Part shown: one piece after another, positions 1-64,000 of the stretch | How positions within the stretch are numbered: the stretch's first letter is position 1 | How the letters are laid out: every line of letters starts with the position of its first letter | Source: a virus | Taxonomy: Duplodnaviria > Caudoviricetes | IMG/VR virus record: IMGVR_UViG_3300037484_000435 | Location: 448,001 to 512,000 of that record | Direction: 5' to 3' (one strand) | Length of the DNA: 64,000 nt | The notes under the pieces: generated by a model | Seen by the model: the letters and a program-made list of their open reading frames with translations, nothing else | Told to the model about the DNA's origin: nothing | The model's database searches: none | Program-made: the position numbers and the translations under genes

Positions 1-64
1 AGGATAAATGCAAAAACCAAACCAACACTAACAACCTTCTTCATTCTTCTTCACCTCTTTCGAT

Positions 65-390
65 TTAACCTCCTACCTTTATAAAAATCTTAGGTGGAGG
101 AGTTGGGAAGTAGGCACGAAGGGCTGAACATAGCCAACCTGTCATACCTGTTTCCTTGTGGAAGTAAGTCCTCTCCCCGATAGCTTCAAGCTCTGCGTCT
201 ACGCCAGGGAAGGGCTTATCAGAAAAAGTTAGAGCAAACGACTGTTGTGGTGGCAACCCCTTGATACCCAAGATGTAGTTGATCATCTTAGGAGTACCTC
301 CTAGAAACAGCTCCCTGTAAATACTCCGAGGGGGGGGTCATCGAATAGCCATCCGAAGCCTTTCTCGTAATAAGGCCTAATGGTGTACAT
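65..390 (-). pseudogene. Conserved phage hypothetical (DUF6717-like) split by a frameshift in a G8 tract
   Basis: ATG at 390 with GGAGAGG RBS gives MYTIRPYYEKGFGWLFDDP; the ORF-track part (65-286) has FSDKPFPG...GWLCSALRAYF; 326 nt total, one nt short of in-frame at G330-337. Confidence 0.65.
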
Positions 391-402
391 GGCGACCTCT
401 CC

Positions 403-603
403 CTAGGCTTGTGCCTGATAATCTACTAGACTCGGTGACACGGCGATCAAGGTTTTATCGAAGAGCTCCCTCTCCACCCTCTCCTGCCTCTGAAGTTGTG
501 CGAGAATGTGCTCCAATACCGTTGTGATTCGATCCAGTCTCTCCGCAATAGGAAATAAAATCCTTTTGCTGTCCTCGCCTTGTTGAGTGGTCTCTGTGGA
601 CAT
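403..603 (-). CDS. Hypothetical protein
   Basis: ORF with GGAGGAAGG RBS; no family recognised. Confidence 0.7.
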   Translation of the reverse strand: MSTETTQQGEDSKRILFPIAERLDRITTVLEHILAQLQRQERVERELFDKTLIAVSPSLVDYQAQA

Positions 604-639
604 CGCCTTCCTCCTGTTATTTTCTAAAAGATTGCTTAA

Positions 640-1085
640 TCCCAGAGTTTGACGTTCTGAAATTCAGCAATACCTCAGAAAAATAAGTCTTGGTAAATAA
701 GTATCTGGTATGTTGCTGATATAGTAAGATGTCTTCCCCAAGACACCGCAACAAGGCTAGATACTCAACCGTTGGTGTGTGCGGGAAGCACCACCAAGGA
801 CCGAAGACTTAGACTACTTTTAACGTAGACCAAAATTAATATGAAAGATTGCGAACTACTGTGTCTACGTTGGGGTCTCGGGACCGCCGACCGATGTTAC
901 CAACCATCAGCAGAGTGGCAAAACCGTTCCCTGCCTAGTTAGTAATACTACCCGCTTAGTGTGGGGCTAACACTTCTTCACAGTTAGTCTTAGTGTTCTG
1001 TCCTGCAAAGATGACATTGAACACATCACCTAATTGATATAGCTCAATTTAGGAAAACTTAGTTTAGAACCAAGAGTCTAAACGT
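640..1085 (-). ncRNA. Candidate structured ncRNA (about 450 nt)
   Basis: No ORF of 60 aa or more; multiple helices by eye (664-674/707-719, 822-830/863-871, 1029-1037/1044-1053, 1062-1068/1077-1083). Strand inferred from context. Confidence 0.4.
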
Positions 1086-1091
1086 TTCTCT

Positions 1092-1526
1092 TTATCGAAC
1101 GGGAACCACGTTCGCTTCGGCTTCACTGTCCATCCAAGAGGCAAACCAAGAAACCGCCCCAAGGATAAGAGCAAGACCGATAACGATCGTGATGGCCCAG
1201 AACACTACTTTAACCGCTACGAACAAAGCTCCTGCAACCACCAAGATCGCTCCTACGAGGAAAGCACTGAGGGCAGAAACTGCAGCGGTAATGTTTCCTA
1301 CCAACCCTGCCAAGCTCAGCTTTCCAAGCCAAGCAACGGCGGCGGGGAAGATGTGAAACAGAGTGAAGAAGCCGATAGCAAACGCGAAGCCTGCTGCGAT
1401 GTGGTCACCCATAGCAACCACAACCGAACTAACCCAACGGCCACCCGCCTTGGCGGTTTCCCACACTCTGGCGATAAGGCCTTTGGTGGCGTCTTTCACA
1501 CCACCGAGATCGATTTTGTCCAACAT
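1092..1526 (-). CDS. Multi-pass membrane protein
   Basis: GGAGG RBS; long hydrophobic Ala/Val/Gly-rich segments. Confidence 0.8.
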   Translation of the reverse strand: MLDKIDLGGVKDATKGLIARVWETAKAGGRWVSSVVVAMGDHIAAGFAFAIGFFTLFHIFPAAVAWLGKLSLAGLVGNITAAVSALSAFLVGAILVVAGALFVAVKVVFWAITIVIGLALILGAVSWFASWMDSEAEANVVPVR

Positions 1527-1769
1527 AGGACACCTCCGAAAACTTTTTTAAAAGAGCGATGCTCTGTTTTGTCTTTGTTGTCATCTCCTTGCTATTGCAC
1601 CAGAGATTTACATTTGTCCTAACACACTCACTGTCTCCGTCGAGATTCAGTTCCTGTGTTGTTTTTAAACCTAGAAGAGTATTGATGGTGGGGCCATCTG
1701 AGATATTTTGGGGTAAACATTTTGTGACGACGTTTCCCTTACGTGACACATGAATAATAGTATTTACCC

Positions 1770-1830
1770 AAATACTCTTCATTAAACTATAAATCCCTTT
1801 ATAGGGTAAGTGGGACTTACTATAAAGGTA
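1770..1830. promoter_or_regulatory. Repeated hairpin element copy A (putative phage promoter)
   Basis: cctttata-gg-gtaagt-GGG-acttac-tataaagg, preceded by tatttaccc...ctataaatcc; upstream of minus-strand genes. Confidence 0.55.
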
Positions 1831-1991
1831 TTGATATTAGAAAGCACGCAGAGGCGATGGGCGGTGGAGAAGTCGGGTTACCTATCCCTAGGTGCCTGCT
1901 TCTCCCCGATCCCCATTTAACAACTTTGCCAAAAGCTGTAAGGCTTATCGCGATAGCCTAGTAGTTTTTTGGCCGAGGTAACTACCAGACC

Positions 1992-2177
1992 TCATTTGGG
2001 GCCAAGAACATCCAAAAATTTTTTAAACACAGGGGCCATAATACCAAGGACTTGTACCCCCGACTCAATCTTTTGTGTGATTGAAGTATTTGAGTCAGAG
2101 CAATCCATATCTGCAGCACTAAGTATTATCCTGTTTGTATCTGATAATAAATTACGTTCAATTTTGTTTTTGTCCAT
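1992..2177 (-). CDS. Hypothetical protein
   Basis: AGGAG RBS; co-directional ORF. Confidence 0.65.
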   Translation of the reverse strand: MDKNKIERNLLSDTNRIILSAADMDCSDSNTSITQKIESGVQVLGIMAPVFKKFLDVLGPK

Positions 2178-2204
2178 GTTTGTTTATTTAACTCCTGATT
2201 TTTT

Positions 2205-2760
2205 GGGGAGGTGGAGTTAGTGGTCCTCGTCTTATCTACCTCCCCTACGCGCGGTGGAATGTTGCTGTGACTTGCTTTCCTCCCATCACAGGGTTCTTAG
2301 CCCACAGCAGAGCACCCTAAAAATGCGTGGCTTATTGCTAACACCCCAAACGATTTAACTGCTTCCATCGTTGGGTGCCACCACCAAGAAAAGTTGGAGC
2401 AGCGGGAATCGAACCCACTAGTTACGGTGTTCCACCATTAACACCGAGAATTTGCTCCGCTTCAAAGTCCAATCCAATCGAGACGCCCAGTGGTCGACTT
2501 CACTAGGCGTGGTGGGACTCCTCTAAGTGCTCCTCCCATGCACGACGGCGATGCTGGGTGTGGCTATCTGCCAGACCTCTAGAGCCGTTTCAAGGGAGGG
2601 GGTCGAGAGGAGTCCCGAGTTCTCAGTAACTATACTATCCCGACTATCCGGTGGGATCCAGAGAGGTAAGGGTCTGAGAAAACCTAACCTCAATGGTCCT
2701 CCGCCGATTAGGGGAGGATTTAGCATAGCCTTTAGAACCGGCGCTGTTAAAGTTTGTTGT
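2205..2760 (-). ncRNA. Candidate structured ncRNA containing a tRNA-like module
   Basis: Consecutive helices (2205-2212/2238-2245, 2263-2269/2303-2309, ~2342-2377, ~2482-2510); only weak overlapping ORFs; lies downstream of hairpin element B. Confidence 0.4.
2394..2459 (-). ncRNA. tRNA-like element lacking an anticodon arm
   Basis: Minus strand: CGGAGCA acceptor strand, CGGTGTT-AATGGTGG-AACACCG D-like arm, GTGGG-TTCGATT-CCCGC T arm, TGCTCCA-A; 66 nt, no encoded CCA. Confidence 0.6.
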
Positions 2761-2869
2761 TTTTTCATTAGAGTATTTACTTAGGGCCAGTCCATTTTAT
2801 AACTCCTTTCGTTTATGCGTAAACGGTGGGACTACCCACCTACCAAATCAAAAGGTAAAGATCCTAATA

Positions 2870-2925
2870 CTTATCATTTGTACTATAAATCCATTGGGTT
2901 AGAGGGTACTAACCAAAGGATTGTA
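2870..2925. promoter_or_regulatory. Repeated hairpin element copy B
   Basis: tactataaatcc-att-g-ggttag-AGGGTA-ctaacc-aaa-ggatt. Confidence 0.55.
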
Positions 2926-3054
2926 TAGACTGCACATGGCACGCACGTAAAAAAAATAAACGCGCGTATTAAACCATTATTCCTTAAATATAACGGGTGA
3001 CACGTGCGTGCGTCACCCGTTATAGTAACACAAGCTGGGGGAGGGAGGGACCAA

Positions 3055-3213
3055 TTAGAGATACCTCAACTCAGCAAGAGATTCGATCCTGTCCGGATGA
3101 AAATCTTCCAAGTCACTACGTTCCTGAGAACCAAAGAAATCGTAATCCTCGCTGGAGATTGTGCGACACTTCTCTTCGTTCTCTGCCAACTCTAATTGGT
3201 CTCGATAGTACAT
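3055..3213 (-). CDS. Small acidic protein (52 aa, below the ORF-track cutoff)
   Basis: AGGAG RBS plus ATG; MYYRDQLELAENEEKCRTISSEDYDFFGSQERSDLEDFHPDRIESLAELRYL. Confidence 0.6.
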   Translation of the reverse strand: MYYRDQLELAENEEKCRTISSEDYDFFGSQERSDLEDFHPDRIESLAELRYL

Positions 3214-3253
3214 GTTTTGTCTCCTATGCTTTAAACGTTAACATATGGGAACC

Positions 3254-3511
3254 CTATACCGAACTACTCTCACCTTTCTGAAAATGGTCCCGATAAGCCG
3301 GCACAAAGTCCCGCACGAAATCCAATCCAAGCCTACGGCAGATAGACTTCACAAATTTGCGAGACAGGGTGGGGTCGTTATTGTGAATACGTAACTTTGC
3401 CACTCTCGTCCCGATGCTTAGTTTCTCGTGCCCAGACTTGGATGGACCATTATTACAACCCAAACCTTTGAAAATACTAATCGCAAGATTAGTTGGGATC
3501 TCCTTAGGCAT
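3254..3511 (-). CDS. HicA-like (dsRBD-fold) mRNA interferase
   Basis: 85 aa; helix-LG-x6-S-G-H-x2-L pattern and C-terminal I..RLGL helix typical of HicA. Confidence 0.6.
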   Translation of the reverse strand: MPKEIPTNLAISIFKGLGCNNGPSKSGHEKLSIGTRVAKLRIHNNDPTLSRKFVKSICRRLGLDFVRDFVPAYRDHFQKGESSSV

Positions 3512-3561
3512 AGGTTTAATGATAACCCTTTTGCAAACTCCACAAAGCGGAGTCGCAGGAC

Positions 3562-4299
3562 TTATTCGAAAGGGGAGTCCAGAGACTCACTAACCTCCTT
3601 CTCAGCCGACGGCTGCTCGTTGTGGGCTTCCTCCTCAGTGGAAGATTCACTGGGTTGAGGTAGTAGAATGTCGAGACCCTCCAAAGCCTTTCTTAGACTC
3701 TGGCGACCTTCACACAAGGAAAGCACTATTTCATCCATCTTGCCGAACTCCTCTTCTCGGCGCTCGTAGTGCTCCACCTTAGCGTTTAGTTTTTCAACTT
3801 GGACACTTCGGTCAGCCAGTAGGCTCTCCGCCTGCTCCATTCTGGTTTTGTAAAGGAGAGCTTCCGCTTGGAATCTATCCGCAGATTTCTCAAGCCGGGA
3901 AATGATTTGGATCACTTCTTGGGTGGCCCTCCCCGGGAACTCCTCAGGTTTTTCTTCTTGAACAGGAAGTCTCATTCCTTGCAAGATACTGTTCTGCTTT
4001 GCCGTGTAGAGACCCTTTTCAACACGCTGAATCAACCCAGCGTGGTACATTTTTGGGAGAAGGGTGGCCAACGATGTTAGCCCACCAAATCCTTCATCCT
4101 TCCCCAAAGCTAGCCACAAATCTGCTGTTCTGAATTGGGTTTCGGGGTGTTGATCAATAAATCGCTTGATCTTGGTTTTCTGATCAATAGAAACGTTTTC
4201 CATAACCTCTTCTCCTTTCCTCATACGTGCGGGTTGATAAACAACCTTTCTTATCTTATATTTACCGCGGGTACACACGAAACTTTCTTTTGTATTCAT
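3562..4299 (-). CDS. Putative winged-helix DNA-binding protein with coiled-coil C-terminus
   Basis: LATLLPKMYHAGLIQRVEKGLY wHTH-like segment; heptad-rich C-terminal half. Confidence 0.55.
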   Translation of the reverse strand: MNTKESFVCTRGKYKIRKVVYQPARMRKGEEVMENVSIDQKTKIKRFIDQHPETQFRTADLWLALGKDEGFGGLTSLATLLPKMYHAGLIQRVEKGLYTAKQNSILQGMRLPVQEEKPEEFPGRATQEVIQIISRLEKSADRFQAEALLYKTRMEQAESLLADRSVQVEKLNAKVEHYERREEEFGKMDEIVLSLCEGRQSLRKALEGLDILLPQPSESSTEEEAHNEQPSAEKEVSESLDSPFE

Positions 4300-4465
4300 A
4301 TTTTCTTTGTACCCGATTGTACTTCAATCGCCTAGATTCTATATTACCCTCTATTGAAGGGATAGAGGGATATATAACTAGGCTCCTTGCCGCATTGGCG
4401 CGGACGCCTACTCGACGCTGCCAGTGGTTACTCTTAACTGAAAATTTCAAATAATACATCACCAC
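4262..4465 (-). CDS. Small basic hypothetical protein
   Basis: Co-directional ORF; weak support. Confidence 0.35.
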   Translation of the reverse strand: MVMYYLKFSVKSNHWQRRVGVRANAARSLVIYPSIPSIEGNIESRRLKYNRVQRKYEYKRKFRVYPR

Positions 4466-5180
4466 CTTTGGAACACCAAAGGGGAAGTGTCCAGTTCAAG
4501 CATCGAGAGAAGCTGTAATCTTCTCAAAATACATATCGGGTGAACTAGAAAATACCCGTCCTGTTTCACAGGCTTAGAGCTTTTGTTATGGCCAAGCCCA
4601 AGACCTTTTTCGCTAACTGTAATAATTAAGCGATGGTTAAGGGTTTTCTCCAGTTGAATTCTTCCTGTCTTATGATCACTCAAAAACCAAGGTTTCCAAT
4701 TCAGGGCTACCCTAGGTAGAGTAGCCCCTCCCATAATCACGACATCTGCTCCTCTTGTCATTGAGTCTGTCTCCCTTTCAGAGTGTGACTCAACCTTCTT
4801 GGGGAGGGAGGGGTAGCAGATCGCTGTCACTGATTGAACCTGACTCGGTTTGCTCGGATTTCTCTCCGAACAATTTAACGTCTGACCGAACCCTTTTACT
4901 TCTACTGTCATGGCCCTTCCTTTTCTCTGATGCTTCGGGTAGGCACCAAAGCAATGTTGAGATGTTTTGTGATGAAACTTCAACCTAGGCAACAACGAGA
5001 CAACCATACTACAATTGTCAAGTCTTACCACCTCTTTAGCTCTAAACAAATTAAACACGACAGTCAAACCAACCTCCTTCTTAGTCTACTCGAAGAAGCG
5101 ACCCAACGGGTCATTAAGAAAAAAGAAATATTAAACACCAATAACCTATATATACAACGGGACTCACACCCGTTTTGATT
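4460..5180 (-). ncRNA. Candidate large structured ncRNA (about 700 nt), overlapping a 202-codon ORF
   Basis: Dense hairpins, several capped by GNRA loops on the minus strand (cctgt-GAAA-cagg, ctct-GAAA-gggag, cgggt-GTGA-gtcccg); nested helix 4744-4750/4815-4821. Confidence 0.45.
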
Positions 5181-5194
5181 TGGTCTTATTAGAA

Positions 5195-5275
5195 TATTAC
5201 CCGAATATTCTTATGAGACCTATAAACCTTAATATTTAATTAGGGTAAGTGGGACTTACAATTAAATAAAGGCTT
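5195..5275. promoter_or_regulatory. Repeated hairpin element copy C
   Basis: tattaccc...ctataaacc-tt-aa-tatttaatt-agg-gtaagt-GGG-acttac-aattaaata-aagg; same core as copy A. Confidence 0.55.
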
Positions 5276-5332
5276 ATAGTTCTTTGAAAGCGTGAACACG
5301 TAACCCTCGCGTGTCAAAACATTAGTCTTTTT

Positions 5333-5402
5333 TTCTATAAACCCAATTAGTCTTTAAATATATAAACCTAAAATGGGTAACGAGGGTTACCATTTAAGGA
5401 TT
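5333..5402. promoter_or_regulatory. Repeated hairpin element copy D
   Basis: ctataaaccc...tttaaatatataaacct-aaaatgg-gtaac-GAGG-gttac-cattt-aagg. Confidence 0.55.
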
Positions 5403-5507
5403 GATATACAAAGAGGGGAGCTGGAACGTAAGAAAGTGGGAAGCAAATGGAAAATTTACCTAAACAGACGGATTTTACACCGTCTGTAGGTAAATTTGTA
5501 GCTGGAT

Positions 5508-5747
5508 TTACTTAGGAAGCAAATAAGGGTTGTGTTTGAAAGCCAACGATAGGATTCCCTTTACAACCATGCCTGTAATTTGCACTCCTGCTCCGCACAT
5601 CCTTGCTACTGACCTCTCATCTGCTCTAAAATAAGTTCTTTGGTAACTATTCTTGATTGATCCGTCTCTACGATAAGTCCTCCTTTGCGTGTTGTAGTAC
5701 TCTACCATTCTTGGTAAGTACCTCCTAGTATTTTTGCCAACAAACAC
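5508..5747 (-). CDS. Hypothetical protein
   Basis: Co-directional ORF; start uncertain. Confidence 0.45.
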   Translation of the reverse strand: MFVGKNTRRYLPRMVEYYNTQRRTYRRDGSIKNSYQRTYFRADERSVARMCGAGVQITGMVVKGILSLAFKHNPYLLPK

Positions 5748-5892
5748 AATTGAATCTTAGGATTAACCTAATCACATTTTGAACAATCATTGTTGGCTTC
5801 AACTATAAATCACAAACAATCTGCCAAAAGATTCCTTGTTGGTCAACAACCATTATCAATCAACTTTCATTACGAAAGAACGATGAGAGTTC

Positions 5893-6366
5893 CTATGAAC
5901 TGGACCGTTGTGTTTTGAGACGTCTATCCTCTTCCATCCGCCTACGTCTTTCTCTCTCAGCCTTCAGCTCCTGCCGTTTAGCATACTTCTTAACGGCCCG
6001 CTCCCTAGCTTTTCTCAACAACTCTGAACCAGCAACGTTCTTACCGTCTACGTAAGTGATACCTTCCGACAGTTTGTTGAGCGAGAAGATCAGCCCGTTA
6101 CGATGCTTTCGAGCATGCAGTTTCTTGGCATGTTCGGCCAACAATTTGGCATGCTCCGCGTTTTCACACTGAAACGTAGCGGTTGTCTTGTCTGCTGGGA
6201 GATCCAACGTGGTAGGAGTTCCACCTACCATCTTCCGAGCATTGAATTTACACTCCACTACATCGCCCCGCACAGTAGCCTCAATCACTTTCACCCCTTT
6301 ATAAGGGGCACTGAAGCGACCACTCTTACCTGAACCACCCTCAGAACTTTTCTTTCCCATTGTCAA
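5893..6366 (-). CDS. Hypothetical basic protein
   Basis: AAAGGAGG RBS; charged helical C-terminus. Confidence 0.75.
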   Translation of the reverse strand: MTMGKKSSEGGSGKSGRFSAPYKGVKVIEATVRGDVVECKFNARKMVGGTPTTLDLPADKTTATFQCENAEHAKLLAEHAKKLHARKHRNGLIFSLNKLSEGITYVDGKNVAGSELLRKARERAVKKYAKRQELKAERERRRRMEEDRRLKTQRSSS

Positions 6367-6583
6367 ACCTCCTTTTGGTTTACCTTTCGGATATGGGATT
6401 TGTAGCCCCAGAACGTAAGCCTATGGAACAAAATAACATTCGGGGCTATATTAAACGTTATTTTTGTGCGAAATCAAGCCATCTGAGCGAATTTCGCATT
6501 TGCGGCCCGCAAAGACCCCCATAAGCATATCAGGCAGTTACATATGGCATCCTTAGTGTTACCAAGGAGCCGAAAATAAACGC

Positions 6584-6850
6584 CTAACTAGAGAAATAGC
6601 AACCTACGAAACCATCGGTGGTTTCTGTGGCCTCCTCGGGTTCGTGGCCCAGATGGTCACACAATAGAGCACCACAGTCACTATGTAGCCCGTGAAAGTA
6701 AACGTCTACGTCTTCATTGTAGGGCAGACAGACATCAATGAACTGCATCTCTATTATATTGGACCAATACACCTCTTGGTCAGGGTGCCCCAAAGGCTCA
6801 AATAAAGACCTTTGTAGGTCTTGTAATTCCAGTAACTCCGTATCTGTCAT
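6584..6850 (-). CDS. Hypothetical acidic protein
   Basis: ATGA overlap with the upstream gene. Confidence 0.65.
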   Translation of the reverse strand: MTDTELLELQDLQRSLFEPLGHPDQEVYWSNIIEMQFIDVCLPYNEDVDVYFHGLHSDCGALLCDHLGHEPEEATETTDGFVGCYFSS

Positions 6851-7107
6851 TCTTTAACCTCTATGGTATCGCACCTTTCGGGGATTACAAATGCCACAAA
6901 TTCACTCCCCGCACCGTCTTTTGGTCGCGCTCTCAACGCATTTATGAGGGAAGAATTCGTAAATCCCAAAGGGATAGCACTGCTACTTATTTGGGCGTTA
7001 AGACCATCTTCCAAATAACGGCCCCAGCACTTACCACAACCACAATAACGGATGTGATAGGTAAGTTTGATTACGTCTTGGCATTCTTGGCAGAAAATGA
7101 GCTTCAT
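6847..7107 (-). CDS. Conserved phage hypothetical with CxxC/CxCG motifs
   Basis: MKLIFCQECQD...YCGCGKCWGRY; RBS present. Confidence 0.75.
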   Translation of the reverse strand: MKLIFCQECQDVIKLTYHIRYCGCGKCWGRYLEDGLNAQISSSAIPLGFTNSSLINALRARPKDGAGSEFVAFVIPERCDTIEVKE

Positions 7108-7172
7108 ATTCTTCCACTCCTAAAACGTAAAACCCCTAGATTTATCTAGGGGCTTCACGGCCTTGTGGGTTA

Positions 7173-7358
7173 TCAACAAGCCAGAGACCTCAAAACCCGG
7201 TTGAGCGTCTCAGGATCGAGAATCTTGTAAGGTTCTCTCTCGTTCTTGTTGGGCTCGATGACACACCGCCCCTCAACGATGAGGGACACCCTTGGGGGAC
7301 GACCCGTAATTGTATCAACGCGGTCGACGATCGGATTGAGCCTCTGGTCCTGTTCCAT
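7173..7358 (-). CDS. Hypothetical protein
   Basis: Co-directional ORF with RBS. Confidence 0.6.
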   Translation of the reverse strand: MEQDQRLNPIVDRVDTITGRPPRVSLIVEGRCVIEPNKNEREPYKILDPETLNRVLRSLAC

Positions 7359-7384
7359 TTAATGCTTCCTTTCTGTCTGGATAT

Positions 7385-8197
7385 TCACACACTGGTTATA
7401 CAGTTTGCTCTGAATCTACATTTTTTGTTATTGATAGCTTTTTTACTTCGTCGGGGTAAAAGTCGCTGAAGATCCTCAGAAGATAGATTAAAGTTTGTTA
7501 GAAGAATAAATTCCTCTGATATGCCCCAATGGGTTTCGTGTTTGACTTGGTCTGGGTTTAATAAAAACTTTTCAACAAGATCATATTTACGTTTCATGAA
7601 GAGTTCAGCATCTGTGTAAATCCACCTACAAAAGTCAATTGCCACAGAACCTCCATAATGCAGACGATAACAATTGTAACCTTTGTCTTTAAAGACACTC
7701 ACCTCGTTGTTATTTATTTCTCGGAAATGAGCTGCGACCCACTCCAACACCCATCTCGTGCTGGTAATACAAAGATGAAGGTCTCTTTGTCGGCAGGAAT
7801 CATCCACATTGCTTAATCCCCCATCACCATCAAAATAACCACGAATAAAATGTTTTATCATATCTGGTGGTAAATTTTTTGGTGGCTTAAGAGAAAGACT
7901 TTTGTTATTGTGTATACCAAAAGCGTTCAGTTGCTCGCACAGCTTCCTACTGTTAAAGGATACATGAGCAAAATCAAACGATTTTATCCCCGCATTGCCC
8001 CAAGTTTTGCGTTGTGTGTATTTAGTAATAGGTCGAGATGGTTGAATCTGATCCCTAATTACCCTAACTGTGTTTCTGTCCTTCGCTGATAGGTAAACTG
8101 AAACAGAACGATTATACTTATCTATAGACCCATCCGCGGCCAAAAAACCAAGTAGGTAGGCTTTATTTTGATGATCAATCTTACTGAAATCTAACAT
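7385..8197 (-). CDS. Free-standing LAGLIDADG homing endonuclease
   Basis: Two motifs, YLLGFLAADGSI and FIRGYFDGDGGL; own AAGGAGG RBS. Confidence 0.9.
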   Translation of the reverse strand: MLDFSKIDHQNKAYLLGFLAADGSIDKYNRSVSVYLSAKDRNTVRVIRDQIQPSRPITKYTQRKTWGNAGIKSFDFAHVSFNSRKLCEQLNAFGIHNNKSLSLKPPKNLPPDMIKHFIRGYFDGDGGLSNVDDSCRQRDLHLCITSTRWVLEWVAAHFREINNNEVSVFKDKGYNCYRLHYGGSVAIDFCRWIYTDAELFMKRKYDLVEKFLLNPDQVKHETHWGISEEFILLTNFNLSSEDLQRLLPRRSKKAINNKKCRFRANCITSV

Positions 8198-8306
8198 TTT
8201 CTAGTCCCCTCCTTTTATAACAGGCAGGAGACTAGTTAAATTGTAGTTGTATGGGTACCCCAGTTTTTCGAAAGCCTACTAGTATACGTTCCGAGCAGTT
8301 TTTCAC

Positions 8307-8906
8307 CTATGTACACGCAAATACATGCTCTCTGGGAGGCCACAAACAAGAGCGTAGATACTCTGACGCACTCATATGTTCGTGTTTAGGTGCCACCTTA
8401 AGGTTCTCTTCGGCTTCTCTGGCTTTCTCTCTTATCCTATGTCCATTTTCTTGGCAGAATTCTTGTTCAGATAAACGCAGGGAATACACACGGAGAGATT
8501 CGTCATTACCGAGACTCATCAAGTAATGCAGATCATCGCGCCGAGATAATTGGTCTGCTACCCGATTACGGCGTCTTTTCACCCATTCCAGTTTCCATTG
8601 TCCATTCTTTGGAAATGATTTTCTTAGGGTTGTCAGCATCTGGTAACGATAAGAACCAGCAGAAGCCTTTAAACTCGCGCCTTGCTTAACCCCCGCCAAA
8701 ATACTTTTGCAGTCAGTATAAAAGGTAGTAGGCAAGTCCTGTTCTGAGTTCAACAGGCTGGTCGCTAATACCAAAACCTGTAGCTCCCTGTCAATAGAGT
8801 CATCACTAATATCCTTTCGATGACTAAATGCCAGACAATCCGGCCTCATTACTATGCCCAGACCCTTCCCAGAGGCATCCACCCACACTTTCCTTTGAAC
8901 CAACAT
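8307..8906 (-). CDS. RNase HI-like protein
   Basis: Acidic tetrad VDAS / REL / YTDC / N-x-VADQLS; LEWVKR motif. Confidence 0.75.
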   Translation of the reverse strand: MLVQRKVWVDASGKGLGIVMRPDCLAFSHRKDISDDSIDRELQVLVLATSLLNSEQDLPTTFYTDCKSILAGVKQGASLKASAGSYRYQMLTTLRKSFPKNGQWKLEWVKRRRNRVADQLSRRDDLHYLMSLGNDESLRVYSLRLSEQEFCQENGHRIREKAREAEENLKVAPKHEHMSASEYLRSCLWPPREHVFACT

Positions 8907-8965
8907 TGTTCTACTTCTTTCTTAGGAGGAGCCCCCACCATCGGATGAGGGCTCCCGCGGGCGGA

Positions 8966-9187
8966 TTAGTTATGGAAAAAGGGACATGAGTTCTTTCTCT
9001 GAACGAACTGTCCCTCGAATGGGCTGTTCTTCTCGTTACACTTCAACCCATGACGAATCGGGCTCGGAGCCCCCTTGCAATTCTGGCAAAAGCCGTATTC
9101 GGTTTCAGGATGCTTATCAGTGTATTTGCGGGCCTTCGCGTTGTCCTGACGAGTTTCTTTGGACCTCTTGAAATTTGCTCTTTTCAT
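8966..9187 (-). CDS. Hypothetical protein (CxxC)
   Basis: Co-directional ORF. Confidence 0.6.
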   Translation of the reverse strand: MKRANFKRSKETRQDNAKARKYTDKHPETEYGFCQNCKGAPSPIRHGLKCNEKNSPFEGQFVQRKNSCPFFHN

Positions 9188-9305
9188 TGTAAATTCCTCC
9201 GCTTTCTTTTTATAGGAAGTTTCTTAGGAAAGGACAAAGAGGGAAACCTTCTTCCCGCTAATTATTTTTAGAGTTCTCTAGGGAGCACCCTCTCTGTCTT
9301 AATTA

Positions 9306-10106
9306 TCAGTCTGCACCAACTCGCTCATTCTCGTTGGCCATCTGGAATTGTTGAACAGCCCGCCACGCGTAACCTTTATCATCTACGGCGGATAACTTAA
9401 CTTCGGGATGCTGGGGATGCGAAACAGTACCTGCACTACTGTAGCCACCACTCCAAACATGGCGACTACCCCGCAGGGCGTTCATGTTATGGTTCCACAA
9501 CCTTTGCTGGATGAAATACATATCACCCTGTCGATGTACCGTCTTCCCCGCTCGCTGTGCTTTCTTTACCACAGCAGGCACCAACCAGTCCAGAGCTTTT
9601 GCCACGGTCTGGATAGTTCCGGGTATGCGAACCGCCCAGTCTTGTCCATCGGACCTACCACACAGAAATGAGGCGTAGGTTCTTCGTGTGCGTGATCGTG
9701 CGGACCAAAAGTCCTGATATGGCCCAGTTTTCCACTTGTAGTTTACTACCCACATGTGTGGATTTACAGCACGATCCACAAGCATCTTCACCATTTCGGT
9801 GTGTCCCTCAAAAAAGTCGCGAGGAACTTGGATACGTCTTGCTTGGATCTGTGCTTCAGCACGCTTGAAGAGGATTTCTTTCACATGGTCATTCAAATCC
9901 TGTTCTTCGCACTCCAAGTTTTCAATGTCCTGTTGCAGAACCACTGAATCCTCTTTCATAGCGTTTAAGGCACTTTGCAGATTGGTGAAGCCACGAGTGT
10001 CAAAGCCAAATTGGGACTTCCATTCTTTTTCGATGCTCTCCAAAACCCGTTGTGTGGCATCCACAAATGATTTCTGTGCCATCAGGGTAACTTGCTCCGC
10101 GTTCAT
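9306..10106 (-). CDS. Hypothetical protein, coiled-coil N-terminus and RQGD/HPQH C-terminal domain
   Basis: 266 aa with GGAGG RBS. Confidence 0.8.
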   Translation of the reverse strand: MNAEQVTLMAQKSFVDATQRVLESIEKEWKSQFGFDTRGFTNLQSALNAMKEDSVVLQQDIENLECEEQDLNDHVKEILFKRAEAQIQARRIQVPRDFFEGHTEMVKMLVDRAVNPHMWVVNYKWKTGPYQDFWSARSRTRRTYASFLCGRSDGQDWAVRIPGTIQTVAKALDWLVPAVVKKAQRAGKTVHRQGDMYFIQQRLWNHNMNALRGSRHVWSGGYSSAGTVSHPQHPEVKLSAVDDKGYAWRAVQQFQMANENERVGAD

Positions 10107-10145
10107 CTTTCTTTCCTCCGCTTTTGAAAAGTTTCTTTGGAATGC

Positions 10146-10523
10146 CTATTCAACAGTCCAAGTTGCCTTTGCTCGGCCAATAGGTTCAATATCCGTTATC
10201 ATGGCCGTGAAACAACCACTTTGATAAAAGTTCACTCTTGTGTGGTCATGCCCCACTTTGTGGCAAAAGACATGATGACCACTGGGATAGACGTCATGAG
10301 GACCATGACCTGTTCCCCCGCCATCAGTGGTAGTTTTGTCTACGATGTATTTTCCAGTCAGGAAAAGAGTTGAAAGACCACCACATACATCTCCAATGGT
10401 AATATCTGTCTCATCAGATTCTTTGAAGTTTCCCTCATTGTTCTCATAGATGCAATGATGGGGCAACGTTGTGTAGACTCGGTGCCCCTTAACCAACTCA
10501 ATCACATCACCTTCTTTTAGCAT
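10146..10523 (-). CDS. Conserved phage hypothetical protein
   Basis: GGGTGHGPHDVYPSGHHVFC His-rich motif; RBS. Confidence 0.8.
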   Translation of the reverse strand: MLKEGDVIELVKGHRVYTTLPHHCIYENNEGNFKESDETDITIGDVCGGLSTLFLTGKYIVDKTTTDGGGTGHGPHDVYPSGHHVFCHKVGHDHTRVNFYQSGCFTAMITDIEPIGRAKATWTVE

Positions 10524-10532
10524 TTTACTCTC

Positions 10533-10919
10533 CTAACTGCTGATGAAAACAGAATCCTCACGACCACGTATTTTCAACCGCAGACCTACTGACCTAATAG
10601 TTGCTGGCAAACCAACGACTTCTATCTCTTCGAGGTCACCACAATTTAGGTCACCAAGACGGAAGTCTTCGTGCTCTGAAGACAAGTTAAAATCTACAAG
10701 TTCTTGCGCTTGGCGACTAATCTGTCCCTCAGGAACAAGCGGGCACCACACTTTGTGAAATACCCGCAAACTCTGTTTAGGGTCTGTGATTTCCTCAAAG
10801 AAGTCCAAGGAATTGAGTGCCCCCGCACCGTATCCAAGATGTGTAAAGGCATCTTCGGGACTGGTCCCCTCACCTTCACAAGTTTCCCCTGTAAGCCAGT
10901 GAAACCTAAAGCGTTTCAT
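10533..10919 (-). CDS. Hypothetical protein
   Basis: Packed operon ORF with RBS. Confidence 0.7.
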   Translation of the reverse strand: MKRFRFHWLTGETCEGEGTSPEDAFTHLGYGAGALNSLDFFEEITDPKQSLRVFHKVWCPLVPEGQISRQAQELVDFNLSSEHEDFRLGDLNCGDLEEIEVVGLPATIRSVGLRLKIRGREDSVFISS

Positions 10920-11205
10920 GCTTTTCCTCCCTCAACACCCTTGTGGTGTAATCGTAGAACGGGCGTCCCCGATCATCCACTCGGTGGCACTCCGGAAGAG
11001 CAGGTCTCTTACCATCTGGTGTTTTGACCCAAATGTCCGCCCTGTGGGCCCTCTCATCGGCGGGGGGAATCTCCTCAAACGCGTCCAGAATGAGATCCGC
11101 GAGTGAAACTGTCGGATCTTTCTCCTTTTTCCATGCACGGATCCTATCCTGGATGCCAGGATCCGCATCACCAATTATCCTTGCGGGAGGCAAGTCTTTT
11201 GGCAT
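10906..11205 (-). CDS. Hypothetical protein
   Basis: Packed operon ORF with RBS. Confidence 0.7.
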   Translation of the reverse strand: MPKDLPPARIIGDADPGIQDRIRAWKKEKDPTVSLADLILDAFEEIPPADERAHRADIWVKTPDGKRPALPECHRVDDRGRPFYDYTTRVLREEKHETL

Positions 11206-11228
11206 TTGCTTCTTCTCCTTTTGTTTTG

Positions 11229-11444
11229 TTAGGTCAGTTCAACTGGTTTACCACAACCGTAGCAATATGTGGCAACCCACTCTAATCCTGGTCCATCCCA
11301 ACCCAACACTGGTCGGGCTGAAGTGTGTTCGAGTTTGGTTTTTGCATAACGGGAGATGTGACCACATCCGCCCTTCTCCTTGTCACAGTGAAAGAAATGG
11401 TCGCCTTTTGCCTTCATATCCACAGGCCCAGCTAACAGAGACAT
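11229..11444 (-). CDS. Zinc-ribbon-like hypothetical protein
   Basis: C-x6-C and CxxC pairs. Confidence 0.65.
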   Translation of the reverse strand: MSLLAGPVDMKAKGDHFFHCDKEKGGCGHISRYAKTKLEHTSARPVLGWDGPGLEWVATYCYGCGKPVELT

Positions 11445-11620
11445 TACTTATCCTCTCTTTCTTCACAAAGAATCTTTCGGAGTTCTTCAGTAAACTTACG
11501 ATCGGCTGTGGGAAGATACGCACCACGGAATATCCGATCAATCTCTTTGGCCCGTTCAATTTCCTCAGGTGTTGGAGGTTTTTCGTAGAATTTTCCATTC
11601 AACAGAAAAGTTGGTGGCAT
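11444..11620 (-). CDS. Hypothetical protein
   Basis: Start moved to ATG 11620 (overlaps the upstream stop). Confidence 0.6.
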   Translation of the reverse strand: MPPTFLLNGKFYEKPPTPEEIERAKEIDRIFRGAYLPTADRKFTEELRKILCEEREDK

Positions 11621-12129
11621 TAACTTTCTCCCTTGATTGCCGATATACTTTTGCCTTCTACTGCGTTGGCCACAACAATCTCGTCCCAACCCTCTGAGAA
11701 CATTGGTTCCTCGTCGTTCAAGAACATGCGGGCCACTACTTCAGGAGGAACACTTGCGTCTCTTTTCGCGTTGCGTTCCAATAGAGTCTGCAGACCCTCA
11801 ACACAGTAAATGCAAACCACTGTATAGCCAAAGGCCTTCGCAATGTTGATGATGGGACCTCGCACTACTCGATTGGGCAATGTCGCTTCAAAGACGAAGT
11901 CTGTACCTTTCTGCAAACGAATAGCGAATTGTTTCCAAGCCCAAGACCAAGCCAACCCTATACGTTCCGCGTAGGTTTCTCCAGATCCCCCAGCCCACCA
12001 ACGGTCTCCGAGTTTTAAACTACCATAGAGGTCAGGGGAAACGACAGGAAGTTCTGGGAAATGTTTTTCTCGATGACTCGTCTTACCACTGGCTGGCGGG
12101 CCAACCATCACATAAAGTGTTGGCATCAA
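11620..12129 (-). CDS. AAA_33-type P-loop kinase (polynucleotide kinase-like)
   Basis: LYVMVGPPASGKT Walker A, VSPD, FVFEAT, and lid motif LLERNAKR as in the T4 Pnk kinase domain family. Confidence 0.85.
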   Translation of the reverse strand: MMPTLYVMVGPPASGKTSHREKHFPELPVVSPDLYGSLKLGDRWWAGGSGETYAERIGLAWSWAWKQFAIRLQKGTDFVFEATLPNRVVRGPIINIAKAFGYTVVCIYCVEGLQTLLERNAKRDASVPPEVVARMFLNDEEPMFSEGWDEIVVANAVEGKSISAIKGES

Positions 12130-12476
12130 GCACCTCCTGCCCCTTCAAAGTATTTCTCCGGATGAGCACAGATATCATCCACCAGATTATGACGCCTGTC
12201 TGCCTCGATAAAGGCTTCCCATTCACGGGTTTCTACGAGGAAAGTCCTCAGAATGGTCCACAACTCTCTGGACTCCTTTGTTGCTGGGACTCTCTCTCGG
12301 ATTACGAGTTGGGCAATGAACCCGTCGCGAGTTTCTGGCAGATACTTGAATTTTATATTACCTATTTGAGCAACATAAATGTTCTCGTCCTTTACCCACT
12401 TCCCCACAGTGATTCCCTTGATCATTTCAATCGCCCACTGTTCCATGGTCATTCCTTTCCGAGTGGATCCGTCCAT
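12126..12476 (-). CDS. Hypothetical protein
   Basis: Packed operon ORF. Confidence 0.65.
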   Translation of the reverse strand: MDGSTRKGMTMEQWAIEMIKGITVGKWVKDENIYVAQIGNIKFKYLPETRDGFIAQLVIRERVPATKESRELWTILRTFLVETREWEAFIEADRRHNLVDDICAHPEKYFEGAGGA

Positions 12477-12655
12477 TCAGGCTGTTTTCGTATTTCCAAA
12501 ACTTGGTCAAATGTTAGATTTGCCATGTCCCAACCCTTTTCTGCACAGTAGTTCTTAGAGAACTCTCCACGCATTTCAAGGACCTTCCTTGTGTCTTCGT
12601 CGATGGAATTGTTCACATCAACCAAAACGTTGTCACCCATTTTGAGATGCCACAT
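12449..12655 (-). CDS. Hypothetical protein
   Basis: Packed operon ORF. Confidence 0.6.
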   Translation of the reverse strand: MWHLKMGDNVLVDVNNSIDEDTRKVLEMRGEFSKNYCAEKGWDMANLTFDQVLEIRKQPEWTDPLGKE

Positions 12656-12693
12656 ATTGTCTTCCTTCCCGCCGTTTTACCTACGTTAACCCT

Positions 12694-12990
12694 TCACACA
12701 AAGAAATGAACTACCCACCCGATGCAAAGAAGTAGAATTAGGATGAGGAATTGGAAAAGCATCCTAGTCAAGGCGATCTTATAAGTGTCGTCACTAACAG
12801 CGTTGTCTATGTCTTCGTTTCGTACACGGTGTGTTAGTAGTGACGCTATTACCGAAATGCCTATAGCTACGGGGATAGATATCACAGGGAGTCCAAAGGT
12901 TGTAACTATAAACCAAGCCCAGAGAAGTGAGAATATAATTCCCTCAGCCACCAGATTTATAATCATGATTGCCGTTAACAAGAGAGCCAT
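12694..12990 (-). CDS. Membrane protein (about 3 TM)
   Basis: Hydrophobic segments. Confidence 0.75.
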   Translation of the reverse strand: MALLLTAIMIINLVAEGIIFSLLWAWFIVTTFGLPVISIPVAIGISVIASLLTHRVRNEDIDNAVSDDTYKIALTRMLFQFLILILLLCIGWVVHFFV

Positions 12991-13107
12991 TTACGTTTTT
13001 CCTTTCTTTGTCATTACTGCTAACTCGACCGATTTTCTCCTTAAAACGTTTGTCCTACTGCCACGACAAACCAAATGGACACAGTAGGACAAACTCGGGG
13101 CAACTGA

Positions 13108-13443
13108 CTAGTCAGCCGCCATTACGAATTCCAAAGGACCCTCGTCCTCGGCAGGGGCCACATAGCCAGGAAGGAACTTGTCCAACCCATCGTGACCCGC
13201 CTTGATTGCGGCCCGCACACCACGAATGAATCCGCGATGGGTGAGCTTCCCACCCGACAACGCGATTATCACTCGCTCGATCTGGGCGGGGTCAGTCAAG
13301 GTTGTGCCCTTACCGTCCTTGGCCTTCTTGCCCTTCATCCACTCCAGATTGGGTGTGATTGCCGACTCGGTCCTGTTCCACACCCCGCCTTTTACGGAGC
13401 ACTGCCTTACCTTACCATCGTTGCGTTTCATAGTTTCCTCCAC
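13108..13443 (-). CDS. Hypothetical protein
   Basis: Co-directional ORF. Confidence 0.7.
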   Translation of the reverse strand: MEETMKRNDGKVRQCSVKGGVWNRTESAITPNLEWMKGKKAKDGKGTTLTDPAQIERVIIALSGGKLTHRGFIRGVRAAIKAGHDGLDKFLPGYVAPAEDEGPLEFVMAAD

Positions 13444-13461
13444 GCTTTTTGGTTGTGACCA

Positions 13462-14025
13462 TTAAATGGTCTGAATCCACCTTCCGAACGCCTCTCCGAG
13501 CATCTGAGTAAACTCAGACTTTGAGATGTCCAACGGAACGAAATCATTGTTGTGGTCATAAATGCAGATGGTATCGAAACCCTGCACTGTAGAGATTCTC
13601 TGTTCCAGAGCCCCGAAGACCAAACGATCTACGAACTTCTGGATGCTTCGTTTCGTTGCCCGTTGCTCGAAATCATCATAGAGTTCGTCCATCTGGTCAA
13701 CAACTTCCTCTGACACTTCAGCACGGAAGGTGTTCCACAAGGCCTCAAAGTCAATCCTCACATCTTCCGCTGGAAGCGGGAACCTTTCAGGGTCTGCTTG
13801 ATGAAGTGCCCGAAGGACTATTTCCTCATTGGATGTTGAGTCATCGAGAGTTTCCGCAACTTCCTCTATGGCATCTTTGGCCTCTTTAAGACCAATATTG
13901 CCCCTCATGCGAATCTTCTTTATCAGTTGGATTTTTCCGTCTTCTCCAGAACGGTCCTGCCATCTTATAGGCATTTTATCCTCCACTTTTTGTAAGTTTC
14001 TTTGGAAATAAGGATGGGGCGACAT
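13462..14025 (-). CDS. Protein with ribosomal L7/L12 C-terminal-like domain
   Basis: KIQLIKKIR...GLKEAKDAIE matches the L12 CTD KI.VIK.VR..TGLGLKEAK.LVE signature. Confidence 0.7.
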   Translation of the reverse strand: MSPHPYFQRNLQKVEDKMPIRWQDRSGEDGKIQLIKKIRMRGNIGLKEAKDAIEEVAETLDDSTSNEEIVLRALHQADPERFPLPAEDVRIDFEALWNTFRAEVSEEVVDQMDELYDDFEQRATKRSIQKFVDRLVFGALEQRISTVQGFDTICIYDHNNDFVPLDISKSEFTQMLGEAFGRWIQTI

Positions 14026-14050
14026 GTGGTTGCATATCGCCCGTTAGGGA

Positions 14051-14293
14051 TTAGCTGAAATTGTAGTGACTCGAATCACAATCCAGACAATCCCTAGCCC
14101 CCGACGAACAACGAATACAGGGTTTAGCACCCGTGTTATATCCGTAGCCGAGGTCATCCAAGACGTTTACGGACCTTTCTGCGAGGAACTCTTCGTCCTC
14201 GCGAATTGTCCGCTTCTCTGTCCGACGATCCACCTTTCGGCCCATCCTCAACTCCTTTCGAAAGAAAAAAGGCACACAGGTAATTACCTGCAT
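14051..14293 (-). CDS. Hypothetical protein (CxxC)
   Basis: Co-directional ORF; start uncertain. Confidence 0.5.
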   Translation of the reverse strand: MQVITCVPFFFRKELRMGRKVDRRTEKRTIREDEEFLAERSVNVLDDLGYGYNTGAKPCIRCSSGARDCLDCDSSHYNFS

Positions 14294-14311
14294 GCCTGTT
14301 GGGTTCGGGGA

Positions 14312-14875
14312 TTACCGTTTTCCAAAAGAGGTTCCAAGGTTTTCCTTCAGGAGGGCACCGAGGCTGGAAGCGGGTTGCTCCTCTTCTTCGGTGTACGGAA
14401 CAGGATTATCTGGGCACTGACAACAATGGTCGTCATACCCAAAATTGTCCTTATACTTCCTGCACACCGTCTGGCAATACTCCTCCTGTTCCTCTTTGGT
14501 CACCTCGTGGCGATTGAAGACCACTTTAGAGCCTGAGATATTGATGTCGTTACTTGTCAGACGACGCCCATCAATAGACCAAGCCTCTATCTCGATCTTC
14601 ACCCTGCAACACGAACTGTGAATCAGTGCTCGAAAGTCTGGATGGTCCACGATCTTTCTCCACAAATAATCGATGTCTGTAGCAGACATAGGTATTGTGA
14701 GTCGATCGTTGGTTATGATGGTAACCAAATAGACCTTCCACGCTTCCGACTCCCAGCGGGCGGGCCTGATGAAGGTCCAAACCGCAATGGCCATTGCTGT
14801 GGTGTAATCGATCCAATTCCGGATCTGACCATCAACCACAAAAAGAGTTTCCTTGGTTTCTCGGTTGTTTGACAT
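14312..14875 (-). CDS. Hypothetical protein
   Basis: GGAGG RBS; first gene downstream of hairpin elements E-G. Confidence 0.75.
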   Translation of the reverse strand: MSNNRETKETLFVVDGQIRNWIDYTTAMAIAVWTFIRPARWESEAWKVYLVTIITNDRLTIPMSATDIDYLWRKIVDHPDFRALIHSSCCRVKIEIEAWSIDGRRLTSNDINISGSKVVFNRHEVTKEEQEEYCQTVCRKYKDNFGYDDHCCQCPDNPVPYTEEEEQPASSLGALLKENLGTSFGKR

Positions 14876-14922
14876 GATCGACCTCCGCTCTTTTGGTTGG
14901 CGTGCGATGCACGCAGGCTATC

Positions 14923-14985
14923 TTTTATAACCCATTTATCATTTAATATACCTTGGGAAAGAGGGTACTTTCCTTTAAGGTAAAT
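14923..14985. promoter_or_regulatory. Repeated hairpin element copy E
   Basis: ttttataaccc...tttaatatacctt-g-ggaaag-AGGGTA-ctttcc-ttt-aaggta. Confidence 0.6.
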
Positions 14986-15023
14986 TAGAAAAACATGTGA
15001 GTAGGTGTATGTAAAATTTTTTA

Positions 15024-16204
15024 ACTAACTTAGTTTTTAGAGTAAGAAGTTAAAAATTTTAATGATGAGGTGATCTCAATTTGTTAACCTACAAATTCAG
15101 AATGTATCCAACAAAAATACAACAGGCAAAGCTCTGGAAACATGCAAATTTGTTGAATCGGCTTTACAATTACTTCCTAAAACAACGTTTAGAAGCATTT
15201 GAAAAGAATGAGCCAAGAATTTATCGCTATCAGCAACAGGCTGAATTGGTTCAATTAAAAAAGGATATCCCAGAGATTAAAGAGATCCATGCTCAAGTTT
15301 TACAACAAGTTCCGTTAAGATTGGATAATGCTTATACCGCGTTTCTTAAGAGAATCAAATTAAAACAAGGAAAGCCTTGCTATAGGAGTTGCCACAATTT
15401 CTTTGGAATTACTTATCCTCAGAGCGGGTACAAAATAACTAAAACAAGTCTCTGCACAAAAGCATATGGAAAAATAAAACTTTTCCAGCACCGAGGAGTT
15501 ATTGGAGAAATAAAACAAATCAAAATAATTTGCAAAAATGAGAAGTGGTTCGTATGTGTAACAACTGACCACAGGTTACCAACTTCTACCTCTGGGTCTA
15601 GAATGATTGGTTTAGATTTAGGTATTGCTAACTTGGTAGCAACCTCCGAAGGGGAAATTATACCCAATAGAAGTCACGCACGTTACTTTAATAAACAAAT
15701 CAACAAACTGAGATCACATCAGGATAAAAAATGCAAAAAAAACTCAAGGAGGCATAAATTTCTTTCTAGGTCTATTAGTAAGTTGTATGGTGCAAAAGTT
15801 AGAAAAACAAATGATTTTTTGCACAAGGTGTCTAGACGCCTAACCCTAAAATATGATACAATTGTTATTGAAGACCTTACACTGAAGAAGATGTCGGAAT
15901 CTAATATTAGAGGGTTAAACCGCGAATTGCGGAACAGTTGCTTAGCACGATTTATATATTACTTAAGTTACAAAGCCGAACGTTTAATAAAGGTTAATCC
16001 TATGAATACTTCCAAGATGTGTAATCGTTGTGGCCGTATTCATGATATGCCTTTATCAAAACGTACATTGGTTTGTGAGTGTGGAAATGTTGTAGATCGA
16101 GATGTTAATGCAGCTCAAAACATACTTTGCTTGGGACGAGCCTATTTATTAAATTTAATAGATAGTACTGCGATACTAACGCAGGAAGTGCTTGCACAGT
16201 TCAC
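15024..16204 (+). mobile_element. Non-autonomous IS200/IS605-family element (TnpB only)
   Basis: Right end ...CAGTTCAC at 16204; excision re-forms TTTTA^TAACCC, the 5' box of the hairpin repeat family, which fixes the left junction at 15023/15024. Confidence 0.7.
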
Positions 16205-16244
16205 TAACCCTTCTTTCATGAAATATAACCTTAAAGTAGGGTAA
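15081..16244 (+). CDS. tnpB: TnpB RNA-guided endonuclease
   Basis: N-terminal HTH (YKFRMYPT..Q), RuvC GLDLG / IEDL / DRDVNAA, C-terminal CxxC-CxC zinc ribbon. Confidence 0.95.
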   Translation: MLTYKFRMYPTKIQQAKLWKHANLLNRLYNYFLKQRLEAFEKNEPRIYRYQQQAELVQLKKDIPEIKEIHAQVLQQVPLRLDNAYTAFLKRIKLKQGKPCYRSCHNFFGITYPQSGYKITKTSLCTKAYGKIKLFQHRGVIGEIKQIKIICKNEKWFVCVTTDHRLPTSTSGSRMIGLDLGIANLVATSEGEIIPNRSHARYFNKQINKLRSHQDKKCKKNSRRHKFLSRSISKLYGAKVRKTNDFLHKVSRRLTLKYDTIVIEDLTLKKMSESNIRGLNRELRNSCLARFIYYLSYKAERLIKVNPMNTSKMCNRCGRIHDMPLSKRTLVCECGNVVDRDVNAAQNILCLGRAYLLNLIDSTAILTQEVLAQFTNPSFMKYNLKVG

Positions 16245-16266
16245 GAGGGTACCCTAATTGAAGGAT
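16205..16266. promoter_or_regulatory. Repeated hairpin element copy F (split by the TnpB element)
   Basis: taaccc...aaatataacctt-aaag-tagggta-AGAGGG-tacccta-attg-aagg. Confidence 0.6.
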
Positions 16267-16305
16267 ATATAGAAGAGGTAGGTAAGCATACACGTACATG
16301 CCCAT

Positions 16306-16366
16306 TTTTATAACCCTTCAGTCTTTGAATATACTTCTGGGTTAGAGGGTCTAACTTGAAGGTACA
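16306..16366. promoter_or_regulatory. Repeated hairpin element copy G
   Basis: ttttataaccc...tttgaatatacttc-tgg-gttag-AGGGT-ctaac-tt-gaaggta. Confidence 0.6.
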
Positions 16367-16452
16367 TTGACTTTTGTATTGTCTTAGTCTTTGTTTGATT
16401 GATTAGGCATATAAGCCCCTACATGAGGGACTTATACACCTTTAGCTGGATT

Positions 16453-16623
16453 CTATGTCCGAATTGTCTTTTCGGGATAGAGGGAAATCTCCCATTGAAT
16501 AGCAAGAATTTGATTGGAGCGACTACCGATGTTGTGGCGACTCACAACTTCAAGACCCAGATCGCCATAATCACCACCAGTCTGCATCAACGAGGTGTGA
16601 ACAAAAAGCCAGAGATAAGTCAT
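16453..16623 (-). CDS. Small hypothetical protein (56 aa, not in track)
   Basis: ATGA overlap with the upstream stop; fills the gap. Confidence 0.45.
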   Translation of the reverse strand: MTYLWLFVHTSLMQTGGDYGDLGLEVVSRHNIGSRSNQILAIQWEISLYPEKTIRT

Positions 16624-16802
16624 TTGGATTCCTCCTGTTTACGAGCATGGAGCAGACATGCAAGAGTTTGTTCTGCATTTGAATAAGCCATTTGTAACCA
16701 AACCTTGGTTTTCTCGTTACTATATTCTCCCTGAGCCTTTTCTACATCTCGTCGAAGCATTTCCGCATCTTCAATAAGGTCAAGTAGGGGAGTTACACTC
16801 AT
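16620..16802 (-). CDS. Hypothetical protein
   Basis: Packed operon ORF. Confidence 0.65.
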   Translation of the reverse strand: MSVTPLLDLIEDAEMLRRDVEKAQGEYSNEKTKVWLQMAYSNAEQTLACLLHARKQEESK

Positions 16803-17296
16803 GGAGCTTTCCTTTCTCGTTTTTGTAGATTACTTCTAATTTTTGTCAACCGAGAACAAAACTCTTGAGTAGTGAGTATTGTTTGTCGAGGGTCGTTTTT
16901 GCCGATGGTGTGAGTAAGAACTGCATCTCGTGATGCTAAGAGGGCACGTCGGGCGGAATCATTCTGAATGAACATTGCATTGTAAGCACGATCCAACAGC
17001 TCTTGGTATTCTTTTGAGAACCTATCGATTTCTTTCCCACGCCACCATATCTTTCCGTCTCTTTGCCACTTCTTGCCCTTACCCTTGAACTTAGCCTTTC
17101 TCCCCACCAGACGGCAAACTTCTATCTGCATATCAGGATTGGAGAACTTCAAACTTTGTAAGAAGCCTTCCATCGATGCTATGTTTATGCCGTCCAGAAC
17201 GAAAGGATGTGGGGAAAAGTTTGATAAGGCATCCGCTGGGCAGGCTTTTCCGCTTCCTATATCCATAACTATCACCTCGAAAGTTTTCTCCTCCAC
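16799..17296 (-). CDS. T4 gp30.3-like NADAR-family protein
   Basis: LSNFSPHPFVLDG...SMEGFLQSLK...W..G..I.R.S..YQ.LL..AY...QN...LL.S pattern of the phage 30.3/NADAR fold. Confidence 0.8.
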   Translation of the reverse strand: MEEKTFEVIVMDIGSGKACPADALSNFSPHPFVLDGINIASMEGFLQSLKFSNPDMQIEVCRLVGRKAKFKGKGKKWQRDGKIWWRGKEIDRFSKEYQELLDRAYNAMFIQNDSARRALLASRDAVLTHTIGKNDPRQTILTTQEFCSRLTKIRSNLQKRERKAP

Positions 17297-17481
17297 AATG
17301 ATGACTGAAGGCTGTTGTCGCTCCTTTCATGCTGGCGCATCCCCTCTACCAAGATTTCATATTGACCCTCACTAGGCCAAGAAGGTTTCCAAGATAAAGG
17401 TGGAATAAAATTAGTCACGAATTCCCACCCAGCATTTTCCAAAGTTTGTATTTCTTTTGATGATAGAATCATTCCTCTCAT
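17272..17481 (-). CDS. Hypothetical protein
   Basis: Packed operon ORF. Confidence 0.55.
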   Translation of the reverse strand: MRGMILSSKEIQTLENAGWEFVTNFIPPLSWKPSWPSEGQYEILVEGMRQHERSDNSLQSSLWRRKLSR

Positions 17482-17520
17482 CCTTACCTCCCCTTTAAGA
17501 TTTTTTTATTCCCCGCCCGC

Positions 17521-17760
17521 TTAATCACAGGGTATGTGTGTTATTGAGACAGCATATGGAGTTGTCAGCATCGCATAACATTTACCATCCTTCTTCACGT
17601 AACGAATTCTATTGGTGAGTTGTTCTGTTGGTGATCGTGTCTCTACAGGAACTTGATGAGTAACAGCAAAGTAAACGACTGAAGAGTAGAATACAAACGC
17701 CATCAGAACGACAATCACAATATCTTTTGTAGTCCCACGGACTAACATCCGTTGCCTCAC
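17521..17760 (-). CDS. Single-pass membrane protein
   Basis: N-terminal TM helix. Confidence 0.65.
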   Translation of the reverse strand: MRQRMLVRGTTKDIVIVVLMAFVFYSSVVYFAVTHQVPVETRSPTEQLTNRIRYVKKDGKCYAMLTTPYAVSITHIPCD

Positions 17761-17975
17761 GTACTTCCTCCTGTTACTGGTGTGGGTTTAGGGTCTTTCT
17801 TGGCGGGATTATACCACCCCTCGGGATTTCCCTTCAACAGGAACGTACACCCGCTAATTATTCTGTATGCGGTATTCCCGCATTTACATGGAATTTTCTC
17901 TTCAGCGTCTTTCATCGAAATAAACACTTCTGTTTTTTCGTTGCATACTGAACAATAATACTCGTAAATTGGCAC
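17757..17975 (-). CDS. FmdB-family zinc-ribbon protein
   Basis: MPIYEYYCxxC...CxCG...F.LKG...GWY signature. Confidence 0.85.
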   Translation of the reverse strand: MPIYEYYCSVCNEKTEVFISMKDAEEKIPCKCGNTAYRIISGCTFLLKGNPEGWYNPAKKDPKPTPVTGGST

Positions 17976-18003
17976 ACTTATCCTCCTATTCTCATTTAAT
18001 ACT

Positions 18004-18294
18004 TTATGTTTTGTCCCCGCGGTCCTTCTTCATGGGTCCACTGGCCTCCCCCGAAAAGGGTGAGGGGTATTCCTCGCCATCCAGTATTAGACTATCATCT
18101 TTAAGCCACTGTTGCAAACGAGGAATGAGCTGTTCAACTTGGTCCTGTGTTAACTGGAAGTAAGCTCCCTTACAGAATATCGTGAGCCTATTAAAGTCAT
18201 CGCCCAACAATGAACACTCATTACCGTTGGCATCCACAAACTCATAGTGGGTGTATCCATTACCATCAGCCCACCCGTAATTTGTTTTCTTCAT
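18004..18294 (-). CDS. Hypothetical protein
   Basis: Packed operon ORF. Confidence 0.65.
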   Translation of the reverse strand: MKKTNYGWADGNGYTHYEFVDANGNECSLLGDDFNRLTIFCKGAYFQLTQDQVEQLIPRLQQWLKDDSLILDGEEYPSPFSGEASGPMKKDRGDKT

Positions 18295-18920
18295 GCTACC
18301 CTCGTATCAAAAACTTTTTCATCTGGTTTAGGGCATATACCCTTACCATGATTAACGGGTTCTTCACAAGCATAGGGGTTAAATTTTTTTCCGCGTGCGT
18401 CCTCGGTATATTGGGATATTCCTACCCCAAACCCGCTTCCTCTACCTGCTTGAGATATGCGGTCAATTAGTTCTATCTGCCTCTCCCCCGGGGGCTTGCT
18501 ACTCCAGCCACGAATAAGGGCCCTAGAAAGGTCATCAGCAGGATTTGCACGTGACCCTATCCATTCAACCTTCCACCAGCGAAAACGCGACAGTTCGGCC
18601 CATATGGCTCTCTGGTAGAATTTGTATTTTCTCTTCTTAGACGGTGGCTGGTCTATAGATTTAGTTACGCTATCGTTGTCTCCCATTGCTTTTATCATAG
18701 GCACACCCCTGTTAGCGGTATGCTTGAGGAGCCACAAAAGAGCCATGTATTCTCCCTCTTGTGTATCCCCAATCTCGGGAACCACGATAGAATCCACATG
18801 TACCACCTGTTGGTATGGGTTTACCACTACTATTCCTAATCCTGTGATGTGTTCCTCAACACAAGTCACAGCATCAAAATAGCCTTGGTAAAACCAATCT
18901 TTTATTCCACTCTCTTTCAC
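18291..18920 (-). CDS. RNase HI-like protein (second paralogue)
   Basis: YFDA / GLGIVV / GEYMAL / GD / VEWI..RANPADDLS. Confidence 0.8.
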   Translation of the reverse strand: MKESGIKDWFYQGYFDAVTCVEEHITGLGIVVVNPYQQVVHVDSIVVPEIGDTQEGEYMALLWLLKHTANRGVPMIKAMGDNDSVTKSIDQPPSKKRKYKFYQRAIWAELSRFRWWKVEWIGSRANPADDLSRALIRGWSSKPPGERQIELIDRISQAGRGSGFGVGISQYTEDARGKKFNPYACEEPVNHGKGICPKPDEKVFDTRVA

Positions 18921-18981
18921 TTCACTTTTTTAACCTCCGTAATTTATGGGTAGGTGACGAAGCACCTACCCGTGAATACAT

Positions 18982-19275
18982 TTAAACCTCTAGTCTATCC
19001 AGAGCATTAGCCACAAGTTGGCTGAGAGATTCCAGCTCAGCACATATAACATTAATCCGCTCGGCATACTCAGGAGTCTCATTTACTGCTCTCAGCATTG
19101 CCTTCACATTCTCAGCCACAGGCAGGACTGGTCTTGATACAGGGTCCAACCTTTTAATTAGTTTTTCTATGTTCTCTCTGAGGACGACTGATTCAGACTC
19201 TAAGTGTCCAATACCAGTAGGAATTTGTTTTGACTCTGTTATAATACTACCTGTTTGTGTTTGTGTTCTTTCCAT
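18982..19275 (-). CDS. Coiled-coil hypothetical protein
   Basis: AAGGA RBS; heptad pattern. Confidence 0.7.
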   Translation of the reverse strand: MERTQTQTGSIITESKQIPTGIGHLESESVVLRENIEKLIKRLDPVSRPVLPVAENVKAMLRAVNETPEYAERINVICAELESLSQLVANALDRLEV

Positions 19276-19284
19276 TTCTTTTCC

Positions 19285-20235
19285 TTATTTCTTTGACTTT
19301 ACTGTCGCTACACCCTCATACTTAGGAAACTGAAAGTCATCGGGGTCGTCCATGTCATTCCACGATGGGTGTGAACCATTAGCTTCCTTTATATCGAGTA
19401 GGTTAGAGAGAAGACACTCTTTGAATTCCATAATCTGTTTAACCTTAGCTGGGCTAGTATAGTTCCACACCGCAATAACATTCCTAGGTGCGGCGGTCGT
19501 TACGCCCATGGCCATGAGCTTTGGATAGTTGAGCTTAACCATCTTATAGGGTTCACCCAATTTCTTTACGTAAGCGTCATCTAGGCTTGCTAAGGTAAAC
19601 ACGGAAGGGTCTAGATTATCAACCCATTCAATGGGCCAACCCGCCGTAGCAAAGACTGCAACTGCTTCACCACTTTTTAACATGTTGGTGGCTTCTGCAG
19701 GAGTCTTAGTTCGGACCAAGACCAAACCCGCTTGGAGTCTCTCATTCAGAAACTCACCAGTAACGATGGCACTACCAAAACAAGCAATCTTCTTACCTTT
19801 GAGGTCCCGCAAGTCTTGTATAACCATCTTCTCTTCTTTGCCCATGCCCAATTTACTTAACCAACCCCCGCTACTCTTAGACGCACTGCCGTCTTTCAGT
19901 ACAATTATGTGCAGGGAGTTAAAATGCATACCAACTAAACCACGCACATTCTTTAATACATTCGGGTCTGTGCGTTTAGCCATTTCGAGGACGTCTTCAG
20001 GAACCACACCCATATTAACTTTCCTAGTTAAGATGAGGTCTAGGTTATCAAACCCACCTGTGGTTTCTGTGTATTCCTTAACCATGGTGCACGCGGGCAC
20101 TATATTCTTGAACATCATAGAATAAGTCGATTTAGCATTTCCTGTAGCCAATGTCAATTCCTGTGCATATGATGGGGCAATTATAACCATCATTAATAAA
20201 ATTGTCAATACGAACATTTTCAATTTTGTAAGCAT
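19285..20235 (-). CDS. TAXI/NMT1-type periplasmic solute-binding-like protein
   Basis: Signal peptide; T.GGFDNL, NMGVV..DV, LHIIV, I.DLRDLKGKKI motifs of TAXI family receptors. Confidence 0.75.
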   Translation of the reverse strand: MLTKLKMFVLTILLMMVIIAPSYAQELTLATGNAKSTYSMMFKNIVPACTMVKEYTETTGGFDNLDLILTRKVNMGVVPEDVLEMAKRTDPNVLKNVRGLVGMHFNSLHIIVLKDGSASKSSGGWLSKLGMGKEEKMVIQDLRDLKGKKIACFGSAIVTGEFLNERLQAGLVLVRTKTPAEATNMLKSGEAVAVFATAGWPIEWVDNLDPSVFTLASLDDAYVKKLGEPYKMVKLNYPKLMAMGVTTAAPRNVIAVWNYTSPAKVKQIMEFKECLLSNLLDIKEANGSHPSWNDMDDPDDFQFPKYEGVATVKSKK

Positions 20236-20256
20236 AACTTTCGAATCTACCTTTTA

Positions 20257-20391
20257 CTATTTCCTAAACATTGAAGGTGGATTATCCACCGGGGTTGTAG
20301 TAGTTGTGGTTGTTGATGTATTCATCGCGAGTAACACCAGAATAATCAACAACACGAAAACACATATCCGCCTGAACCATGTCCAAAACAT
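20257..20391 (-). CDS. Small membrane-anchored protein with poly-Thr linker (44 aa, not in track)
   Basis: MFWTWFRRICVFVLLIILVLLAMNTSTTTTTTTPVDNPPSMFRK; GGGGA RBS. Confidence 0.65.
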   Translation of the reverse strand: MFWTWFRRICVFVLLIILVLLAMNTSTTTTTTTPVDNPPSMFRK

Positions 20392-20393
20392 TT

Positions 20394-21164
20394 TTATTCC
20401 CCTAGTTGACGTACGCTGGGGGCAGTTGCGGGGGTGTACTCCGGTATACTTTCCAGATGTGCCGCTTGGTCAAGAACAGTCTGTACTTCCAGCTCGCCAA
20501 AGACTTGGTCAAACTGAGCTTCAACTTCCTTGAATGCCTCATCAGTAAGAAGTTTATTGACTATATCCTTTTCTCCGTCTGCTGCATTCATAGACTGCAT
20601 TGCTGCCTTTCCAGTTTTGGCAAACTCCCATTCGAATGATTTACGTTTGATTTCTTTTTCGTATTCTTGCACAGCCTTCTTAGCCAACTTTAATTTGTCC
20701 AAGTGCTTATTATAGAAAGCAACCATGGCTGACAAGGATTTGTTGGGGCCAGAGAGGTCGTGGTCAGGGTCGAGTTTAGCTTCTTCTTCAATCATACGTC
20801 GCATGTTACTCACATGCCCCGATATTGTAGCCAAAGCTTTTTCGAACTGAGTTAATTGAGTAACCCTCTCTATTAATCTATTTTGCATCTGTTCGATAGG
20901 GTTTTGCCTAGCTTCTGCCTTTCTCCAAGAAAGTATTCTGTTCTCCAACTTCTGACCTACGAGAGGCAAGGCATAAATCATGCCCGCCCCCGCAGCACCT
21001 ACAATACCTAGGCCTAAGAGACCGAGACCGGCCAAAAAAGCACTGTAGATAATCGGTAAAGCTAGTGCTAAGCCGACAGCGGATGCCACAATAACACCAC
21101 CACGGATAACCCAGACTTGTTGATTTTGTTTTATCCCTGGTATTAGGGACGCCGCATCTCCCAT
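20394..21164 (-). CDS. Membrane-anchored coiled-coil protein (PspA-like architecture)
   Basis: Two N-terminal TM segments followed by a long helical region. Confidence 0.75.
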   Translation of the reverse strand: MGDAASLIPGIKQNQQVWVIRGGVIVASAVGLALALPIIYSAFLAGLGLLGLGIVGAAGAGMIYALPLVGQKLENRILSWRKAEARQNPIEQMQNRLIERVTQLTQFEKALATISGHVSNMRRMIEEEAKLDPDHDLSGPNKSLSAMVAFYNKHLDKLKLAKKAVQEYEKEIKRKSFEWEFAKTGKAAMQSMNAADGEKDIVNKLLTDEAFKEVEAQFDQVFGELEVQTVLDQAAHLESIPEYTPATAPSVRQLGE

Positions 21165-21185
21165 CCACTTTTCTCCTTTTTACTT

Positions 21186-22238
21186 TTAAGCAAACTCTGT
21201 TCCTTTCCCCTTCGCGTGTCGGTCCTCATACGCATCGGATTTGTATTTCAAAATGACACGCCCAAATGCTGGGTCGTATCTTTCTTCCTGGGGTCTTATA
21301 ATTACACCCTCACTCATATGAGCGGATTCGGGTGGCATTAGTTGGGTGTTCTGGTTTGCACACTCCTTCATCCCTTCTTCGCTATAAGGTCCCACATAAA
21401 CGATTGGAACAAACTCTACATTGTGTTTGCGACACCAATCTTCAGCTTCTTGCCAGTTTAGGAATTTCCCATCCACACTAATATCGAACGCTCGATAGGC
21501 TAGTTCATTGTTGCGTCCGTATTTAAGGTCCTGCACACGACCAAATATTTCACCATAAACTATGACCGCATGTGCATGATAGGTAATCCTAATTTCCTCT
21601 AACATAGGCTCGACCAACTTAAGCGGGTATTGATAGAGGCTCAACTTCTTTGGGTCACCTTCTACAGGGTCCACATATTTCTTTCGTGTGTTGTGGGAAC
21701 CAATCATGTATATTAGGTCATCCCCGTCTTGAATCAAACCTACCTTTGAATTCGTGCCATGAATTTTTTCTTCGTAGCATACTAGTTCACCCCGTGTGAA
21801 TAAGTCAGGATAATTCCTCCAGTTCTCAACATGAGAGTAGTTAGTAAACAAAGGGTGGTCTTGTTCTTGGTCCCCAGAGTTTGGGACTAGTGGTTGTACA
21901 TATTTTGTTATGCCCAACTGTTCGGAAACTTCTTGTCCTACTTCAAAGTCCCAAACATTTGAGGCCGCTATCCCAAAGCTGAACTCTTGACGAAGTTTCA
22001 CCTGCCCAACACGGTTCCCCTTCTTCAAGTATTTTACAACATCGAGTTGCTCAGCCAATTCTTGCGGGAGAACAGCGTCAGGTGGAATAAAAACCCTTAA
22101 TTCACCTACCTGTGGATTCGTATCTTTATGTGTGCATACCTGCCAGCCCATAATTTCAATTAACAATAAGTTATCTGCATTTGGGTGCGGTTTTACTTCC
22201 TTTATAGGCACACAACGAACAATTAGACTACTTGGCAT
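21186..22238 (-). CDS. ATP-dependent RNA ligase, DRB0094 family (N-terminal OB/tRNA-binding domain)
   Basis: HPNAD.L N-terminus; nucleotidyltransferase motif I EEKIHGTN, YGEIFG, EGVIIR, ILK. Start set at ATG 22238 (GGAG RBS). Confidence 0.9.
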   Translation of the reverse strand: MPSSLIVRCVPIKEVKPHPNADNLLLIEIMGWQVCTHKDTNPQVGELRVFIPPDAVLPQELAEQLDVVKYLKKGNRVGQVKLRQEFSFGIAASNVWDFEVGQEVSEQLGITKYVQPLVPNSGDQEQDHPLFTNYSHVENWRNYPDLFTRGELVCYEEKIHGTNSKVGLIQDGDDLIYMIGSHNTRKKYVDPVEGDPKKLSLYQYPLKLVEPMLEEIRITYHAHAVIVYGEIFGRVQDLKYGRNNELAYRAFDISVDGKFLNWQEAEDWCRKHNVEFVPIVYVGPYSEEGMKECANQNTQLMPPESAHMSEGVIIRPQEERYDPAFGRVILKYKSDAYEDRHAKGKGTEFA

Positions 22239-22295
22239 ATATACTCCTTGAGAGGTAGGTCCCCCATAACGAGGGACCACACCTGTAAATCCGAC

Positions 22296-22622
22296 TTAGG
22301 CCTTTTTGGCTTTCTTAGCCGCCTTAGCAGGCTTCAGTGAGGCCTTCACTGTGTCCTTCACAGTAGAAGCGAACTTGAATGTGGGGGCCACGGTAGCGGG
22401 AATCTTAATCTTTTCGCCCGTCTTGGGGTTCACACCATTTCTAGCTGCACGCTGGGCAACCTTGAATGTACCCAAGCCAGCGATTCGTACTTGGCCGCCA
22501 CTTGCCAACACTGCGTTAATCTGGTCAACCAACAAATTGATTGTAGCCGCCGCACCCTTCTTGGTGCCACCTGTAAGTTCGGCCAACCTAGAGGCCAATT
22601 CCGTCTTGTTTACTGCTTCCAT
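22296..22622 (-). CDS. hup: HU DNA-binding protein with Lys/Ala tail
   Basis: NKTEL...GLGTF....RAARNGVNPKTGEKIKIPA HU signature. Confidence 0.95.
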   Translation of the reverse strand: MEAVNKTELASRLAELTGGTKKGAAATINLLVDQINAVLASGGQVRIAGLGTFKVAQRAARNGVNPKTGEKIKIPATVAPTFKFASTVKDTVKASLKPAKAAKKAKKA

Positions 22623-22751
22623 AATATCTTCCTTTTCCTTTTTCTAATCCTCTCCATGTTTTTTCTTTGTATTTGGAGAGAACGCTTTGTTTGGGGTCTC
22701 CGGGACCCATGTTCCGTTGGTAATCTACCTATCCTTTAAAGACAGGTGCTT

Positions 22752-22979
22752 TCATTCCTCATCATCGTCTTCATTAAATTTTCCGTCCAGCACATCCTGC
22801 AACGTGCCTTCCATCTCCCACGTGTGGTGACAGCATGTGCACCAGAACTCGACCAAGGGCATTATGACCTTGGGCCTGTGCTCAAGCCATACACCCTGTA
22901 CTTGAAAATAAGTGGGGGATGCGACATCCACGTTATGAACACCCAACAAGTTGGAGCCACATTGTCCGCAATGAATCAT
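22752..22979 (-). CDS. Zinc-finger hypothetical protein
   Basis: CxxC...CxCC; start at ATG 22979 overlapping the IsrB stop. Confidence 0.6.
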   Translation of the reverse strand: MIHCGQCGSNLLGVHNVDVASPTYFQVQGVWLEHRPKVIMPLVEFWCTCCHHTWEMEGTLQDVLDGKFNEDDDEE

Positions 22980-23995
22980 GACGGTACCCCGATCCACGAC
23001 CAGCGCCAACTTGAGTATGTTTTGAAATTACAGTCATTTGGTTTAATCTTTTGACTCAGGCGCTTGCCTGTTTTTAAATCGTGTAAACTCAATCGATCCC
23101 CCTTATACCCCCCAATATAAGTTAATTGATATGTAGGGTGTTTAATTATACTACCACGCTTAAATCCCAAACTCATCGTGCTCCCGTAACGTTCGGGATT
23201 GCCTCCCTTCTTTAAATGAAATCGATGAAGTTGCCTGCGGTGAAATCGTAAAAATTCAACTCTTAGAATTCTTGTCATTGGGTTTAAATTCTTACTAAAG
23301 AAAAGTTCTGTTAAACAATGAGAGTCGACATTATGGGCTTCCCAAGACTCTTCTAACTTGTTTGTGGCCTTTCTAAATTCTCTTTTTTCGCGATGTTTCT
23401 TTGTGGCAGATCCAAGTATTTTATAAAAACCAAACCTTTCTGTAAAAAATTCATATAACCAAGTTTTACCAACCTCCAAGTTACTAAAAGCATCATTCCA
23501 TTTCGAATGTCCTTTCTTAGTGAAAGCTTTAATATCTTCAATGATAATATCCGTGATTGGTAAAATCTTGTTAAGCCAACTCACTAAACGAATCTTTGTT
23601 TGCCATCTGGCTTTTATTGAGGGTGGCAAAAAAGCCTTGTTTTTTCCCTTGTAGGGATTAGGTTTTCTACAAGGTGTTTTACGTGAACGTCTGGCTTTAC
23701 GCATGTCTCGTCGTGTAGACATAGACTCACTCACCCAATCAGGGGTATTAGTGAGAATGTTTAGCACTACTTGTTTTTCTGTTGCAACCGTATAGGCCTC
23801 CCGCTTGGATCCTGTATCTATCCCAACTACAACTTTCTGTTTTTTATCGTCAGATGGTTCAGTATTGAGCCTTACACAGAATATTCCTCTCTTCCAAAAC
23901 GGAGTTGCTTTACCTAATTTAATCCATCGTCTGGCCCTAGAAGGAGTTGTAGGCATTAAAGGGTTTTGCTCTTTGTCAATTACTGGAACTAACAT
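22976..23995 (-). CDS. isrB: IsrB (HNH-less IscB relative; RRXRR/PLMP plus RuvC)
   Basis: PLMPT..RAR N-terminus, GIDTG, Arg-rich bridge helix, IIIED, H.VD; no HNH; 339 aa. Confidence 0.9.
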   Translation of the reverse strand: MLVPVIDKEQNPLMPTTPSRARRWIKLGKATPFWKRGIFCVRLNTEPSDDKKQKVVVGIDTGSKREAYTVATEKQVVLNILTNTPDWVSESMSTRRDMRKARRSRKTPCRKPNPYKGKNKAFLPPSIKARWQTKIRLVSWLNKILPITDIIIEDIKAFTKKGHSKWNDAFSNLEVGKTWLYEFFTERFGFYKILGSATKKHREKREFRKATNKLEESWEAHNVDSHCLTELFFSKNLNPMTRILRVEFLRFHRRQLHRFHLKKGGNPERYGSTMSLGFKRGSIIKHPTYQLTYIGGYKGDRLSLHDLKTGKRLSQKIKPNDCNFKTYSSWRWSWIGVPS

Positions 23996-23999
23996 ATTT

Positions 24000-24182
24000 T
24001 ATTTGTTTTAAACCTCTTTCGAGTATATACTTCCCTTCGAGACTGACCTCAGTGTTAGTAGGCTAGGGAGGCACCAGTAACACCCTTTAATGAAATTCAG
24101 TTGTCTTCAAACGTCCTTTTCAGAACTAGACCACTCTAATCTCCTCTTACGTTGCCTGAGCAAACCCCAAAGGGCAGTTAAC
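24000..24182 (-). ncRNA. omegaRNA scaffold of IsrB
   Basis: Non-coding stretch directly upstream: GTTAACTGCCC...GGTCTAG...GCCTCCCTAGCC...CTCGAAGGGAAG, HEARO-like landmarks. Confidence 0.75.
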
Positions 24183-24627
24183 CGCCTGCATCTTGTTTTG
24201 ATGATGCAAATGCTTGCAGGAGCTGTTTCACTTTATCACCTGTTGCTCGTCCTGCGAATTGAAGCATTATTGGCTTCATTGCTTGCATAACATTTTTATA
24301 TAGTGATAAATCTATATTTGTTTGTATCCACGCTAACACTTCAGCATCGGATACACTCGGGACGTCATCTGTTGCGGGCAGATAGGATTCCAAGAGTTCA
24401 ACTGTGCGGGCGTCAGGACTTGCTAAACTTTGCTCCTTTTTAAGAGTTTTCCTGATAATTGAGACAACTCTCTCGTCTGGAAGTTTCTTGTCGGGATACT
24501 TTAACAGTTCCTCGTCACTGAGGCGGGAGAACTCACCTACAATAAAACGTAGGATACCCAGTTTCTCCTTATCTGTCCCCCCGATTCCTTCACGCATGTC
24601 TTGTGTTATTTTTTCTTGTAAGCTCAT
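24178..24627 (-). CDS. YqeY/GatB-domain protein
   Basis: MSLQEKI..DM...LR...E...D..V..II.K...LESYLP...M..IM....GR. Confidence 0.8.
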   Translation of the reverse strand: MSLQEKITQDMREGIGGTDKEKLGILRFIVGEFSRLSDEELLKYPDKKLPDERVVSIIRKTLKKEQSLASPDARTVELLESYLPATDDVPSVSDAEVLAWIQTNIDLSLYKNVMQAMKPIMLQFAGRATGDKVKQLLQAFASSKQDAGG

Positions 24628-24636
24628 TCTGTTTCC

Positions 24637-24819
24637 TTAAAAATCACTGGAATCCAAAACCAATATTTGCTCACCGCCCCTTACATCTTCGAACTTAAGG
24701 GCGTCAATTTCTCCCCACCCAAATTCTGAATCCATGATATAAGGACGAATGTCTGGGTGCAAGTCATGAACCTTTTGTAGCCTCTCGATCAGTTCTGGGA
24801 TTGTCATAGTTTCATCCAT
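24637..24819 (-). CDS. Hypothetical protein
   Basis: Packed operon ORF. Confidence 0.6.
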   Translation of the reverse strand: MDETMTIPELIERLQKVHDLHPDIRPYIMDSEFGWGEIDALKFEDVRGGEQILVLDSSDF

Positions 24820-25019
24820 CCTTGCGGTGTAAGTTTCTCAATTTTGGCTCCCCACTTAAGATAGCGGGAAATCACATTGATGATGTTATTATTTTCTTCA
24901 TGAACGATTTTTCTGGCGATGGGAGCACAGTCTACTACACGCATATCTGACGGATCCGTCTCAATGCCAAAGCAGGCTATGCCCCCATTCCTAAATGTTA
25001 TGTCTATACTATATAGCAC
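24804..25019 (-). CDS. Hypothetical protein
   Basis: Packed operon ORF. Confidence 0.65.
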   Translation of the reverse strand: MLYSIDITFRNGGIACFGIETDPSDMRVVDCAPIARKIVHEENNNIINVISRYLKWGAKIEKLTPQGWMKL

Positions 25020-25028
25020 GTTTAATCC

Positions 25029-25409
25029 TCAGGCACTCCACTTTATTACAATAGGATCGGCATCTGGGGTGCATAGATTCATTTGGTAGGCTCTCACCAC
25101 AAAGTTTGCAATGACGGCGATGTTTCGATGAAGTTCCTCATCCCCTATCATATCTCTATGCACGAGGAGATCAATAATGTTGTCTAGTGCTTCGTCCCAG
25201 TTGATCTTAACGATGCCCTCGGGTTGTGAGCAGGCTTCCAAGCCCAGTAATGCGGGAAGATCTTTTGCACTCCCACGTATATTGTAAGTAAGATTGAGCA
25301 ATTCCTTATTCAAATGACGATATTCAGGGTGTAGGTAACGCAAATAGCCCCAACAGCTGGCCAATATACCCCCTTTCGTAATCTGATAAGCCTCTATGTC
25401 AACGCCCAT
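25029..25409 (-). CDS. Hypothetical protein
   Basis: Packed operon ORF. Confidence 0.7.
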   Translation of the reverse strand: MGVDIEAYQITKGGILASCWGYLRYLHPEYRHLNKELLNLTYNIRGSAKDLPALLGLEACSQPEGIVKINWDEALDNIIDLLVHRDMIGDEELHRNIAVIANFVVRAYQMNLCTPDADPIVIKWSA

Positions 25410-25413
25410 GTTA

Positions 25414-25791
25414 TTATCTCCATTCTTGTATTTGGAAAGTGTTGAACTTTGGGTCTGACCTACACATCAGACGGGCTTGGCCCACACCCATATGTCCCTT
25501 ACGCATCTTGATTTCAATCGGGTGTATGAACGCACGAACTGTTTTTGTTCTATGCATTTCCCGATGTTCTTCCATTTTCATCTTCACTAGGTTAAGTGGA
25601 TTATTGTTACCACTTCTACGGTCCCAATGATGAAGGTCCTCGTCAGGAGCAATAGGGTCGTCGGGATACATCAAAGTCCATATGAGAGTATGGTAACGCA
25701 TCCAACAACCCTTGTACTCGATAGATACTCTTCCATCTCGTTGGTGGTGGATTGTGCCATATCGGAAGAGCTTTTCAAGAGGAATAGCCAT
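25414..25791 (-). CDS. HNH endonuclease (HNH_3 type)
   Basis: H.LIW...LHHWDRRSGNNNPLNL....EEH.EMH. Confidence 0.8.
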   Translation of the reverse strand: MAIPLEKLFRYGTIHHQRDGRVSIEYKGCWMRYHTLIWTLMYPDDPIAPDEDLHHWDRRSGNNNPLNLVKMKMEEHREMHRTKTVRAFIHPIEIKMRKGHMGVGQARLMCRSDPKFNTFQIQEWR

Positions 25792-25812
25792 CTCGAAATC
25801 CTTTCGTCCTGA

Positions 25813-25977
25813 TTAGGTAGGTGGCCAAAGCCACGCCACAATATCAACGGAGAACCACCCCACCAATAGGCTTATCACAACGACTAGCCACACGGGTGTT
25901 GCGACATATCCAATAAACGTACCCCAAATAACAGCAAGTAAGGTAGCTACAAGAAGCTCTTTATAAATCTGTTTCAT
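25813..25977 (-). CDS. Small 2-TM membrane protein (54 aa, not in track)
   Basis: ATGA overlap with the rtcB stop; MKQIYKELLVATLLAVIWG... Confidence 0.65.
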   Translation of the reverse strand: MKQIYKELLVATLLAVIWGTFIGYVATPVWLVVVISLLVGWFSVDIVAWLWPPT

Positions 25978-27131
25978 CCTTTAACTACTCCTATCGGTGT
26001 TAACTTGGTCACAATCTTAACAAGGTCCTTTTGGTTTTCCATCACAGACTCAATATCCTTGTAAGCACCAGCAGCCTCGTCTAAGTCTTTCTCGTGGCGA
26101 ATCCCATGAACAACACCCAGATCATCCAGACGTTTAATTTCGTCCGCAAGATTTAAATTCTTTTTAGCCTGATTACGTCCCATCTTGCGTCCCGCACCGT
26201 GGCTACAACTATAAAAACTGTCGGGATTACCTAATCCCTCTACAATGTAGCTCGATGTCCCTTGGGAGCCTGGGATGATGCCAGCCTGTTTCTCTCGGGC
26301 AGAGGTCGCCCCCTTGCGATGTATATAAAGTTCCTTTCCGCCTATCTTTTCCAGCGATGCATAGTTATGTGCTATGTTGATGGGTTCTTGGAACTTCACC
26401 GGAGCGATTACTTCGAGAATGGCTGCCTCTACTTGATCTGCCATGACCTGTCGGTTCTGAAGGGCAAAGTCCACAGCATACTGCATTTCCAGAAGATACA
26501 GGTCGAAGTTAGGGTCTCCTTGCTCGAAGAATGCAAGGTCCCAACTTGGAGGTATGGGGTAGCCAGCCTTTTGGTTCTGGTCTTTAGCAATCTTATTATA
26601 GTGATCTGCGATCTGTTTTCCAAGATTTCGAGAACCTGAGTGGATCATATACCAGACATAACCATCTGAATCTACTTGTAATTCGAGGAAGTGGTTTCCA
26701 CCGCCTAAAGTACCTAATTGCACAGTAGCCTTTGGAAGCTCATGCTTGATAACAGGTAACTTATCAGGTGGTTTGTTTAACGGAGCAACACTGCTTTTGT
26801 GCCAATTGAATCCTACGGGCACACGCTGGCGAATGTTACCCATGACCGCTTTTACCTGATCACGTGTTATCTCTGTTATGCCTGTCTTGCACGCAAGCAT
26901 TCCACATCCAATATCAACCCCCACGGCATTCGGAATTACGACATTATCTAAAGCAATAACTCCACCTATTGGCATCCCAAAACCTTGGTGGGCATCGCTC
27001 ATGACCGCCACATGGTCAAATGCGAAGGGCAATTGGGCGAGGTTATCCACTTGAGTTCTGGCTCCTAGTTCTAGGTCAGGGCACCAACTGAAAACGGGAA
27101 CCCGATAAGTTTCTTTCTTGAATATATCCAC
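25974..27131 (-). CDS. rtcB: RNA-splicing ligase RtcB
   Basis: DAHQGFGMPIG, VGVDIGCG, GTLGGGNHF, HSGSR, HRKGA, SCSHGAGR, DEAAGAYK motifs; no intein. Confidence 0.97.
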   Translation of the reverse strand: MDIFKKETYRVPVFSWCPDLELGARTQVDNLAQLPFAFDHVAVMSDAHQGFGMPIGGVIALDNVVIPNAVGVDIGCGMLACKTGITEITRDQVKAVMGNIRQRVPVGFNWHKSSVAPLNKPPDKLPVIKHELPKATVQLGTLGGGNHFLELQVDSDGYVWYMIHSGSRNLGKQIADHYNKIAKDQNQKAGYPIPPSWDLAFFEQGDPNFDLYLLEMQYAVDFALQNRQVMADQVEAAILEVIAPVKFQEPINIAHNYASLEKIGGKELYIHRKGATSAREKQAGIIPGSQGTSSYIVEGLGNPDSFYSCSHGAGRKMGRNQAKKNLNLADEIKRLDDLGVVHGIRHEKDLDEAAGAYKDIESVMENQKDLVKIVTKLTPIGVVKG

Positions 27132-27141
27132 TATAACTCCT

Positions 27142-27894
27142 TTATAGACAGCAAGTTTCCCAATTAAGCATACGATCTAGTTTACAGAGTATCTCATCTG
27201 GAGAATTCTTATACTCTTCCTCCCAAACAATATACACACTATGCCCTAGCTCGTAAAGTTTATGCAACCTCTTTTCATCTCTTTGCCATATATCCTTAGC
27301 AAGGGTATTGTGGCCAGCGATATCGTTGGGCCCGTACATTCGTGGGTTCGCATGCCAAAAGTTTCCATAGAACTCTACGACAACGAGGTCATCCACAGTG
27401 ATAATATCAGGGAACAGCCACGCGTTTTTGTATCTGAGCGTTTTTTGCGTGATGTCTGGGTATAGGGCCGAGAGCTCGTCAAAGAACTTTTGTTCTATTT
27501 TGCTCCGATTACAAGAATAACTGTTTTTTGTTATTACCCCATCTTTCCAGTTTTTTGCCATACTTATACTACGAATGTCACGTTGTTCTGGATTCTGAGC
27601 ATACCATTCCTTAATCCTTTCTGACTGCTCTTCTTTAAACTTTTGCGGTCGCGGTTTAGAAACTGCATTTATCGTATAGGCACGATAGTCTGGATCCTGC
27701 CATCGCTGAGCTGTAGCTTTTCGCCTCCCCTCGTTTCCCTTCTCTATGTTTTCTTTAATGTGATGTTTCCCGTAAAAGGGATTATTTGCACCAGTACGGT
27801 CACGGTGGAGGTTACAATAACCTGATTTATTTTTATCTGACACACGTGCACCACATACTGGGCACGCCCTTCCTAATTTAAATGTTAATGTCAT
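27142..27894 (-). CDS. NUMOD3 + Vsr/DUF559-type homing endonuclease
   Basis: GANNPFYGKHH (NUMOD3-like) and C-terminal FPD...VVEFYGNFWH...D......LG..V..VWE. Confidence 0.8.
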   Translation of the reverse strand: MTLTFKLGRACPVCGARVSDKNKSGYCNLHRDRTGANNPFYGKHHIKENIEKGNEGRRKATAQRWQDPDYRAYTINAVSKPRPQKFKEEQSERIKEWYAQNPEQRDIRSISMAKNWKDGVITKNSYSCNRSKIEQKFFDELSALYPDITQKTLRYKNAWLFPDIITVDDLVVVEFYGNFWHANPRMYGPNDIAGHNTLAKDIWQRDEKRLHKLYELGHSVYIVWEEEYKNSPDEILCKLDRMLNWETCCL

Positions 27895-28005
27895 TGTCTT
27901 TACTTATAAATTACCTCATACCTGACTCTCCTTTCTTTGAGTCTGAATTTTTATACATATGCAACCACTACATTATGTAGATGGCTACCCAATTTTTGTT
28001 TGAAA

Positions 28006-28422
28006 TCACTCAAACACAGGGGTCTTCCTGACCTCATCCCGTGTTTTGTTGGTGTGTTCTCGCTTGCCACATAATTTGCATTTCCGATACCACCCACCAA
28101 AGGCACTGTCGGTATCACGGGAGGGGTCTAACCAACGGTGATTACACCTATTATGCATTTCCTCTTTGTCATACACAACCTCAGCCCAACCGTGTTCTGG
28201 GTCCCACGTGTGCCACGTAACATCTAGACGCATTTGCAAGAGATACTCAGGCATGTCTTCTTTCTTTTCATATACACTCTCAACATTCCACCCATCTAGC
28301 TCTCGAATAAAATCTTCGAAGCCTTCTTTGGTATAGTTGCGGAATGTTGTTGTATCGTAGACTTCCCAAGACTCGTCGCGGTGGTAGTAGTCGTCATAAG
28401 GATTGTAGATGACTATATACAT
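28006..28422 (-). CDS. Hypothetical protein
   Basis: Packed operon ORF; C-terminal CxxC. Confidence 0.7.
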   Translation of the reverse strand: MYIVIYNPYDDYYHRDESWEVYDTTTFRNYTKEGFEDFIRELDGWNVESVYEKKEDMPEYLLQMRLDVTWHTWDPEHGWAEVVYDKEEMHNRCNHRWLDPSRDTDSAFGGWYRKCKLCGKREHTNKTRDEVRKTPVFE

Positions 28423-28425
28423 GAC

Positions 28426-28674
28426 CTACGTTCCCTCACTGAATGCTTCCTCGTGTTGTTTGAACCAAGCAATATCCGCCGCAAGTACACGGACGGTTTC
28501 TTCATGTAGCCAAACGATGGCAGAGTACTCGGTGGTAAATTGCTCGTTTATGTTAAAGTGTGGAGTATGTATTAGGATGGTGTTGTCTTTCTCAACCACC
28601 CTAAGAGGGATACTGGTCAAGAGTGTGTAGGCAGAAGCGAGTCTGCCTATGCGTGCATGGTCTGTAATTAACAT
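28426..28674 (-). CDS. Hypothetical protein
   Basis: Packed operon ORF. Confidence 0.6.
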   Translation of the reverse strand: MLITDHARIGRLASAYTLLTSIPLRVVEKDNTILIHTPHFNINEQFTTEYSAIVWLHEETVRVLAADIAWFKQHEEAFSEGT

Positions 28675-28719
28675 GTGATAGGGCGGGCAGGCATCCGTAG
28701 ACGCCCACCCTTTCCTTTC

Positions 28720-29187
28720 TTAAGACTTGTATTTCTTGAGTTCGGTCTTCAGCCACTCATACAGTTCTTTGAACTCATCTGTGGCACAAGACATTGTTGT
28801 TCTGACACGAACCTCTTCTCGTAGCTCTTCAAGTTGTTCTAGTTCTGGATAGAGCAGTTTCTTCGCTTCTATCCTCGCTTTCTCCAAAGCGGTTCCGTGT
28901 CGACTTTCATAGTAATAGTGATCACGTGAGCACTTATTACCGTTGTAAGGGGCCATCTTGGCGTCAATATCTTCCAATTCTTTTTCGAGACGCACTTTCT
29001 TATCATAGAGGTCAACGGCCCCTAAAAGTTTCCAAGCTTCTCGCTCTTGTGCAACTCGGTCTACATTGGATTGGGCCTCATCAATGTGCTTGCCCACCAT
29101 ACGGACCAACATCTCTCGTTGCTCCTCCATGTACTTTACGCCAAACGATCTCTTCGACACTGTAACATTAGTTGTGCTATCCGCCAT
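28720..29187 (-). CDS. Coiled-coil hypothetical protein
   Basis: Start moved to ATG 29187 (AGGGA RBS). Confidence 0.7.
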   Translation of the reverse strand: MADSTTNVTVSKRSFGVKYMEEQREMLVRMVGKHIDEAQSNVDRVAQEREAWKLLGAVDLYDKKVRLEKELEDIDAKMAPYNGNKCSRDHYYYESRHGTALEKARIEAKKLLYPELEQLEELREEVRVRTTMSCATDEFKELYEWLKTELKKYKS

Positions 29188-29377
29188 AATTCCCTTGCTT
29201 TGATGCGTAACGCATCTCCCTGTAGTAATCAAAGAACGCTTCTGCGTCCTCATGTTTCGCTGGGGCGGCATCGCCCCGATAAAGGGCTCCTGCCCCTTGG
29301 CACACTTCACATACTCCACCTTTAGGGTCCCACCCACTGCCGCGACATACTGTGCATACTCTAATCTTGTCGTACAT
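29177..29377 (-). CDS. Small protein with DnaJ-type CxxCxGxG repeats
   Basis: CTVCRGSG...CEVCQGAG; GGAG RBS. Confidence 0.7.
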   Translation of the reverse strand: MYDKIRVCTVCRGSGWDPKGGVCEVCQGAGALYRGDAAPAKHEDAEAFFDYYREMRYASKQGNYGG

Positions 29378-29415
29378 TGGTTTTTCTCCTTTTTCTTTCG
29401 GTTGAGTAGGTTAAA

Positions 29416-29772
29416 TTAACACCATAACGAGGCCAGCCACCAATTGGCTTCCTCCTTCTCCAGTCCCATATAAACTTTTGCTTTTTGTAGTTTTTCAGCC
29501 CACGCGGGCGTTACTTCCAGTGAGGTAATAATCTCGGGGCCACCTCTGTATGCAGTTGTTACTGAATCCTTTATTGCCAGTATATACATTGCGTAATCAC
29601 ACGAGCAATGAATTTCTAAGGTGCACCCAAATTTTTCTTCCAGCATATCTATGAGTGCATACTTATCAAAGTAACCATCTCCATCAATATGTTCTGGGAA
29701 CCTACTTTTGTAGTCAAAGTCTTCGTCCATGGATATGCCATAACAAAGTATAGCGTCTGTTGATTGGCCCAT
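29416..29772 (-). CDS. Conserved phage hypothetical protein
   Basis: MGQSTDAILCYG N-terminus; RBS. Confidence 0.75.
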   Translation of the reverse strand: MGQSTDAILCYGISMDEDFDYKSRFPEHIDGDGYFDKYALIDMLEEKFGCTLEIHCSCDYAMYILAIKDSVTTAYRGGPEIITSLEVTPAWAEKLQKAKVYMGLEKEEANWWLASLWC

Positions 29773-29773
29773 T

Positions 29774-30094
29774 TTACTCCTGTGTTGCGTAATTAACTAC
29801 AATACCCATAGGACCATCCTCAAATTTGCAGAACCAGAACCCCTTTATCTCGTGGTCTGGGGGACACCCGAATTCGGTATTAAGGAGTTGTGCTCCCAAC
29901 CAAGACTCGAACGTGATAATGCTTCTCTCGGTCTGTAATTTGCTGTAATCATCAACCCACGGTTTAAAGCAATCAGAGCAAATACGTTTACCCTTCTTTA
30001 CTTCATTGTCTAAACGAATGACTACTGGATGGCCCCCCACTATTTGTTTCTTGCACAGAGGACACCTCGTGTTATAATCACCTATATATTTCAC
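29774..30094 (-). CDS. Hypothetical protein (CxxC x2)
   Basis: Packed operon ORF. Confidence 0.7.
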   Translation of the reverse strand: MKYIGDYNTRCPLCKKQIVGGHPVVIRLDNEVKKGKRICSDCFKPWVDDYSKLQTERSIITFESWLGAQLLNTEFGCPPDHEIKGFWFCKFEDGPMGIVVNYATQE

Positions 30095-30345
30095 TTACCA
30101 TCCTCGTAGTCGTCGTCTTCAAAATCCTCAGAGTCGATGTTCTCCATGTTTTCCTGTAGCTCTTCAAGTCTTTCAATTAAGCGACTACCAGCTTCTTGCA
30201 ATTCCACGCCCGCATCCTCAATCTCATCCAGTTTACGGACGTAGTCTTCCAGACTGTCTAGGTCGTCGCCTCCTATGTGGTATGCATCCAATTCACCACT
30301 TAATTCAATTATTCGTTCCTGCAGTTTATCCAATTGTTTTAACAT
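30091..30345 (-). CDS. Acidic coiled-coil hypothetical protein
   Basis: Very D/E-rich. Confidence 0.7.
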   Translation of the reverse strand: MLKQLDKLQERIIELSGELDAYHIGGDDLDSLEDYVRKLDEIEDAGVELQEAGSRLIERLEELQENMENIDSEDFEDDDYEDGK

Positions 30346-30524
30346 ATATCATATTGCTCCTTCAATACACGCCTCGCTTTCCTACAAGCTTTACGGCTGA
30401 TTTCTTTGCGTGCATCACCGTGGCTACCAGGTTTGCAATGCAATATCATCTGCTCCACTACATAGGCACGCGTTTTAACTTTTTTCCTTTTCTTGGCTCT
30501 CATTACGTCCTCCCGCATGCCCAC
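30339..30524 (-). CDS. Small basic protein
   Basis: Packed operon ORF. Confidence 0.55.
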   Translation of the reverse strand: MGMREDVMRAKKRKKVKTRAYVVEQMILHCKPGSHGDARKEISRKACRKARRVLKEQYDIC

Positions 30525-30537
30525 ATTAGTAGGGCAG

Positions 30538-30795
30538 TTAAATTGAAATTTTCATACTACTGAGGCAGGGTCTAAGTTCGTCTGCCTTTACTCTGACCGC
30601 ACACACAAAAGCAACAACATCATCTTGGTAGTCCATGTCTGGGTCATAGTGGTTAAAGTCAACATTTGTCTCATAGATAGCTTGGCTTATTTCAGGAGAA
30701 AAAATCATTTCATACTTTGTTTTCCATGAGGCGTCTGACTCGAAAATTATAACAGCCTTGTCCACAAGGCTAACAAACTTTTGAAACCTTTCCAC
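30538..30795 (-). CDS. Hypothetical protein
   Basis: Packed operon ORF. Confidence 0.7.
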   Translation of the reverse strand: MERFQKFVSLVDKAVIIFESDASWKTKYEMIFSPEISQAIYETNVDFNHYDPDMDYQDDVVAFVCAVRVKADELRPCLSSMKISI

Positions 30796-30830
30796 AGCTC
30801 TGTTCCTTTCGTGAATTTCTTAGTGTTTCA

Positions 30831-31832
30831 TCAATCCAATACTCGGTCTGCCATTTCCAAAACACTTTCTTTAGTCTTCGCTCGTGCTTGAAAGCGGGCA
30901 CGATGACAAAAAACAGCGTCAGGTAGACCAGTAATCCTTGCAAACTCTGGACCTTCTTTGCCCGCCCAATCAACGGGGAGCAATTTCTTTGATGCAAACC
31001 TATCCCCTGACTCAGGAACAGATTGAATAACCCAGTTGTTTGCGGATTCATCAAAGAATACTACAAACAGAATTTCTGGGTATCTAGCAACAGTTTCCCC
31101 CCACATAGCATGTCGCTTAAGTATAAGTAATCTTGGGTCATTTTGCCTAGATGTCTCAATAGCACGCATTACTAGGTCTTGGTCAGTAACCCAGTAACGG
31201 GCCTTCTCAATCTCCCGAGTTAATATGCCTTGAGCTTGTTCTACTGTTTCCATAAATTGTTTATAGAGTATAGCGTCTATCTCGTTTTGAGATTTTCCTA
31301 CAAATGAAGCAGAGGGTGAGATGAACCCTGCGATAAAAGATTGCAGGTCGTATACTCGGTAAGGGGTGTGCGGTGTGTAAGTATCGGTTCCACAGTCAAC
31401 CGCGTCGATACTAGATAGAAGCTTATCATCTATCCTATTGAAAATTTTTTCATCCCCCACAAATTCTGGCCAGAAATGCTTCCCGACCAAGCCTACAGAG
31501 GCGTAAGGCCTACCGTCAGGGCGGGCCAAAGTAAAGTCGGGCATGTGATGATCGAAATCGGTTGGTGGGGCATATTTCATCCCTACATCTACTCGTATAT
31601 CGGCTGTCTGTAATAATTCTTTATCCCGAGTACGAATAACATCAGATTGCGGGTGCACTAGCAAAATTATAGCAACCGCAAAAATATCATCGGCGTGTGG
31701 TGTGCCGTTATGTGTAGCAATTAAAGTCAAAGGTGTATCCATCTGTTTAAATTTGGCTAAAGCTAGTCCTAATACAAGACCGATCCCGATTAGGACTAGC
31801 ACCGACGTAATCTTCTCAATTGTTTGTTTCAT
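30831..31832 (-). CDS. MYG1 family (DHH) 3'-5' RNA exonuclease
   Basis: THNG..HADD, RTRD, VDVG..Y, DHH, G..DAVFCH...F motifs; hydrophobic N-terminus. Confidence 0.9.
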   Translation of the reverse strand: MKQTIEKITSVLVLIGIGLVLGLALAKFKQMDTPLTLIATHNGTPHADDIFAVAIILLVHPQSDVIRTRDKELLQTADIRVDVGMKYAPPTDFDHHMPDFTLARPDGRPYASVGLVGKHFWPEFVGDEKIFNRIDDKLLSSIDAVDCGTDTYTPHTPYRVYDLQSFIAGFISPSASFVGKSQNEIDAILYKQFMETVEQAQGILTREIEKARYWVTDQDLVMRAIETSRQNDPRLLILKRHAMWGETVARYPEILFVVFFDESANNWVIQSVPESGDRFASKKLLPVDWAGKEGPEFARITGLPDAVFCHRARFQARAKTKESVLEMADRVLD

Positions 31833-33367
31833 TACTCCTCTGGGAGGTTTAGAAGGGTTTCTTGGTTGTCCATCACGTAACGTTCTAGCACTTCAGGGTC
31901 ATTCTCAATAACCTCGCCGGTCACTAGATCGAATAAGTGGTTCAAAACCTTTCCAACCGTTCGGCTAGGCTTGACACTTAACAGTCGCATAACGTCATGC
32001 CCATTGAGCAATACGTCTTTAACTGTACGTGCGGACCTTTCTTGTTCTAAATAGGACAACACTTTTGTACGGATGTTGGCCCCTCGTTCTACCACTTCCC
32101 ACATAGGTTCAGCATCTTCTCTACCCAGTGGATAATCTAACCATAGTTCTCGGCCTAGAGTATCTGCCAAGAAAAGCATCATGGACCTATCAACCATATC
32201 CATGTCAAAATTACTTACGCCTATGTGCCTCAACCTGCGAGACATACGCATTTTGTCAGCAGAAAAAGTATGCATGTGTCCACCAATCAGATGTTTAACC
32301 TGATCCATGTCCACATCATATTTATCTGTGGGGCCATAAAGTTTTAGACGAGGGCAGATATGATCATCCAGTATTCGTACCCCTTCAGCATCGTGGCCGT
32401 GAAAAGAATAGCCATATTCTCTGAGTTGGCGGTCGCGATCATTGTCATTGTCCAGTCCCAAAGTTTTGACATCTTGTGTTACTCCTTTTCCTACATCATG
32501 AAATACAGCGGTTACTCGGTCAGTCAGATCGCCACCCATACGGACGACGTTATCTAACACCATAAGGGTATGCCCTCCCACACATTCAGAGTGCCATACG
32601 TTTTGAGGCATATCAAAGAGACATGCCAATTCGGGAATCCACATATCCAAAATACCGAGTTCTTGGAGAAATGTCATTCCCAGAGGTGCACGTTCCGTGG
32701 ATAAAGTACCTAGAAATGCATCTCGAAAACGCTCTCCACTGAGATTTCTGACTCTCCGAACTACTTGTGGATTGTTAAGAACATCGAAAACCGCCGTTTC
32801 TGGAACTAAACCATAACGACAGACAAACATAATCCACCGAAGAATGCGGAGAGCATCTTCAAGGATGCGGTCTTCTGCATTCCCAATGAAACGGGCAACC
32901 CCGTCCTCGATGTCTTGGATTCCTCCAACATAATCAATAACTTCTCCTGTCAACGGATCACAAAGTAACCCATTGATGGTTAGGTCACGTCGTTGGACAT
33001 CCCACATGGGACCCATTTCGTTGTCAAATGTAAAGATGGGTTTTACGTCACGGCGATTTTCGCCATGGCCGTGGTCTAGACGTGTAGTGGTCAGTTCAAT
33101 CTTGCAGTTACTCTCATCGTCGATAAGAGTGATTGTGCCATACTGTTCGCCCGTTGGAATAGCTTTGAACCCGAGGTTCTTAGCCTCCTCTGGGCTTCTT
33201 GTATGACACATATCCATATCATTAAAGGATCGACCCATAAGTAGGTCGCGAACTGGGCCACCTACAATATAACCTCGGCCACCCCTTTGTAGGAGGGCAC
33301 GGGCTATTCTCTTAGAGAACCGCACTTCTTCAGTATCAGGTAAAGCTAGTCGAGTAGTCCGTGCCAT
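31832..33367 (-). CDS. cca: Class II tRNA nucleotidyltransferase (CCA-adding) with HD domain
   Basis: GG.VRDLL.G...DMD, RRDLTIN, EDALRILR, ER; HD domain HT...HDVGK. Confidence 0.92.
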   Translation of the reverse strand: MARTTRLALPDTEEVRFSKRIARALLQRGGRGYIVGGPVRDLLMGRSFNDMDMCHTRSPEEAKNLGFKAIPTGEQYGTITLIDDESNCKIELTTTRLDHGHGENRRDVKPIFTFDNEMGPMWDVQRRDLTINGLLCDPLTGEVIDYVGGIQDIEDGVARFIGNAEDRILEDALRILRWIMFVCRYGLVPETAVFDVLNNPQVVRRVRNLSGERFRDAFLGTLSTERAPLGMTFLQELGILDMWIPELACLFDMPQNVWHSECVGGHTLMVLDNVVRMGGDLTDRVTAVFHDVGKGVTQDVKTLGLDNDNDRDRQLREYGYSFHGHDAEGVRILDDHICPRLKLYGPTDKYDVDMDQVKHLIGGHMHTFSADKMRMSRRLRHIGVSNFDMDMVDRSMMLFLADTLGRELWLDYPLGREDAEPMWEVVERGANIRTKVLSYLEQERSARTVKDVLLNGHDVMRLLSVKPSRTVGKVLNHLFDLVTGEVIENDPEVLERYVMDNQETLLNLPEE

Positions 33368-33383
33368 TTTGTCCTCCGTTAGT

Positions 33384-33731
33384 TTAGGCTGATGTATTAC
33401 TCTTGGGCTTGGACCAGTAATACTTAATCAGCTCGATTGCTGTTTCAACATTCAAGAACGCATAATATCGCCACTTAACCCACAGGGGAGTGTTCTCAAA
33501 TTTGAATAAAGCTCTGCGTTTCTCAGGGCCCACCACACGATACACCTCGTAAGATGAAAGTATAGTGTCCCAACTTTGGAAATCTACAAAAAGATTAATT
33601 TTAATATCTCGTGAGTCGTAATTATTGAGAGATTCCTTTGATACTAATTCAAATCCATTTTTCATCAAAATATCTGCTACCCTAACCTTCTCCAATTTAT
33701 AAGGAGATAAGATTGCAGCATACATTGCCAA
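33384..33731 (-). CDS. Hypothetical protein
   Basis: AAGGAGG RBS. Confidence 0.7.
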   Translation of the reverse strand: MAMYAAILSPYKLEKVRVADILMKNGFELVSKESLNNYDSRDIKINLFVDFQSWDTILSSYEVYRVVGPEKRRALFKFENTPLWVKWRYYAFLNVETAIELIKYYWSKPKSNTSA

Positions 33732-33995
33732 ATTAAGTCGCCTCCTTGAATCACATTTTTAATTGTGATTCCAAATTATTGTCCTGCCTTTTAAAAGTAA
33801 TTTACATTTTTCTGGTTTTACATTGCACGGTTCTCCTTTCACGTGGCGAAACGCGATACGAACCTTTATCTAACCTACTCACATATCAATGCGTTGATAT
33901 TATTATCAACACTAACTCGGGTCACCGATTAATTACTAACCTATTATACACATTAGAGTGATGCTTTGAACTAATTCTTAAAAGGAGATTTTTTT

Positions 33996-35105
33996 ATGAA
34001 ATTAACCGTCCCTCTAAAGCTACTAACCGATGGAACTCAATCTAAAATCCTTCACGATACTATTCTGGAGGCTAATAGGGTAAGTAATTTAATCGCGTCT
34101 ATTGCTTGGGAACGGCATACAGTAGGTAAGATTGCTCTACAAAAATTAGTTTACCATGATCTACGTAACAAAACTACTCTGTCATCACAAATGTTAATTC
34201 ATGCGATTCATAAAGTTGCTGATGCTTATCGGATTAACAAAAAGGTTGTTCCCCAGTTTAACCCCAAAGGTTCTATTGCTTATGATGCACGGATACTTAC
34301 CGTTCGGAATGAAAAACAATACATCACAATATGGACAACATTGGGACGCATCAAAGTTGCTTACACGTCAGGCACTAAACAGCTTAAGTTATTAAATCAA
34401 ACTATCAAGATTGGGGAATGTGACCTCATCTTGAGAAATAACCGATGGTACCTACATTGCTCTCTAGAAGTTCCTGAGAAGCACCATCAAAAACCCCAAG
34501 GCATGTTGGGAGTCGATCTCGGAATTAAGAATATTGCGGTAACTTCCGACAATAAGGTTTATTGTGGTGCCCAACTTAACAGTTTACGTAAACGCCACTG
34601 CCGTTTGCGTGCTAAATTGCAATCGAAGGGAACCCGTTCCGCAAAACGGTTGCTACGTAAACGTAGTAAACGTGAATCTCGGATGGCGCGCAACGCTAAT
34701 CACATAATCTCCAAACGTATTGTTGCCACGGCTAAATGCACGAAGCGTAGTATTGCCCTTGAAAATCTTAAAGGCATTACTAAGCGGACTAAGGTTTCTA
34801 AAGCCCAGCGTAATCAGCAACATAGTTGGAGTTTTTACCAACTTAAATCTTTCATTGAATATAAGGCCCGCCTCGTGGGTGTAGAAGTAGTTCTAGTTAA
34901 TCCTAAAAATACTAGCATCACTTGCCCTAAATGTGGCTTAATTCGAAAATCCAATCGTCGTGACCGAGATCACTTCGTTTGTAGACGTAAAGAGTGTGGT
35001 TACGCTGACCATGCTGATTACGTGGCCGCTTTAAACATCGCGTCTAAAGCGGCGGTTGTGGGGCATAGCCCTAACGTCAACCAACCCAACGTTTCGGTGG
35101 CATAA
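33996..35105 (+). CDS. tnpB: TnpB RNA-guided endonuclease
   Basis: RuvC GVDLG / ALENL / ADYVAALN, CPKC...C zinc finger. Confidence 0.95.
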   Translation: MKLTVPLKLLTDGTQSKILHDTILEANRVSNLIASIAWERHTVGKIALQKLVYHDLRNKTTLSSQMLIHAIHKVADAYRINKKVVPQFNPKGSIAYDARILTVRNEKQYITIWTTLGRIKVAYTSGTKQLKLLNQTIKIGECDLILRNNRWYLHCSLEVPEKHHQKPQGMLGVDLGIKNIAVTSDNKVYCGAQLNSLRKRHCRLRAKLQSKGTRSAKRLLRKRSKRESRMARNANHIISKRIVATAKCTKRSIALENLKGITKRTKVSKAQRNQQHSWSFYQLKSFIEYKARLVGVEVVLVNPKNTSITCPKCGLIRKSNRRDRDHFVCRRKECGYADHADYVAALNIASKAAVVGHSPNVNQPNVSVA

Positions 35106-35148
35106 ACCACTAGAGATAAGTTCTGGGCTTTAATCCAGAATAGTTGAC
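35040..35148 (+). ncRNA. TnpB reRNA scaffold / element right end
   Basis: Terminal hairpin TTCTGG-GCTTTAAT-CCAGAA then TAGTTGAC; the guide would start at 35149. Confidence 0.6.
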
Positions 35149-35160
35149 AAATCATTTTAA

Positions 35161-35325
35161 TTAAGATTGATTCTGAGATTTTTCTTTGGGCTTTATATTG
35201 GGCCGTTGACGCACGGACAATTCGCGTCCACAGGATTCACACTTGTAGATGTTTCTTCTACGTGTTCTCCTGTCTAAAACAAACTGACCGCCACAACTTA
35301 AGCACTTCAGTCGATCTATTTCCAT
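35161..35325 (-). CDS. Small zinc-ribbon protein (54 aa, not in track)
   Basis: AGGAGAGG RBS; MEIDRLKCLSCGG...YKCESCGREL. Confidence 0.7.
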   Translation of the reverse strand: MEIDRLKCLSCGGQFVLDRRTRRRNIYKCESCGRELSVRQRPNIKPKEKSQNQS

Positions 35326-35404
35326 CCTCTCCTAATGAGCACATTTATTGTTATTAGGTAATTTTTACATACAATAGATTTACATTGCACCGAGAATTAC
35401 CAAA

Positions 35405-35617
35405 CTCGTTAGGGCCTCTTCGCCAATGTTATAAAGGCTTTTTAGGTAATACACACTACCCCTTACTCTCAGGATTGTTTAATGTATTACAACAGAGCCC
35501 ACCACTAGAGGAGTATGTTGGGGGTGTTATGACCTAAATAACGTAGCTTCGTATGAAGCTGAGGCTAGTCAACCAAGGCAGTTTAGTGCCTCCACCATTG
35601 AGTGGGAGTTAATTGAC
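35405..35617 (-). ncRNA. Orphan IscB-type omegaRNA (HEARO-like), no linked ORF
   Basis: GTCAA...TTGACTAGCC...CGTTATTTAGGTCAT...ACC...CTCC..AGT...AAACA...AAGCCTTTATAAC.TTGGCGA.GAGG..CTAAC, collinear with the omegaRNA at 42898. Confidence 0.85.
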
Positions 35618-35680
35618 TCTACTCCTTTGCTTACCATAGAAATGTGCTACCCAATATAAAAGGCCAGTTAAACTAGCAGA

Positions 35681-36223
35681 CTATTCTTCGTCGTAGTCCG
35701 CTGGGTCAAAATACTCTTCGTCATCATCAGTAGGCTCTTCCTCAGCTACTGGAGGTGTAACAGCGGCTGCGGCTGCTGCTGCCAGTGCTCGTGCCTTAGC
35801 ACGCTCAGCTTTTTCCTCGTCGGACATCTTGGGCCTGCCCCTTCGCTTGGCTGTTTCCTCAGACGTTTCCTCTTTCGCGGGCGTAACTACCTTGGGAGCG
35901 GAAGGTTTAGAAGCAACGGGTTTAACAGGTTCAGTAACCGCGTCTTGCTTCTCGTATTTTGTTATCAACTCCATGATGCTGGCTTCATCATAGTTGACGT
36001 TCATTACTTCAGCCAGTTGCTGAGCAATAGCAGGGCGGCTAGATTTAGGAACTCCCCCAGCAGCTAACGTTCTGAGAGCAACTGCTTCTCGTTGCAAGCT
36101 CAATCTAGTGCTGTCAGCCTTATCTAAAGCTTCAAGAGCCTCCTTTCTGGTTGTTTCGTTCGCAACAACCTTCTTCTCCAACCGAATCAATTCCTTTTTG
36201 ATGTATTCTGGTGTTACTGACAT
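35681..36223 (-). CDS. Coiled-coil protein with AT-hook-like motif and acidic tail
   Basis: KRRGRPK motif; GAGGAG RBS before ATG 36223; first gene of the left arm. Confidence 0.75.
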   Translation of the reverse strand: MSVTPEYIKKELIRLEKKVVANETTRKEALEALDKADSTRLSLQREAVALRTLAAGGVPKSSRPAIAQQLAEVMNVNYDEASIMELITKYEKQDAVTEPVKPVASKPSAPKVVTPAKEETSEETAKRRGRPKMSDEEKAERAKARALAAAAAAAVTPPVAEEEPTDDDEEYFDPADYDEE

Positions 36224-36274
36224 TAGTCTCCTCAGACTGTTTTGTGTTCCTCTAAAAATGAGGCAACACTTCAT

Positions 36275-36539
36275 TTAGCAGTAGGGATTTTTAAATGAAC
36301 GGCTCCTTTCATTTTTGGTTAAAAAAATAACCTAATCCCTAACCTTGGTTAAGAAACTCCTTTCTTTCTTTATATAAATTTCTTTCTTTCCCTCCTATAC
36401 TGACTATCGTCAGATAGGCTGTATTAAGGAGGGTAAACCCACCTAAATACTACTGTACCCTGATAAATATATTTATTGATATTGAGGAGGGTTAATAAAA
36501 AAACGGACGCCCGCACGCACGGAAAGAGGAAATTACGAA
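36275..36539. promoter_or_regulatory. Divergence region between the two gene arms
   Basis: AT-rich, non-coding; coding strand switches here. Confidence 0.6.
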
Positions 36540-36731
36540 ATGTCGAGCGAAAAACCATTGAATGAAAAAGAACTTTATATTTGCTGTCGTTGTGGCTGGA
36601 TAGGAACGAGGTGGGGAGACTGTCAACAATGTCCTAATGATGATTTAACGCCAAGGTCTGAGGTTGAACAAACATATCTCAACTGTTTGCAACTACTACA
36701 AAAATTTTGGGAATATGACTGGAATAAGTAA
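36540..36731 (+). CDS. Small zinc-finger hypothetical protein
   Basis: CxxC...CxxC; GAGG RBS. Confidence 0.65.
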   Translation: MSSEKPLNEKELYICCRCGWIGTRWGDCQQCPNDDLTPRSEVEQTYLNCLQLLQKFWEYDWNK

Positions 36732-36733
36732 TT

Positions 36734-37525
36734 TTGGAGAGACGGGGAATAACAATGGGATGTTGGAATGGTACTTGTTTGATAAGTAATCTCCCAATCT
36801 ATGCGGGAGATAAAGTAGTATTTTTTGTATTAAAGAGAAAACGCTATGCTAAATTAGATGCCGTAGAAGGAGGTCATCATTATGTGGATGACCTGTATGA
36901 GCCCTTACTTTACCCTATCGTGGGGGAGTATGATGACTACGGCTGTATTGAGAATGTGTCCGAAGACTTCTCTTTGATAGAAAAGTATTTTGAAAGCGTT
37001 GAATTAACTGAAAACGACTGGGACAAAGACAACGATGTTTTCAGAAATATAGAAAGAGGAAATTACAAAGGATACGGCCATGCACTAATTCACAAAGACA
37101 TCTATGACGCCTTGATCGAGAAAACCTATGACAGAGGTGAATGGTGGACCAAAGGTAAAAGCCTCAGGGACCATGTAGTAGAAAACATCGAGAAAAAAAC
37201 AGAGGAATACTTTAGGCATAAACAAATTTGGGACAAGGATAACGGGGGCATCCCCTTTAATCTCGTAGGTGGGACGTATGACCTCGTCTGCGGAAGAGAT
37301 AGTCGCGACTTCTTCATTGCTAGATACCTCAAGACACAGGATGAAACGCTTCGTAACAAATTGATAGAAACGCACTTAATAAATGTCGTGCTAAGTCAAT
37401 GTAGGAAATTTTGGTTTACTCAAACTGGGTCGGGTAGCCAAAGTAGTGAAGTAGAACTGTATGAGATTTTGGCTAATAAGATGATAGAGAAGTGTCAGCG
37501 ATGGAGTGAAGAGAACGGATATTGA
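36734..37525 (+). CDS. Conserved phage hypothetical protein
   Basis: MGCWNGTC.ISNLPI..G and G.YDDYG motifs; real start probably about 36755. Confidence 0.8.
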   Translation: MERRGITMGCWNGTCLISNLPIYAGDKVVFFVLKRKRYAKLDAVEGGHHYVDDLYEPLLYPIVGEYDDYGCIENVSEDFSLIEKYFESVELTENDWDKDNDVFRNIERGNYKGYGHALIHKDIYDALIEKTYDRGEWWTKGKSLRDHVVENIEKKTEEYFRHKQIWDKDNGGIPFNLVGGTYDLVCGRDSRDFFIARYLKTQDETLRNKLIETHLINVVLSQCRKFWFTQTGSGSQSSEVELYEILANKMIEKCQRWSEENGY

Positions 37526-37592
37526 TGTGAGCAATCCAATTAGACTAACCAACTAACACCAACATAACTAAATACTTAGGAGGACTTTTAGA

Positions 37593-38246
37593 TTGAAATT
37601 AAAACTACCAATTCTATTTTTGTTGACCGTAGTGCTGGTAAGTAACGCCAGTGCTTTTCTGTCTTTCGAAGACCACATCATCACGTCTTATCGTGATTCC
37701 ATAAGGTACGTAGAAAAGGCGGGAATAAAGGGACCGATAGCCAATGAGATAACCAAATGGGCTATCGTGAGACAACTGCATGAAAATGGGCTTGATCGCC
37801 CCGCCACATACTGCATACCTGGAATAGGGTGCGGTGGTTGGAATGAGGAAAATTTAAAATGGTGCCTTAAACGCATACCTAACAACATACAACTAAGCCA
37901 AATCAGAGACTCTGAGGGGGCATTAATGTATGTGTTGAAAGGCGAGAAGGCCAACCTTATTTCTACTGCCACTGTGGCACTGTTATTTGATTACTATGTT
38001 GAAAAGATGCCGTGGTTCTCAGCCAAAGAAAAAGAGGCATGGTCCGAATCAAAGAAATATTCCTATCTGATATCCCAAGGTTTTGTATTACCCGATTACG
38101 TAGAGGCGTTTGAAAATCTTCGTGAAGAACGCGAGAAGATTCTCAGGAAGTGCAACGGAGCTTACGGACCAGGAAGAGATAGGATAATAGGAGAGGTTAA
38201 GAAACTTGCCCAACTCTTCAATCACATATTGGAGACCGGTCGTTAG
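37593..38246 (+). CDS. Secreted hypothetical protein
   Basis: Signal peptide; AGGAGG RBS. Confidence 0.75.
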   Translation: MKLKLPILFLLTVVLVSNASAFLSFEDHIITSYRDSIRYVEKAGIKGPIANEITKWAIVRQLHENGLDRPATYCIPGIGCGGWNEENLKWCLKRIPNNIQLSQIRDSEGALMYVLKGEKANLISTATVALLFDYYVEKMPWFSAKEKEAWSESKKYSYLISQGFVLPDYVEAFENLREEREKILRKCNGAYGPGRDRIIGEVKKLAQLFNHILETGR

Positions 38247-38490
38247 AGACTGGCAAGAAATTGAGGGAAGAGTAGTCCAACTAACGGGCCCGTGGGAATG
38301 TCCTAAATGCAACGGCCATGTTATGTTGGACTACGCTTTCTACGAGCATACTGGTGGCTGTGTTGAAAGCAACTCAGACCCAGAAGTTGAACTACAATAT
38401 GAAGGGCAGGAATATTGCTTCTGCCCTTACTGCCATGCCAAACTACATTATCCAAAGGATTGGCCAGAACAAAAGGAATCTGTAAAATGA
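38206..38490 (+). CDS. Zinc-finger hypothetical protein
   Basis: CPKC...CPYC; start uncertain. Confidence 0.6.
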   Translation: MPNSSITYWRPVVRDWQEIEGRVVQLTGPWECPKCNGHVMLDYAFYEHTGGCVESNSDPEVELQYEGQEYCFCPYCHAKLHYPKDWPEQKESVK

Positions 38491-38753
38491 TAGTAGGCGA
38501 TGACATAAAAACAATGGAAGAGAGTTTGTGTTTCTGCGGCCCATCGTGGGCTGACCGTAGAGCAAAGAGACAATTCTTTATTACAGCGTGGAACCTAGGA
38601 CCTTACCAAGAGTACCGTTGTAGCTATTGTGGAAACATGGCTTTGCTTGACACGCGTAACAACGTCTTTATGGTACAAGTGTTAGAGCGGCCCATGTATG
38701 ACATGAAAGAACAAACAGAGTGGTATTCTAAACATTGTAGGAGCGTCAAATGA
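38487..38753 (+). CDS. Hypothetical protein (CxxC)
   Basis: ATGA-type overlap. Confidence 0.6.
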   Translation: MIVGDDIKTMEESLCFCGPSWADRRAKRQFFITAWNLGPYQEYRCSYCGNMALLDTRNNVFMVQVLERPMYDMKEQTEWYSKHCRSVK

Positions 38754-38968
38754 AATTCAAATACTTTGACCCTATTGTCTGTCTCATAACTCTGATGGTC
38801 CTAGCCTCCACCTATTACATGTTCCAAACTTGGATAGCTGTAGTAATTGCCTTTCTACTCATGGTTATTGGACACGATTGGGATTATATCATTCAGCTGA
38901 AAAAAGAAATAACCTCTCTGCGGTATGACTTGGGTAAGGAAAGGCAGACAGGGCCGTGGGATGATTAA
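38750..38968 (+). CDS. Membrane protein
   Basis: Two hydrophobic segments. Confidence 0.7.
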   Translation: MKFKYFDPIVCLITLMVLASTYYMFQTWIAVVIAFLLMVIGHDWDYIIQLKKEITSLRYDLGKERQTGPWDD

Positions 38969-38979
38969 GGGGCACTCAA

Positions 38980-39441
38980 ATGAGTAGAGTATCATATTTG
39001 AATACCCAGTTTAGTGAAGATGCTTTTGACACAATCTATTTCACAGACGAGGAGAAAGAGTTCCAAATGCTCCGCCTCAAACAGTTCAGGCGTGAAGGTC
39101 TCGTTGACGAGGAGATAATGCCGTATGTGGATAGGATCAATTTGCTCCCTTGGGCGTTAACTGTCTCTAGTTGCACGGGTCACGGAAAATATGCTTATCA
39201 TCCTCATTTGGTGATTAGGATACGAATGCCCTTTGAAAAGTTTTTTGAAGCAATAGTGAGGCCAGCATCACGTGTTCACCAGAACAACGCACATCTAGGA
39301 AGAGTTATTACCGCTGTAACCATGCATGGGATTCAAAGAGGGTGGCCAGCTTTTAAGTTTCATTTTCATGAGAGTGCTTGGGAGAGCGAGGTAGAAGATC
39401 TAGTAACTACTCTTGAGCAAGTAGAGTGGAGAAAAGTATGA
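38980..39441 (+). CDS. TYW3-like protein
   Basis: VDEEIMPYVDRIN.....TVSSCTGH resembles the D..I..L...IN....T.SSC.G motif of TYW3/Taw3. Confidence 0.55.
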   Translation: MSRVSYLNTQFSEDAFDTIYFTDEEKEFQMLRLKQFRREGLVDEEIMPYVDRINLLPWALTVSSCTGHGKYAYHPHLVIRIRMPFEKFFEAIVRPASRVHQNNAHLGRVITAVTMHGIQRGWPAFKFHFHESAWESEVEDLVTTLEQVEWRKV

Positions 39442-39947
39442 GAGTATTCACAGAACTGTTTATTGACGAACTCCGTATCTTGGTAGCTGACAGAGATTAC
39501 GACATCGATATCTATACCTACGAAGCAGGAGACCCAGAAGGCTCCAACGAACACCCTTATGTATTTGCCTCTACTACTTTGAGTAAGCATAACTGGGTTT
39601 ACGGTATAGGTGGCACAGCAGAAGAAGCTCTGCAGGATTTACAAGAAGTTGTAATAATGTTATATGAAGTCGCGATGGAAGACCTAGAAAACAACCTTGA
39701 ACACTGCCACCAATCCTACATAGAGCAAATCAAATGGTGGGCAAACCACTGGAGACTTACAACGATTTATGTTCCTGATGAGGTGGCAGATTTAGAACCT
39801 AGTAGCCATGAACGTTGGGAAGAGTGGTACAGAAAATATGACCCAGAACATATCAAGTATATGGTAACGGGCGAATACGAACCAGAGGAAGAGAATGTTA
39901 CCTACACGTCAGCAGGTGGACGAAAAACTAAGTTGTCTTGGATATAA
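39438..39947 (+). CDS. HicB-like antitoxin-fold protein
   Basis: YGIGGTAEEALQDLQEVV matches the HicB G.T.EEA...L.E motif. Confidence 0.6.
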   Translation: MRVFTELFIDELRILVADRDYDIDIYTYEAGDPEGSNEHPYVFASTTLSKHNWVYGIGGTAEEALQDLQEVVIMLYEVAMEDLENNLEHCHQSYIEQIKWWANHWRLTTIYVPDEVADLEPSSHERWEEWYRKYDPEHIKYMVTGEYEPEEENVTYTSAGGRKTKLSWI

Positions 39948-40371
39948 GCCGTGGCCTAACTTTTATGGCCAACCACATGGCTGGTTCATGATTTATAACA
40001 ACAAGAAACTACACTCAGACATACGACTCCATTACCTTGAATTACCAGAGATAGGAATGGGTCCTTATTATGTCGTTAGTTTCCCGCTCGGTAAAAACCT
40101 GTTTGGGATGAATCATCAAGGAATCGAAACCCTTCATATTGAAACGGAAGGGGACCTAGACAAAATCATAAGCTTTGTGGACGAATACCACTCCCTCTTC
40201 GCTTACCGAGAACCTTGGCATTATCAGGGAACTGAGTATGAACCCAAGGATGGTGGGCGCGGGTGGGCCCGAATAATGAAAAGTTGGGCGGATACTGTAG
40301 CTCAAAGTTCGTTGGAGTCAGAAGAGGAGTGGCGTGCATGGAGAAATAAACTGAGCGGAACAACACCATGA
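39895..40371 (+). CDS. Hypothetical protein
   Basis: Packed operon ORF. Confidence 0.65.
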   Translation: MLPTRQQVDEKLSCLGYKPWPNFYGQPHGWFMIYNNKKLHSDIRLHYLELPEIGMGPYYVVSFPLGKNLFGMNHQGIETLHIETEGDLDKIISFVDEYHSLFAYREPWHYQGTEYEPKDGGRGWARIMKSWADTVAQSSLESEEEWRAWRNKLSGTTP

Positions 40372-40544
40372 TTTCAATAAATCAATTCTACAGTTGTTGG
40401 GAAATAACTTCATGGAACGGGCGGGCAAGTTTAATTATTCACCGCCCGATTAACTGTTGGAAACGTAGTTTTTCTAACTTTAATACGCCTTGGTATCGCC
40501 GTATACCTTGGAAACTTATCAAAATAGAGAGGCACTGGTAATAA

Positions 40545-40886
40545 ATGAGATGGACATTTCCTACCTTTGTTGAGAACAGCGATGACTATGATTTGAAAAC
40601 CATCGACGTTATAAGCCAAATTACAGGAATCTCTAAATCGGAAACTCGACGATTAATGAAAGCAGGAGCTATCAAGTTTGATGGTTACACAACAACTCAA
40701 CCTGTAGAAGAAAGCCTCCTCTTCTATGAAGCACCACACGACAAGGGTTTGTTAAAAGTTGGAAAAAGAAAGATGTTTGTTTATAACACGCACGTGGAAC
40801 AAACCCCACTCATGATTGAAGATTATGACCCAACAAACCCAGAACATCAAAATTTGCCTACAGATTATTTGCAGAACTGGGTATAG
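40545..40886 (+). CDS. Stand-alone S4-like RNA-binding domain (TyrRS C-terminal type)
   Basis: G..KSETRRLMKAGAIK.DG...LLKVGKRK. Confidence 0.8.
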   Translation: MRWTFPTFVENSDDYDLKTIDVISQITGISKSETRRLMKAGAIKFDGYTTTQPVEESLLFYEAPHDKGLLKVGKRKMFVYNTHVEQTPLMIEDYDPTNPEHQNLPTDYLQNWV

Positions 40887-40898
40887 TAAGGACAAAAA

Positions 40899-41144
40899 AT
40901 GGCTAAAGCAGAAACATTCAAACCTATTATACACGCTGGGTATATGATTGAAGAAATACTTATGCGTAAAGAAAGTTTTAAAAGTTGGTGGGTTGTTTGG
41001 TACAATCACGAAACCATGGAAAGTGCTGGAATGGAGCACTTCGATTCCTTTGATGAAGCATCTAAGTGGAATGAGGAAAACCCCCCCAAGAAAATAAAGG
41101 AAGGGAACTTTACCAGAGCTACAATCATATTTGCGGGTTACTAA
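40899..41144 (+). CDS. Hypothetical protein
   Basis: AAGGA RBS. Confidence 0.65.
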   Translation: MAKAETFKPIIHAGYMIEEILMRKESFKSWWVVWYNHETMESAGMEHFDSFDEASKWNEENPPKKIKEGNFTRATIIFAGY

Positions 41145-41156
41145 AAGGAGTTGTAG

Positions 41157-41426
41157 ATGTTCAAAAGCACTTGGTATGAAGGTGAAGGCGATGACATGCA
41201 ACGCGTTTCGGCCAAAGAGGCCAACGATGTAGCGTTCTGCACAGAATTCAATAACGAGCAGTTTCTTCGGGTGGCAGTCTGTGATGTGACTGACCAAGGT
41301 CTACCCCTGCCAGCCCCCCATGTCGTTATAGAAGTGGAAGGGAATTTGTACTGGGAAGGATATATAGACGACCTAAAGGATTTACTCAAAAGAAACACAC
41401 AGCAAGCCAAGAGCTTGTCAGATTAA
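41157..41426 (+). CDS. Hypothetical protein
   Basis: AAGGAG RBS. Confidence 0.7.
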   Translation: MFKSTWYEGEGDDMQRVSAKEANDVAFCTEFNNEQFLRVAVCDVTDQGLPLPAPHVVIEVEGNLYWEGYIDDLKDLLKRNTQQAKSLSD

Positions 41427-41439
41427 ACGGAGCAATTGT

Positions 41440-41853
41440 ATGACAGTTTTAGATAAGGATACAAACGAAACAACCAAACAGGCTGTTATCAGCACGATCC
41501 GTAATACCGTAACGGGTATCCGCGAGGAATGGGGACGCCTGTTTGGAAAGACTGATGACGTTCATTGGGCCCTCTCAAAGGTGCTAGATGAATTAGAGAA
41601 ATACAACACCGAGTATCATTCATGGGATTGGGCTATCCAAAAACTTCAAGAAGGGAAATATGTAACGTGGATAAACTGGTCCCGCGACAGTTTTCTTGCA
41701 CTGTCGAATGGACTTTTCACCAGATATAGTATATTCGATGGTAAGCCCAGATGCATGGGAGACTACCGGTTTGACGTGAGCAAGTTTACCCAAGACGGAT
41801 GGACTTTATGGGAACCAAGAGATGAAATTAATAACGAAAGAACTAATTGCTAA
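41440..41853 (+). CDS. Protein with C-terminal DUF2829/Tad2-like domain
   Basis: WDWAIQKLQEGKYVTWINW...FL...QDGWTLWE. Confidence 0.5.
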   Translation: MTVLDKDTNETTKQAVISTIRNTVTGIREEWGRLFGKTDDVHWALSKVLDELEKYNTEYHSWDWAIQKLQEGKYVTWINWSRDSFLALSNGLFTRYSIFDGKPRCMGDYRFDVSKFTQDGWTLWEPRDEINNERTNC

Positions 41854-42145
41854 ATTCAAAAAACAAGGTGATACCTCTACGAGGAAAGCAGAAAACATAA
41901 CTGTAATTGCTAAATTCTTTTGCCCGTGGGGCTCAGCCACATGGTTTGCTACAGACTATTTCCCAAACGACAATACTTGTTTTGGCTATGCCAACGTCTT
42001 GGGAGACGACTGTGCTGAACTGGGTTATTTCAGTATTGATGAGTTGGAAGAACTAACAGGTCCAATGGGACTTAAAATTGAACGTGACCTTTATTGGAAA
42101 GAACGAACACTCCAAGAGGTTATGGACTGTAAAGGACATTGCTAA
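41822..42145 (+). CDS. DUF2958 family protein
   Basis: KFFCPWGSATWF.T....FGY....ELGYFS..EL......IERDLYW. Confidence 0.85.
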   Translation: MKLITKELIAKFKKQGDTSTRKAENITVIAKFFCPWGSATWFATDYFPNDNTCFGYANVLGDDCAELGYFSIDELEELTGPMGLKIERDLYWKERTLQEVMDCKGHC

Positions 42146-42480
42146 TGAACGGAGAAGACATAACTAAAGAATTTGAATGGCAAGACTCACCAGAACCAAA
42201 TTACTGTGACAAAAAGTGTGACCCACGTAACTGTAGTGCCTTGACTCTAATGCTTGAGGTGTTACACGAATACTTTGTTACGTGCGACGGACAAAAGGAG
42301 AGGCTCGTCGGAGCTAAACTGTGGTCCATTATAAGTGTGTACGTGATTCGACCCGAGATTACCGAAGAGCAGAAAGCGTGGGCCACTAAAGCATTTAGAG
42401 AATTAGCTAATAAAACGTTTGATGACGTAGCTGATCGACACAATTACGGCCCCGACCCTAACTCGGAGAAGAAATGGTAA
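42139..42480 (+). CDS. Hypothetical protein
   Basis: Packed operon ORF. Confidence 0.65.
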   Translation: MLMNGEDITKEFEWQDSPEPNYCDKKCDPRNCSALTLMLEVLHEYFVTCDGQKERLVGAKLWSIISVYVIRPEITEEQKAWATKAFRELANKTFDDVADRHNYGPDPNSEKKW

Positions 42481-42492
42481 GAGGAAAAGGCT

Positions 42493-42855
42493 ATGGGACG
42501 AATTACTAAATTGCTTAAAGATATACTGTATTCCGTAGAAAAAACAACATATGACCCACTGATGGTTTGTCTACTTGAAAAAACGGAAAAGAATATGTTA
42601 CAGTGGTATAGAACCACTAAAGCTGACGGGAGCTACACCACCAAAGACGGAGACCTTACCTTTGAGATCAGACACTATAACGGTTATGAAGACGCATGGA
42701 GTGAGATCACCGTGAAGGACCACGACAACGTTACAATTAAAACAATGTCCCATGGGGCTGAGCGTCTATACCAAATCCTATACAGACGAGAGATGGCCCC
42801 AATGTGGAAATACCAAACAGAATGTGTAGATACTTACCTAAAAGAAAACTGTTGA
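42493..42855 (+). CDS. Hypothetical protein
   Basis: Packed operon ORF. Confidence 0.7.
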   Translation: MGRITKLLKDILYSVEKTTYDPLMVCLLEKTEKNMLQWYRTTKADGSYTTKDGDLTFEIRHYNGYEDAWSEITVKDHDNVTIKTMSHGAERLYQILYRREMAPMWKYQTECVDTYLKENC

Positions 42856-42897
42856 TAGTTTAACCTTCCTCATTCCTAATTTATATGGAGGTAACGT

Positions 42898-43110
42898 GTC
42901 AATTCCTTGTCTTTATGAGATAGACTTGAAAAAATTAAGTCTAATTGACTAGCCCCCACCCAATGAGTGGAAACGTTATTTAGGTCATGCTACCTGAAAA
43001 TGCTCCTCAAGTTTTCAGCCCTAGCGTTTAGGATTAAACAGTTCTGAGAGGTAGGAACAGTGTTCTAAACTTAACAAGCCTTTATAACTGGGCGATGAGG
43101 CTCTAACCCT
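42898..43110 (+). ncRNA. omegaRNA (HEARO-like) of IscB
   Basis: GTCAA...TTGACTAGCC...CGTTA...TACC...TGCTCC..AAGT...AAACAG...CAGTG...GGCGA.GAGG landmarks directly upstream of iscB. Confidence 0.88.
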
Positions 43111-43144
43111 AAGTTGCATCAGCAACAAGGAGTAAAAACTTATT

Positions 43145-44383
43145 GTGTTAGTTTATGTATTAAACAAATGTGGAAAGCCTTTAATGCCCACTACACCACC
43201 TAAGGCTAGAATTTTGCTTAAGGGAGGCAACGCTAAAGTTACCCGAAGAACTCCCTTCACCATACAATTACTCTATGGAAGTTCGGGCTATAAACAACCT
43301 ATAATGTTGGGTGTAGATTCGGGTTACGAGCATGTTGGATTGAGTGCTATCACAGAGAAACAAGAATTATTTTCAGCAGAAGTTTTGCTTAGAAAAGACG
43401 TTTCTAAATTGTTAACAGAACGTCGTGCTTATCGTCGTAATAGGCGTGATAGGAAAGTTCGTTATCGTCAACCTCGGTTTCTGAACCGCGTTAGAACAAA
43501 ACGTAAGGGCTGGCTCGCCCCCCCTATTCAGCACAAACTGGATAGCCATATTAAGGTAGTAAATAAAGTTTCTGAAATATTACCAATTACAAACATCATA
43601 GTAGAAGTAGCCAATTTTGATGTTCAGCGTATCAAGAATCCTGAGATTAAGGGTAAAGAGTATCAGGAAGGTGACCAGTTTGGTTTTGAGAACGTAAGGG
43701 CGTATGTATTGCACCGAGATGAGCACAAATGCCAGCATTGTAAAGGTAAATCTGGTAACAAACATCTTAATACCCATCACATTGTTTTCAGAAGCAAAGG
43801 AGGGAGTGATAGGCCCGATAACCTTATTACATTGTGTAAAACATGCCACGACAAACAGCACAAGGGTTTAATCAAACTCAAGGTTAGCCATAGCCGTAGT
43901 TTTAAGACTGAAACTTTTATGTCTATTGTTAGGTATAAAATTGTTGAGCGATTACGTGAGTTGTATAATAACGCGGATACAACATACGGCTATATTACAA
44001 AGGCGTTACGTAAGCAGTTATTTTTAACTAAATCACATATTAACGATGCTTTCATAATTGCTGGGGCTAACATACAAATCCGCAATACCAAAAATTATCT
44101 AATTAAACAGGTTCGTAAACAAAATCGTAAACTATTCAAGGGTGCCCGTAGTCACACTAAGAACACTGCTCAAAGATTTCTCTTCGGTTTTCAACGTTAT
44201 GATAAAGTAAAGTTTAATAACAAAGATTATCACATATTCGGAAGAAGGCAGAGAGGGTGTTTTAAACTAAGTAATCTAGAGTCAGGACTCTTAAAAACTG
44301 AACCCACCTATAAGAAACTAAAACTTCTGGAAAGCTTCAAAACATTTTTATGGGAGGTAAAGATGGTCCCTAACAATGTTTAG
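43145..44383 (+). CDS. iscB: IscB RNA-guided endonuclease
   Basis: PLMPT N-terminus, GVDSG, Arg-rich bridge helix, IVE, HNH (CQHC...HH...SD..DNL..LC..CH), H.NDA. Confidence 0.96.
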   Translation: MLVYVLNKCGKPLMPTTPPKARILLKGGNAKVTRRTPFTIQLLYGSSGYKQPIMLGVDSGYEHVGLSAITEKQELFSAEVLLRKDVSKLLTERRAYRRNRRDRKVRYRQPRFLNRVRTKRKGWLAPPIQHKLDSHIKVVNKVSEILPITNIIVEVANFDVQRIKNPEIKGKEYQEGDQFGFENVRAYVLHRDEHKCQHCKGKSGNKHLNTHHIVFRSKGGSDRPDNLITLCKTCHDKQHKGLIKLKVSHSRSFKTETFMSIVRYKIVERLRELYNNADTTYGYITKALRKQLFLTKSHINDAFIIAGANIQIRNTKNYLIKQVRKQNRKLFKGARSHTKNTAQRFLFGFQRYDKVKFNNKDYHIFGRRQRGCFKLSNLESGLLKTEPTYKKLKLLESFKTFLWEVKMVPNNV

Positions 44384-44403
44384 GTAGACCATTACACAAA
44401 GGT

Positions 44404-44604
44404 ATGGATTGGCAGATTGGAGACATAGCAGTTATTGACCAAGATTATGATCGCTCAGCAAGCGACAGTCTATTCTATTTACTGGAGTTCTCGAACGATA
44501 CAGCAAGTGGTTACCTAGAAAAAGATAATCAGAAAATCGATTATTCCTGCCCCATATCAAAAATCAGAAGAGTTGCAAAAGTAATAAAGTTCCACACACA
44601 ATAA
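44404..44604 (+). CDS. Hypothetical protein
   Basis: Packed operon ORF. Confidence 0.6.
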   Translation: MDWQIGDIAVIDQDYDRSASDSLFYLLEFSNDTASGYLEKDNQKIDYSCPISKIRRVAKVIKFHTQ

Positions 44605-44624
44605 CAAACAGAAAGGATGGGTCT

Positions 44625-45293
44625 ATGGCTCTTAAAGTTGGCGTAATCGGAGGCACATTCAATCCTATTCATAACGGACATTTACGGCTGGCGGAAGTCA
44701 TGCTGGAGGCAGAGAAATTTGATAATATTATTTTTGTTCCCTCTTTTAACCCGCCCTTAAAAGACCAAGACATCGTTTCCTTTGACCAGAGAGTGAGCAT
44801 GCTTCAACTTGCCATAGAGGACAATCCCTCCTTTGTAATCTCTACAATTGAACAAGACCTCTTAGGAAAATCCTATACCTTCAACATGCTACAAAAACTA
44901 ATAGAAGAGTCCCCCAGTGTAGAGTTTACTTTTATCCTCGGGGCCGAGTGTTGGAATCAGATGAAGTCTTGGTATAAACCCATTGAAACTCTCGGTCTCT
45001 GTGATTTCCTGTTTGTGTGTGATTCTGAACGAAGGTGTGCTGGGGATATTGCTTGGTCTGAGGGCGACCCGATGGTAAGACAGGCTCTTGGGGTAGTGCA
45101 TAATAACAAGAAAGAATTTGTGCATCCCTCAGGAACTCGGGTAAGGTTCGAGGTTCACCCAACCCCTAAGATACGATCGACAGAGATAAGGTGGATATGT
45201 GCAAAGGGAAAAAGTTGTAGATACCTTCTACCAGAGAGTGTCTACAAATATATTCTACAACACAGGCTTTATAATTTATCCCAAAAGTTTTAA
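44625..45293 (+). CDS. nadD: Nicotinate-mononucleotide adenylyltransferase
   Basis: GGTFNPIHNGH, P...PP.K, RV.ML.LA, SYT...L, FILGA, W, STEIR, YI..H.LY. Confidence 0.93.
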   Translation: MALKVGVIGGTFNPIHNGHLRLAEVMLEAEKFDNIIFVPSFNPPLKDQDIVSFDQRVSMLQLAIEDNPSFVISTIEQDLLGKSYTFNMLQKLIEESPSVEFTFILGAECWNQMKSWYKPIETLGLCDFLFVCDSERRCAGDIAWSEGDPMVRQALGVVHNNKKEFVHPSGTRVRFEVHPTPKIRSTEIRWICAKGKSCRYLLPESVYKYILQHRLYNLSQKF

Positions 45294-45349
45294 TTAACTT
45301 TCTAACTAAAATAGCTACTAAAGTTATCTTACACGGAGTTATTTTGTAG

Positions 45350-46435
45350 ATGATTGTGAAACATGCCTATAAATATCACATATACCCTAATACTGACCAA
45401 AAGAAACAACTTGAATCTTACTTTGGATGTTCTAGGTATGTCTATAATCATTATTTAAAACAAAGAATTGATTGCTATATGTTGCACAAAGTCGGTCTCG
45501 GGTATGTGGACAACTGTAGTGACCTAGTATTTCTAAAGAGACAAAAGCCTTGGTTGTCTGAAGCCATCGCTCAGTCATTACAGGCATCACTCAAGGATCT
45601 TGAATCAGCTTACACTAATTTTTTTAGAGGGACCACAAAATTTCCGAGTTTCAAGAAAAAACACAACAAACAAAGTTTTCGTGTTCCCCAAAAATTCAAG
45701 GTCAATTCCACTTCAATTACTATCCCTAAGGTGGGCAAGATCAAAGCCAAAATACATCGTCCAATAGGAGACAAGATCTGCAATGTTACTATTAGTAAAA
45801 CTCCTGCAGGAAAGTATTATGCTTCTGTGTTATGTGAAGTTTATATTGAGGATCCAAAATTTGAAGGCAATATAATCGGGATCGATTTGGGGATTAGAGA
45901 TTATTTGGTTGACAGTAATGGGAATCGCGTCCCTAACCCGAAATATCTTCAAAAGTCCTTAGTGAAGCTTAAACGACTCCAACAAATACTAAGTAGCAAA
46001 GTTCAAGGTTCTAGTGATTACCATAAATTACGGCGTAAGCTTGCGAAACTACACGAAAAGATTCAGAACCAACGTTCAGATTTTCAGCATAAACTTGCTT
46101 TACAACTGGTGCGTGAAAACCAAACCATCTGTTGTGAAACTTTAGCTGTAAAGAGGATGTTGACTGAGTCTGATCCAGTGCTAGCCAGATACATTTTAGA
46201 TGCAGGATGGTACCAGTTCATTTCTTTTTTGAATTACAAAGGACCTTGGTATGGTTGCCACATAAATCAAATAGAGCAGTTTTATCCTAGCAGTAAACGG
46301 CATTTCGAATGTGGTTATATTAATGAACATCTAAACCTTTCTGATAGAGAGTGGTTATGCCCACAATGTAACTCGATGGTTGATAGAGACCTTAATGCTG
46401 CTAAAAATATTCTCGCCGCGGGGACCGCGGTTTAA
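45350..46435 (+). CDS. tnpB: TnpB RNA-guided endonuclease
   Basis: HTH AYKY.IYP...Q, RuvC GIDLG / CETL / DRDLNAAKNI, zinc finger; probable right end TAGTCCAC at 46482. Confidence 0.95.
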   Translation: MIVKHAYKYHIYPNTDQKKQLESYFGCSRYVYNHYLKQRIDCYMLHKVGLGYVDNCSDLVFLKRQKPWLSEAIAQSLQASLKDLESAYTNFFRGTTKFPSFKKKHNKQSFRVPQKFKVNSTSITIPKVGKIKAKIHRPIGDKICNVTISKTPAGKYYASVLCEVYIEDPKFEGNIIGIDLGIRDYLVDSNGNRVPNPKYLQKSLVKLKRLQQILSSKVQGSSDYHKLRRKLAKLHEKIQNQRSDFQHKLALQLVRENQTICCETLAVKRMLTESDPVLARYILDAGWYQFISFLNYKGPWYGCHINQIEQFYPSSKRHFECGYINEHLNLSDREWLCPQCNSMVDRDLNAAKNILAAGTAV

Positions 46436-46561
46436 AGCCAGTTAATACTGGAAATTATTATCCTTGGATGATAATAGTCCACCTCGTGCCTGAGCCCGTG
46501 TATATATTTATAAAAGAAAAGAAATTATATGCGGGCATGTACACATAAGAAAGGAATCACA

Positions 46562-48187
46562 ATGCTACCCACAAAAATCCTAGCAGACGGGATTGAAAGA
46601 GCTTTTGAACACCGAAAGTTTCCATGGGATTTCTATTTTATCGCGATGGCAGAAGCTGATTGGCGGGCTGGTCGAGCAGATTTACCAGCAACCAAGAGTT
46701 TTTATATACGAAACGCTCCCTTTGGCGGAAGTTACTGTCTCCTTGGTGGTATCACTGAGGCTCTAGTAACTATTAAGAATCTGGATTTCCTCAGCAAAGA
46801 TTTCTTTCACGGTGCTGTTCATATGGGCTCTTCTCCAGATTTTGTGAATTGGCTGGCTGTTCGAGAAAGGTTGCGTATTCGTGTTATTGGTGGGAGAGAG
46901 GGAACTGTGTTCTTCCCCAACGAACCTATCGTAACAGTACAGGGGCCATTAGCAGATATTCGTTTGGTTGAGGGTATTCTGACTTATGCCCTGAACTTTT
47001 CTTCTTTGTCGTTAACTAAGTGGTATCGAGTCGTAAAAGCGGCCCGCCCAGGACAAGTTTTGGATTTCTCTTTGAGAAGGGCACAGAACAGTAGACGTGC
47101 ATCCCTGAACGCAATGCTGGCAGGATGCTCTGCCACATCTAACTGCGACATAGCAGAATTCTTTGACGTTCCCGTCCGAGGCACAATGGGACATGAATAC
47201 CCAATGGGTCATGGAGACGTTAAGATAGCTTTTGAGCAGTGGTTGGAATATCAACCTAATCGACCTATCGGTTTGATTGACACCCTGCAATGCTTGGAGA
47301 ACGACTTTCCTCTTTGGCTCGACGCTGTATACAAATATCGGGAAAAGATTAAGAATGCAGGGTCTCCTATTTGGGGATGGCGAAATGATTCGGGTGACCT
47401 CGGTTACCTAACAGTTGAGCAATACAGACGCTTCCTCAACCATGAGTTGGCAAAGGACGAATGGTTCCGAGAGCGGATGAGGGTTATTTTAACGAATGAG
47501 CTGGACGAGTATACAATCACAGCGATTATAAACCAAATAAGAGATGATGCTGAGCCCGCAGGTTTAGATGTCCATGATATCAAAAGTCGGATTATATGGG
47601 CGGCGGGCACGCGACCTGGAGTTTGCGAAGACCAGCCCTCTCTGGGCGGTGTAGCCAAACTTATGGAAGTAGACGGTTGTCCTACTCTTAAACCAGCATT
47701 GGATTCGGATGGACATCCTGGTCCCAAGACGTCGATACCAGGATTTAATCTATCGTGCTTGGTGCCCAATGGAGACAGCAGTATCGCATGTTGTCTAATA
47801 TATCCTGCACATCATTATAATCTTGTGTCCGATGGAGCAGGTGGGTGGTCTTTACACAATAAAAAGACAAGCAAGACACCCAAAACAATAGTCACCATGC
47901 ACAAGGATTCCAGCTCGTCTTTTATGGAGTTGAAAAATCAAGGTTTGATTGCACAGCAAGATTGCCTCTACGATTCTACCCAAGGTGCTTCCGTGCTAGG
48001 TGACGCGTGGCTGGAAACACTAGATGGAGTTACAAAGCGGATAGAAGATGGTATTGGTAGACTCCACTTCACAATGACATCGAGGCTGGTGAAGCCCCAC
48101 AGTATGAAAGTATCGGTAACACCCGACCTCTTTGAGCTGCGGGATTCTATGTTGAAAAATAAGACCTTGATGGGAGAGAAATCTTAA
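46562..48187 (+). CDS. pncB: Nicotinate phosphoribosyltransferase (Gram-positive/archaeal-type PncB)
   Basis: DFY...M, R..PF.G.Y, DF.LRRAQ, TSN......P..GTMGH, LIDT, R.DSGDL, NELDE, LGGV.KL. Confidence 0.85.
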   Translation: MLPTKILADGIERAFEHRKFPWDFYFIAMAEADWRAGRADLPATKSFYIRNAPFGGSYCLLGGITEALVTIKNLDFLSKDFFHGAVHMGSSPDFVNWLAVRERLRIRVIGGREGTVFFPNEPIVTVQGPLADIRLVEGILTYALNFSSLSLTKWYRVVKAARPGQVLDFSLRRAQNSRRASLNAMLAGCSATSNCDIAEFFDVPVRGTMGHEYPMGHGDVKIAFEQWLEYQPNRPIGLIDTLQCLENDFPLWLDAVYKYREKIKNAGSPIWGWRNDSGDLGYLTVEQYRRFLNHELAKDEWFRERMRVILTNELDEYTITAIINQIRDDAEPAGLDVHDIKSRIIWAAGTRPGVCEDQPSLGGVAKLMEVDGCPTLKPALDSDGHPGPKTSIPGFNLSCLVPNGDSSIACCLIYPAHHYNLVSDGAGGWSLHNKKTSKTPKTIVTMHKDSSSSFMELKNQGLIAQQDCLYDSTQGASVLGDAWLETLDGVTKRIEDGIGRLHFTMTSRLVKPHSMKVSVTPDLFELRDSMLKNKTLMGEKS

Positions 48188-48248
48188 ACGCACGAATAGG
48201 TAAGGGCATTTTTTAATGTCCTTACCTTAACACACGAAAGGATTAGAC

Positions 48249-50105
48249 ATGACTACTACGAGGGTAGCGTTAGCACAAATAAACCCTACCGTTGGGGACT
48301 TTGACCTGAACAAAAGTCTCATTCTAAACTCTTTGACCTTGGCCCAGCGCGCAGGATGCGACATAATCGTATTTCCTGAGCTTGTTGTTTGTGGCTATCC
48401 TCCAGAGGACCTGCTGTTGAAGCAATCCTTTTTGACAAAATGCCACGAAGCTGTGGAATCTATAGCAGAGGAAGCTACAGATATAGTTGCATTAGTGGGG
48501 TCCCCTTGGAAGTTCAATTGGGGTAAACACAGACACGAATTCAATAGAAATGGGGAAGAACTCTACAACGCGGCAGTAATCTTGGCTGATGGTAAAGTGC
48601 AAGATGTCTACTTCAAAACTGAACTCCCCAACTACGGTGTGTTTGATGAGAAGAGATATTTCTCTCGACTCGAAACACCCGAGTGTTTAGTGTTTGTCAT
48701 GAATGGTGTCCGTTTTTGTATTACCATTTGTGAGGATATCTGGGTCGAGCAGTCTCCTGTGAGAACACTCGCAGCAATGAATAACGTGGATGTCACGTTA
48801 AACTTGTCCGCTTCTCCTTTCTTCGCAGGCAAATTAACTACGTCCCGTTACGAAGCATTGTCCCAGTATTGCCTGAAAACTGGCACTTCCCTGATATATA
48901 CAAATTTAATCGGGGGACAAGATAGCCTAATCTTTGATGGTACTAGTCTAGTGATGGACCATCGTGGTAAGATTCGTTACGTAGCAAAAAGATTCGAGGA
49001 AGATTTTTTGGTAGTGGACCTAGATGAAAGCTTTATGAAGAACAAGACTGAGGGGTATATGTTCCGTGACTACTACTCTACCACGTCTTCCATTGAAAGG
49101 GACTTTGCTCAGAAGTTTGAGACCATTGGCAACGCGAAATCCACAATTCAACCTGATACTCCACAACAACATGGACCATTTGATGATTTTACGGATGTTC
49201 TGCGTGGGCAAACTGAGGTAGAAGAAGTCTACTTGGCTTTAAAGAGGGGCCTTATAGATTATGTTGACAAGAATGGATTCCCTAAAGTTGTTGTTGCTGT
49301 GAGTGGTGGTATTGACTCAGCGGTCACTCTTGCACTCGCTGTAGAAACCTTGGGGATCAACCGAGTAGTTGGTATAACGATGCCTTCCAGAATTACATCT
49401 GACGATACGCAGGACGATGCAGTAACGCTGATGGAAAACTTTGGAATTCAGCAAGACACAATCCATATTGAACATCTTGTTAATATGTATATTGAGTCTA
49501 TTGCACATAGTAAAATCTGGGCTAATGCACTAGAAGAAAATCCTGTGGTGTGGGAAAACATTCAAGCACGTATCAGGGGTAACGTCTTGATGGCACTCTC
49601 CAATCAGTTCGGTTGGTTGGTCCTCTCCACAGGCAACAAGAGCGAGACCGCAGTTGGATATTGCACCCTATATGGGGATATGGTAGGAGGATTCTCTATC
49701 CTAAAAGACGTTTACAAGACGTTGGTTTACAAAATTGGCCATTACATCAATATGAAGCGCCATGAGAGGGGTCTTCTTGGGATCCCCATAAGTACTTTTG
49801 AAAGGCCACCTAGTGCGGAGTTGGCCGAGGGACAAACTGACGAGGAAGTGTTGGGTCCCTACAGTGTTCTGGATAAAGTTCTCGAAGCTTACATTGAGAA
49901 AGAGATGTCCGTAACGGAAGTAAAGGAATTCTTTGGGGCATTGGCCTTTCCTCCCTTAAAAGACATGAAAGCATATGTTGAAAAGATTGTAAGGATGGTA
50001 GACCGAAACGAATACAAACGTCGACAAAGTTGTCCTGGTGTGAAAATAACTCCGAAAGACTTTGGGAAGGATAGGCGTCTACCAATAACAAACGCCTATA
50101 TTTAA
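48249..50105 (+). CDS. nadE: Glutamine-dependent NAD+ synthetase
   Basis: Nitrilase domain with E-K-C triad (FPEL, K..LPNYGVFDEKRYF, ICEDIW) plus synthetase domain SGGIDSA, ENIQARIRG, TGNKSE, PSAEL, EYKRRQ. Confidence 0.97.
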   Translation: MTTTRVALAQINPTVGDFDLNKSLILNSLTLAQRAGCDIIVFPELVVCGYPPEDLLLKQSFLTKCHEAVESIAEEATDIVALVGSPWKFNWGKHRHEFNRNGEELYNAAVILADGKVQDVYFKTELPNYGVFDEKRYFSRLETPECLVFVMNGVRFCITICEDIWVEQSPVRTLAAMNNVDVTLNLSASPFFAGKLTTSRYEALSQYCLKTGTSLIYTNLIGGQDSLIFDGTSLVMDHRGKIRYVAKRFEEDFLVVDLDESFMKNKTEGYMFRDYYSTTSSIERDFAQKFETIGNAKSTIQPDTPQQHGPFDDFTDVLRGQTEVEEVYLALKRGLIDYVDKNGFPKVVVAVSGGIDSAVTLALAVETLGINRVVGITMPSRITSDDTQDDAVTLMENFGIQQDTIHIEHLVNMYIESIAHSKIWANALEENPVVWENIQARIRGNVLMALSNQFGWLVLSTGNKSETAVGYCTLYGDMVGGFSILKDVYKTLVYKIGHYINMKRHERGLLGIPISTFERPPSAELAEGQTDEEVLGPYSVLDKVLEAYIEKEMSVTEVKEFFGALAFPPLKDMKAYVEKIVRMVDRNEYKRRQSCPGVKITPKDFGKDRRLPITNAYI

Positions 50106-50231
50106 CAAGCATCCAATATAGTAAATGTGGGGAAACGTCGTATTCAATTCAGGAATAGACCCCCCCACTTACTTTTAACAAACCAAGAACGTATATTGAT
50201 AAGGAAATAAGGAGGATGAATGTAATAAAAA

Positions 50232-51251
50232 GTGAAGAGCACAGAAGTTAAGGAGTGTCTTGAATGTGGTATAATTAAGACACGGGAAGAATTTAGTAAA
50301 AATGTTGCATCTACAGATGGCCTAAATTTAAGATGCAAAGAGTGTGACTCCGCTCTCAAAAGAAAACGTTACGCTGATAGGAAGATGGGCCCAGTTAGGG
50401 CGTGGAGTCAACCAAAGATAAAAGAGGGAGCTAAAGAATGCATTAAGTGCCATATATCAAAATTCTTACATGAGTTTGACCGAGGTTCCAATATGCGTGG
50501 TGGGAGACTAAACGAATGTAAAACCTGTAGAAGTGCTTACAGGAAAATGTATAGAGATACAAATCCTGATAAGCTACTGGAGCAAGAACGGCGTTCTAAG
50601 AAATTACATATTCAAGCAATAAGAGACAGCGCAAAAGATTACTGCACCAGAAACAAAAACAAAATTAAGTTTTACAACAAGAAAGTACAGGAGGAATTTA
50701 GTAAAAAAGTGGCTCTGTTTCTTGGTGGCAAATGTGAAATGTGTGGGTTGGAAACAGATTGGTATGAGGTCTATGATTGTCACCATAAAAACTCTGAGGA
50801 AAAAATGTATAACGTGGCTAGTTTACGCCACAAGAATTGGACAACGATAGTTATTCCAGAATTACTGAAATGTTCCCTCGTTTGCCGTAACTGTCATAGA
50901 GTGTTAACACAACAGATCGCCAGATCAAAGCCCAACAGAGAAAAATATTGTGATTATATGGATAACAGACGGGACAATCATAAACAAAAATGTGTCGACT
51001 ACGCGGGTGGTGAATGCCAAATATGTAACTTGAGAACAACAAACTACGCTGTGTATGATTTCCACCATGTGAACCCAGCAACTAAAATATATAATATTGG
51101 GCCTCTTAATTCCAAAGATTGGGAGGAGGTCGTTCAACCTGAGCTTAACAAGTGTGCCTTGTTATGTGCTAATTGTCATGTATCCCTACACACAGGACGC
51201 CATAACAGTCTAACTTTAATTGCTGGACCAATAAAAATCATAACTGACTGA
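50232..51251 (+). CDS. Multi-zinc-finger protein with two tandem HNH domains (homing endonuclease-like)
   Basis: Two KECxxC...CKxC fingers and two GG.C..C...D.HH...EL.KC.L.C.NCH units. Confidence 0.8.
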   Translation: MKSTEVKECLECGIIKTREEFSKNVASTDGLNLRCKECDSALKRKRYADRKMGPVRAWSQPKIKEGAKECIKCHISKFLHEFDRGSNMRGGRLNECKTCRSAYRKMYRDTNPDKLLEQERRSKKLHIQAIRDSAKDYCTRNKNKIKFYNKKVQEEFSKKVALFLGGKCEMCGLETDWYEVYDCHHKNSEEKMYNVASLRHKNWTTIVIPELLKCSLVCRNCHRVLTQQIARSKPNREKYCDYMDNRRDNHKQKCVDYAGGECQICNLRTTNYAVYDFHHVNPATKIYNIGPLNSKDWEEVVQPELNKCALLCANCHVSLHTGRHNSLTLIAGPIKIITD

Positions 51252-51278
51252 TTTCACAAAGAAGAGAAAGGGTATCTG

Positions 51279-52160
51279 ATGGAATTAGATATCAGAAATG
51301 TTGGATTGATTGTCAAACGAAATGACCCACAAGCTATGGGACTTGCACAAAGGGTAATAAACTATATCCTAGACAATAAGCCTTGGGGTATAAACATTCC
51401 CCTATCGGACTGCGTGGATATACCCAATTACACAAGAGTGAACACACATTTGGAAGAAGATATGTGCCGTTACTCAGACATCCTCATCGTTTTGGGTGGT
51501 GACGGAACCATGTTGCAGGCCGCGTCCTACACCCTACCCAATAAAAGCGTGCCTGTTCTGGGTATTAATCTGGGGAGAGTAGGGTATCTATCAACGATTC
51601 CTCCTGAAAGTGTTTTTGATGAACTAGATAAACTCTCCAGCGGGTTTGTCAACGTCTACGCACAAAGGAAAATGCTTTGCGTTAACAACCCCGAAAAGGA
51701 AGGAGTTTTCTACCCTGTTCTCAATGAGGTGGTGCTACACTGGTCACAAAAGGCTAGGTTGATTAACCTTTTTCTTTCGATACAAGGTGATGGACAGTTT
51801 GAGGTTAGAGCAGACGGAATCATCATTTCGACTCCTACTGGTTCCACTGCCTACAATTACGCGGCGGGCGGGCCACTAGTGCACCATGACGTGGGAGCCT
51901 TGATAGTAACGCCTATTTGTCCGTTTTCTGGCCTAAAAGGGTCGTTAATGCTACCTATGTCCTCAACCCTGAAGATTAATTCCGACGAGAGGAACAGTCA
52001 AGTTAGTGTAACGATCGATGGTTATAGGGATTTTCCGTTGAAGTCAACCGATACCCTCTACATTGAGGAATACCCCACACCATTTGTTCTTCTCAATCCT
52101 AGGATTTCTAGCTATCTGGAAGTCCTACAAACAAAACTAAACGTTGTTGGAAAGGCATAG
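51279..52160 (+). CDS. nadK: NAD kinase
   Basis: GGDGT, GINLGRVGYL, LNE, DG.IISTPTGSTAY..AAGGP, IDG. Confidence 0.96.
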   Translation: MELDIRNVGLIVKRNDPQAMGLAQRVINYILDNKPWGINIPLSDCVDIPNYTRVNTHLEEDMCRYSDILIVLGGDGTMLQAASYTLPNKSVPVLGINLGRVGYLSTIPPESVFDELDKLSSGFVNVYAQRKMLCVNNPEKEGVFYPVLNEVVLHWSQKARLINLFLSIQGDGQFEVRADGIIISTPTGSTAYNYAAGGPLVHHDVGALIVTPICPFSGLKGSLMLPMSSTLKINSDERNSQVSVTIDGYRDFPLKSTDTLYIEEYPTPFVLLNPRISSYLEVLQTKLNVVGKA

Positions 52161-52164
52161 TGTT

Positions 52165-52341
52165 ATGACTGAGCAATTAGTTTGTTTACGCGCTGACTCA
52201 TGTGATCGGGGATGTTTCCACAAGCATCCACATGCACAGAACGAATGGTGTGGTAGGCAATGTCCAGACCATGATGAGGCAGAGTGTATACCGCTCCCCC
52301 TCACTCTACTACATGATGACGTGGAGGAAACAGATGAGTGA
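52165..52341 (+). CDS. Cys/His-rich mini-protein, array member 1
   Basis: C-x4-C-x3-C-x-H-x3-H-x4-C-x3-C-x7-C plus acidic tail. Confidence 0.75.
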   Translation: MTEQLVCLRADSCDRGCFHKHPHAQNEWCGRQCPDHDEAECIPLPLTLLHDDVEETDE

Positions 52342-52693
52342 AGTTAGAATAATATGCTCACAAGTAGACAAATGTGGTAGACATTGCTCCCACAGGCATT
52401 TACATCTCGAAGTAATTAACTGCACACAAGAAGCATGTCCTAATTTTGACGGACAGGCTCTCTGTATCGTAGCTGAACCTACATTCTTGGGCGACCTTGT
52501 GGGGAGGAAGAGGATTAACATGCAAGTGATATGCCCTAAAGCTAATAGATGTAAAATTGGATTCTGTATACACAAAGTTCCCCATTTAGAGACGCCCGAC
52601 TGTTTTAGGGGGTGTGCTAGCGAGGGAGCAGGCGCGTGTGTAGAACCAAAAACTACTTTTCTAGATGACTACACAGAGGAAGAGGATGGGTAA
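52334..52693 (+). CDS. Cys/His-rich protein with two array domains (members 2-3)
   Basis: ICSQVDKC..HCSHRHLH and ICPKANRC...CIHKVPH. Confidence 0.8.
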   Translation: MSEVRIICSQVDKCGRHCSHRHLHLEVINCTQEACPNFDGQALCIVAEPTFLGDLVGRKRINMQVICPKANRCKIGFCIHKVPHLETPDCFRGCASEGAGACVEPKTTFLDDYTEEEDG

Positions 52694-52877
52694 TATGAAA
52701 GTAATTTGTGCGGAGGCAAGTTCGTGCAGATTCACATGTGTTCATAAACTTGCACACTACAAGCTATTCGATTGTAATGATAACTGTGACAATCATCCTA
52801 ATGGCGTTGGTGCATGTATAATAGTGGAGGGGTTTCCAACCATACTTTATGATGAAATAGAGGAGGAAGATGAGTAA
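52686..52877 (+). CDS. Cys/His-rich mini-protein, array member 4
   Basis: ICAEASSCRFTCVHKLAH...DEIEEEDE. Confidence 0.75.
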   Translation: MGNMKVICAEASSCRFTCVHKLAHYKLFDCNDNCDNHPNGVGACIIVEGFPTILYDEIEEEDE

Positions 52878-53070
52878 CGTACCCATAAAAACGGTAACCT
52901 GTCCCCGTGGTCACTCTTGTTATGTAGTAAGGTGTAAGCACCAAGGACCACATTATGAAATAACAGCCGTGTGCTCCCAGAAGCGTAATGTTTGTACTGG
53001 TGCCATAGCAACAGGTATAGAATGTAAACTTGCCCTGTTGGGCGACGAAATAGAGGAGGAAGATGGATAG
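52870..53070 (+). CDS. Cys/His-rich mini-protein, array member 5
   Basis: TCPRGHSCYVVRCKHQGPH...DEIEEEDG. Confidence 0.75.
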   Translation: MSNVPIKTVTCPRGHSCYVVRCKHQGPHYEITAVCSQKRNVCTGAIATGIECKLALLGDEIEEEDG

Positions 53071-53713
53071 AATTAAATATCCGAGAACTCCCCACCTTCC
53101 TTGGTCTAGGGGGGCAACCAATGATGATAGGGTGTTGTCCTCAGTAGACCACTTTGAAGGGAAGGAAATTGTTATAACAGAAAAGTGTGACGGGGAAAAT
53201 TTTTCTCTCTACCGAGATTATTGTCATCCTCGTTCTACTACCTACTCCCCACACCCATCGCGGGATTGGATTAAGAAATTTCATGCACAAATACGACACG
53301 AAATACCAGAGGGATGGAGGGTCTGTGGAGAGAATTTGTTTGCAAAGCACTCAATTCATTATCGAAATCTTCATTCTTATTTTTATGCATACTCTATCTG
53401 GGATGACCAAAATATGGCACTCAGTTGGGACGAGACTACAGAATACTGTGAACTCATCGGAATCAGAACGGTCCCTCTTATACATAGAGGACTATTCCGA
53501 GAGGATAAGACAAGACATCTTCTATCAAGAGCAGTGGATTTTGAGGCTGTTGAAGGATACGTCATCAGATTGGCTTCATCTTTTGCTTTCAAAGATTTTT
53601 CTACGTCGGTAGCAAAATATGTACGTGCCCGTCATGTACAGACGGATGACCACTGGATGTATCAGCCAGTAATCCCCAATTTATTAATGGAGAATAATGA
53701 GACCACCCAATGA
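53063..53713 (+). CDS. RNA ligase (minimal nucleotidyltransferase, Rnl2-like family)
   Basis: KYPRTPHLPWS, TEKCDGEN, CGEN, EGYVIR, AKYVR..HVQT. Confidence 0.88.
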   Translation: MDRIKYPRTPHLPWSRGATNDDRVLSSVDHFEGKEIVITEKCDGENFSLYRDYCHPRSTTYSPHPSRDWIKKFHAQIRHEIPEGWRVCGENLFAKHSIHYRNLHSYFYAYSIWDDQNMALSWDETTEYCELIGIRTVPLIHRGLFREDKTRHLLSRAVDFEAVEGYVIRLASSFAFKDFSTSVAKYVRARHVQTDDHWMYQPVIPNLLMENNETTQ

Positions 53714-53933
53714 AACACTACAGATAATTGAAAAAGAAATCACACACTGTGAGGAGTTTTGTAACCAATTCGACCGTTGTGCAAAGAGGGGAGAGCCCTT
53801 TAATCCCGATGTATTTAAGTATTGGATTAACAAGCTTGCAATGCTAGAAGCATTTAAAGAAGTCATTTTAGGTAATAGAGATGACCTAGGAGGACTTAAC
53901 CAAAATTTATTTGAAAGGAATCGAAATGCCTGA
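53697..53933 (+). CDS. Hypothetical protein
   Basis: Packed operon ORF. Confidence 0.6.
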   Translation: MRPPNETLQIIEKEITHCEEFCNQFDRCAKRGEPFNPDVFKYWINKLAMLEAFKEVILGNRDDLGGLNQNLFERNRNA

Positions 53934-54129
53934 ACTAACTAAAGAAGAATGGTTGGCATTGGCAAACTGCGTTTCTTCTGGGGAGATAGCTTTCAAAAAG
54001 CCCCTCAATGAATTAGTAAAAGAAATGCAGGTGTTGGATAAAGAAAATGAAATGCCTAGGCTACAGTGTTGTTTTACCACTGCAGGTAAATTCTTAATGG
54101 ACAATTTCAAACCCGAGTGGACTGAATAA
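53926..54129 (+). CDS. Hypothetical protein
   Basis: AAAGGA RBS before ATG 53926. Confidence 0.6.
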   Translation: MPELTKEEWLALANCVSSGEIAFKKPLNELVKEMQVLDKENEMPRLQCCFTTAGKFLMDNFKPEWTE

Positions 54130-54159
54130 TAAAATTAGCTATAATAGAAGGAAAACAAA

Positions 54160-54513
54160 ATGGAGACATCACCCTATGATTATTTGTTGTCGAATGCTAT
54201 GTCCGTTTTGTCTGGAGACCACGGGGCAGAGATACTCGCTGGTTTTTCTACCCAAGTTGGTTTCCTTAAAGAAGTGTGCAAAAATTGTTTAATTGATTGT
54301 TACGGATGTATTGAAGATTGCCCCCACCCAGAGTGCTGGCCTGACGAAACAATTATGTTTAGCCCCACCCAAGAGCGTGTGGCTCTAGAGGGGTTCGTTT
54401 TTGGTACAGGAGAGGACAGGGGAAAAATGGCAGGCTATTTAATTGTCCGAGACAAAAAAGAAAATAAAATTTATTCCCGACCGTGCGTAATTACTTTACC
54501 GCGTGATAATTAA
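54160..54513 (+). CDS. Hypothetical protein
   Basis: RBS present. Confidence 0.65.
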   Translation: METSPYDYLLSNAMSVLSGDHGAEILAGFSTQVGFLKEVCKNCLIDCYGCIEDCPHPECWPDETIMFSPTQERVALEGFVFGTGEDRGKMAGYLIVRDKKENKIYSRPCVITLPRDN

Positions 54514-54715
54514 TTTCTTAGTAAAGACATCTAGTTATTAACTTTATTTTTTAGAGATGGATTTGTGTACTATATTAGTACTAGACGTCCAACAGGAAAA
54601 CCTAGTTATTATCTAACAAGGGAAATTTTATTTTTTAATTAATAAAATTCCCTGAGAGGTTCGAGGGTAATACATAACAGAGTGCCGAGGAGCTCTCGCA
54701 GGTTTACTATTACAA

Positions 54716-54889
54716 ATGACATTTCTTGAAGTAATGACACAATTTATTATCCCTGAACGTAACACAGAAATTAAACGTGAAAAGTGGGATGAAAAGGAAT
54801 GGTGGCATCTAAGTTCATATAAAATATACCACTTAACAAAAGAAGACATGGAAGCCACTGATTGGGAAATAAGGGAACGTAGACAGTGA
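54716..54889 (+). CDS. Small DUF2829/Tad2-like protein (57 aa, not in track)
   Basis: MTFLEVM...IKREKW...EDMEATDWEI; the MxF.E...R..W and D..A.DW.I ends are characteristic of DUF2829. Confidence 0.65.
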   Translation: MTFLEVMTQFIIPERNTEIKREKWDEKEWWHLSSYKIYHLTKEDMEATDWEIRERRQ

Positions 54890-55143
54890 AATTAAATATT
54901 GCTGTTAAAGAAAGAAAAGACCAGAGTCGCTGGGATTGTTTAGGTAAGGTGACCAAAGAATTACAGCGAGAAATAAAATCCAGAAATTTCAAAAATGAGG
55001 ACTCTCTAGAAATGTCATTCGACTCTTTGTGTATTGATGTGAGTATGCGTTTAGGAATAAACTTTGACATTATTGATGGGGAGTATATTTTTGATTTCAC
55101 AAATTTGTGGAGTAACCGAAATGAAACACAGGTTAACCATTGA
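54886..55143 (+). CDS. Hypothetical protein
   Basis: GTGA overlap with the upstream stop. Confidence 0.6.
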   Translation: MKLNIAVKERKDQSRWDCLGKVTKELQREIKSRNFKNEDSLEMSFDSLCIDVSMRLGINFDIIDGEYIFDFTNLWSNRNETQVNH

Positions 55144-55303
55144 TGTTGGTTTGAGTATAGAGGATGACGACCTATCACAACGTGCTTTTACAGATTTGGT
55201 CTTGGTCGAAAGTGAATTTGAGGATAGACTACGAGAGGCTATAATGGGGTCTCTGTTACAATTGTTCAAATCAGTAAAAGTGGAGGACCTACAAATTTAT
55301 TAA
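55121..55303 (+). CDS. Hypothetical protein
   Basis: GGAG RBS before ATG 55121. Confidence 0.6.
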   Translation: MKHRLTIDVGLSIEDDDLSQRAFTDLVLVESEFEDRLREAIMGSLLQLFKSVKVEDLQIY

Positions 55304-55659
55304 TGTCTAAAGAAATCGAAATAGTTGATAGGCATGCTTATCAAGAATTTATTTATTGTCCTTATTGCGGACATTGGCACGGGCAAGTCTCTGGGTGGGA
55401 AAACTGGGGAATGGTTTTTCACGTAATATGCGAGAGATGCTCCTATGCTTTTGTGGTCAGCATTATACAGCTGGTGGTGCTGGATGAGGGAGACCGAGCG
55501 TGGTTAGGTATAGGGTTTGACTCAGAGCGGGATGACACACACTTTTTTAATCGAGACCAGTCGTTCAGTCCCACGGGAAGATTAGTAAAACACAACCCCC
55601 CTATACAAAATATTGCTAGGTCTCTCGCGGACGAACTCGATAAATTACTTTGGAGGTAA
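55303..55659 (+). CDS. Zinc-ribbon hypothetical protein
   Basis: CPYCG...CERC. Confidence 0.7.
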   Translation: MSKEIEIVDRHAYQEFIYCPYCGHWHGQVSGWENWGMVFHVICERCSYAFVVSIIQLVVLDEGDRAWLGIGFDSERDDTHFFNRDQSFSPTGRLVKHNPPIQNIARSLADELDKLLWR

Positions 55660-55663
55660 ACAT

Positions 55664-55837
55664 ATGGTAGCACGTTGTAAGAAATGTGGCGAGCTGATTT
55701 GGGTGACTGCGGAAGAGGTAGTTGCCAGAAAGATTCTTAAGTGCGGACATTGTAATTTTCTAAACGAAAACCCCAGTTTCGATTCGATCCATGATTTTAT
55801 CGAAGCCAATTCCCATCTGGACGAGGAAGACCGCTAA
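55664..55837 (+). CDS. Zinc-ribbon hypothetical protein
   Basis: CKKCG...CGHC; GGAGG RBS. Confidence 0.7.
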   Translation: MVARCKKCGELIWVTAEEVVARKILKCGHCNFLNENPSFDSIHDFIEANSHLDEEDR

Positions 55838-55847
55838 GAGGAAACAT

Positions 55848-56108
55848 ATGAAAATCCCTAAATCACCAAAAGATGCGTTGAAAAAGAAATGGGCCACCAA
55901 AGCTAGTAAACTATTGGTGGGCAAGAAAATAGTAAGTGTAGAATATATGAACACAGCCGATCTAGAGGAGCTGGATTGGTACCGTGCCTCGCTGGTTATT
56001 ACTCTGGATGACGGGACCAGTATCTACCCATCCCAAGATGATGAGGGTAATGGTCCTGGGTCACTTTTCACCACAGATGAGAAGCTCCCAATAATCCCTG
56101 TGGTATGA
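55848..56108 (+). CDS. Conserved phage hypothetical protein
   Basis: YPSQDDEGNGPGSLFT motif. Confidence 0.75.
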   Translation: MKIPKSPKDALKKKWATKASKLLVGKKIVSVEYMNTADLEELDWYRASLVITLDDGTSIYPSQDDEGNGPGSLFTTDEKLPIIPVV

Positions 56109-56124
56109 ACAGGAGCTACCACGT

Positions 56125-56310
56125 ATGAGTAAAATATACAGCATAGAAATAGAAACTCACCCAAGCATTGGCATGCGGGATGTTTCTGAGATTGTGGACG
56201 AGTGTATGTCGACCCTATACCCAACAATAGCAACCCATGTCAGGTTACTAGATATTACTGAGCGTGAAATTCCTGACGAGTTCGTCCTACGAGATATAGA
56301 GGAAGAATAA
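56125..56310 (+). CDS. Hypothetical protein
   Basis: AGGAG RBS. Confidence 0.6.
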   Translation: MSKIYSIEIETHPSIGMRDVSEIVDECMSTLYPTIATHVRLLDITEREIPDEFVLRDIEEE

Positions 56311-56513
56311 TGGACAACATCTTTAGGACTTTCAAGAATGACCCTATGTGGTTTTGGTCTACGGACTTGTGCGACGTGGAGATGACATGCTCGGCGTGTC
56401 AAAAGAAAATTAAATTGGAGAGCAGATTCATTAAACCCCTGCTTCCTAAGAAAATCACATGTCCTTATTGTGACACAGTGCACGAAATACAGGGAATAGA
56501 AGACCCTAAATGA
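56310..56513 (+). CDS. Zinc-ribbon hypothetical protein
   Basis: CSAC...CPYC. Confidence 0.65.
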   Translation: MDNIFRTFKNDPMWFWSTDLCDVEMTCSACQKKIKLESRFIKPLLPKKITCPYCDTVHEIQGIEDPK

Positions 56514-56533
56514 CCCACCATCAATGAGGAGGA

Positions 56534-56728
56534 TTGATGTTATCAGAACAAGACAAGAAAGTGTTGACAAAAGCTTTCAATCAAATACACAAGGAACTCG
56601 AAGTTATAAGGACTTTAACGGATTCCCTTGATGATGAAGTCGCCACCGAAATAACAAAAGAGCTAGAGTTTAACTTGTTAGCCCCCATCAGGCGGTTACG
56701 GGCCCACCTAGATATCCCCTTCGATTAG
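56534..56728 (+). CDS. Hypothetical protein
   Basis: GAGGAGG RBS. Confidence 0.65.
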   Translation: MMLSEQDKKVLTKAFNQIHKELEVIRTLTDSLDDEVATEITKELEFNLLAPIRRLRAHLDIPFD

Positions 56729-56737
56729 GAATGGTAA

Positions 56738-57124
56738 ATGCCGAAATTGCTAAGAAGAATGGGGCTCGCTGAACTAATTCTTAACAGAAGCCCCGTCACA
56801 ATAAAACAAATTAAGGATAATGATTCTTACTCGTTCGATAACACTATCATCGAGAATTTAGAGATTACCCAAGACAGAGCGTGCGGCTGCTACCACTTAA
56901 GGGGTCAAGAACATCTACACAAATTTGTGTGGGGAGACCTACATAACTCTGAAGTAACGGATTTAGAAATCATAAAAACCGTGGATGAAGAATTTGTAAA
57001 AGAGTATAATGGGAAAGGTTGGTTCTCCCCCGCTAACTACAAATACGTGAAAGGGTGGGTTCGCCTAAAGCAACGTAAACTTTTCAGTGCCACACTCTGT
57101 GGTGAGCTTTTAATTATTGATTAG
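56738..57124 (+). CDS. Hypothetical protein
   Basis: Packed operon ORF. Confidence 0.7.
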   Translation: MPKLLRRMGLAELILNRSPVTIKQIKDNDSYSFDNTIIENLEITQDRACGCYHLRGQEHLHKFVWGDLHNSEVTDLEIIKTVDEEFVKEYNGKGWFSPANYKYVKGWVRLKQRKLFSATLCGELLIID

Positions 57125-57137
57125 AAAGGAAAACAGG

Positions 57138-57470
57138 ATGTGTATACCACCGGTTTCAGACATCATAAAGGAAAACCCCAACCAAGTACAGAAATTGGTT
57201 AACGCGGGGCGAAGAAGGTTAATGGAGGAGCACCTGTTCAAATACGGCAAGTCCCCCAAACCAGGAAACAAGTATGAATTATGCTCTTGGGAATTCACCA
57301 ACAGGGATAAAATGACTAAAGAATTTATTGAAGAGGTCCTACAACAATTGACACAAGAATTACTAGCTCTCGGTTACTTAGTTACAAGGGGAACCTATAA
57401 TCACACAAATATTTACGGGCAAACATATGACAAGAGCCCCACACTTATTATTGAGGTGCCAATAAAATGA
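57138..57470 (+). CDS. Hypothetical protein
   Basis: AAAGGA RBS. Confidence 0.65.
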   Translation: MCIPPVSDIIKENPNQVQKLVNAGRRRLMEEHLFKYGKSPKPGNKYELCSWEFTNRDKMTKEFIEEVLQQLTQELLALGYLVTRGTYNHTNIYGQTYDKSPTLIIEVPIK

Positions 57471-57658
57471 TACTGCGAATTGAAATAGGAGGAATGGCTA
57501 AAGAGAAGTCGGCTATAGACAAAGCGAAACAGGTCTTAGATGGAATCGATTGGCTTGAGCTGATTGGGGAAGAGGTAAGGGAAATTTCTCCCTTCAAGAA
57601 GGCAATTGAGGGTGTGTATGTAAACACAAACGTGGATGGTTACAACGGGACTAGATAG
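57467..57658 (+). CDS. Hypothetical protein
   Basis: ATGA overlap. Confidence 0.6.
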   Translation: MILRIEIGGMAKEKSAIDKAKQVLDGIDWLELIGEEVREISPFKKAIEGVYVNTNVDGYNGTR

Positions 57659-57686
57659 AGACACAACCGCAAATTAAGGTACGAAA

Positions 57687-57953
57687 ATGGATTTATATTG
57701 TCAAAAATGTGGTGAACCGTGGGATATGGATTCCCTATGGGACTTTGAGGAAGATGATTACAAAGGTGCACGTAAGGACTTTATTAAAGGTAAAGGCTGT
57801 CCATCGTGCTCTTGGGGAAGTAAAGCCCCCGCCAAAGCTCCTTCGGAAGCCAGAGCGACAGCAATGCTCGTGGGTGTGCTCGGGGATGATATTGATGGTG
57901 TAGCGTGCGAACTGGAGGACCTAGAATACTTTGGTCGGATGGGAGATTTTTAA
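57687..57953 (+). CDS. Conserved phage hypothetical (CxxC pairs)
   Basis: MDLYCQKCGEPWD...GCPSC. Confidence 0.75.
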   Translation: MDLYCQKCGEPWDMDSLWDFEEDDYKGARKDFIKGKGCPSCSWGSKAPAKAPSEARATAMLVGVLGDDIDGVACELEDLEYFGRMGDF

Positions 57954-57957
57954 CCAT

Positions 57958-58398
57958 ATGAATGTGAAGGACAAAAAAGAGGAACTCCAAGAAAAAATCC
58001 GTGAGTATCAGGCAGAACTCCAAAGTGTGGAATCTATTGAGGACGACATTCCTGACTTAGAAACAGGTTATGATAGGTGGTCTCACGAATACTATACAGC
58101 CAAATCAGTAAATACCCGAGTGACTAACGCTCTCTTTAAACATAGTTGTGGTTGCTGTGATGACGCACCACTTCGAATGTGGCCTTATGTTATTCTTGAG
58201 GGAAAACAAATATACTCTTCCCCAATGTACTTCACAATAGGGGAACAGTGCCCCAACTGTTTTGAGAACGTAGCTTACAGCGGGTGGGAAGAGGAGTTAC
58301 ACAAAGCCGGTATACCTGAATCTGTCATAGACATAGGCCGTAATTATTTCAAAGAGAACGGTTGTGATGGCCATTGTTATGATGACGACGAGGATTAA
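57958..58398 (+). CDS. Hypothetical protein
   Basis: GGGAG RBS; HSCGCC motif. Confidence 0.7.
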   Translation: MNVKDKKEELQEKIREYQAELQSVESIEDDIPDLETGYDRWSHEYYTAKSVNTRVTNALFKHSCGCCDDAPLRMWPYVILEGKQIYSSPMYFTIGEQCPNCFENVAYSGWEEELHKAGIPESVIDIGRNYFKENGCDGHCYDDDED

Positions 58399-58403
58399 TC
58401 AGA

Positions 58404-58562
58404 ATGATAATCTATGAATGCTGGAACTGTGGGCGGAAGTTAGAAGAGGATGACGACAAAGAAGAAGTCACCGAAAGTAGCGAGATGAACTTCTGCCACG
58501 CAAAATGTGCCGAGGATTGGCTGTTCGACGATGAGGACGAAGAGGAATACTATGGTAGATGA
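58404..58562 (+). CDS. TRASH/zf-FCS-like mini-protein (52 aa, not in track)
   Basis: CWNC...FCHAKC. Confidence 0.6.
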   Translation: MIIYECWNCGRKLEEDDDKEEVTESSEMNFCHAKCAEDWLFDDEDEEEYYGR

Positions 58563-58755
58563 GGGAAGTGGAATATTTTGTTGCAATTGTGACAAGGAAG
58601 TTGATGAAAAAGACGTCATCATGATGGACTTCGGGGCTATTTATGAGTTTTGCAGTGAAGATTGTTTTTTCGCCTGGGATGCAGATAGACTCGGGAGCAT
58701 GATAGACGATGCACATGAGAGGGCTAGAGATGGTAGACTATCCGACCCCCGCTGA
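58552..58755 (+). CDS. TRASH/zf-FCS-like mini-protein
   Basis: CCNC...FCSEDC. Confidence 0.65.
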   Translation: MVDEGSGIFCCNCDKEVDEKDVIMMDFGAIYEFCSEDCFFAWDADRLGSMIDDAHERARDGRLSDPR

Positions 58756-59131
58756 TTATAAGCAGGAATGCAACACAAACTACAATGATGAAGAACCTCA
58801 CTTTTGTCGAGGGTGCCACGAAGAAATCGAGGACTGGGATGAGGCGCAAGAGAGGAACTGGAGAGGTGAGTGTTATCTCTTCTGTTGTTATGATTGTGCT
58901 GAGGATACGCCCATAGACTGGATGGACGAGGAACGCTCAATGGACTATGACCCTCAAGACAGCTATAATCTGTGCGACTTCAGGGACCCGGGCGGCCGGT
59001 CTGCCTTAAGGAATGGCCCCCGCATCTATCCGTGTCCTAATTGCGGAGAACCAAACATGTTAACCCCAGCAGACAAAGCACACGGTTATCAGTGCGATGC
59101 CTGCGCCGACCAATTGGAAAGAGGTTGGTAA
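58730..59131 (+). CDS. TRASH-like plus second zinc-finger protein
   Basis: CRGC...FCCYDC and CPNCG...YQCDACAD. Confidence 0.7.
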   Translation: MVDYPTPADYKQECNTNYNDEEPHFCRGCHEEIEDWDEAQERNWRGECYLFCCYDCAEDTPIDWMDEERSMDYDPQDSYNLCDFRDPGGRSALRNGPRIYPCPNCGEPNMLTPADKAHGYQCDACADQLERGW

Positions 59132-59454
59132 TGAAAAAGTTGGGATTTTGTCACACGTGTAAACAGTGGTATGATCTAGGTAAGAGCAGTTGGCTACCGG
59201 ATCACAATAAGCCTGGTGGCGAGAAATGTCCAGACTCTAAGTATAGCCACTGGGGCCTTAAATATCAACTTGAAAACAGGGCTGACGCTATAAAGATGGC
59301 CAAAATAATAGCAAGTGACAAAGGTGGCTGTCTGGAGAGCGGTGGCGGCCTGCATTCCATGGGGTGTGGTGACGGTGATCACTGTGACGCAACAAGGCTC
59401 AGAAGGTCCCAAGCACTGGCTGATTACTTCTTAGCCAACAACAAAAAGGAATAA
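59131..59454 (+). CDS. Hypothetical protein (Cys/His)
   Basis: GAGG RBS before ATG 59131. Confidence 0.65.
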   Translation: MKKLGFCHTCKQWYDLGKSSWLPDHNKPGGEKCPDSKYSHWGLKYQLENRADAIKMAKIIASDKGGCLESGGGLHSMGCGDGDHCDATRLRRSQALADYFLANNKKE

Positions 59455-59457
59455 ACT

Positions 59458-59829
59458 ATGGAATGTCCTGAATGTGGGTCTCCTTATGTAGGAGACAGGT
59501 GGATGTCTGGAAGAAGACTTCAGAGGCACTGCGAGGACTGTAGCTGGAAAGAAGCACCGCGCACGCCAGAAATACAACCAATTGAAAATAAGAGGTTCAT
59601 CGCAGCCAACCAATTCTCTGGTTTTCACTACGAAATCTACGATAGGTATGGACACGCGGTAATATTTTCAAGATCTCACGAAACAGCCGAGAAAGCAAGA
59701 GCTGAACTACTTAAAGATCTCGGCAAACTGAACCGACACCCCAACTATGCTCCCTGTACGGGCATCCTCTGGCCTGCCGTGGTAGAGGTAGTTGGGGAAG
59801 TAGTTCGAGCGAATGAGGAAACAATATGA
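59458..59829 (+). CDS. Zinc-ribbon hypothetical protein
   Basis: MECPECGS...CEDC. Confidence 0.7.
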   Translation: MECPECGSPYVGDRWMSGRRLQRHCEDCSWKEAPRTPEIQPIENKRFIAANQFSGFHYEIYDRYGHAVIFSRSHETAEKARAELLKDLGKLNRHPNYAPCTGILWPAVVEVVGEVVRANEETI

Positions 59830-60164
59830 ATAATAAACAGTTCACACAATTTCTTGCTAGAATAGCGAGATTTCCTAACTCACAGATTTGGATATCCGCT
59901 AACCCACATGAGGAACAGACATTAGCCTCGTGTTATATCTACCCAGTGTATGACGGAACATGGGCAATTTACAATCCCTGTGGAGTAACAAGATTTCCCT
60001 GCATGCAGGGGCCTCCTGGGGTGGAAGGCCTGAGCTTGGAAGAGGTGTTTGAGTGGGTTGTAGATAAGGAAACGTGTAAAGAAGGGCTACACAAAATGCT
60101 TCAATCCAAGTTAATGGAGTTGCAGAAAGCAAAAGAAGCAGAGAGTTATATAGGTGGGTTGTGA
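59826..60164 (+). CDS. Hypothetical protein
   Basis: ATGA overlap. Confidence 0.65.
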   Translation: MNNKQFTQFLARIARFPNSQIWISANPHEEQTLASCYIYPVYDGTWAIYNPCGVTRFPCMQGPPGVEGLSLEEVFEWVVDKETCKEGLHKMLQSKLMELQKAKEAESYIGGL

Positions 60165-60361
60165 TGGAATGCCCTATTTGTGGAAGAAGTGATGTGTTTG
60201 AAGATACAACTGTGTGGTGCGATAATTGTAAGGAATGGGTAGACATAGAAGATTACCACACAACACTGGAGCAAGAGAACCTGAGGTTAAGAGAAGAAAA
60301 CGAAAAACTCCAAAGTGAGATAGACTTCCTGCATGAGCAGGCCGCGGGGGCAAGTATATGA
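60161..60361 (+). CDS. Zinc-ribbon plus coiled-coil hypothetical protein
   Basis: CPICG...CDNC. Confidence 0.65.
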   Translation: MMECPICGRSDVFEDTTVWCDNCKEWVDIEDYHTTLEQENLRLREENEKLQSEIDFLHEQAAGASI

Positions 60362-60379
60362 CTAGGGAAGTGAAATAAA

Positions 60380-60586
60380 ATGCGTGTAATAGAAACTTCA
60401 AACAAACATCCAGAGGATAACTGGCTTGTTCAACCATGTGAGTCTTGCGGGCAACCAGTGTCCACATGTAAAGTGTGGGAGCACGCCCCCATGATACCTC
60501 ATTTGGTTCGTATGTTGCACTGGGTAAAGTGTCCCAGTTGCGGAATACTCAATTGGATGGAGGACCCAGATGTGCCTAGATGCTGA
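60380..60586 (+). CDS. Zinc-ribbon hypothetical protein
   Basis: CESCG...CPSCG. Confidence 0.6.
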   Translation: MRVIETSNKHPEDNWLVQPCESCGQPVSTCKVWEHAPMIPHLVRMLHWVKCPSCGILNWMEDPDVPRC

Positions 60587-60881
60587 CGATTACTGCCCAT
60601 ACGAAAATTTGAGCGAAGAGGAGAAGAGGTTGTGGGAAGAGTCTCAACACTATTGGGAAGGCCAGAAAGCACTTATGCCAGACATATGTGATATGTTTGC
60701 CCGCACCCTGCTCAACGAACTGCCCTTAGACACGGTGGTTTGGAAAACCTCTGGCACCCACATTTGGACAGCTGCAGAGTTAGCACAAGAGGTTCTCAAT
60801 AGAACGGATGTTGGGGTGCAGTATGTCTTTGATGTGCTTAGGGTAGCTAGGGACATAATAAAAAGGAAAGCAGATGCCTAA
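60570..60881 (+). CDS. Hypothetical protein
   Basis: GGAGG RBS. Confidence 0.65.
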   Translation: MCLDADDYCPYENLSEEEKRLWEESQHYWEGQKALMPDICDMFARTLLNELPLDTVVWKTSGTHIWTAAELAQEVLNRTDVGVQYVFDVLRVARDIIKRKADA

Positions 60882-61140
60882 ATGCAACGAATGCGGGCAG
60901 GAAATGCCCAAGAAGCTCAAAAAACCAAAGATAAATAAATTCAAAGGGTCGGAGGAGGATTGGCTAAAAGCTGCGGCTATTCTCGCCTTCAGTTATGTTC
61001 CGACGATTTACCACTGTGAACATTGTGAGTATCCCGTTGTTGATGGATACTGTTGTACAAACTGTGATTCAGAAAACCCAGGAGACTCGGACAGTGATGG
61101 AGAAAGCACACACTATCTATTTTCATGGCCCGAGGAGTAG
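60874..61140 (+). CDS. Zinc-finger protein, paralogue of the 62146-62544 C-terminus
   Basis: KFKGS...W...SY.P.IYHC..C.YPV..GY.C..C.S.NP. Confidence 0.75.
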   Translation: MPKCNECGQEMPKKLKKPKINKFKGSEEDWLKAAAILAFSYVPTIYHCEHCEYPVVDGYCCTNCDSENPGDSDSDGESTHYLFSWPEE

Positions 61141-61143
61141 ACA

Positions 61144-61386
61144 ATGTTACACGCAGAATTGCTGGATAATGCTTGTGCATGGGTTGGTTTCAGTGGAACA
61201 CTCCGCTCCAATGAGTGGACATTAGAAACTTTTGGGGAGAAAGACCCTGTACGTTATCCATGTATAGTCGTAACCAATAAGGAATTCGGTCCAGACCAAA
61301 GGGGAATTATGCATTACATCTTTATTTACTTAACAGATTTTTCTGTGGATTACCCCGTCGCGGGACAGTTGTGGAAACAGGCTTAG
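61144..61386 (+). CDS. Hypothetical protein
   Basis: GAGGAG RBS. Confidence 0.65.
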   Translation: MLHAELLDNACAWVGFSGTLRSNEWTLETFGEKDPVRYPCIVVTNKEFGPDQRGIMHYIFIYLTDFSVDYPVAGQLWKQA

Positions 61387-61388
61387 TT

Positions 61389-61592
61389 ATGAAAATATAT
61401 CAAATAATTAAGAATTGGACAACCTACGCCGACGCTTATTCTCGTGACCAGCGGCCCGAAAGCGGCCATTATGTAGTTAAAACATTTAAGAGCCGAGAAA
61501 AAGCAGAAGCATACAAAGAGAAATGTGAAGAAGAGCCTTACTACGGTGGATATCACACCTTCGAAATTGAAGAAATTAACGTGACAGAATAA
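61389..61592 (+). CDS. Hypothetical protein
   Basis: Packed operon ORF. Confidence 0.6.
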   Translation: MKIYQIIKNWTTYADAYSRDQRPESGHYVVKTFKSREKAEAYKEKCEEEPYYGGYHTFEIEEINVTE

Positions 61593-61603
61593 AGGACCAC
61601 AAA

Positions 61604-61819
61604 ATGAGAAAACTTGTAATGAAACCAGATAATTGGGTATGCACGTTAGAGGAGTGTCCGCCTGGATTCTTTGTCGTGGGAAAAAATTTGTGTTTCAAAA
61701 CAGAATACCGCAAAGAAAACGGACAAGTGAGGGCATTTAATGAGGCTGGAGAGTATTTCTGTAGTGAAGACGACAGAAAAGTAATGGTTCAACCAGTAGT
61801 GCCTGAATGGGAGGAGTAG
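61604..61819 (+). CDS. Hypothetical protein
   Basis: AAGGA RBS. Confidence 0.7.
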   Translation: MRKLVMKPDNWVCTLEECPPGFFVVGKNLCFKTEYRKENGQVRAFNEAGEYFCSEDDRKVMVQPVVPEWEE

Positions 61820-61820
61820 G

Positions 61821-62144
61821 GTGGCCAAGAAATTTTCTGAGCTAGAAAACAAAATGTCTCCTGAATCAAAGGCCCGCTCCGATGCAAAGTTAGAAGAGTT
61901 GAACCAAGAAATGGAAGCACCTTTTGGGCGGGCGGAAGGCAACGACCAAGAGCATTTCCGTGAGGCTACTTGTGAGGATGCCCTCGAAGCAATCTGGTTG
62001 GCGTGGAAGAAAAATGTAAGTGATGACGCTGTTTATGACACAGCAAATGAACAGGTAAATGTGCGTGTTAATCGCTACGTTTCTTTCCGAGCTTACGCAA
62101 AGCATGAGTCTTACAAGACTACAATAATAATCGAGCAATATTGA
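61821..62144 (+). CDS. Hypothetical protein
   Basis: GGAGGAG RBS; GTG start. Confidence 0.65.
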   Translation: MAKKFSELENKMSPESKARSDAKLEELNQEMEAPFGRAEGNDQEHFREATCEDALEAIWLAWKKNVSDDAVYDTANEQVNVRVNRYVSFRAYAKHESYKTTIIIEQY

Positions 62145-62145
62145 A

Positions 62146-62544
62146 ATGCCAAAAAAGAAAAAGAAATACAATATACCCGTGGGGTCTCTCGTAGCTGTTA
62201 AATCGTACGAGGGTATACAACTACGGGTTCTAGAACACTCAACGGATGATTTAGACCAGCCTGTGTATGTGTTGGGAATTCTGGGACTTACAAACCCAGA
62301 TTTTGAGCATATAGGTTACTCTGAGGATAGCCTGATACTATTGGAACTACCTCCAGAAGAACCTAAACCACCTAAAGTAAAGAAATTTAAAGGGAGCAAC
62401 CGAGCTTGGGATAAGGTAGCGTCTGAGCTGGCCCGTTCTTATGCTCCTGAAATTTATCACTGTGGAACCTGTGGTTATCCGGTGGCCAGAGGTTACATCT
62501 GTGTGTTTTGTAACAGTCACAACCCAGAGGTAGGAGGATGGTAA
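62146..62544 (+). CDS. SH3-like N-terminus plus zinc-finger C-terminus
   Basis: IPVGSLVAV..YEG...RV beta-rich start; C-terminal CxxC pairs. Confidence 0.7.
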   Translation: MPKKKKKYNIPVGSLVAVKSYEGIQLRVLEHSTDDLDQPVYVLGILGLTNPDFEHIGYSEDSLILLELPPEEPKPPKVKKFKGSNRAWDKVASELARSYAPEIYHCGTCGYPVARGYICVFCNSHNPEVGGW

Positions 62545-62891
62545 TGAATGCACAAGAAACTTACGGAAAGAAACGTATCCTCGCGATGCAATGTAGTCAA
62601 GAGGATGTAGCTCGTGTTCGTATACTTCTTGAGAAGCTCAGACTCAACACACAAGAGCAACTATTACTTCTACAGGAAAATCAGTTAGATAAATTTGGTT
62701 CCCACATTCTAACGAACGCATGGTTGGACGCGGGAGCTAGTCTAGAATTATATCCCGAGCGTCTACTGAAAAGCCTAGAGTATTCTATTGCGGAGCTCTT
62801 GAGGAGCTTAGAGAAGTTTAAAGAACTGGTAGAGGTGGTGGATGACTTCGCAACTCTTGACGAGGAAACAATTCAAAGCAAAAGTGTTTGA
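62538..62891 (+). CDS. Helical hypothetical protein
   Basis: AGGAGG RBS. Confidence 0.65.
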   Translation: MVMNAQETYGKKRILAMQCSQEDVARVRILLEKLRLNTQEQLLLLQENQLDKFGSHILTNAWLDAGASLELYPERLLKSLEYSIAELLRSLEKFKELVEVVDDFATLDEETIQSKSV

Positions 62892-63153
62892 GAGGGACAA
62901 CCACAAGTGCGTTGTGTGCGGGGCTCCAGCAGTAGACGCCCACCATATAATCGATCGTAAATCATGGCTAGACGGGGGCTATTATCTGGATAATGGTGTG
63001 TCCCTTTGTGGAAAACATCATTGGGACGCCGAACTCAATAAAATCCTGCCTGATGAGTTAAGGCAAATTATCGGAGTAGCTTGCTTACTTCCTCCTGATT
63101 TAGAACCTGGTTTCTCCTATGATAAATGGGGAAACAGAATACCTACGGAGTAA
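62842..63153 (+). CDS. HNH endonuclease
   Basis: VFERDNHKCVVCG...DAHHII......DNGVSLC..HH. Confidence 0.85.
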   Translation: MTSQLLTRKQFKAKVFERDNHKCVVCGAPAVDAHHIIDRKSWLDGGYYLDNGVSLCGKHHWDAELNKILPDELRQIIGVACLLPPDLEPGFSYDKWGNRIPTE

Positions 63154-63157
63154 ATCT

Positions 63158-63727
63158 ATGAATTTCGTTGAGGCTTTAAAAATGTGGGTAGCGTGTGGTC
63201 TTCTTAACAACGCCATCACAAACAGTACAGAAAGCACTCCTAGACATTACTATGTGCACAGTGGGGGCTTTATGCATTCATGTTATTCTAGTGGTGAAAC
63301 CGGTAATGCTTTGGCACTTTACGCAGAAGAGTTGATTGAGGACAACTGGAAAGTCATTCCAGTATGCCCTGTTTGTTATAAACCAGTACGCCCACATGAG
63401 GTTGGTTATCCTTCAGACATGATACATGTTCCTAGGTGTGATGGGCAAAAAGTAAGGGCTTGGTTTTGTTGTGAAGACCATAAAGTTTCATTTATGAATA
63501 CCAAGAACCTAAGTATGGAACAAACTTATCAGAGACTGGTTCGGGAAGGAAAACGGACTAAATGTCCCCCAACAACAGATTTCTCACCTACAGAACATTC
63601 ATCCCAAAATTTTGGGGATACTTTAGGAGAAATCCGAGATATGTTTGTTCAGTTTGCTGCCCAGATGGAACAGATATTGGGTAAGCACCATAAGGTAAGT
63701 GACCACGGGTACACCAAGGAAGTGTGA
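63158..63727 (+). CDS. DUF2829/Tad2-like N-terminus fused to a zinc-finger/helical region
   Basis: MNFVEAL...EELIEDNWKVI; then CPVC...CDG...CC. Confidence 0.55.
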   Translation: MNFVEALKMWVACGLLNNAITNSTESTPRHYYVHSGGFMHSCYSSGETGNALALYAEELIEDNWKVIPVCPVCYKPVRPHEVGYPSDMIHVPRCDGQKVRAWFCCEDHKVSFMNTKNLSMEQTYQRLVREGKRTKCPPTTDFSPTEHSSQNFGDTLGEIRDMFVQFAAQMEQILGKHHKVSDHGYTKEV

Positions 63728-63729
63728 TA

Positions 63730-64000
63730 ATGGAAATTAAAACATTAGAAGTAAGGGACAGAGCAACCTTCATTCCTGTAATCGCAGTGCGGGTTGTCCC
63801 ACGCAGTTCCTCGGAGAAATACTTGTGGAACAGGGCAGGTTTTAATACGGACAGCGGGTCCAGTCTAATCCTGCTAGGAAGGATAAACGACCTACATTTA
63901 GAGTTTTTCCCACCTGTTTGGTCTAACAGAACAATGTCCACAGTACATGAGTATCTACAGAATTCGTGGGACGAGGTGGAGACTGGGCAGGTGCTCGATG
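63730..64000 (+). CDS. Hypothetical protein (truncated by the window end)
   Basis: MEIKTLEVRDRATFIPVIAV..., open to the end. Confidence 0.7.
   Translation, partial: MEIKTLEVRDRATFIPVIAVRVVPRSSSEKYLWNRAGFNTDSGSSLILLGRINDLHLEFFPPVWSNRTMSTVHEYLQNSWDEVETGQVLD

Follow-up and report, generated by a model that had tools for sequence, protein, structure and literature searches.

The NAD gene cluster and its mobile elements

The window analysed here, a stretch of 64,000 nt, spans positions 448,001 to 512,000 of the IMG/VR record IMGVR_UViG_3300037484_000435 (Duplodnaviria; Caudoviricetes) and contains the four NAD(P) biosynthesis genes nadD (44625..45293), pncB (46562..48187), nadE (48249..50105), and nadK (51279..52160). 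All are located on the plus strand, are full length, and have kept their catalytic motifs. Profiles, and motif comparisons with solved structures and orthologues, thus bear out the earlier note on this sequence, which had described four intact, co-oriented genes. The virus record comprises 545,322 bp, with a CheckV completeness of 100% and a terminase match, and its sequence is present only in one DNA run, from a sediment metagenome. Phage genes lie on either side of the NAD cluster, whose GC content agrees with that of the remainder of the window. All four genes are also found together in each of five related contigs of huge phages (L005, L006, L007, L008, and the contig of P0002), among them records of 658 and 647 kb.

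Directly 5' of nadD lies a conserved ORF of 66 aa (orf66; 44404..44604, plus strand), which is found at the same position in relatives. Profile searches gave no family match for orf66; it shares 50-55% identity and 28 invariant residues with the corresponding ORFs of L005 and L007. The 5' flank of the cluster (42898-44383) is occupied by a feature absent from the earlier note, an IscB RNA-guided nuclease with RRXRR and HNH domains (43145..44383, plus strand; NF040563, 377 bits, cut-off 175; Pfam RRXRR and HNH) together with its HEARO (omega) RNA (42898..43107, plus strand; Rfam RF02033, 127.5 bits, gathering score 83, E = 1.2e-26). This HEARO/IscB element is mobile and stands outside the NAD pathway. 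It occupies this position in the 545-kb phage only: no IscB adjoins nadD in L005, L006, L008, or the contig of P0002, and L007 has an IscB, but approximately 3 kb farther upstream. On the other side of the cluster, a small RNA ligase gene (53063..53713, plus strand; PF09414, 1.2e-31; phrog_24030) is a conserved 3' neighbour of nadK in L005-L007, and its product is 61-63% identical to that of the gene after nadK in L005 and L007.

Two further mobile nuclease genes, both already recognized in the earlier note, interrupt the cluster itself. A TnpB, which is an IS200/IS605-type RNA-guided nuclease (45350..46435, plus strand; NF040570, 303 bits, cut-off 100; Pfam OrfB_IS605 and Cas12f1-like_TNB), separates nadD from the phosphoribosyltransferase (PRTase) gene pncB. 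Between nadE and nadK lies a free-standing HNH/EndoVII-type homing endonuclease (50232..51251, plus strand) that matches phrog_2255 (2.2e-44), phrog_3106, and phrog_1035 and has no match in Pfam. Neither nuclease interrupts the NAD genes in any of the five related contigs. There, nadD and pncB abut or are 26 bp apart, with the exception of L008, and in L005, L007, and the P0002 contig approximately 12-16 bp separate nadE from nadK. The four genes directly follow one another in L005/L006, L007, and the P0002 contig; in L008, unrelated ORFs separate some of them, and two small ORFs lie between nadE and nadK. Comparison of the contigs shows that orf66-nadD-pncB-nadE-nadK, tightly packed or nearly so, is an ancestral unit in a clade of sediment and environmental megaphages, and that in the 545-kb phage this unit was recently split by TnpB and the homing endonuclease, which left the four enzyme genes undamaged.

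Ancestry of the operon

Mobile nucleases that flank and interrupt the cluster might also indicate that its genes were captured recently from a host, or that host DNA was mis-assembled into a viral contig, and that they are passengers without a function for the phage. The occurrence of PRTase homologues with 40-54% identity in Saccharibacteria and other MAGs would be compatible with such an origin. However, the phage PRTases form one clade (SH-aLRT 100), as do the phage NadKs (SH-aLRT 99), and no cellular NadK exceeds 41% identity. The four genes also co-occur in the five other phage-like contigs, none of which contains the interrupting nucleases, and neither the GC content nor the phage genes on both sides fit a foreign insert. 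Orthologues of the four enzymes share 45-84% identity among the phages, and orthologue pairs are saturated in dS, with dN values of 0.19-0.50. The supported phage clades and the saturated synonymous sites together argue for an old phage operon, and recent host capture or mis-assembly is extremely improbable. Judged by its sequence, the four-gene operon is intact and vertically inherited. Together with the 545-kb virus record and the terminase match, the phage-specific clades also agree with the phage origin assumed in the earlier note, for which a host chromosome had been the alternative.

Enzymes of the predicted route

NadD, the predicted nicotinate-mononucleotide adenylyltransferase (NaMN + ATP -> NaAD), matches TIGR00482 with 145 bits (cut-off 112), and its closest matches in the PDB are the bacterial NadDs 8aih and 1kam. 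Its motifs GGTFNPIHNGH and IRSTEIR represent the HxGH and ISSTxxR signatures of the NadD type, which all orthologues keep with conservative changes. NadE, a predicted glutamine-dependent NAD+ synthetase (NaAD + ATP + Gln -> NAD+; NF010588, 612 bits, cut-off 479), consists of a CN_hydrolase and an NAD_synthase domain and matches the PDB entries 5kha and 4f4h at 1e-118; the Glu, Lys, and Cys motifs of the nitrilase domain and the SGGIDS PP-loop are found in all orthologues. NadK, the predicted NAD+ kinase (NAD+ + ATP/polyP -> NADP+), has the two domains of this family (PF01513 and PF20143), matches 7mh7 at 3e-35, and contains the motifs GGDGT, NLGRVGYL, and DGxxxSTPTGSTAY. Both NadK and the PRTase score below the NCBIfam equivalog cut-offs, and thus their exact substrate preferences can only be inferred.

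The product of pncB is a predicted family II nicotinate phosphoribosyltransferase (NAPRT; nicotinate + PRPP -> NaMN) of 541 aa. Its reading frame is open from 46529 through 48187, and translation probably starts at the ATG at 46562, which follows a ribosome-binding site and agrees with the database gene call. The protein contains PF17767 (NAPRTase_N) and matches E. faecalis NAPRT (2f7f) at 2.9e-35 and also human NAPRT, and its family profile retrieves nine NAPRT-type entries and no NAMPT from the PDB. In the 2f7f alignment, Tyr36, Arg183, and the His of GTMGH coincide with the active-site residues Y17, R163, and H205 of the E. faecalis enzyme (PMC4442680), so that the N-terminal domain, the active-site Tyr and Arg, and the autophosphorylated His of a NAPRT are all in place. 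Alternatively, the protein might be a disguised Nampt- or Namat-like enzyme that uses nicotinamide with PRPP or ADPR-PP, and the cluster would then be of the NARP1/2 type. The fold is common to all type II PRTases, the NAPRT equivalog cut-offs are missed, and PF04095, whose single match in the genome is this gene, reaches just 18.5 bits, which is under its cut-off. In addition, the residue after the phospho-His is Glu, in place of the Ser of E. faecalis and human NAPRT (PMC4442680). However, this His-Glu pair is invariant and is found even in a cellular homologue encoded between pncA and nadE; cellular homologues adjoin pncA, nadE, and the gene of the NAD regulator NrtR. The Nampt/Namat domain PF18127 has no match in the PRTase, and the AF2 model (pLDDT 90) fits the NAPRT 4mzy in Foldseek with E = 1e-34 and TM 0.85, against E values around 1e-13 (no better than 5e-15 for NAMPT; 3e-13 for Namat) and TM 0.60-0.67. 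Moreover, the co-inherited NadE would be needed only with deamidated intermediates, and the genome lacks Adps/Prs. A Nampt- or Namat-like activity is thus very unlikely. Sequence profiles and the predicted fold both identify the PRTase as a NAPRT, consistent with its earlier description as PncB-type.

According to the earlier note, neither a nicotinamidase (PncA) nor a PRPP synthetase was encoded in the window. The absence of Prs was confirmed, as PF13793 finds no Prs or Adps in the 545-kb genome and was positive in all control genomes; PRPP must therefore be derived from the host. The absence of PncA holds for the window but not for the genome, where a protein of 354 aa (C1:19668-20732) is predicted from family alignment, profile, and fold to be a divergent long form of nicotinamidase. 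In the alignment, the predicted catalytic residues D52 and K213 and the predicted metal ligand H179 are invariant, and 90% or more of the members share the catalytic C274 and the metal ligands D100 and H102. The first six matches of the family profile are nicotinamidases, and its leading matches include Pnc1 (8.6e-12) and the enzymes of A. baumannii, M. tuberculosis, and P. horikoshii. The model (pLDDT 96) has an isochorismatase-like fold with an Asp-Lys-Cys triad and an Asp/His/His metal site, and all of the top 15 Foldseek matches are nicotinamidases, with target-normalised TM scores of 0.71-0.80 and one exception at 0.53. Pfam PF00857 has no match above threshold in this protein and matches 3 of the 36 family members, weakly. 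A copy with 80% identity is present on the related 658-kb phage contig. The gene is situated approximately 65 kb from the operon, given joined record ends, in a separate cassette that also contains a PP2C gene. Because of this separate location and the missing PF00857 match, the nicotinamidase could serve another system. With it, the encoded route would lead from nicotinamide via nicotinate, NaMN, NaAD, and NAD+ to NADP+; from nicotinate onward this is the route proposed earlier, and the family matches and motifs are consistent with its enzyme assignments.

Relation to known pathways and proposed functions

The suggestion that the cluster is a new, third route of NAD+ reconstitution is overstated, because complete pncB-nadD-nadE clusters were described from jumbo phages in 2024 (Li et al., 2024, Microbiome; PMC11662467) and NARP3, which consists of PnuC and NadR, has been published (Yan et al., 2026, Sci Adv; PMC13464706). 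NAD-jumbo phages are defined by genomes larger than 200 kb that carry the complete gene set for one or more NAD+ salvage or Preiss-Handler routes (PMC11662467), and the 545-kb virus with its pncB, nadD, and nadE is one of them. It resembles Kuafu_71 and Kuafu_19, NAD-jumbo phages of more than 200 kb in which pncB, nadD, and nadE are complete and clustered and NAD+ is predicted to be formed from nicotinate (PMC11662467). The Kuafu-type clusters have likewise been proposed to provide metabolic support and possibly counter-defence (PMC11662467). The Kuafu phages stem from animal gut and have predicted Bacteroidota hosts (PMC11662467), whereas the present clade derives from sediment and other environmental metagenomes. 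Furthermore, nadK or NADP and a nicotinamidase are unmentioned in the Kuafu paper (PMC11662467), and a fixed phage nadK within a Preiss-Handler cluster was not found in the literature. The fixed nadK and the nicotinamidase are possibly the new parts of the system.

The lack of Prs/Adps and the NAPRT-type PRTase uphold the distinction from NARP1 and NARP2 that had been drawn earlier. The presumed outcome, restoration of NAD+ in the infected cell, is that of NARP1 (Adps and Namat), but NARP1 re-uses ADPR with the help of a Prs-like Adps and a Namat, which have no counterparts here. NARP2 (Nampt and Nmnat, Vibrio phage KVP40; Osterman et al., 2024, bioRxiv 10.1101/2024.02.11.579819) also depends on PRPP and not on ADPR, regenerates NAD+ from its pyridine half with a type II PRTase and a HIGH-motif adenylyltransferase, and probably shares with the present system a constitutive synthesis. 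However, NARP2 uses nicotinamide directly via NMN in two steps, whereas the present route would pass through NaMN and NaAD, would require both NadE and a preceding nicotinamidase step, and is extended by NadK. NARP3, too, is a phage-encoded standard salvage branch, for which refilling of NAD+ was shown, but it imports nicotinamide riboside (PMC13464706), whereas the present operon would start from nicotinate. Its NadR half is missing here: no NadR-type adenylyltransferase was found in the genome, in which NadD and an RfaE-like protein are the only matches of PF01467. The cultured Sinorhizobium jumbo phage Phosso (PV764938, 469 kb) also has an annotated NAD kinase, located approximately 5 kb from its NAD salvage genes. 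These are PnuC and NadR-like (NARP3 type) and not Preiss-Handler genes, they do not form one operon with the kinase gene, and the kinase is about 34% identical to the present NadK over 65% of its length. The gene content is the same as in NrtR-regulated operons of bacteria and archaea (pncA-pncB-nadD-nadE, with or without nadK, prs, and Nudix), in which the closest cellular PRTases adjoin NrtR, PncA, and NadE. Unlike these cellular operons, the phage operon lacks NrtR and Prs, has a viral location, and forms clades of its own.

The cluster most likely is a phage-owned NAD(P) supply operon, with a probability of about three in four. Based on family membership and conserved catalytic residues, PncB would form NaMN from nicotinate and host PRPP, NadD would adenylate NaMN to NaAD, the glutamine-dependent NadE would amidate NaAD to NAD+, and NadK would phosphorylate part of the NAD+ to NADP+. 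The long-type nicotinamidase probably provides PncB with nicotinate from nicotinamide. The same genome encodes the NAD+ users LigA, Tpt1, and PARP and the NADPH-dependent ThyX, which would be an ordinary metabolic reason for the operon. In terms of ATP, the route is expensive compared with NARP1 and NARP2.

Alternatively, the operon and the nicotinamidase might be dedicated to counter-defence as a fourth NAD+ reconstitution pathway, selected mainly against SIR2, TIR, SEFIR, or RES NADase immunity, with NadK restoring an NADP+ pool that collapses alongside NAD+. This explanation overlaps with NAD(P) supply and differs in what the operon is mainly selected for. In its favour, two ordinary salvage routes, NARP2 and NARP3, were shown to overcome NADase defences (10.1101/2024.02.11.579819; PMC13464706), and depletion of NAD as well as NADP has been reported for RES toxins (PMC11535050). 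The region is also rich in counter-measure genes (RtcB, RNA ligases, a CCA-adding enzyme) and encodes a gp30.3/NADAR protein (16799-17296), and a route that draws on nicotinamide only would be indifferent to NADases leaving ADPR-1P, which defeat NARP1. However, no known anti-defence family was detected (Tad2 was looked for and not found), the resistance of deamidated intermediates to NADases is conjecture, and the end product NAD+ would still be cleavable. As in NARP2, synthesis appears to be constitutive, and the operon is explained equally well by the NAD(P) that the phage itself needs. Dedicated counter-defence is thus possible rather than probable, and some role of the operon against NAD-depleting immunity is plausible by analogy with NARP2 and NARP3.

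As a supply operon, the genes would raise or maintain NAD+ and NADP(H) through a long and costly infection and feed NAD+ to the phage LigA, Tpt1, and PARP and NADPH to ThyX. As a by-product or second purpose, the pool may be refilled once host NADases have split NAD+ to nicotinamide. Since nicotinamide is all that the route takes from the cleaved NAD+, this refilling would be independent of the NADase's ADP-ribose product.

The NAD gene cluster and its surroundings

Every gene in the 42.9-53.7 kb stretch of the window lies on the plus strand, and four of these genes encode enzymes of NAD(P) synthesis: NadD (44625-45293; TIGR00482, 145 bits against a cut-off of 112), a type II phosphoribosyltransferase (PRTase; 46562-48187, with the ORF open from 46529; PF17767), a two-domain, glutamine-dependent NadE (48249-50105; NF010588, 612 bits against a cut-off of 479), and NadK (51279-52160; both Pfam NAD-kinase domains). 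The PRTase likely starts at the ATG at 46562, which is preceded by a ribosome-binding site and yields a 541-aa product in agreement with the public gene call. Alignments to solved structures revealed the HxGH and ISSTxxR-type motifs in NadD, the nitrilase Glu, Lys, and Cys positions and the SGGIDS PP-loop in NadE, and GGDGT, NLGRVGYL, and the DG...TPTGSTAY block in NadK. The Tyr, Arg, and autophosphorylated His of the PRTase align with Y17, R163, and H205 of the E. faecalis NAPRT (catalytic residues according to PMC4442680). Family matches and structure alignments thus bear out the coordinates, the order, and the catalytic elements of the four genes that the earlier note had described.

Two nuclease genes interrupt the series, one for TnpB (45350-46435; NF040570, 303 bits; phrog_506) and one for an HNH/EndoVII-type endonuclease (50232-51251; phrog_2255). 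Upstream of nadD lie a HEARO RNA (42898-43107; Rfam RF02033, 127.5 bits), a gene for a 412-aa IscB (43145-44383; NF040563, 377 bits), and orf66 (44404-44604), whose 66-aa product had no match in family searches. Downstream of nadK, short Cys/His-rich ORFs (52165-53070; the largest, 52202-52693, without a match in family searches) precede the gene of a small RNA ligase (53063-53713; PF09414). Promoter and terminator scans gave site numbers no higher than in shuffled sequence, an Rfam scan of 40-56 kb retrieved nothing besides the HEARO RNA, and PADLOC models matched 0 of 10 proteins. With the HEARO/omega RNA directly upstream of IscB, the IscB element (42898-44383) is complete; a second IscB copy, 54% identical, is located at about 27.3-28.5 kb (stretch L015) of the whole virus record, hereafter C1. 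Mobile nucleases are abundant in the window's part of the phage genome, with three TnpB-type genes (phrog_506 / NF040570) in 32 kb (15081-16244, 33996-35105, and 45350-46435) and HNH endonuclease genes at 7385-8197, 22976-23995, and 50232-51251. Other neighbors are an RNA-repair set on the minus strand (21186-33367), comprising an RNA ligase (21186-22280), RtcB (25974-27131), and a CCA-adding enzyme (31832-33367), and a T4 gp30.3-family protein (16799-17296, minus strand; PF08010, 6.6e-54) that also shows a weak NADAR match and is possibly an ADP-ribose-removing counter-defence gene.

The cluster resides on a phage contig rather than on a host chromosome. The window represents bases 448001-512000 of one 545,322-bp IMG/VR virus record, which is rated 100% complete and contains a terminase match, and the cluster is flanked by PHROG matches to an RtcB-type ligase, RNA ligases, a CCA-adding enzyme, HNH endonucleases, and TnpB-type transposases. 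The sole public run with the window sequence is a sediment metagenome, and near-identical DNA was not found among deposited phages. Searches of IMG/VR with a single protein gave no close relatives, and searches with an alignment recovered only distant PRTase and NadE pairs (35-38% identity). PRTase homologues with 65-84% identity are encoded on other large contigs, the longest records being 658 and 647 kb, and all four NAD genes are present in every readable related contig. In L005/L006 and L007, stretches of such huge-phage contigs, the order is orf66-nadD-PRTase-nadE-nadK-RNA ligase and the NAD genes overlap or are about 12 bp apart. On the contig of the 84% relative (P0002) they follow one another directly, 16-56 bp apart, and in the further stretch L008 a few unrelated ORFs are scattered among them. 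None of these contigs (L005-L008 and that of P0002) has a TnpB or HNH gene inside the cluster or an IscB gene next to nadD. Because they are missing from the clusters of the relatives, TnpB, the HNH gene, and the IscB next to the cluster were acquired recently and in this lineage only, and the enzyme genes are undamaged. L007 contains an IscB gene (57% identical) at a different position, about 3 kb further upstream of the cluster. In L005-L007, nadD is likewise directly preceded by the small orf66 (50-55% identity, 28 invariant residues), which may be a fifth operon member. The 52165-53070 interval is missing in L005, where the ligase gene begins 15 bp after nadK, and is replaced by a single 72-aa ORF in L007. 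Some relatives encode a radical-SAM protein of 300 aa after nadK or after the RNA ligase (L007:15323-16225; contig of P0005); it was rejected as a pathway member, as its Cys motif is RlmN-like and tblastn finds no copy in this genome. Shortly downstream of the NAD operon, the related megaphages encode several paralogues with a DnaJ domain (about 390-430 aa; L005:16183-21540, L007:17005-20007).

The age of the association is evident from the divergence of its members. Amino acid identities to the L005-L008 orthologues are 45-46% for NadD, 64-73% for the PRTase, 58-63% for NadE, and 50-59% for NadK. Synonymous sites are saturated, which precludes the calculation of dN/dS; dN is 0.19-0.50 and the motifs are kept. 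In maximum-likelihood trees, the ten phage-type PRTases group in a single clade (SH-aLRT 100) and a branch with SH-aLRT 99 separates the ten phage-type NadKs from the rest, so that the phylogenetic check proposed in the earlier note, phage clade versus recent host capture, yielded phage groups. Among cellular homologues, identity does not exceed 54% for the PRTases, the closest of which come from Saccharibacteria and other MAGs, and 41% for the NadKs. A recent capture of the genes from a host and contamination of the assembly are both ruled out by the conserved clusters of the relatives, the phage-only tree groups, and the distance of the cellular homologues. Thus, there is clear evidence for long vertical inheritance of the operon in a megaphage clade. 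The nearest cellular homologues of different genes scatter over different phyla (Saccharibacteria and gammaproteobacterial MAGs; Desulfomonile/Acidobacteriota; cyanobacteria), and the assignment of a single host was therefore rejected.

Probable substrate of the phosphoribosyltransferase

The identity of the PRTase is decisive, since the corresponding enzymes of NARP1 and NARP2 are Namat and Nampt, respectively. The earlier note had called the enzyme PncB-type rather than Nampt-type, and domain content, PDB profile, predicted fold, and cellular neighbors agree on this point. The protein carries the NAPRT N-domain PF17767 and lacks the PF18127 domain of Nampt/Namat. Its family profile retrieved nine PDB matches with E up to 1, among them no NAMPT; eight are named nicotinate PRTases, and the ninth, 2i14 of P. 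furiosus, was deposited as nicotinate-nucleotide pyrophosphorylase. An AlphaFold model (pLDDT 90) is closest to the E. faecalis NAPRT (E = 1e-34, TM 0.85, rmsd 3.3 A) and matches human NAPRT at 6e-25, compared to 5e-15 at best for NAMPT entries and about 3e-13 for the new Namat structures. Cellular members of this PRTase family of about 540 aa adjoin the NAD regulator NrtR, and one such gene is exactly flanked by a PncA (isochorismatase) gene and nadE. Moreover, the co-inheritance of NadE is sensible only if deamidated intermediates are made. A deviating specificity would be in line with scores below the NCBIfam equivalog cut-offs and with the Glu that follows the phospho-His, where two solved family II enzymes have Ser. 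However, the His-Glu pair is invariant throughout the family, the pncA-flanked member included. The PRTase is thus very probably specific for nicotinate.

A candidate nicotinamidase and other NAD-related genes

The lack of a nicotinamidase reported in the earlier note holds for the window but not for the genome, which encodes a nicotinamidase-like protein of 354 aa at C1:19668-20732 according to profile and fold. A Pfam search of the genome for PncA (PF00857) gave no match, which reflects a sensitivity problem because profile and fold searches recover the protein. The protein belongs to a family of more than 1,800 representatives. In the family alignment, Asp and Lys of the predicted triad and the predicted metal ligand H179 are invariant; the triad Cys and the other two predicted ligands, D100 and H102, are each retained by at least 90% of the members. 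The family profile matched yeast Pnc1 at 8.6e-12, followed by the nicotinamidases of A. baumannii, M. tuberculosis, P. horikoshii, and Leishmania and one more entry of that name, and other cysteine hydrolases rank only below these six. In addition, all of the top 15 Foldseek matches of the predicted structure (pLDDT 96) are nicotinamidases. The closest homologue (80% identity) is encoded on the related 658-kb phage contig, and homologues of 600 aa contain no Pfam domain as fusion partner. The gene lies in a cassette (C1:14334-20732; stretch L016) that also encodes a PP2C phosphatase (PF13672), a 620-aa protein, and a 272-aa protein without a clear Pfam match (weak STALD/SLOG hint, E = 0.034). 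The same neighbors, together with an LSDAT/SLOG protein, occur on the contig of a homologue elsewhere, and the cassette may be a regulated nicotinamidase module.

No Prs is encoded in the 545-kb genome, as the earlier note had found for the window, and PRPP would therefore come from the host. The rest of the genome does contain a Nudix gene, for a stand-alone hydrolase of 161 aa (C1:536618-537103, L002:1441-1926). The models that it matched best, none of them above threshold, are mostly of the NadM-Nudix, NrtR-like, and NAD-diphosphatase kinds, and the enzyme may handle ADP-ribose or NAD. Tpt1 is encoded at C1:42338-42847. A 464-aa ORF at C1:~101.3-102.7 kb (L029/L030) matches the PARP catalytic domain (PF00644, 54.8 bits), which had no match in any of 14 control genomes; PARPs are rare in bacteria. 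Tad2-like genes were not indicated, as no PF11195 match was obtained.

Probable NAD(P) supply and possible counter-defence

With the candidate nicotinamidase included, the phage enzymes would convert nicotinamide via nicotinate, NaMN, and NaAD to NAD+ and further to NADP+. We regard the locus as an NAD(P) supply operon with a probability of about 0.75. That the operon feeds the phage's own NAD(P) demand fits the presence of several NAD+ consumers in the genome (the NAD-dependent DNA ligase LigA, the RNA 2'-phosphotransferase Tpt1, and PARP), of the NADPH-dependent thymidylate synthase ThyX, and the long, costly cycle of a 545-kb phage. Such a role is compatible with counter-defence, and computation does not separate the two.

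Bacterial immunity often ends in NAD+ depletion, and to our knowledge none of the three experimentally shown phage counter-pathways proceeds via the Preiss-Handler branch or touches NADP+. Counter-defence as a demonstrable function of the operon is a tentative reading that we consider less likely than not. Ordinary salvage branches also make up NARP2 and NARP3, for which neutralisation of Thoeris, DSR, or SIR2-HerA was subsequently demonstrated, and the neighborhood of the cluster contains RNA-repair genes and the gp30.3/NADAR gene. Furthermore, a route that uses the nicotinamide half alone would be insensitive to NADases leaving ADPR-1P, which defeat NARP1 (November 2026 review, covering NARP1 and NARP2 only). 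The argument of the earlier note that NADases should spare the deamidated intermediates is conjectural, and NAD+, the product of the route, stays open to these enzymes. In its furthest form, the proposal is that the long nicotinamidase, PncB, NadD, NadE, and NadK would constitute the fourth NAD reconstitution pathway of phages. It would lead from nicotinamide alone to NAD+ via deamidated intermediates, be the first to restore NADP+ as well, and be fixed in a phage clade with genomes of 0.5-0.66 Mb. Because NAD+ would be rebuilt from nicotinamide alone, it would be effective against any NADase chemistry, including those yielding ADPR-1P and cyclic ADPR. We consider this extended version unlikely.

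The designation as a third route is outdated since the publication of NARP3, which consists of PnuC and NadR (PMC13464706). Nor is a phage Preiss-Handler cluster new: complete NAD+ salvage or Preiss-Handler pathways were reported for 174 of 668 gut jumbo phages, and pncB-nadD-nadE are clustered in Kuafu_71 (Li et al., 2024, PMC11662467). The cluster is common to Kuafu_71 and the present locus; neither nadK nor NADP is mentioned by Li et al. (2024). Literature searches for a phage NAD kinase and for "NARP4" found no relevant paper, and the PHROGs family matching NadK is labelled "unknown function"; Sinorhizobium phage Phosso has a GenBank-annotated NAD kinase near PnuC/NadR-like genes. Other phage Preiss-Handler clusters preceded this locus, which is a candidate rather than a proven anti-defence system; it adds a Preiss-Handler cluster with a fixed NadK, a separately encoded long nicotinamidase, and long vertical inheritance in a megaphage clade.

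The intact, compact, and evolutionarily fixed four-gene operon and the candidate nicotinamidase are directly synthesisable and testable. They raise the questions of whether a deamidated route can outrun NADases and whether, in phage-infected cells depleted of NAD, the supply of NADP+ is limiting. Should the operon do no more than replenish cofactors for the phage ligase, PARP, Tpt1, and ThyX, it would be an ordinary though unusually complete auxiliary metabolic module. The "NAD-jumbo phage" observation of 2024 also extends to sediment megaphages, in which nadK travels with the pathway.
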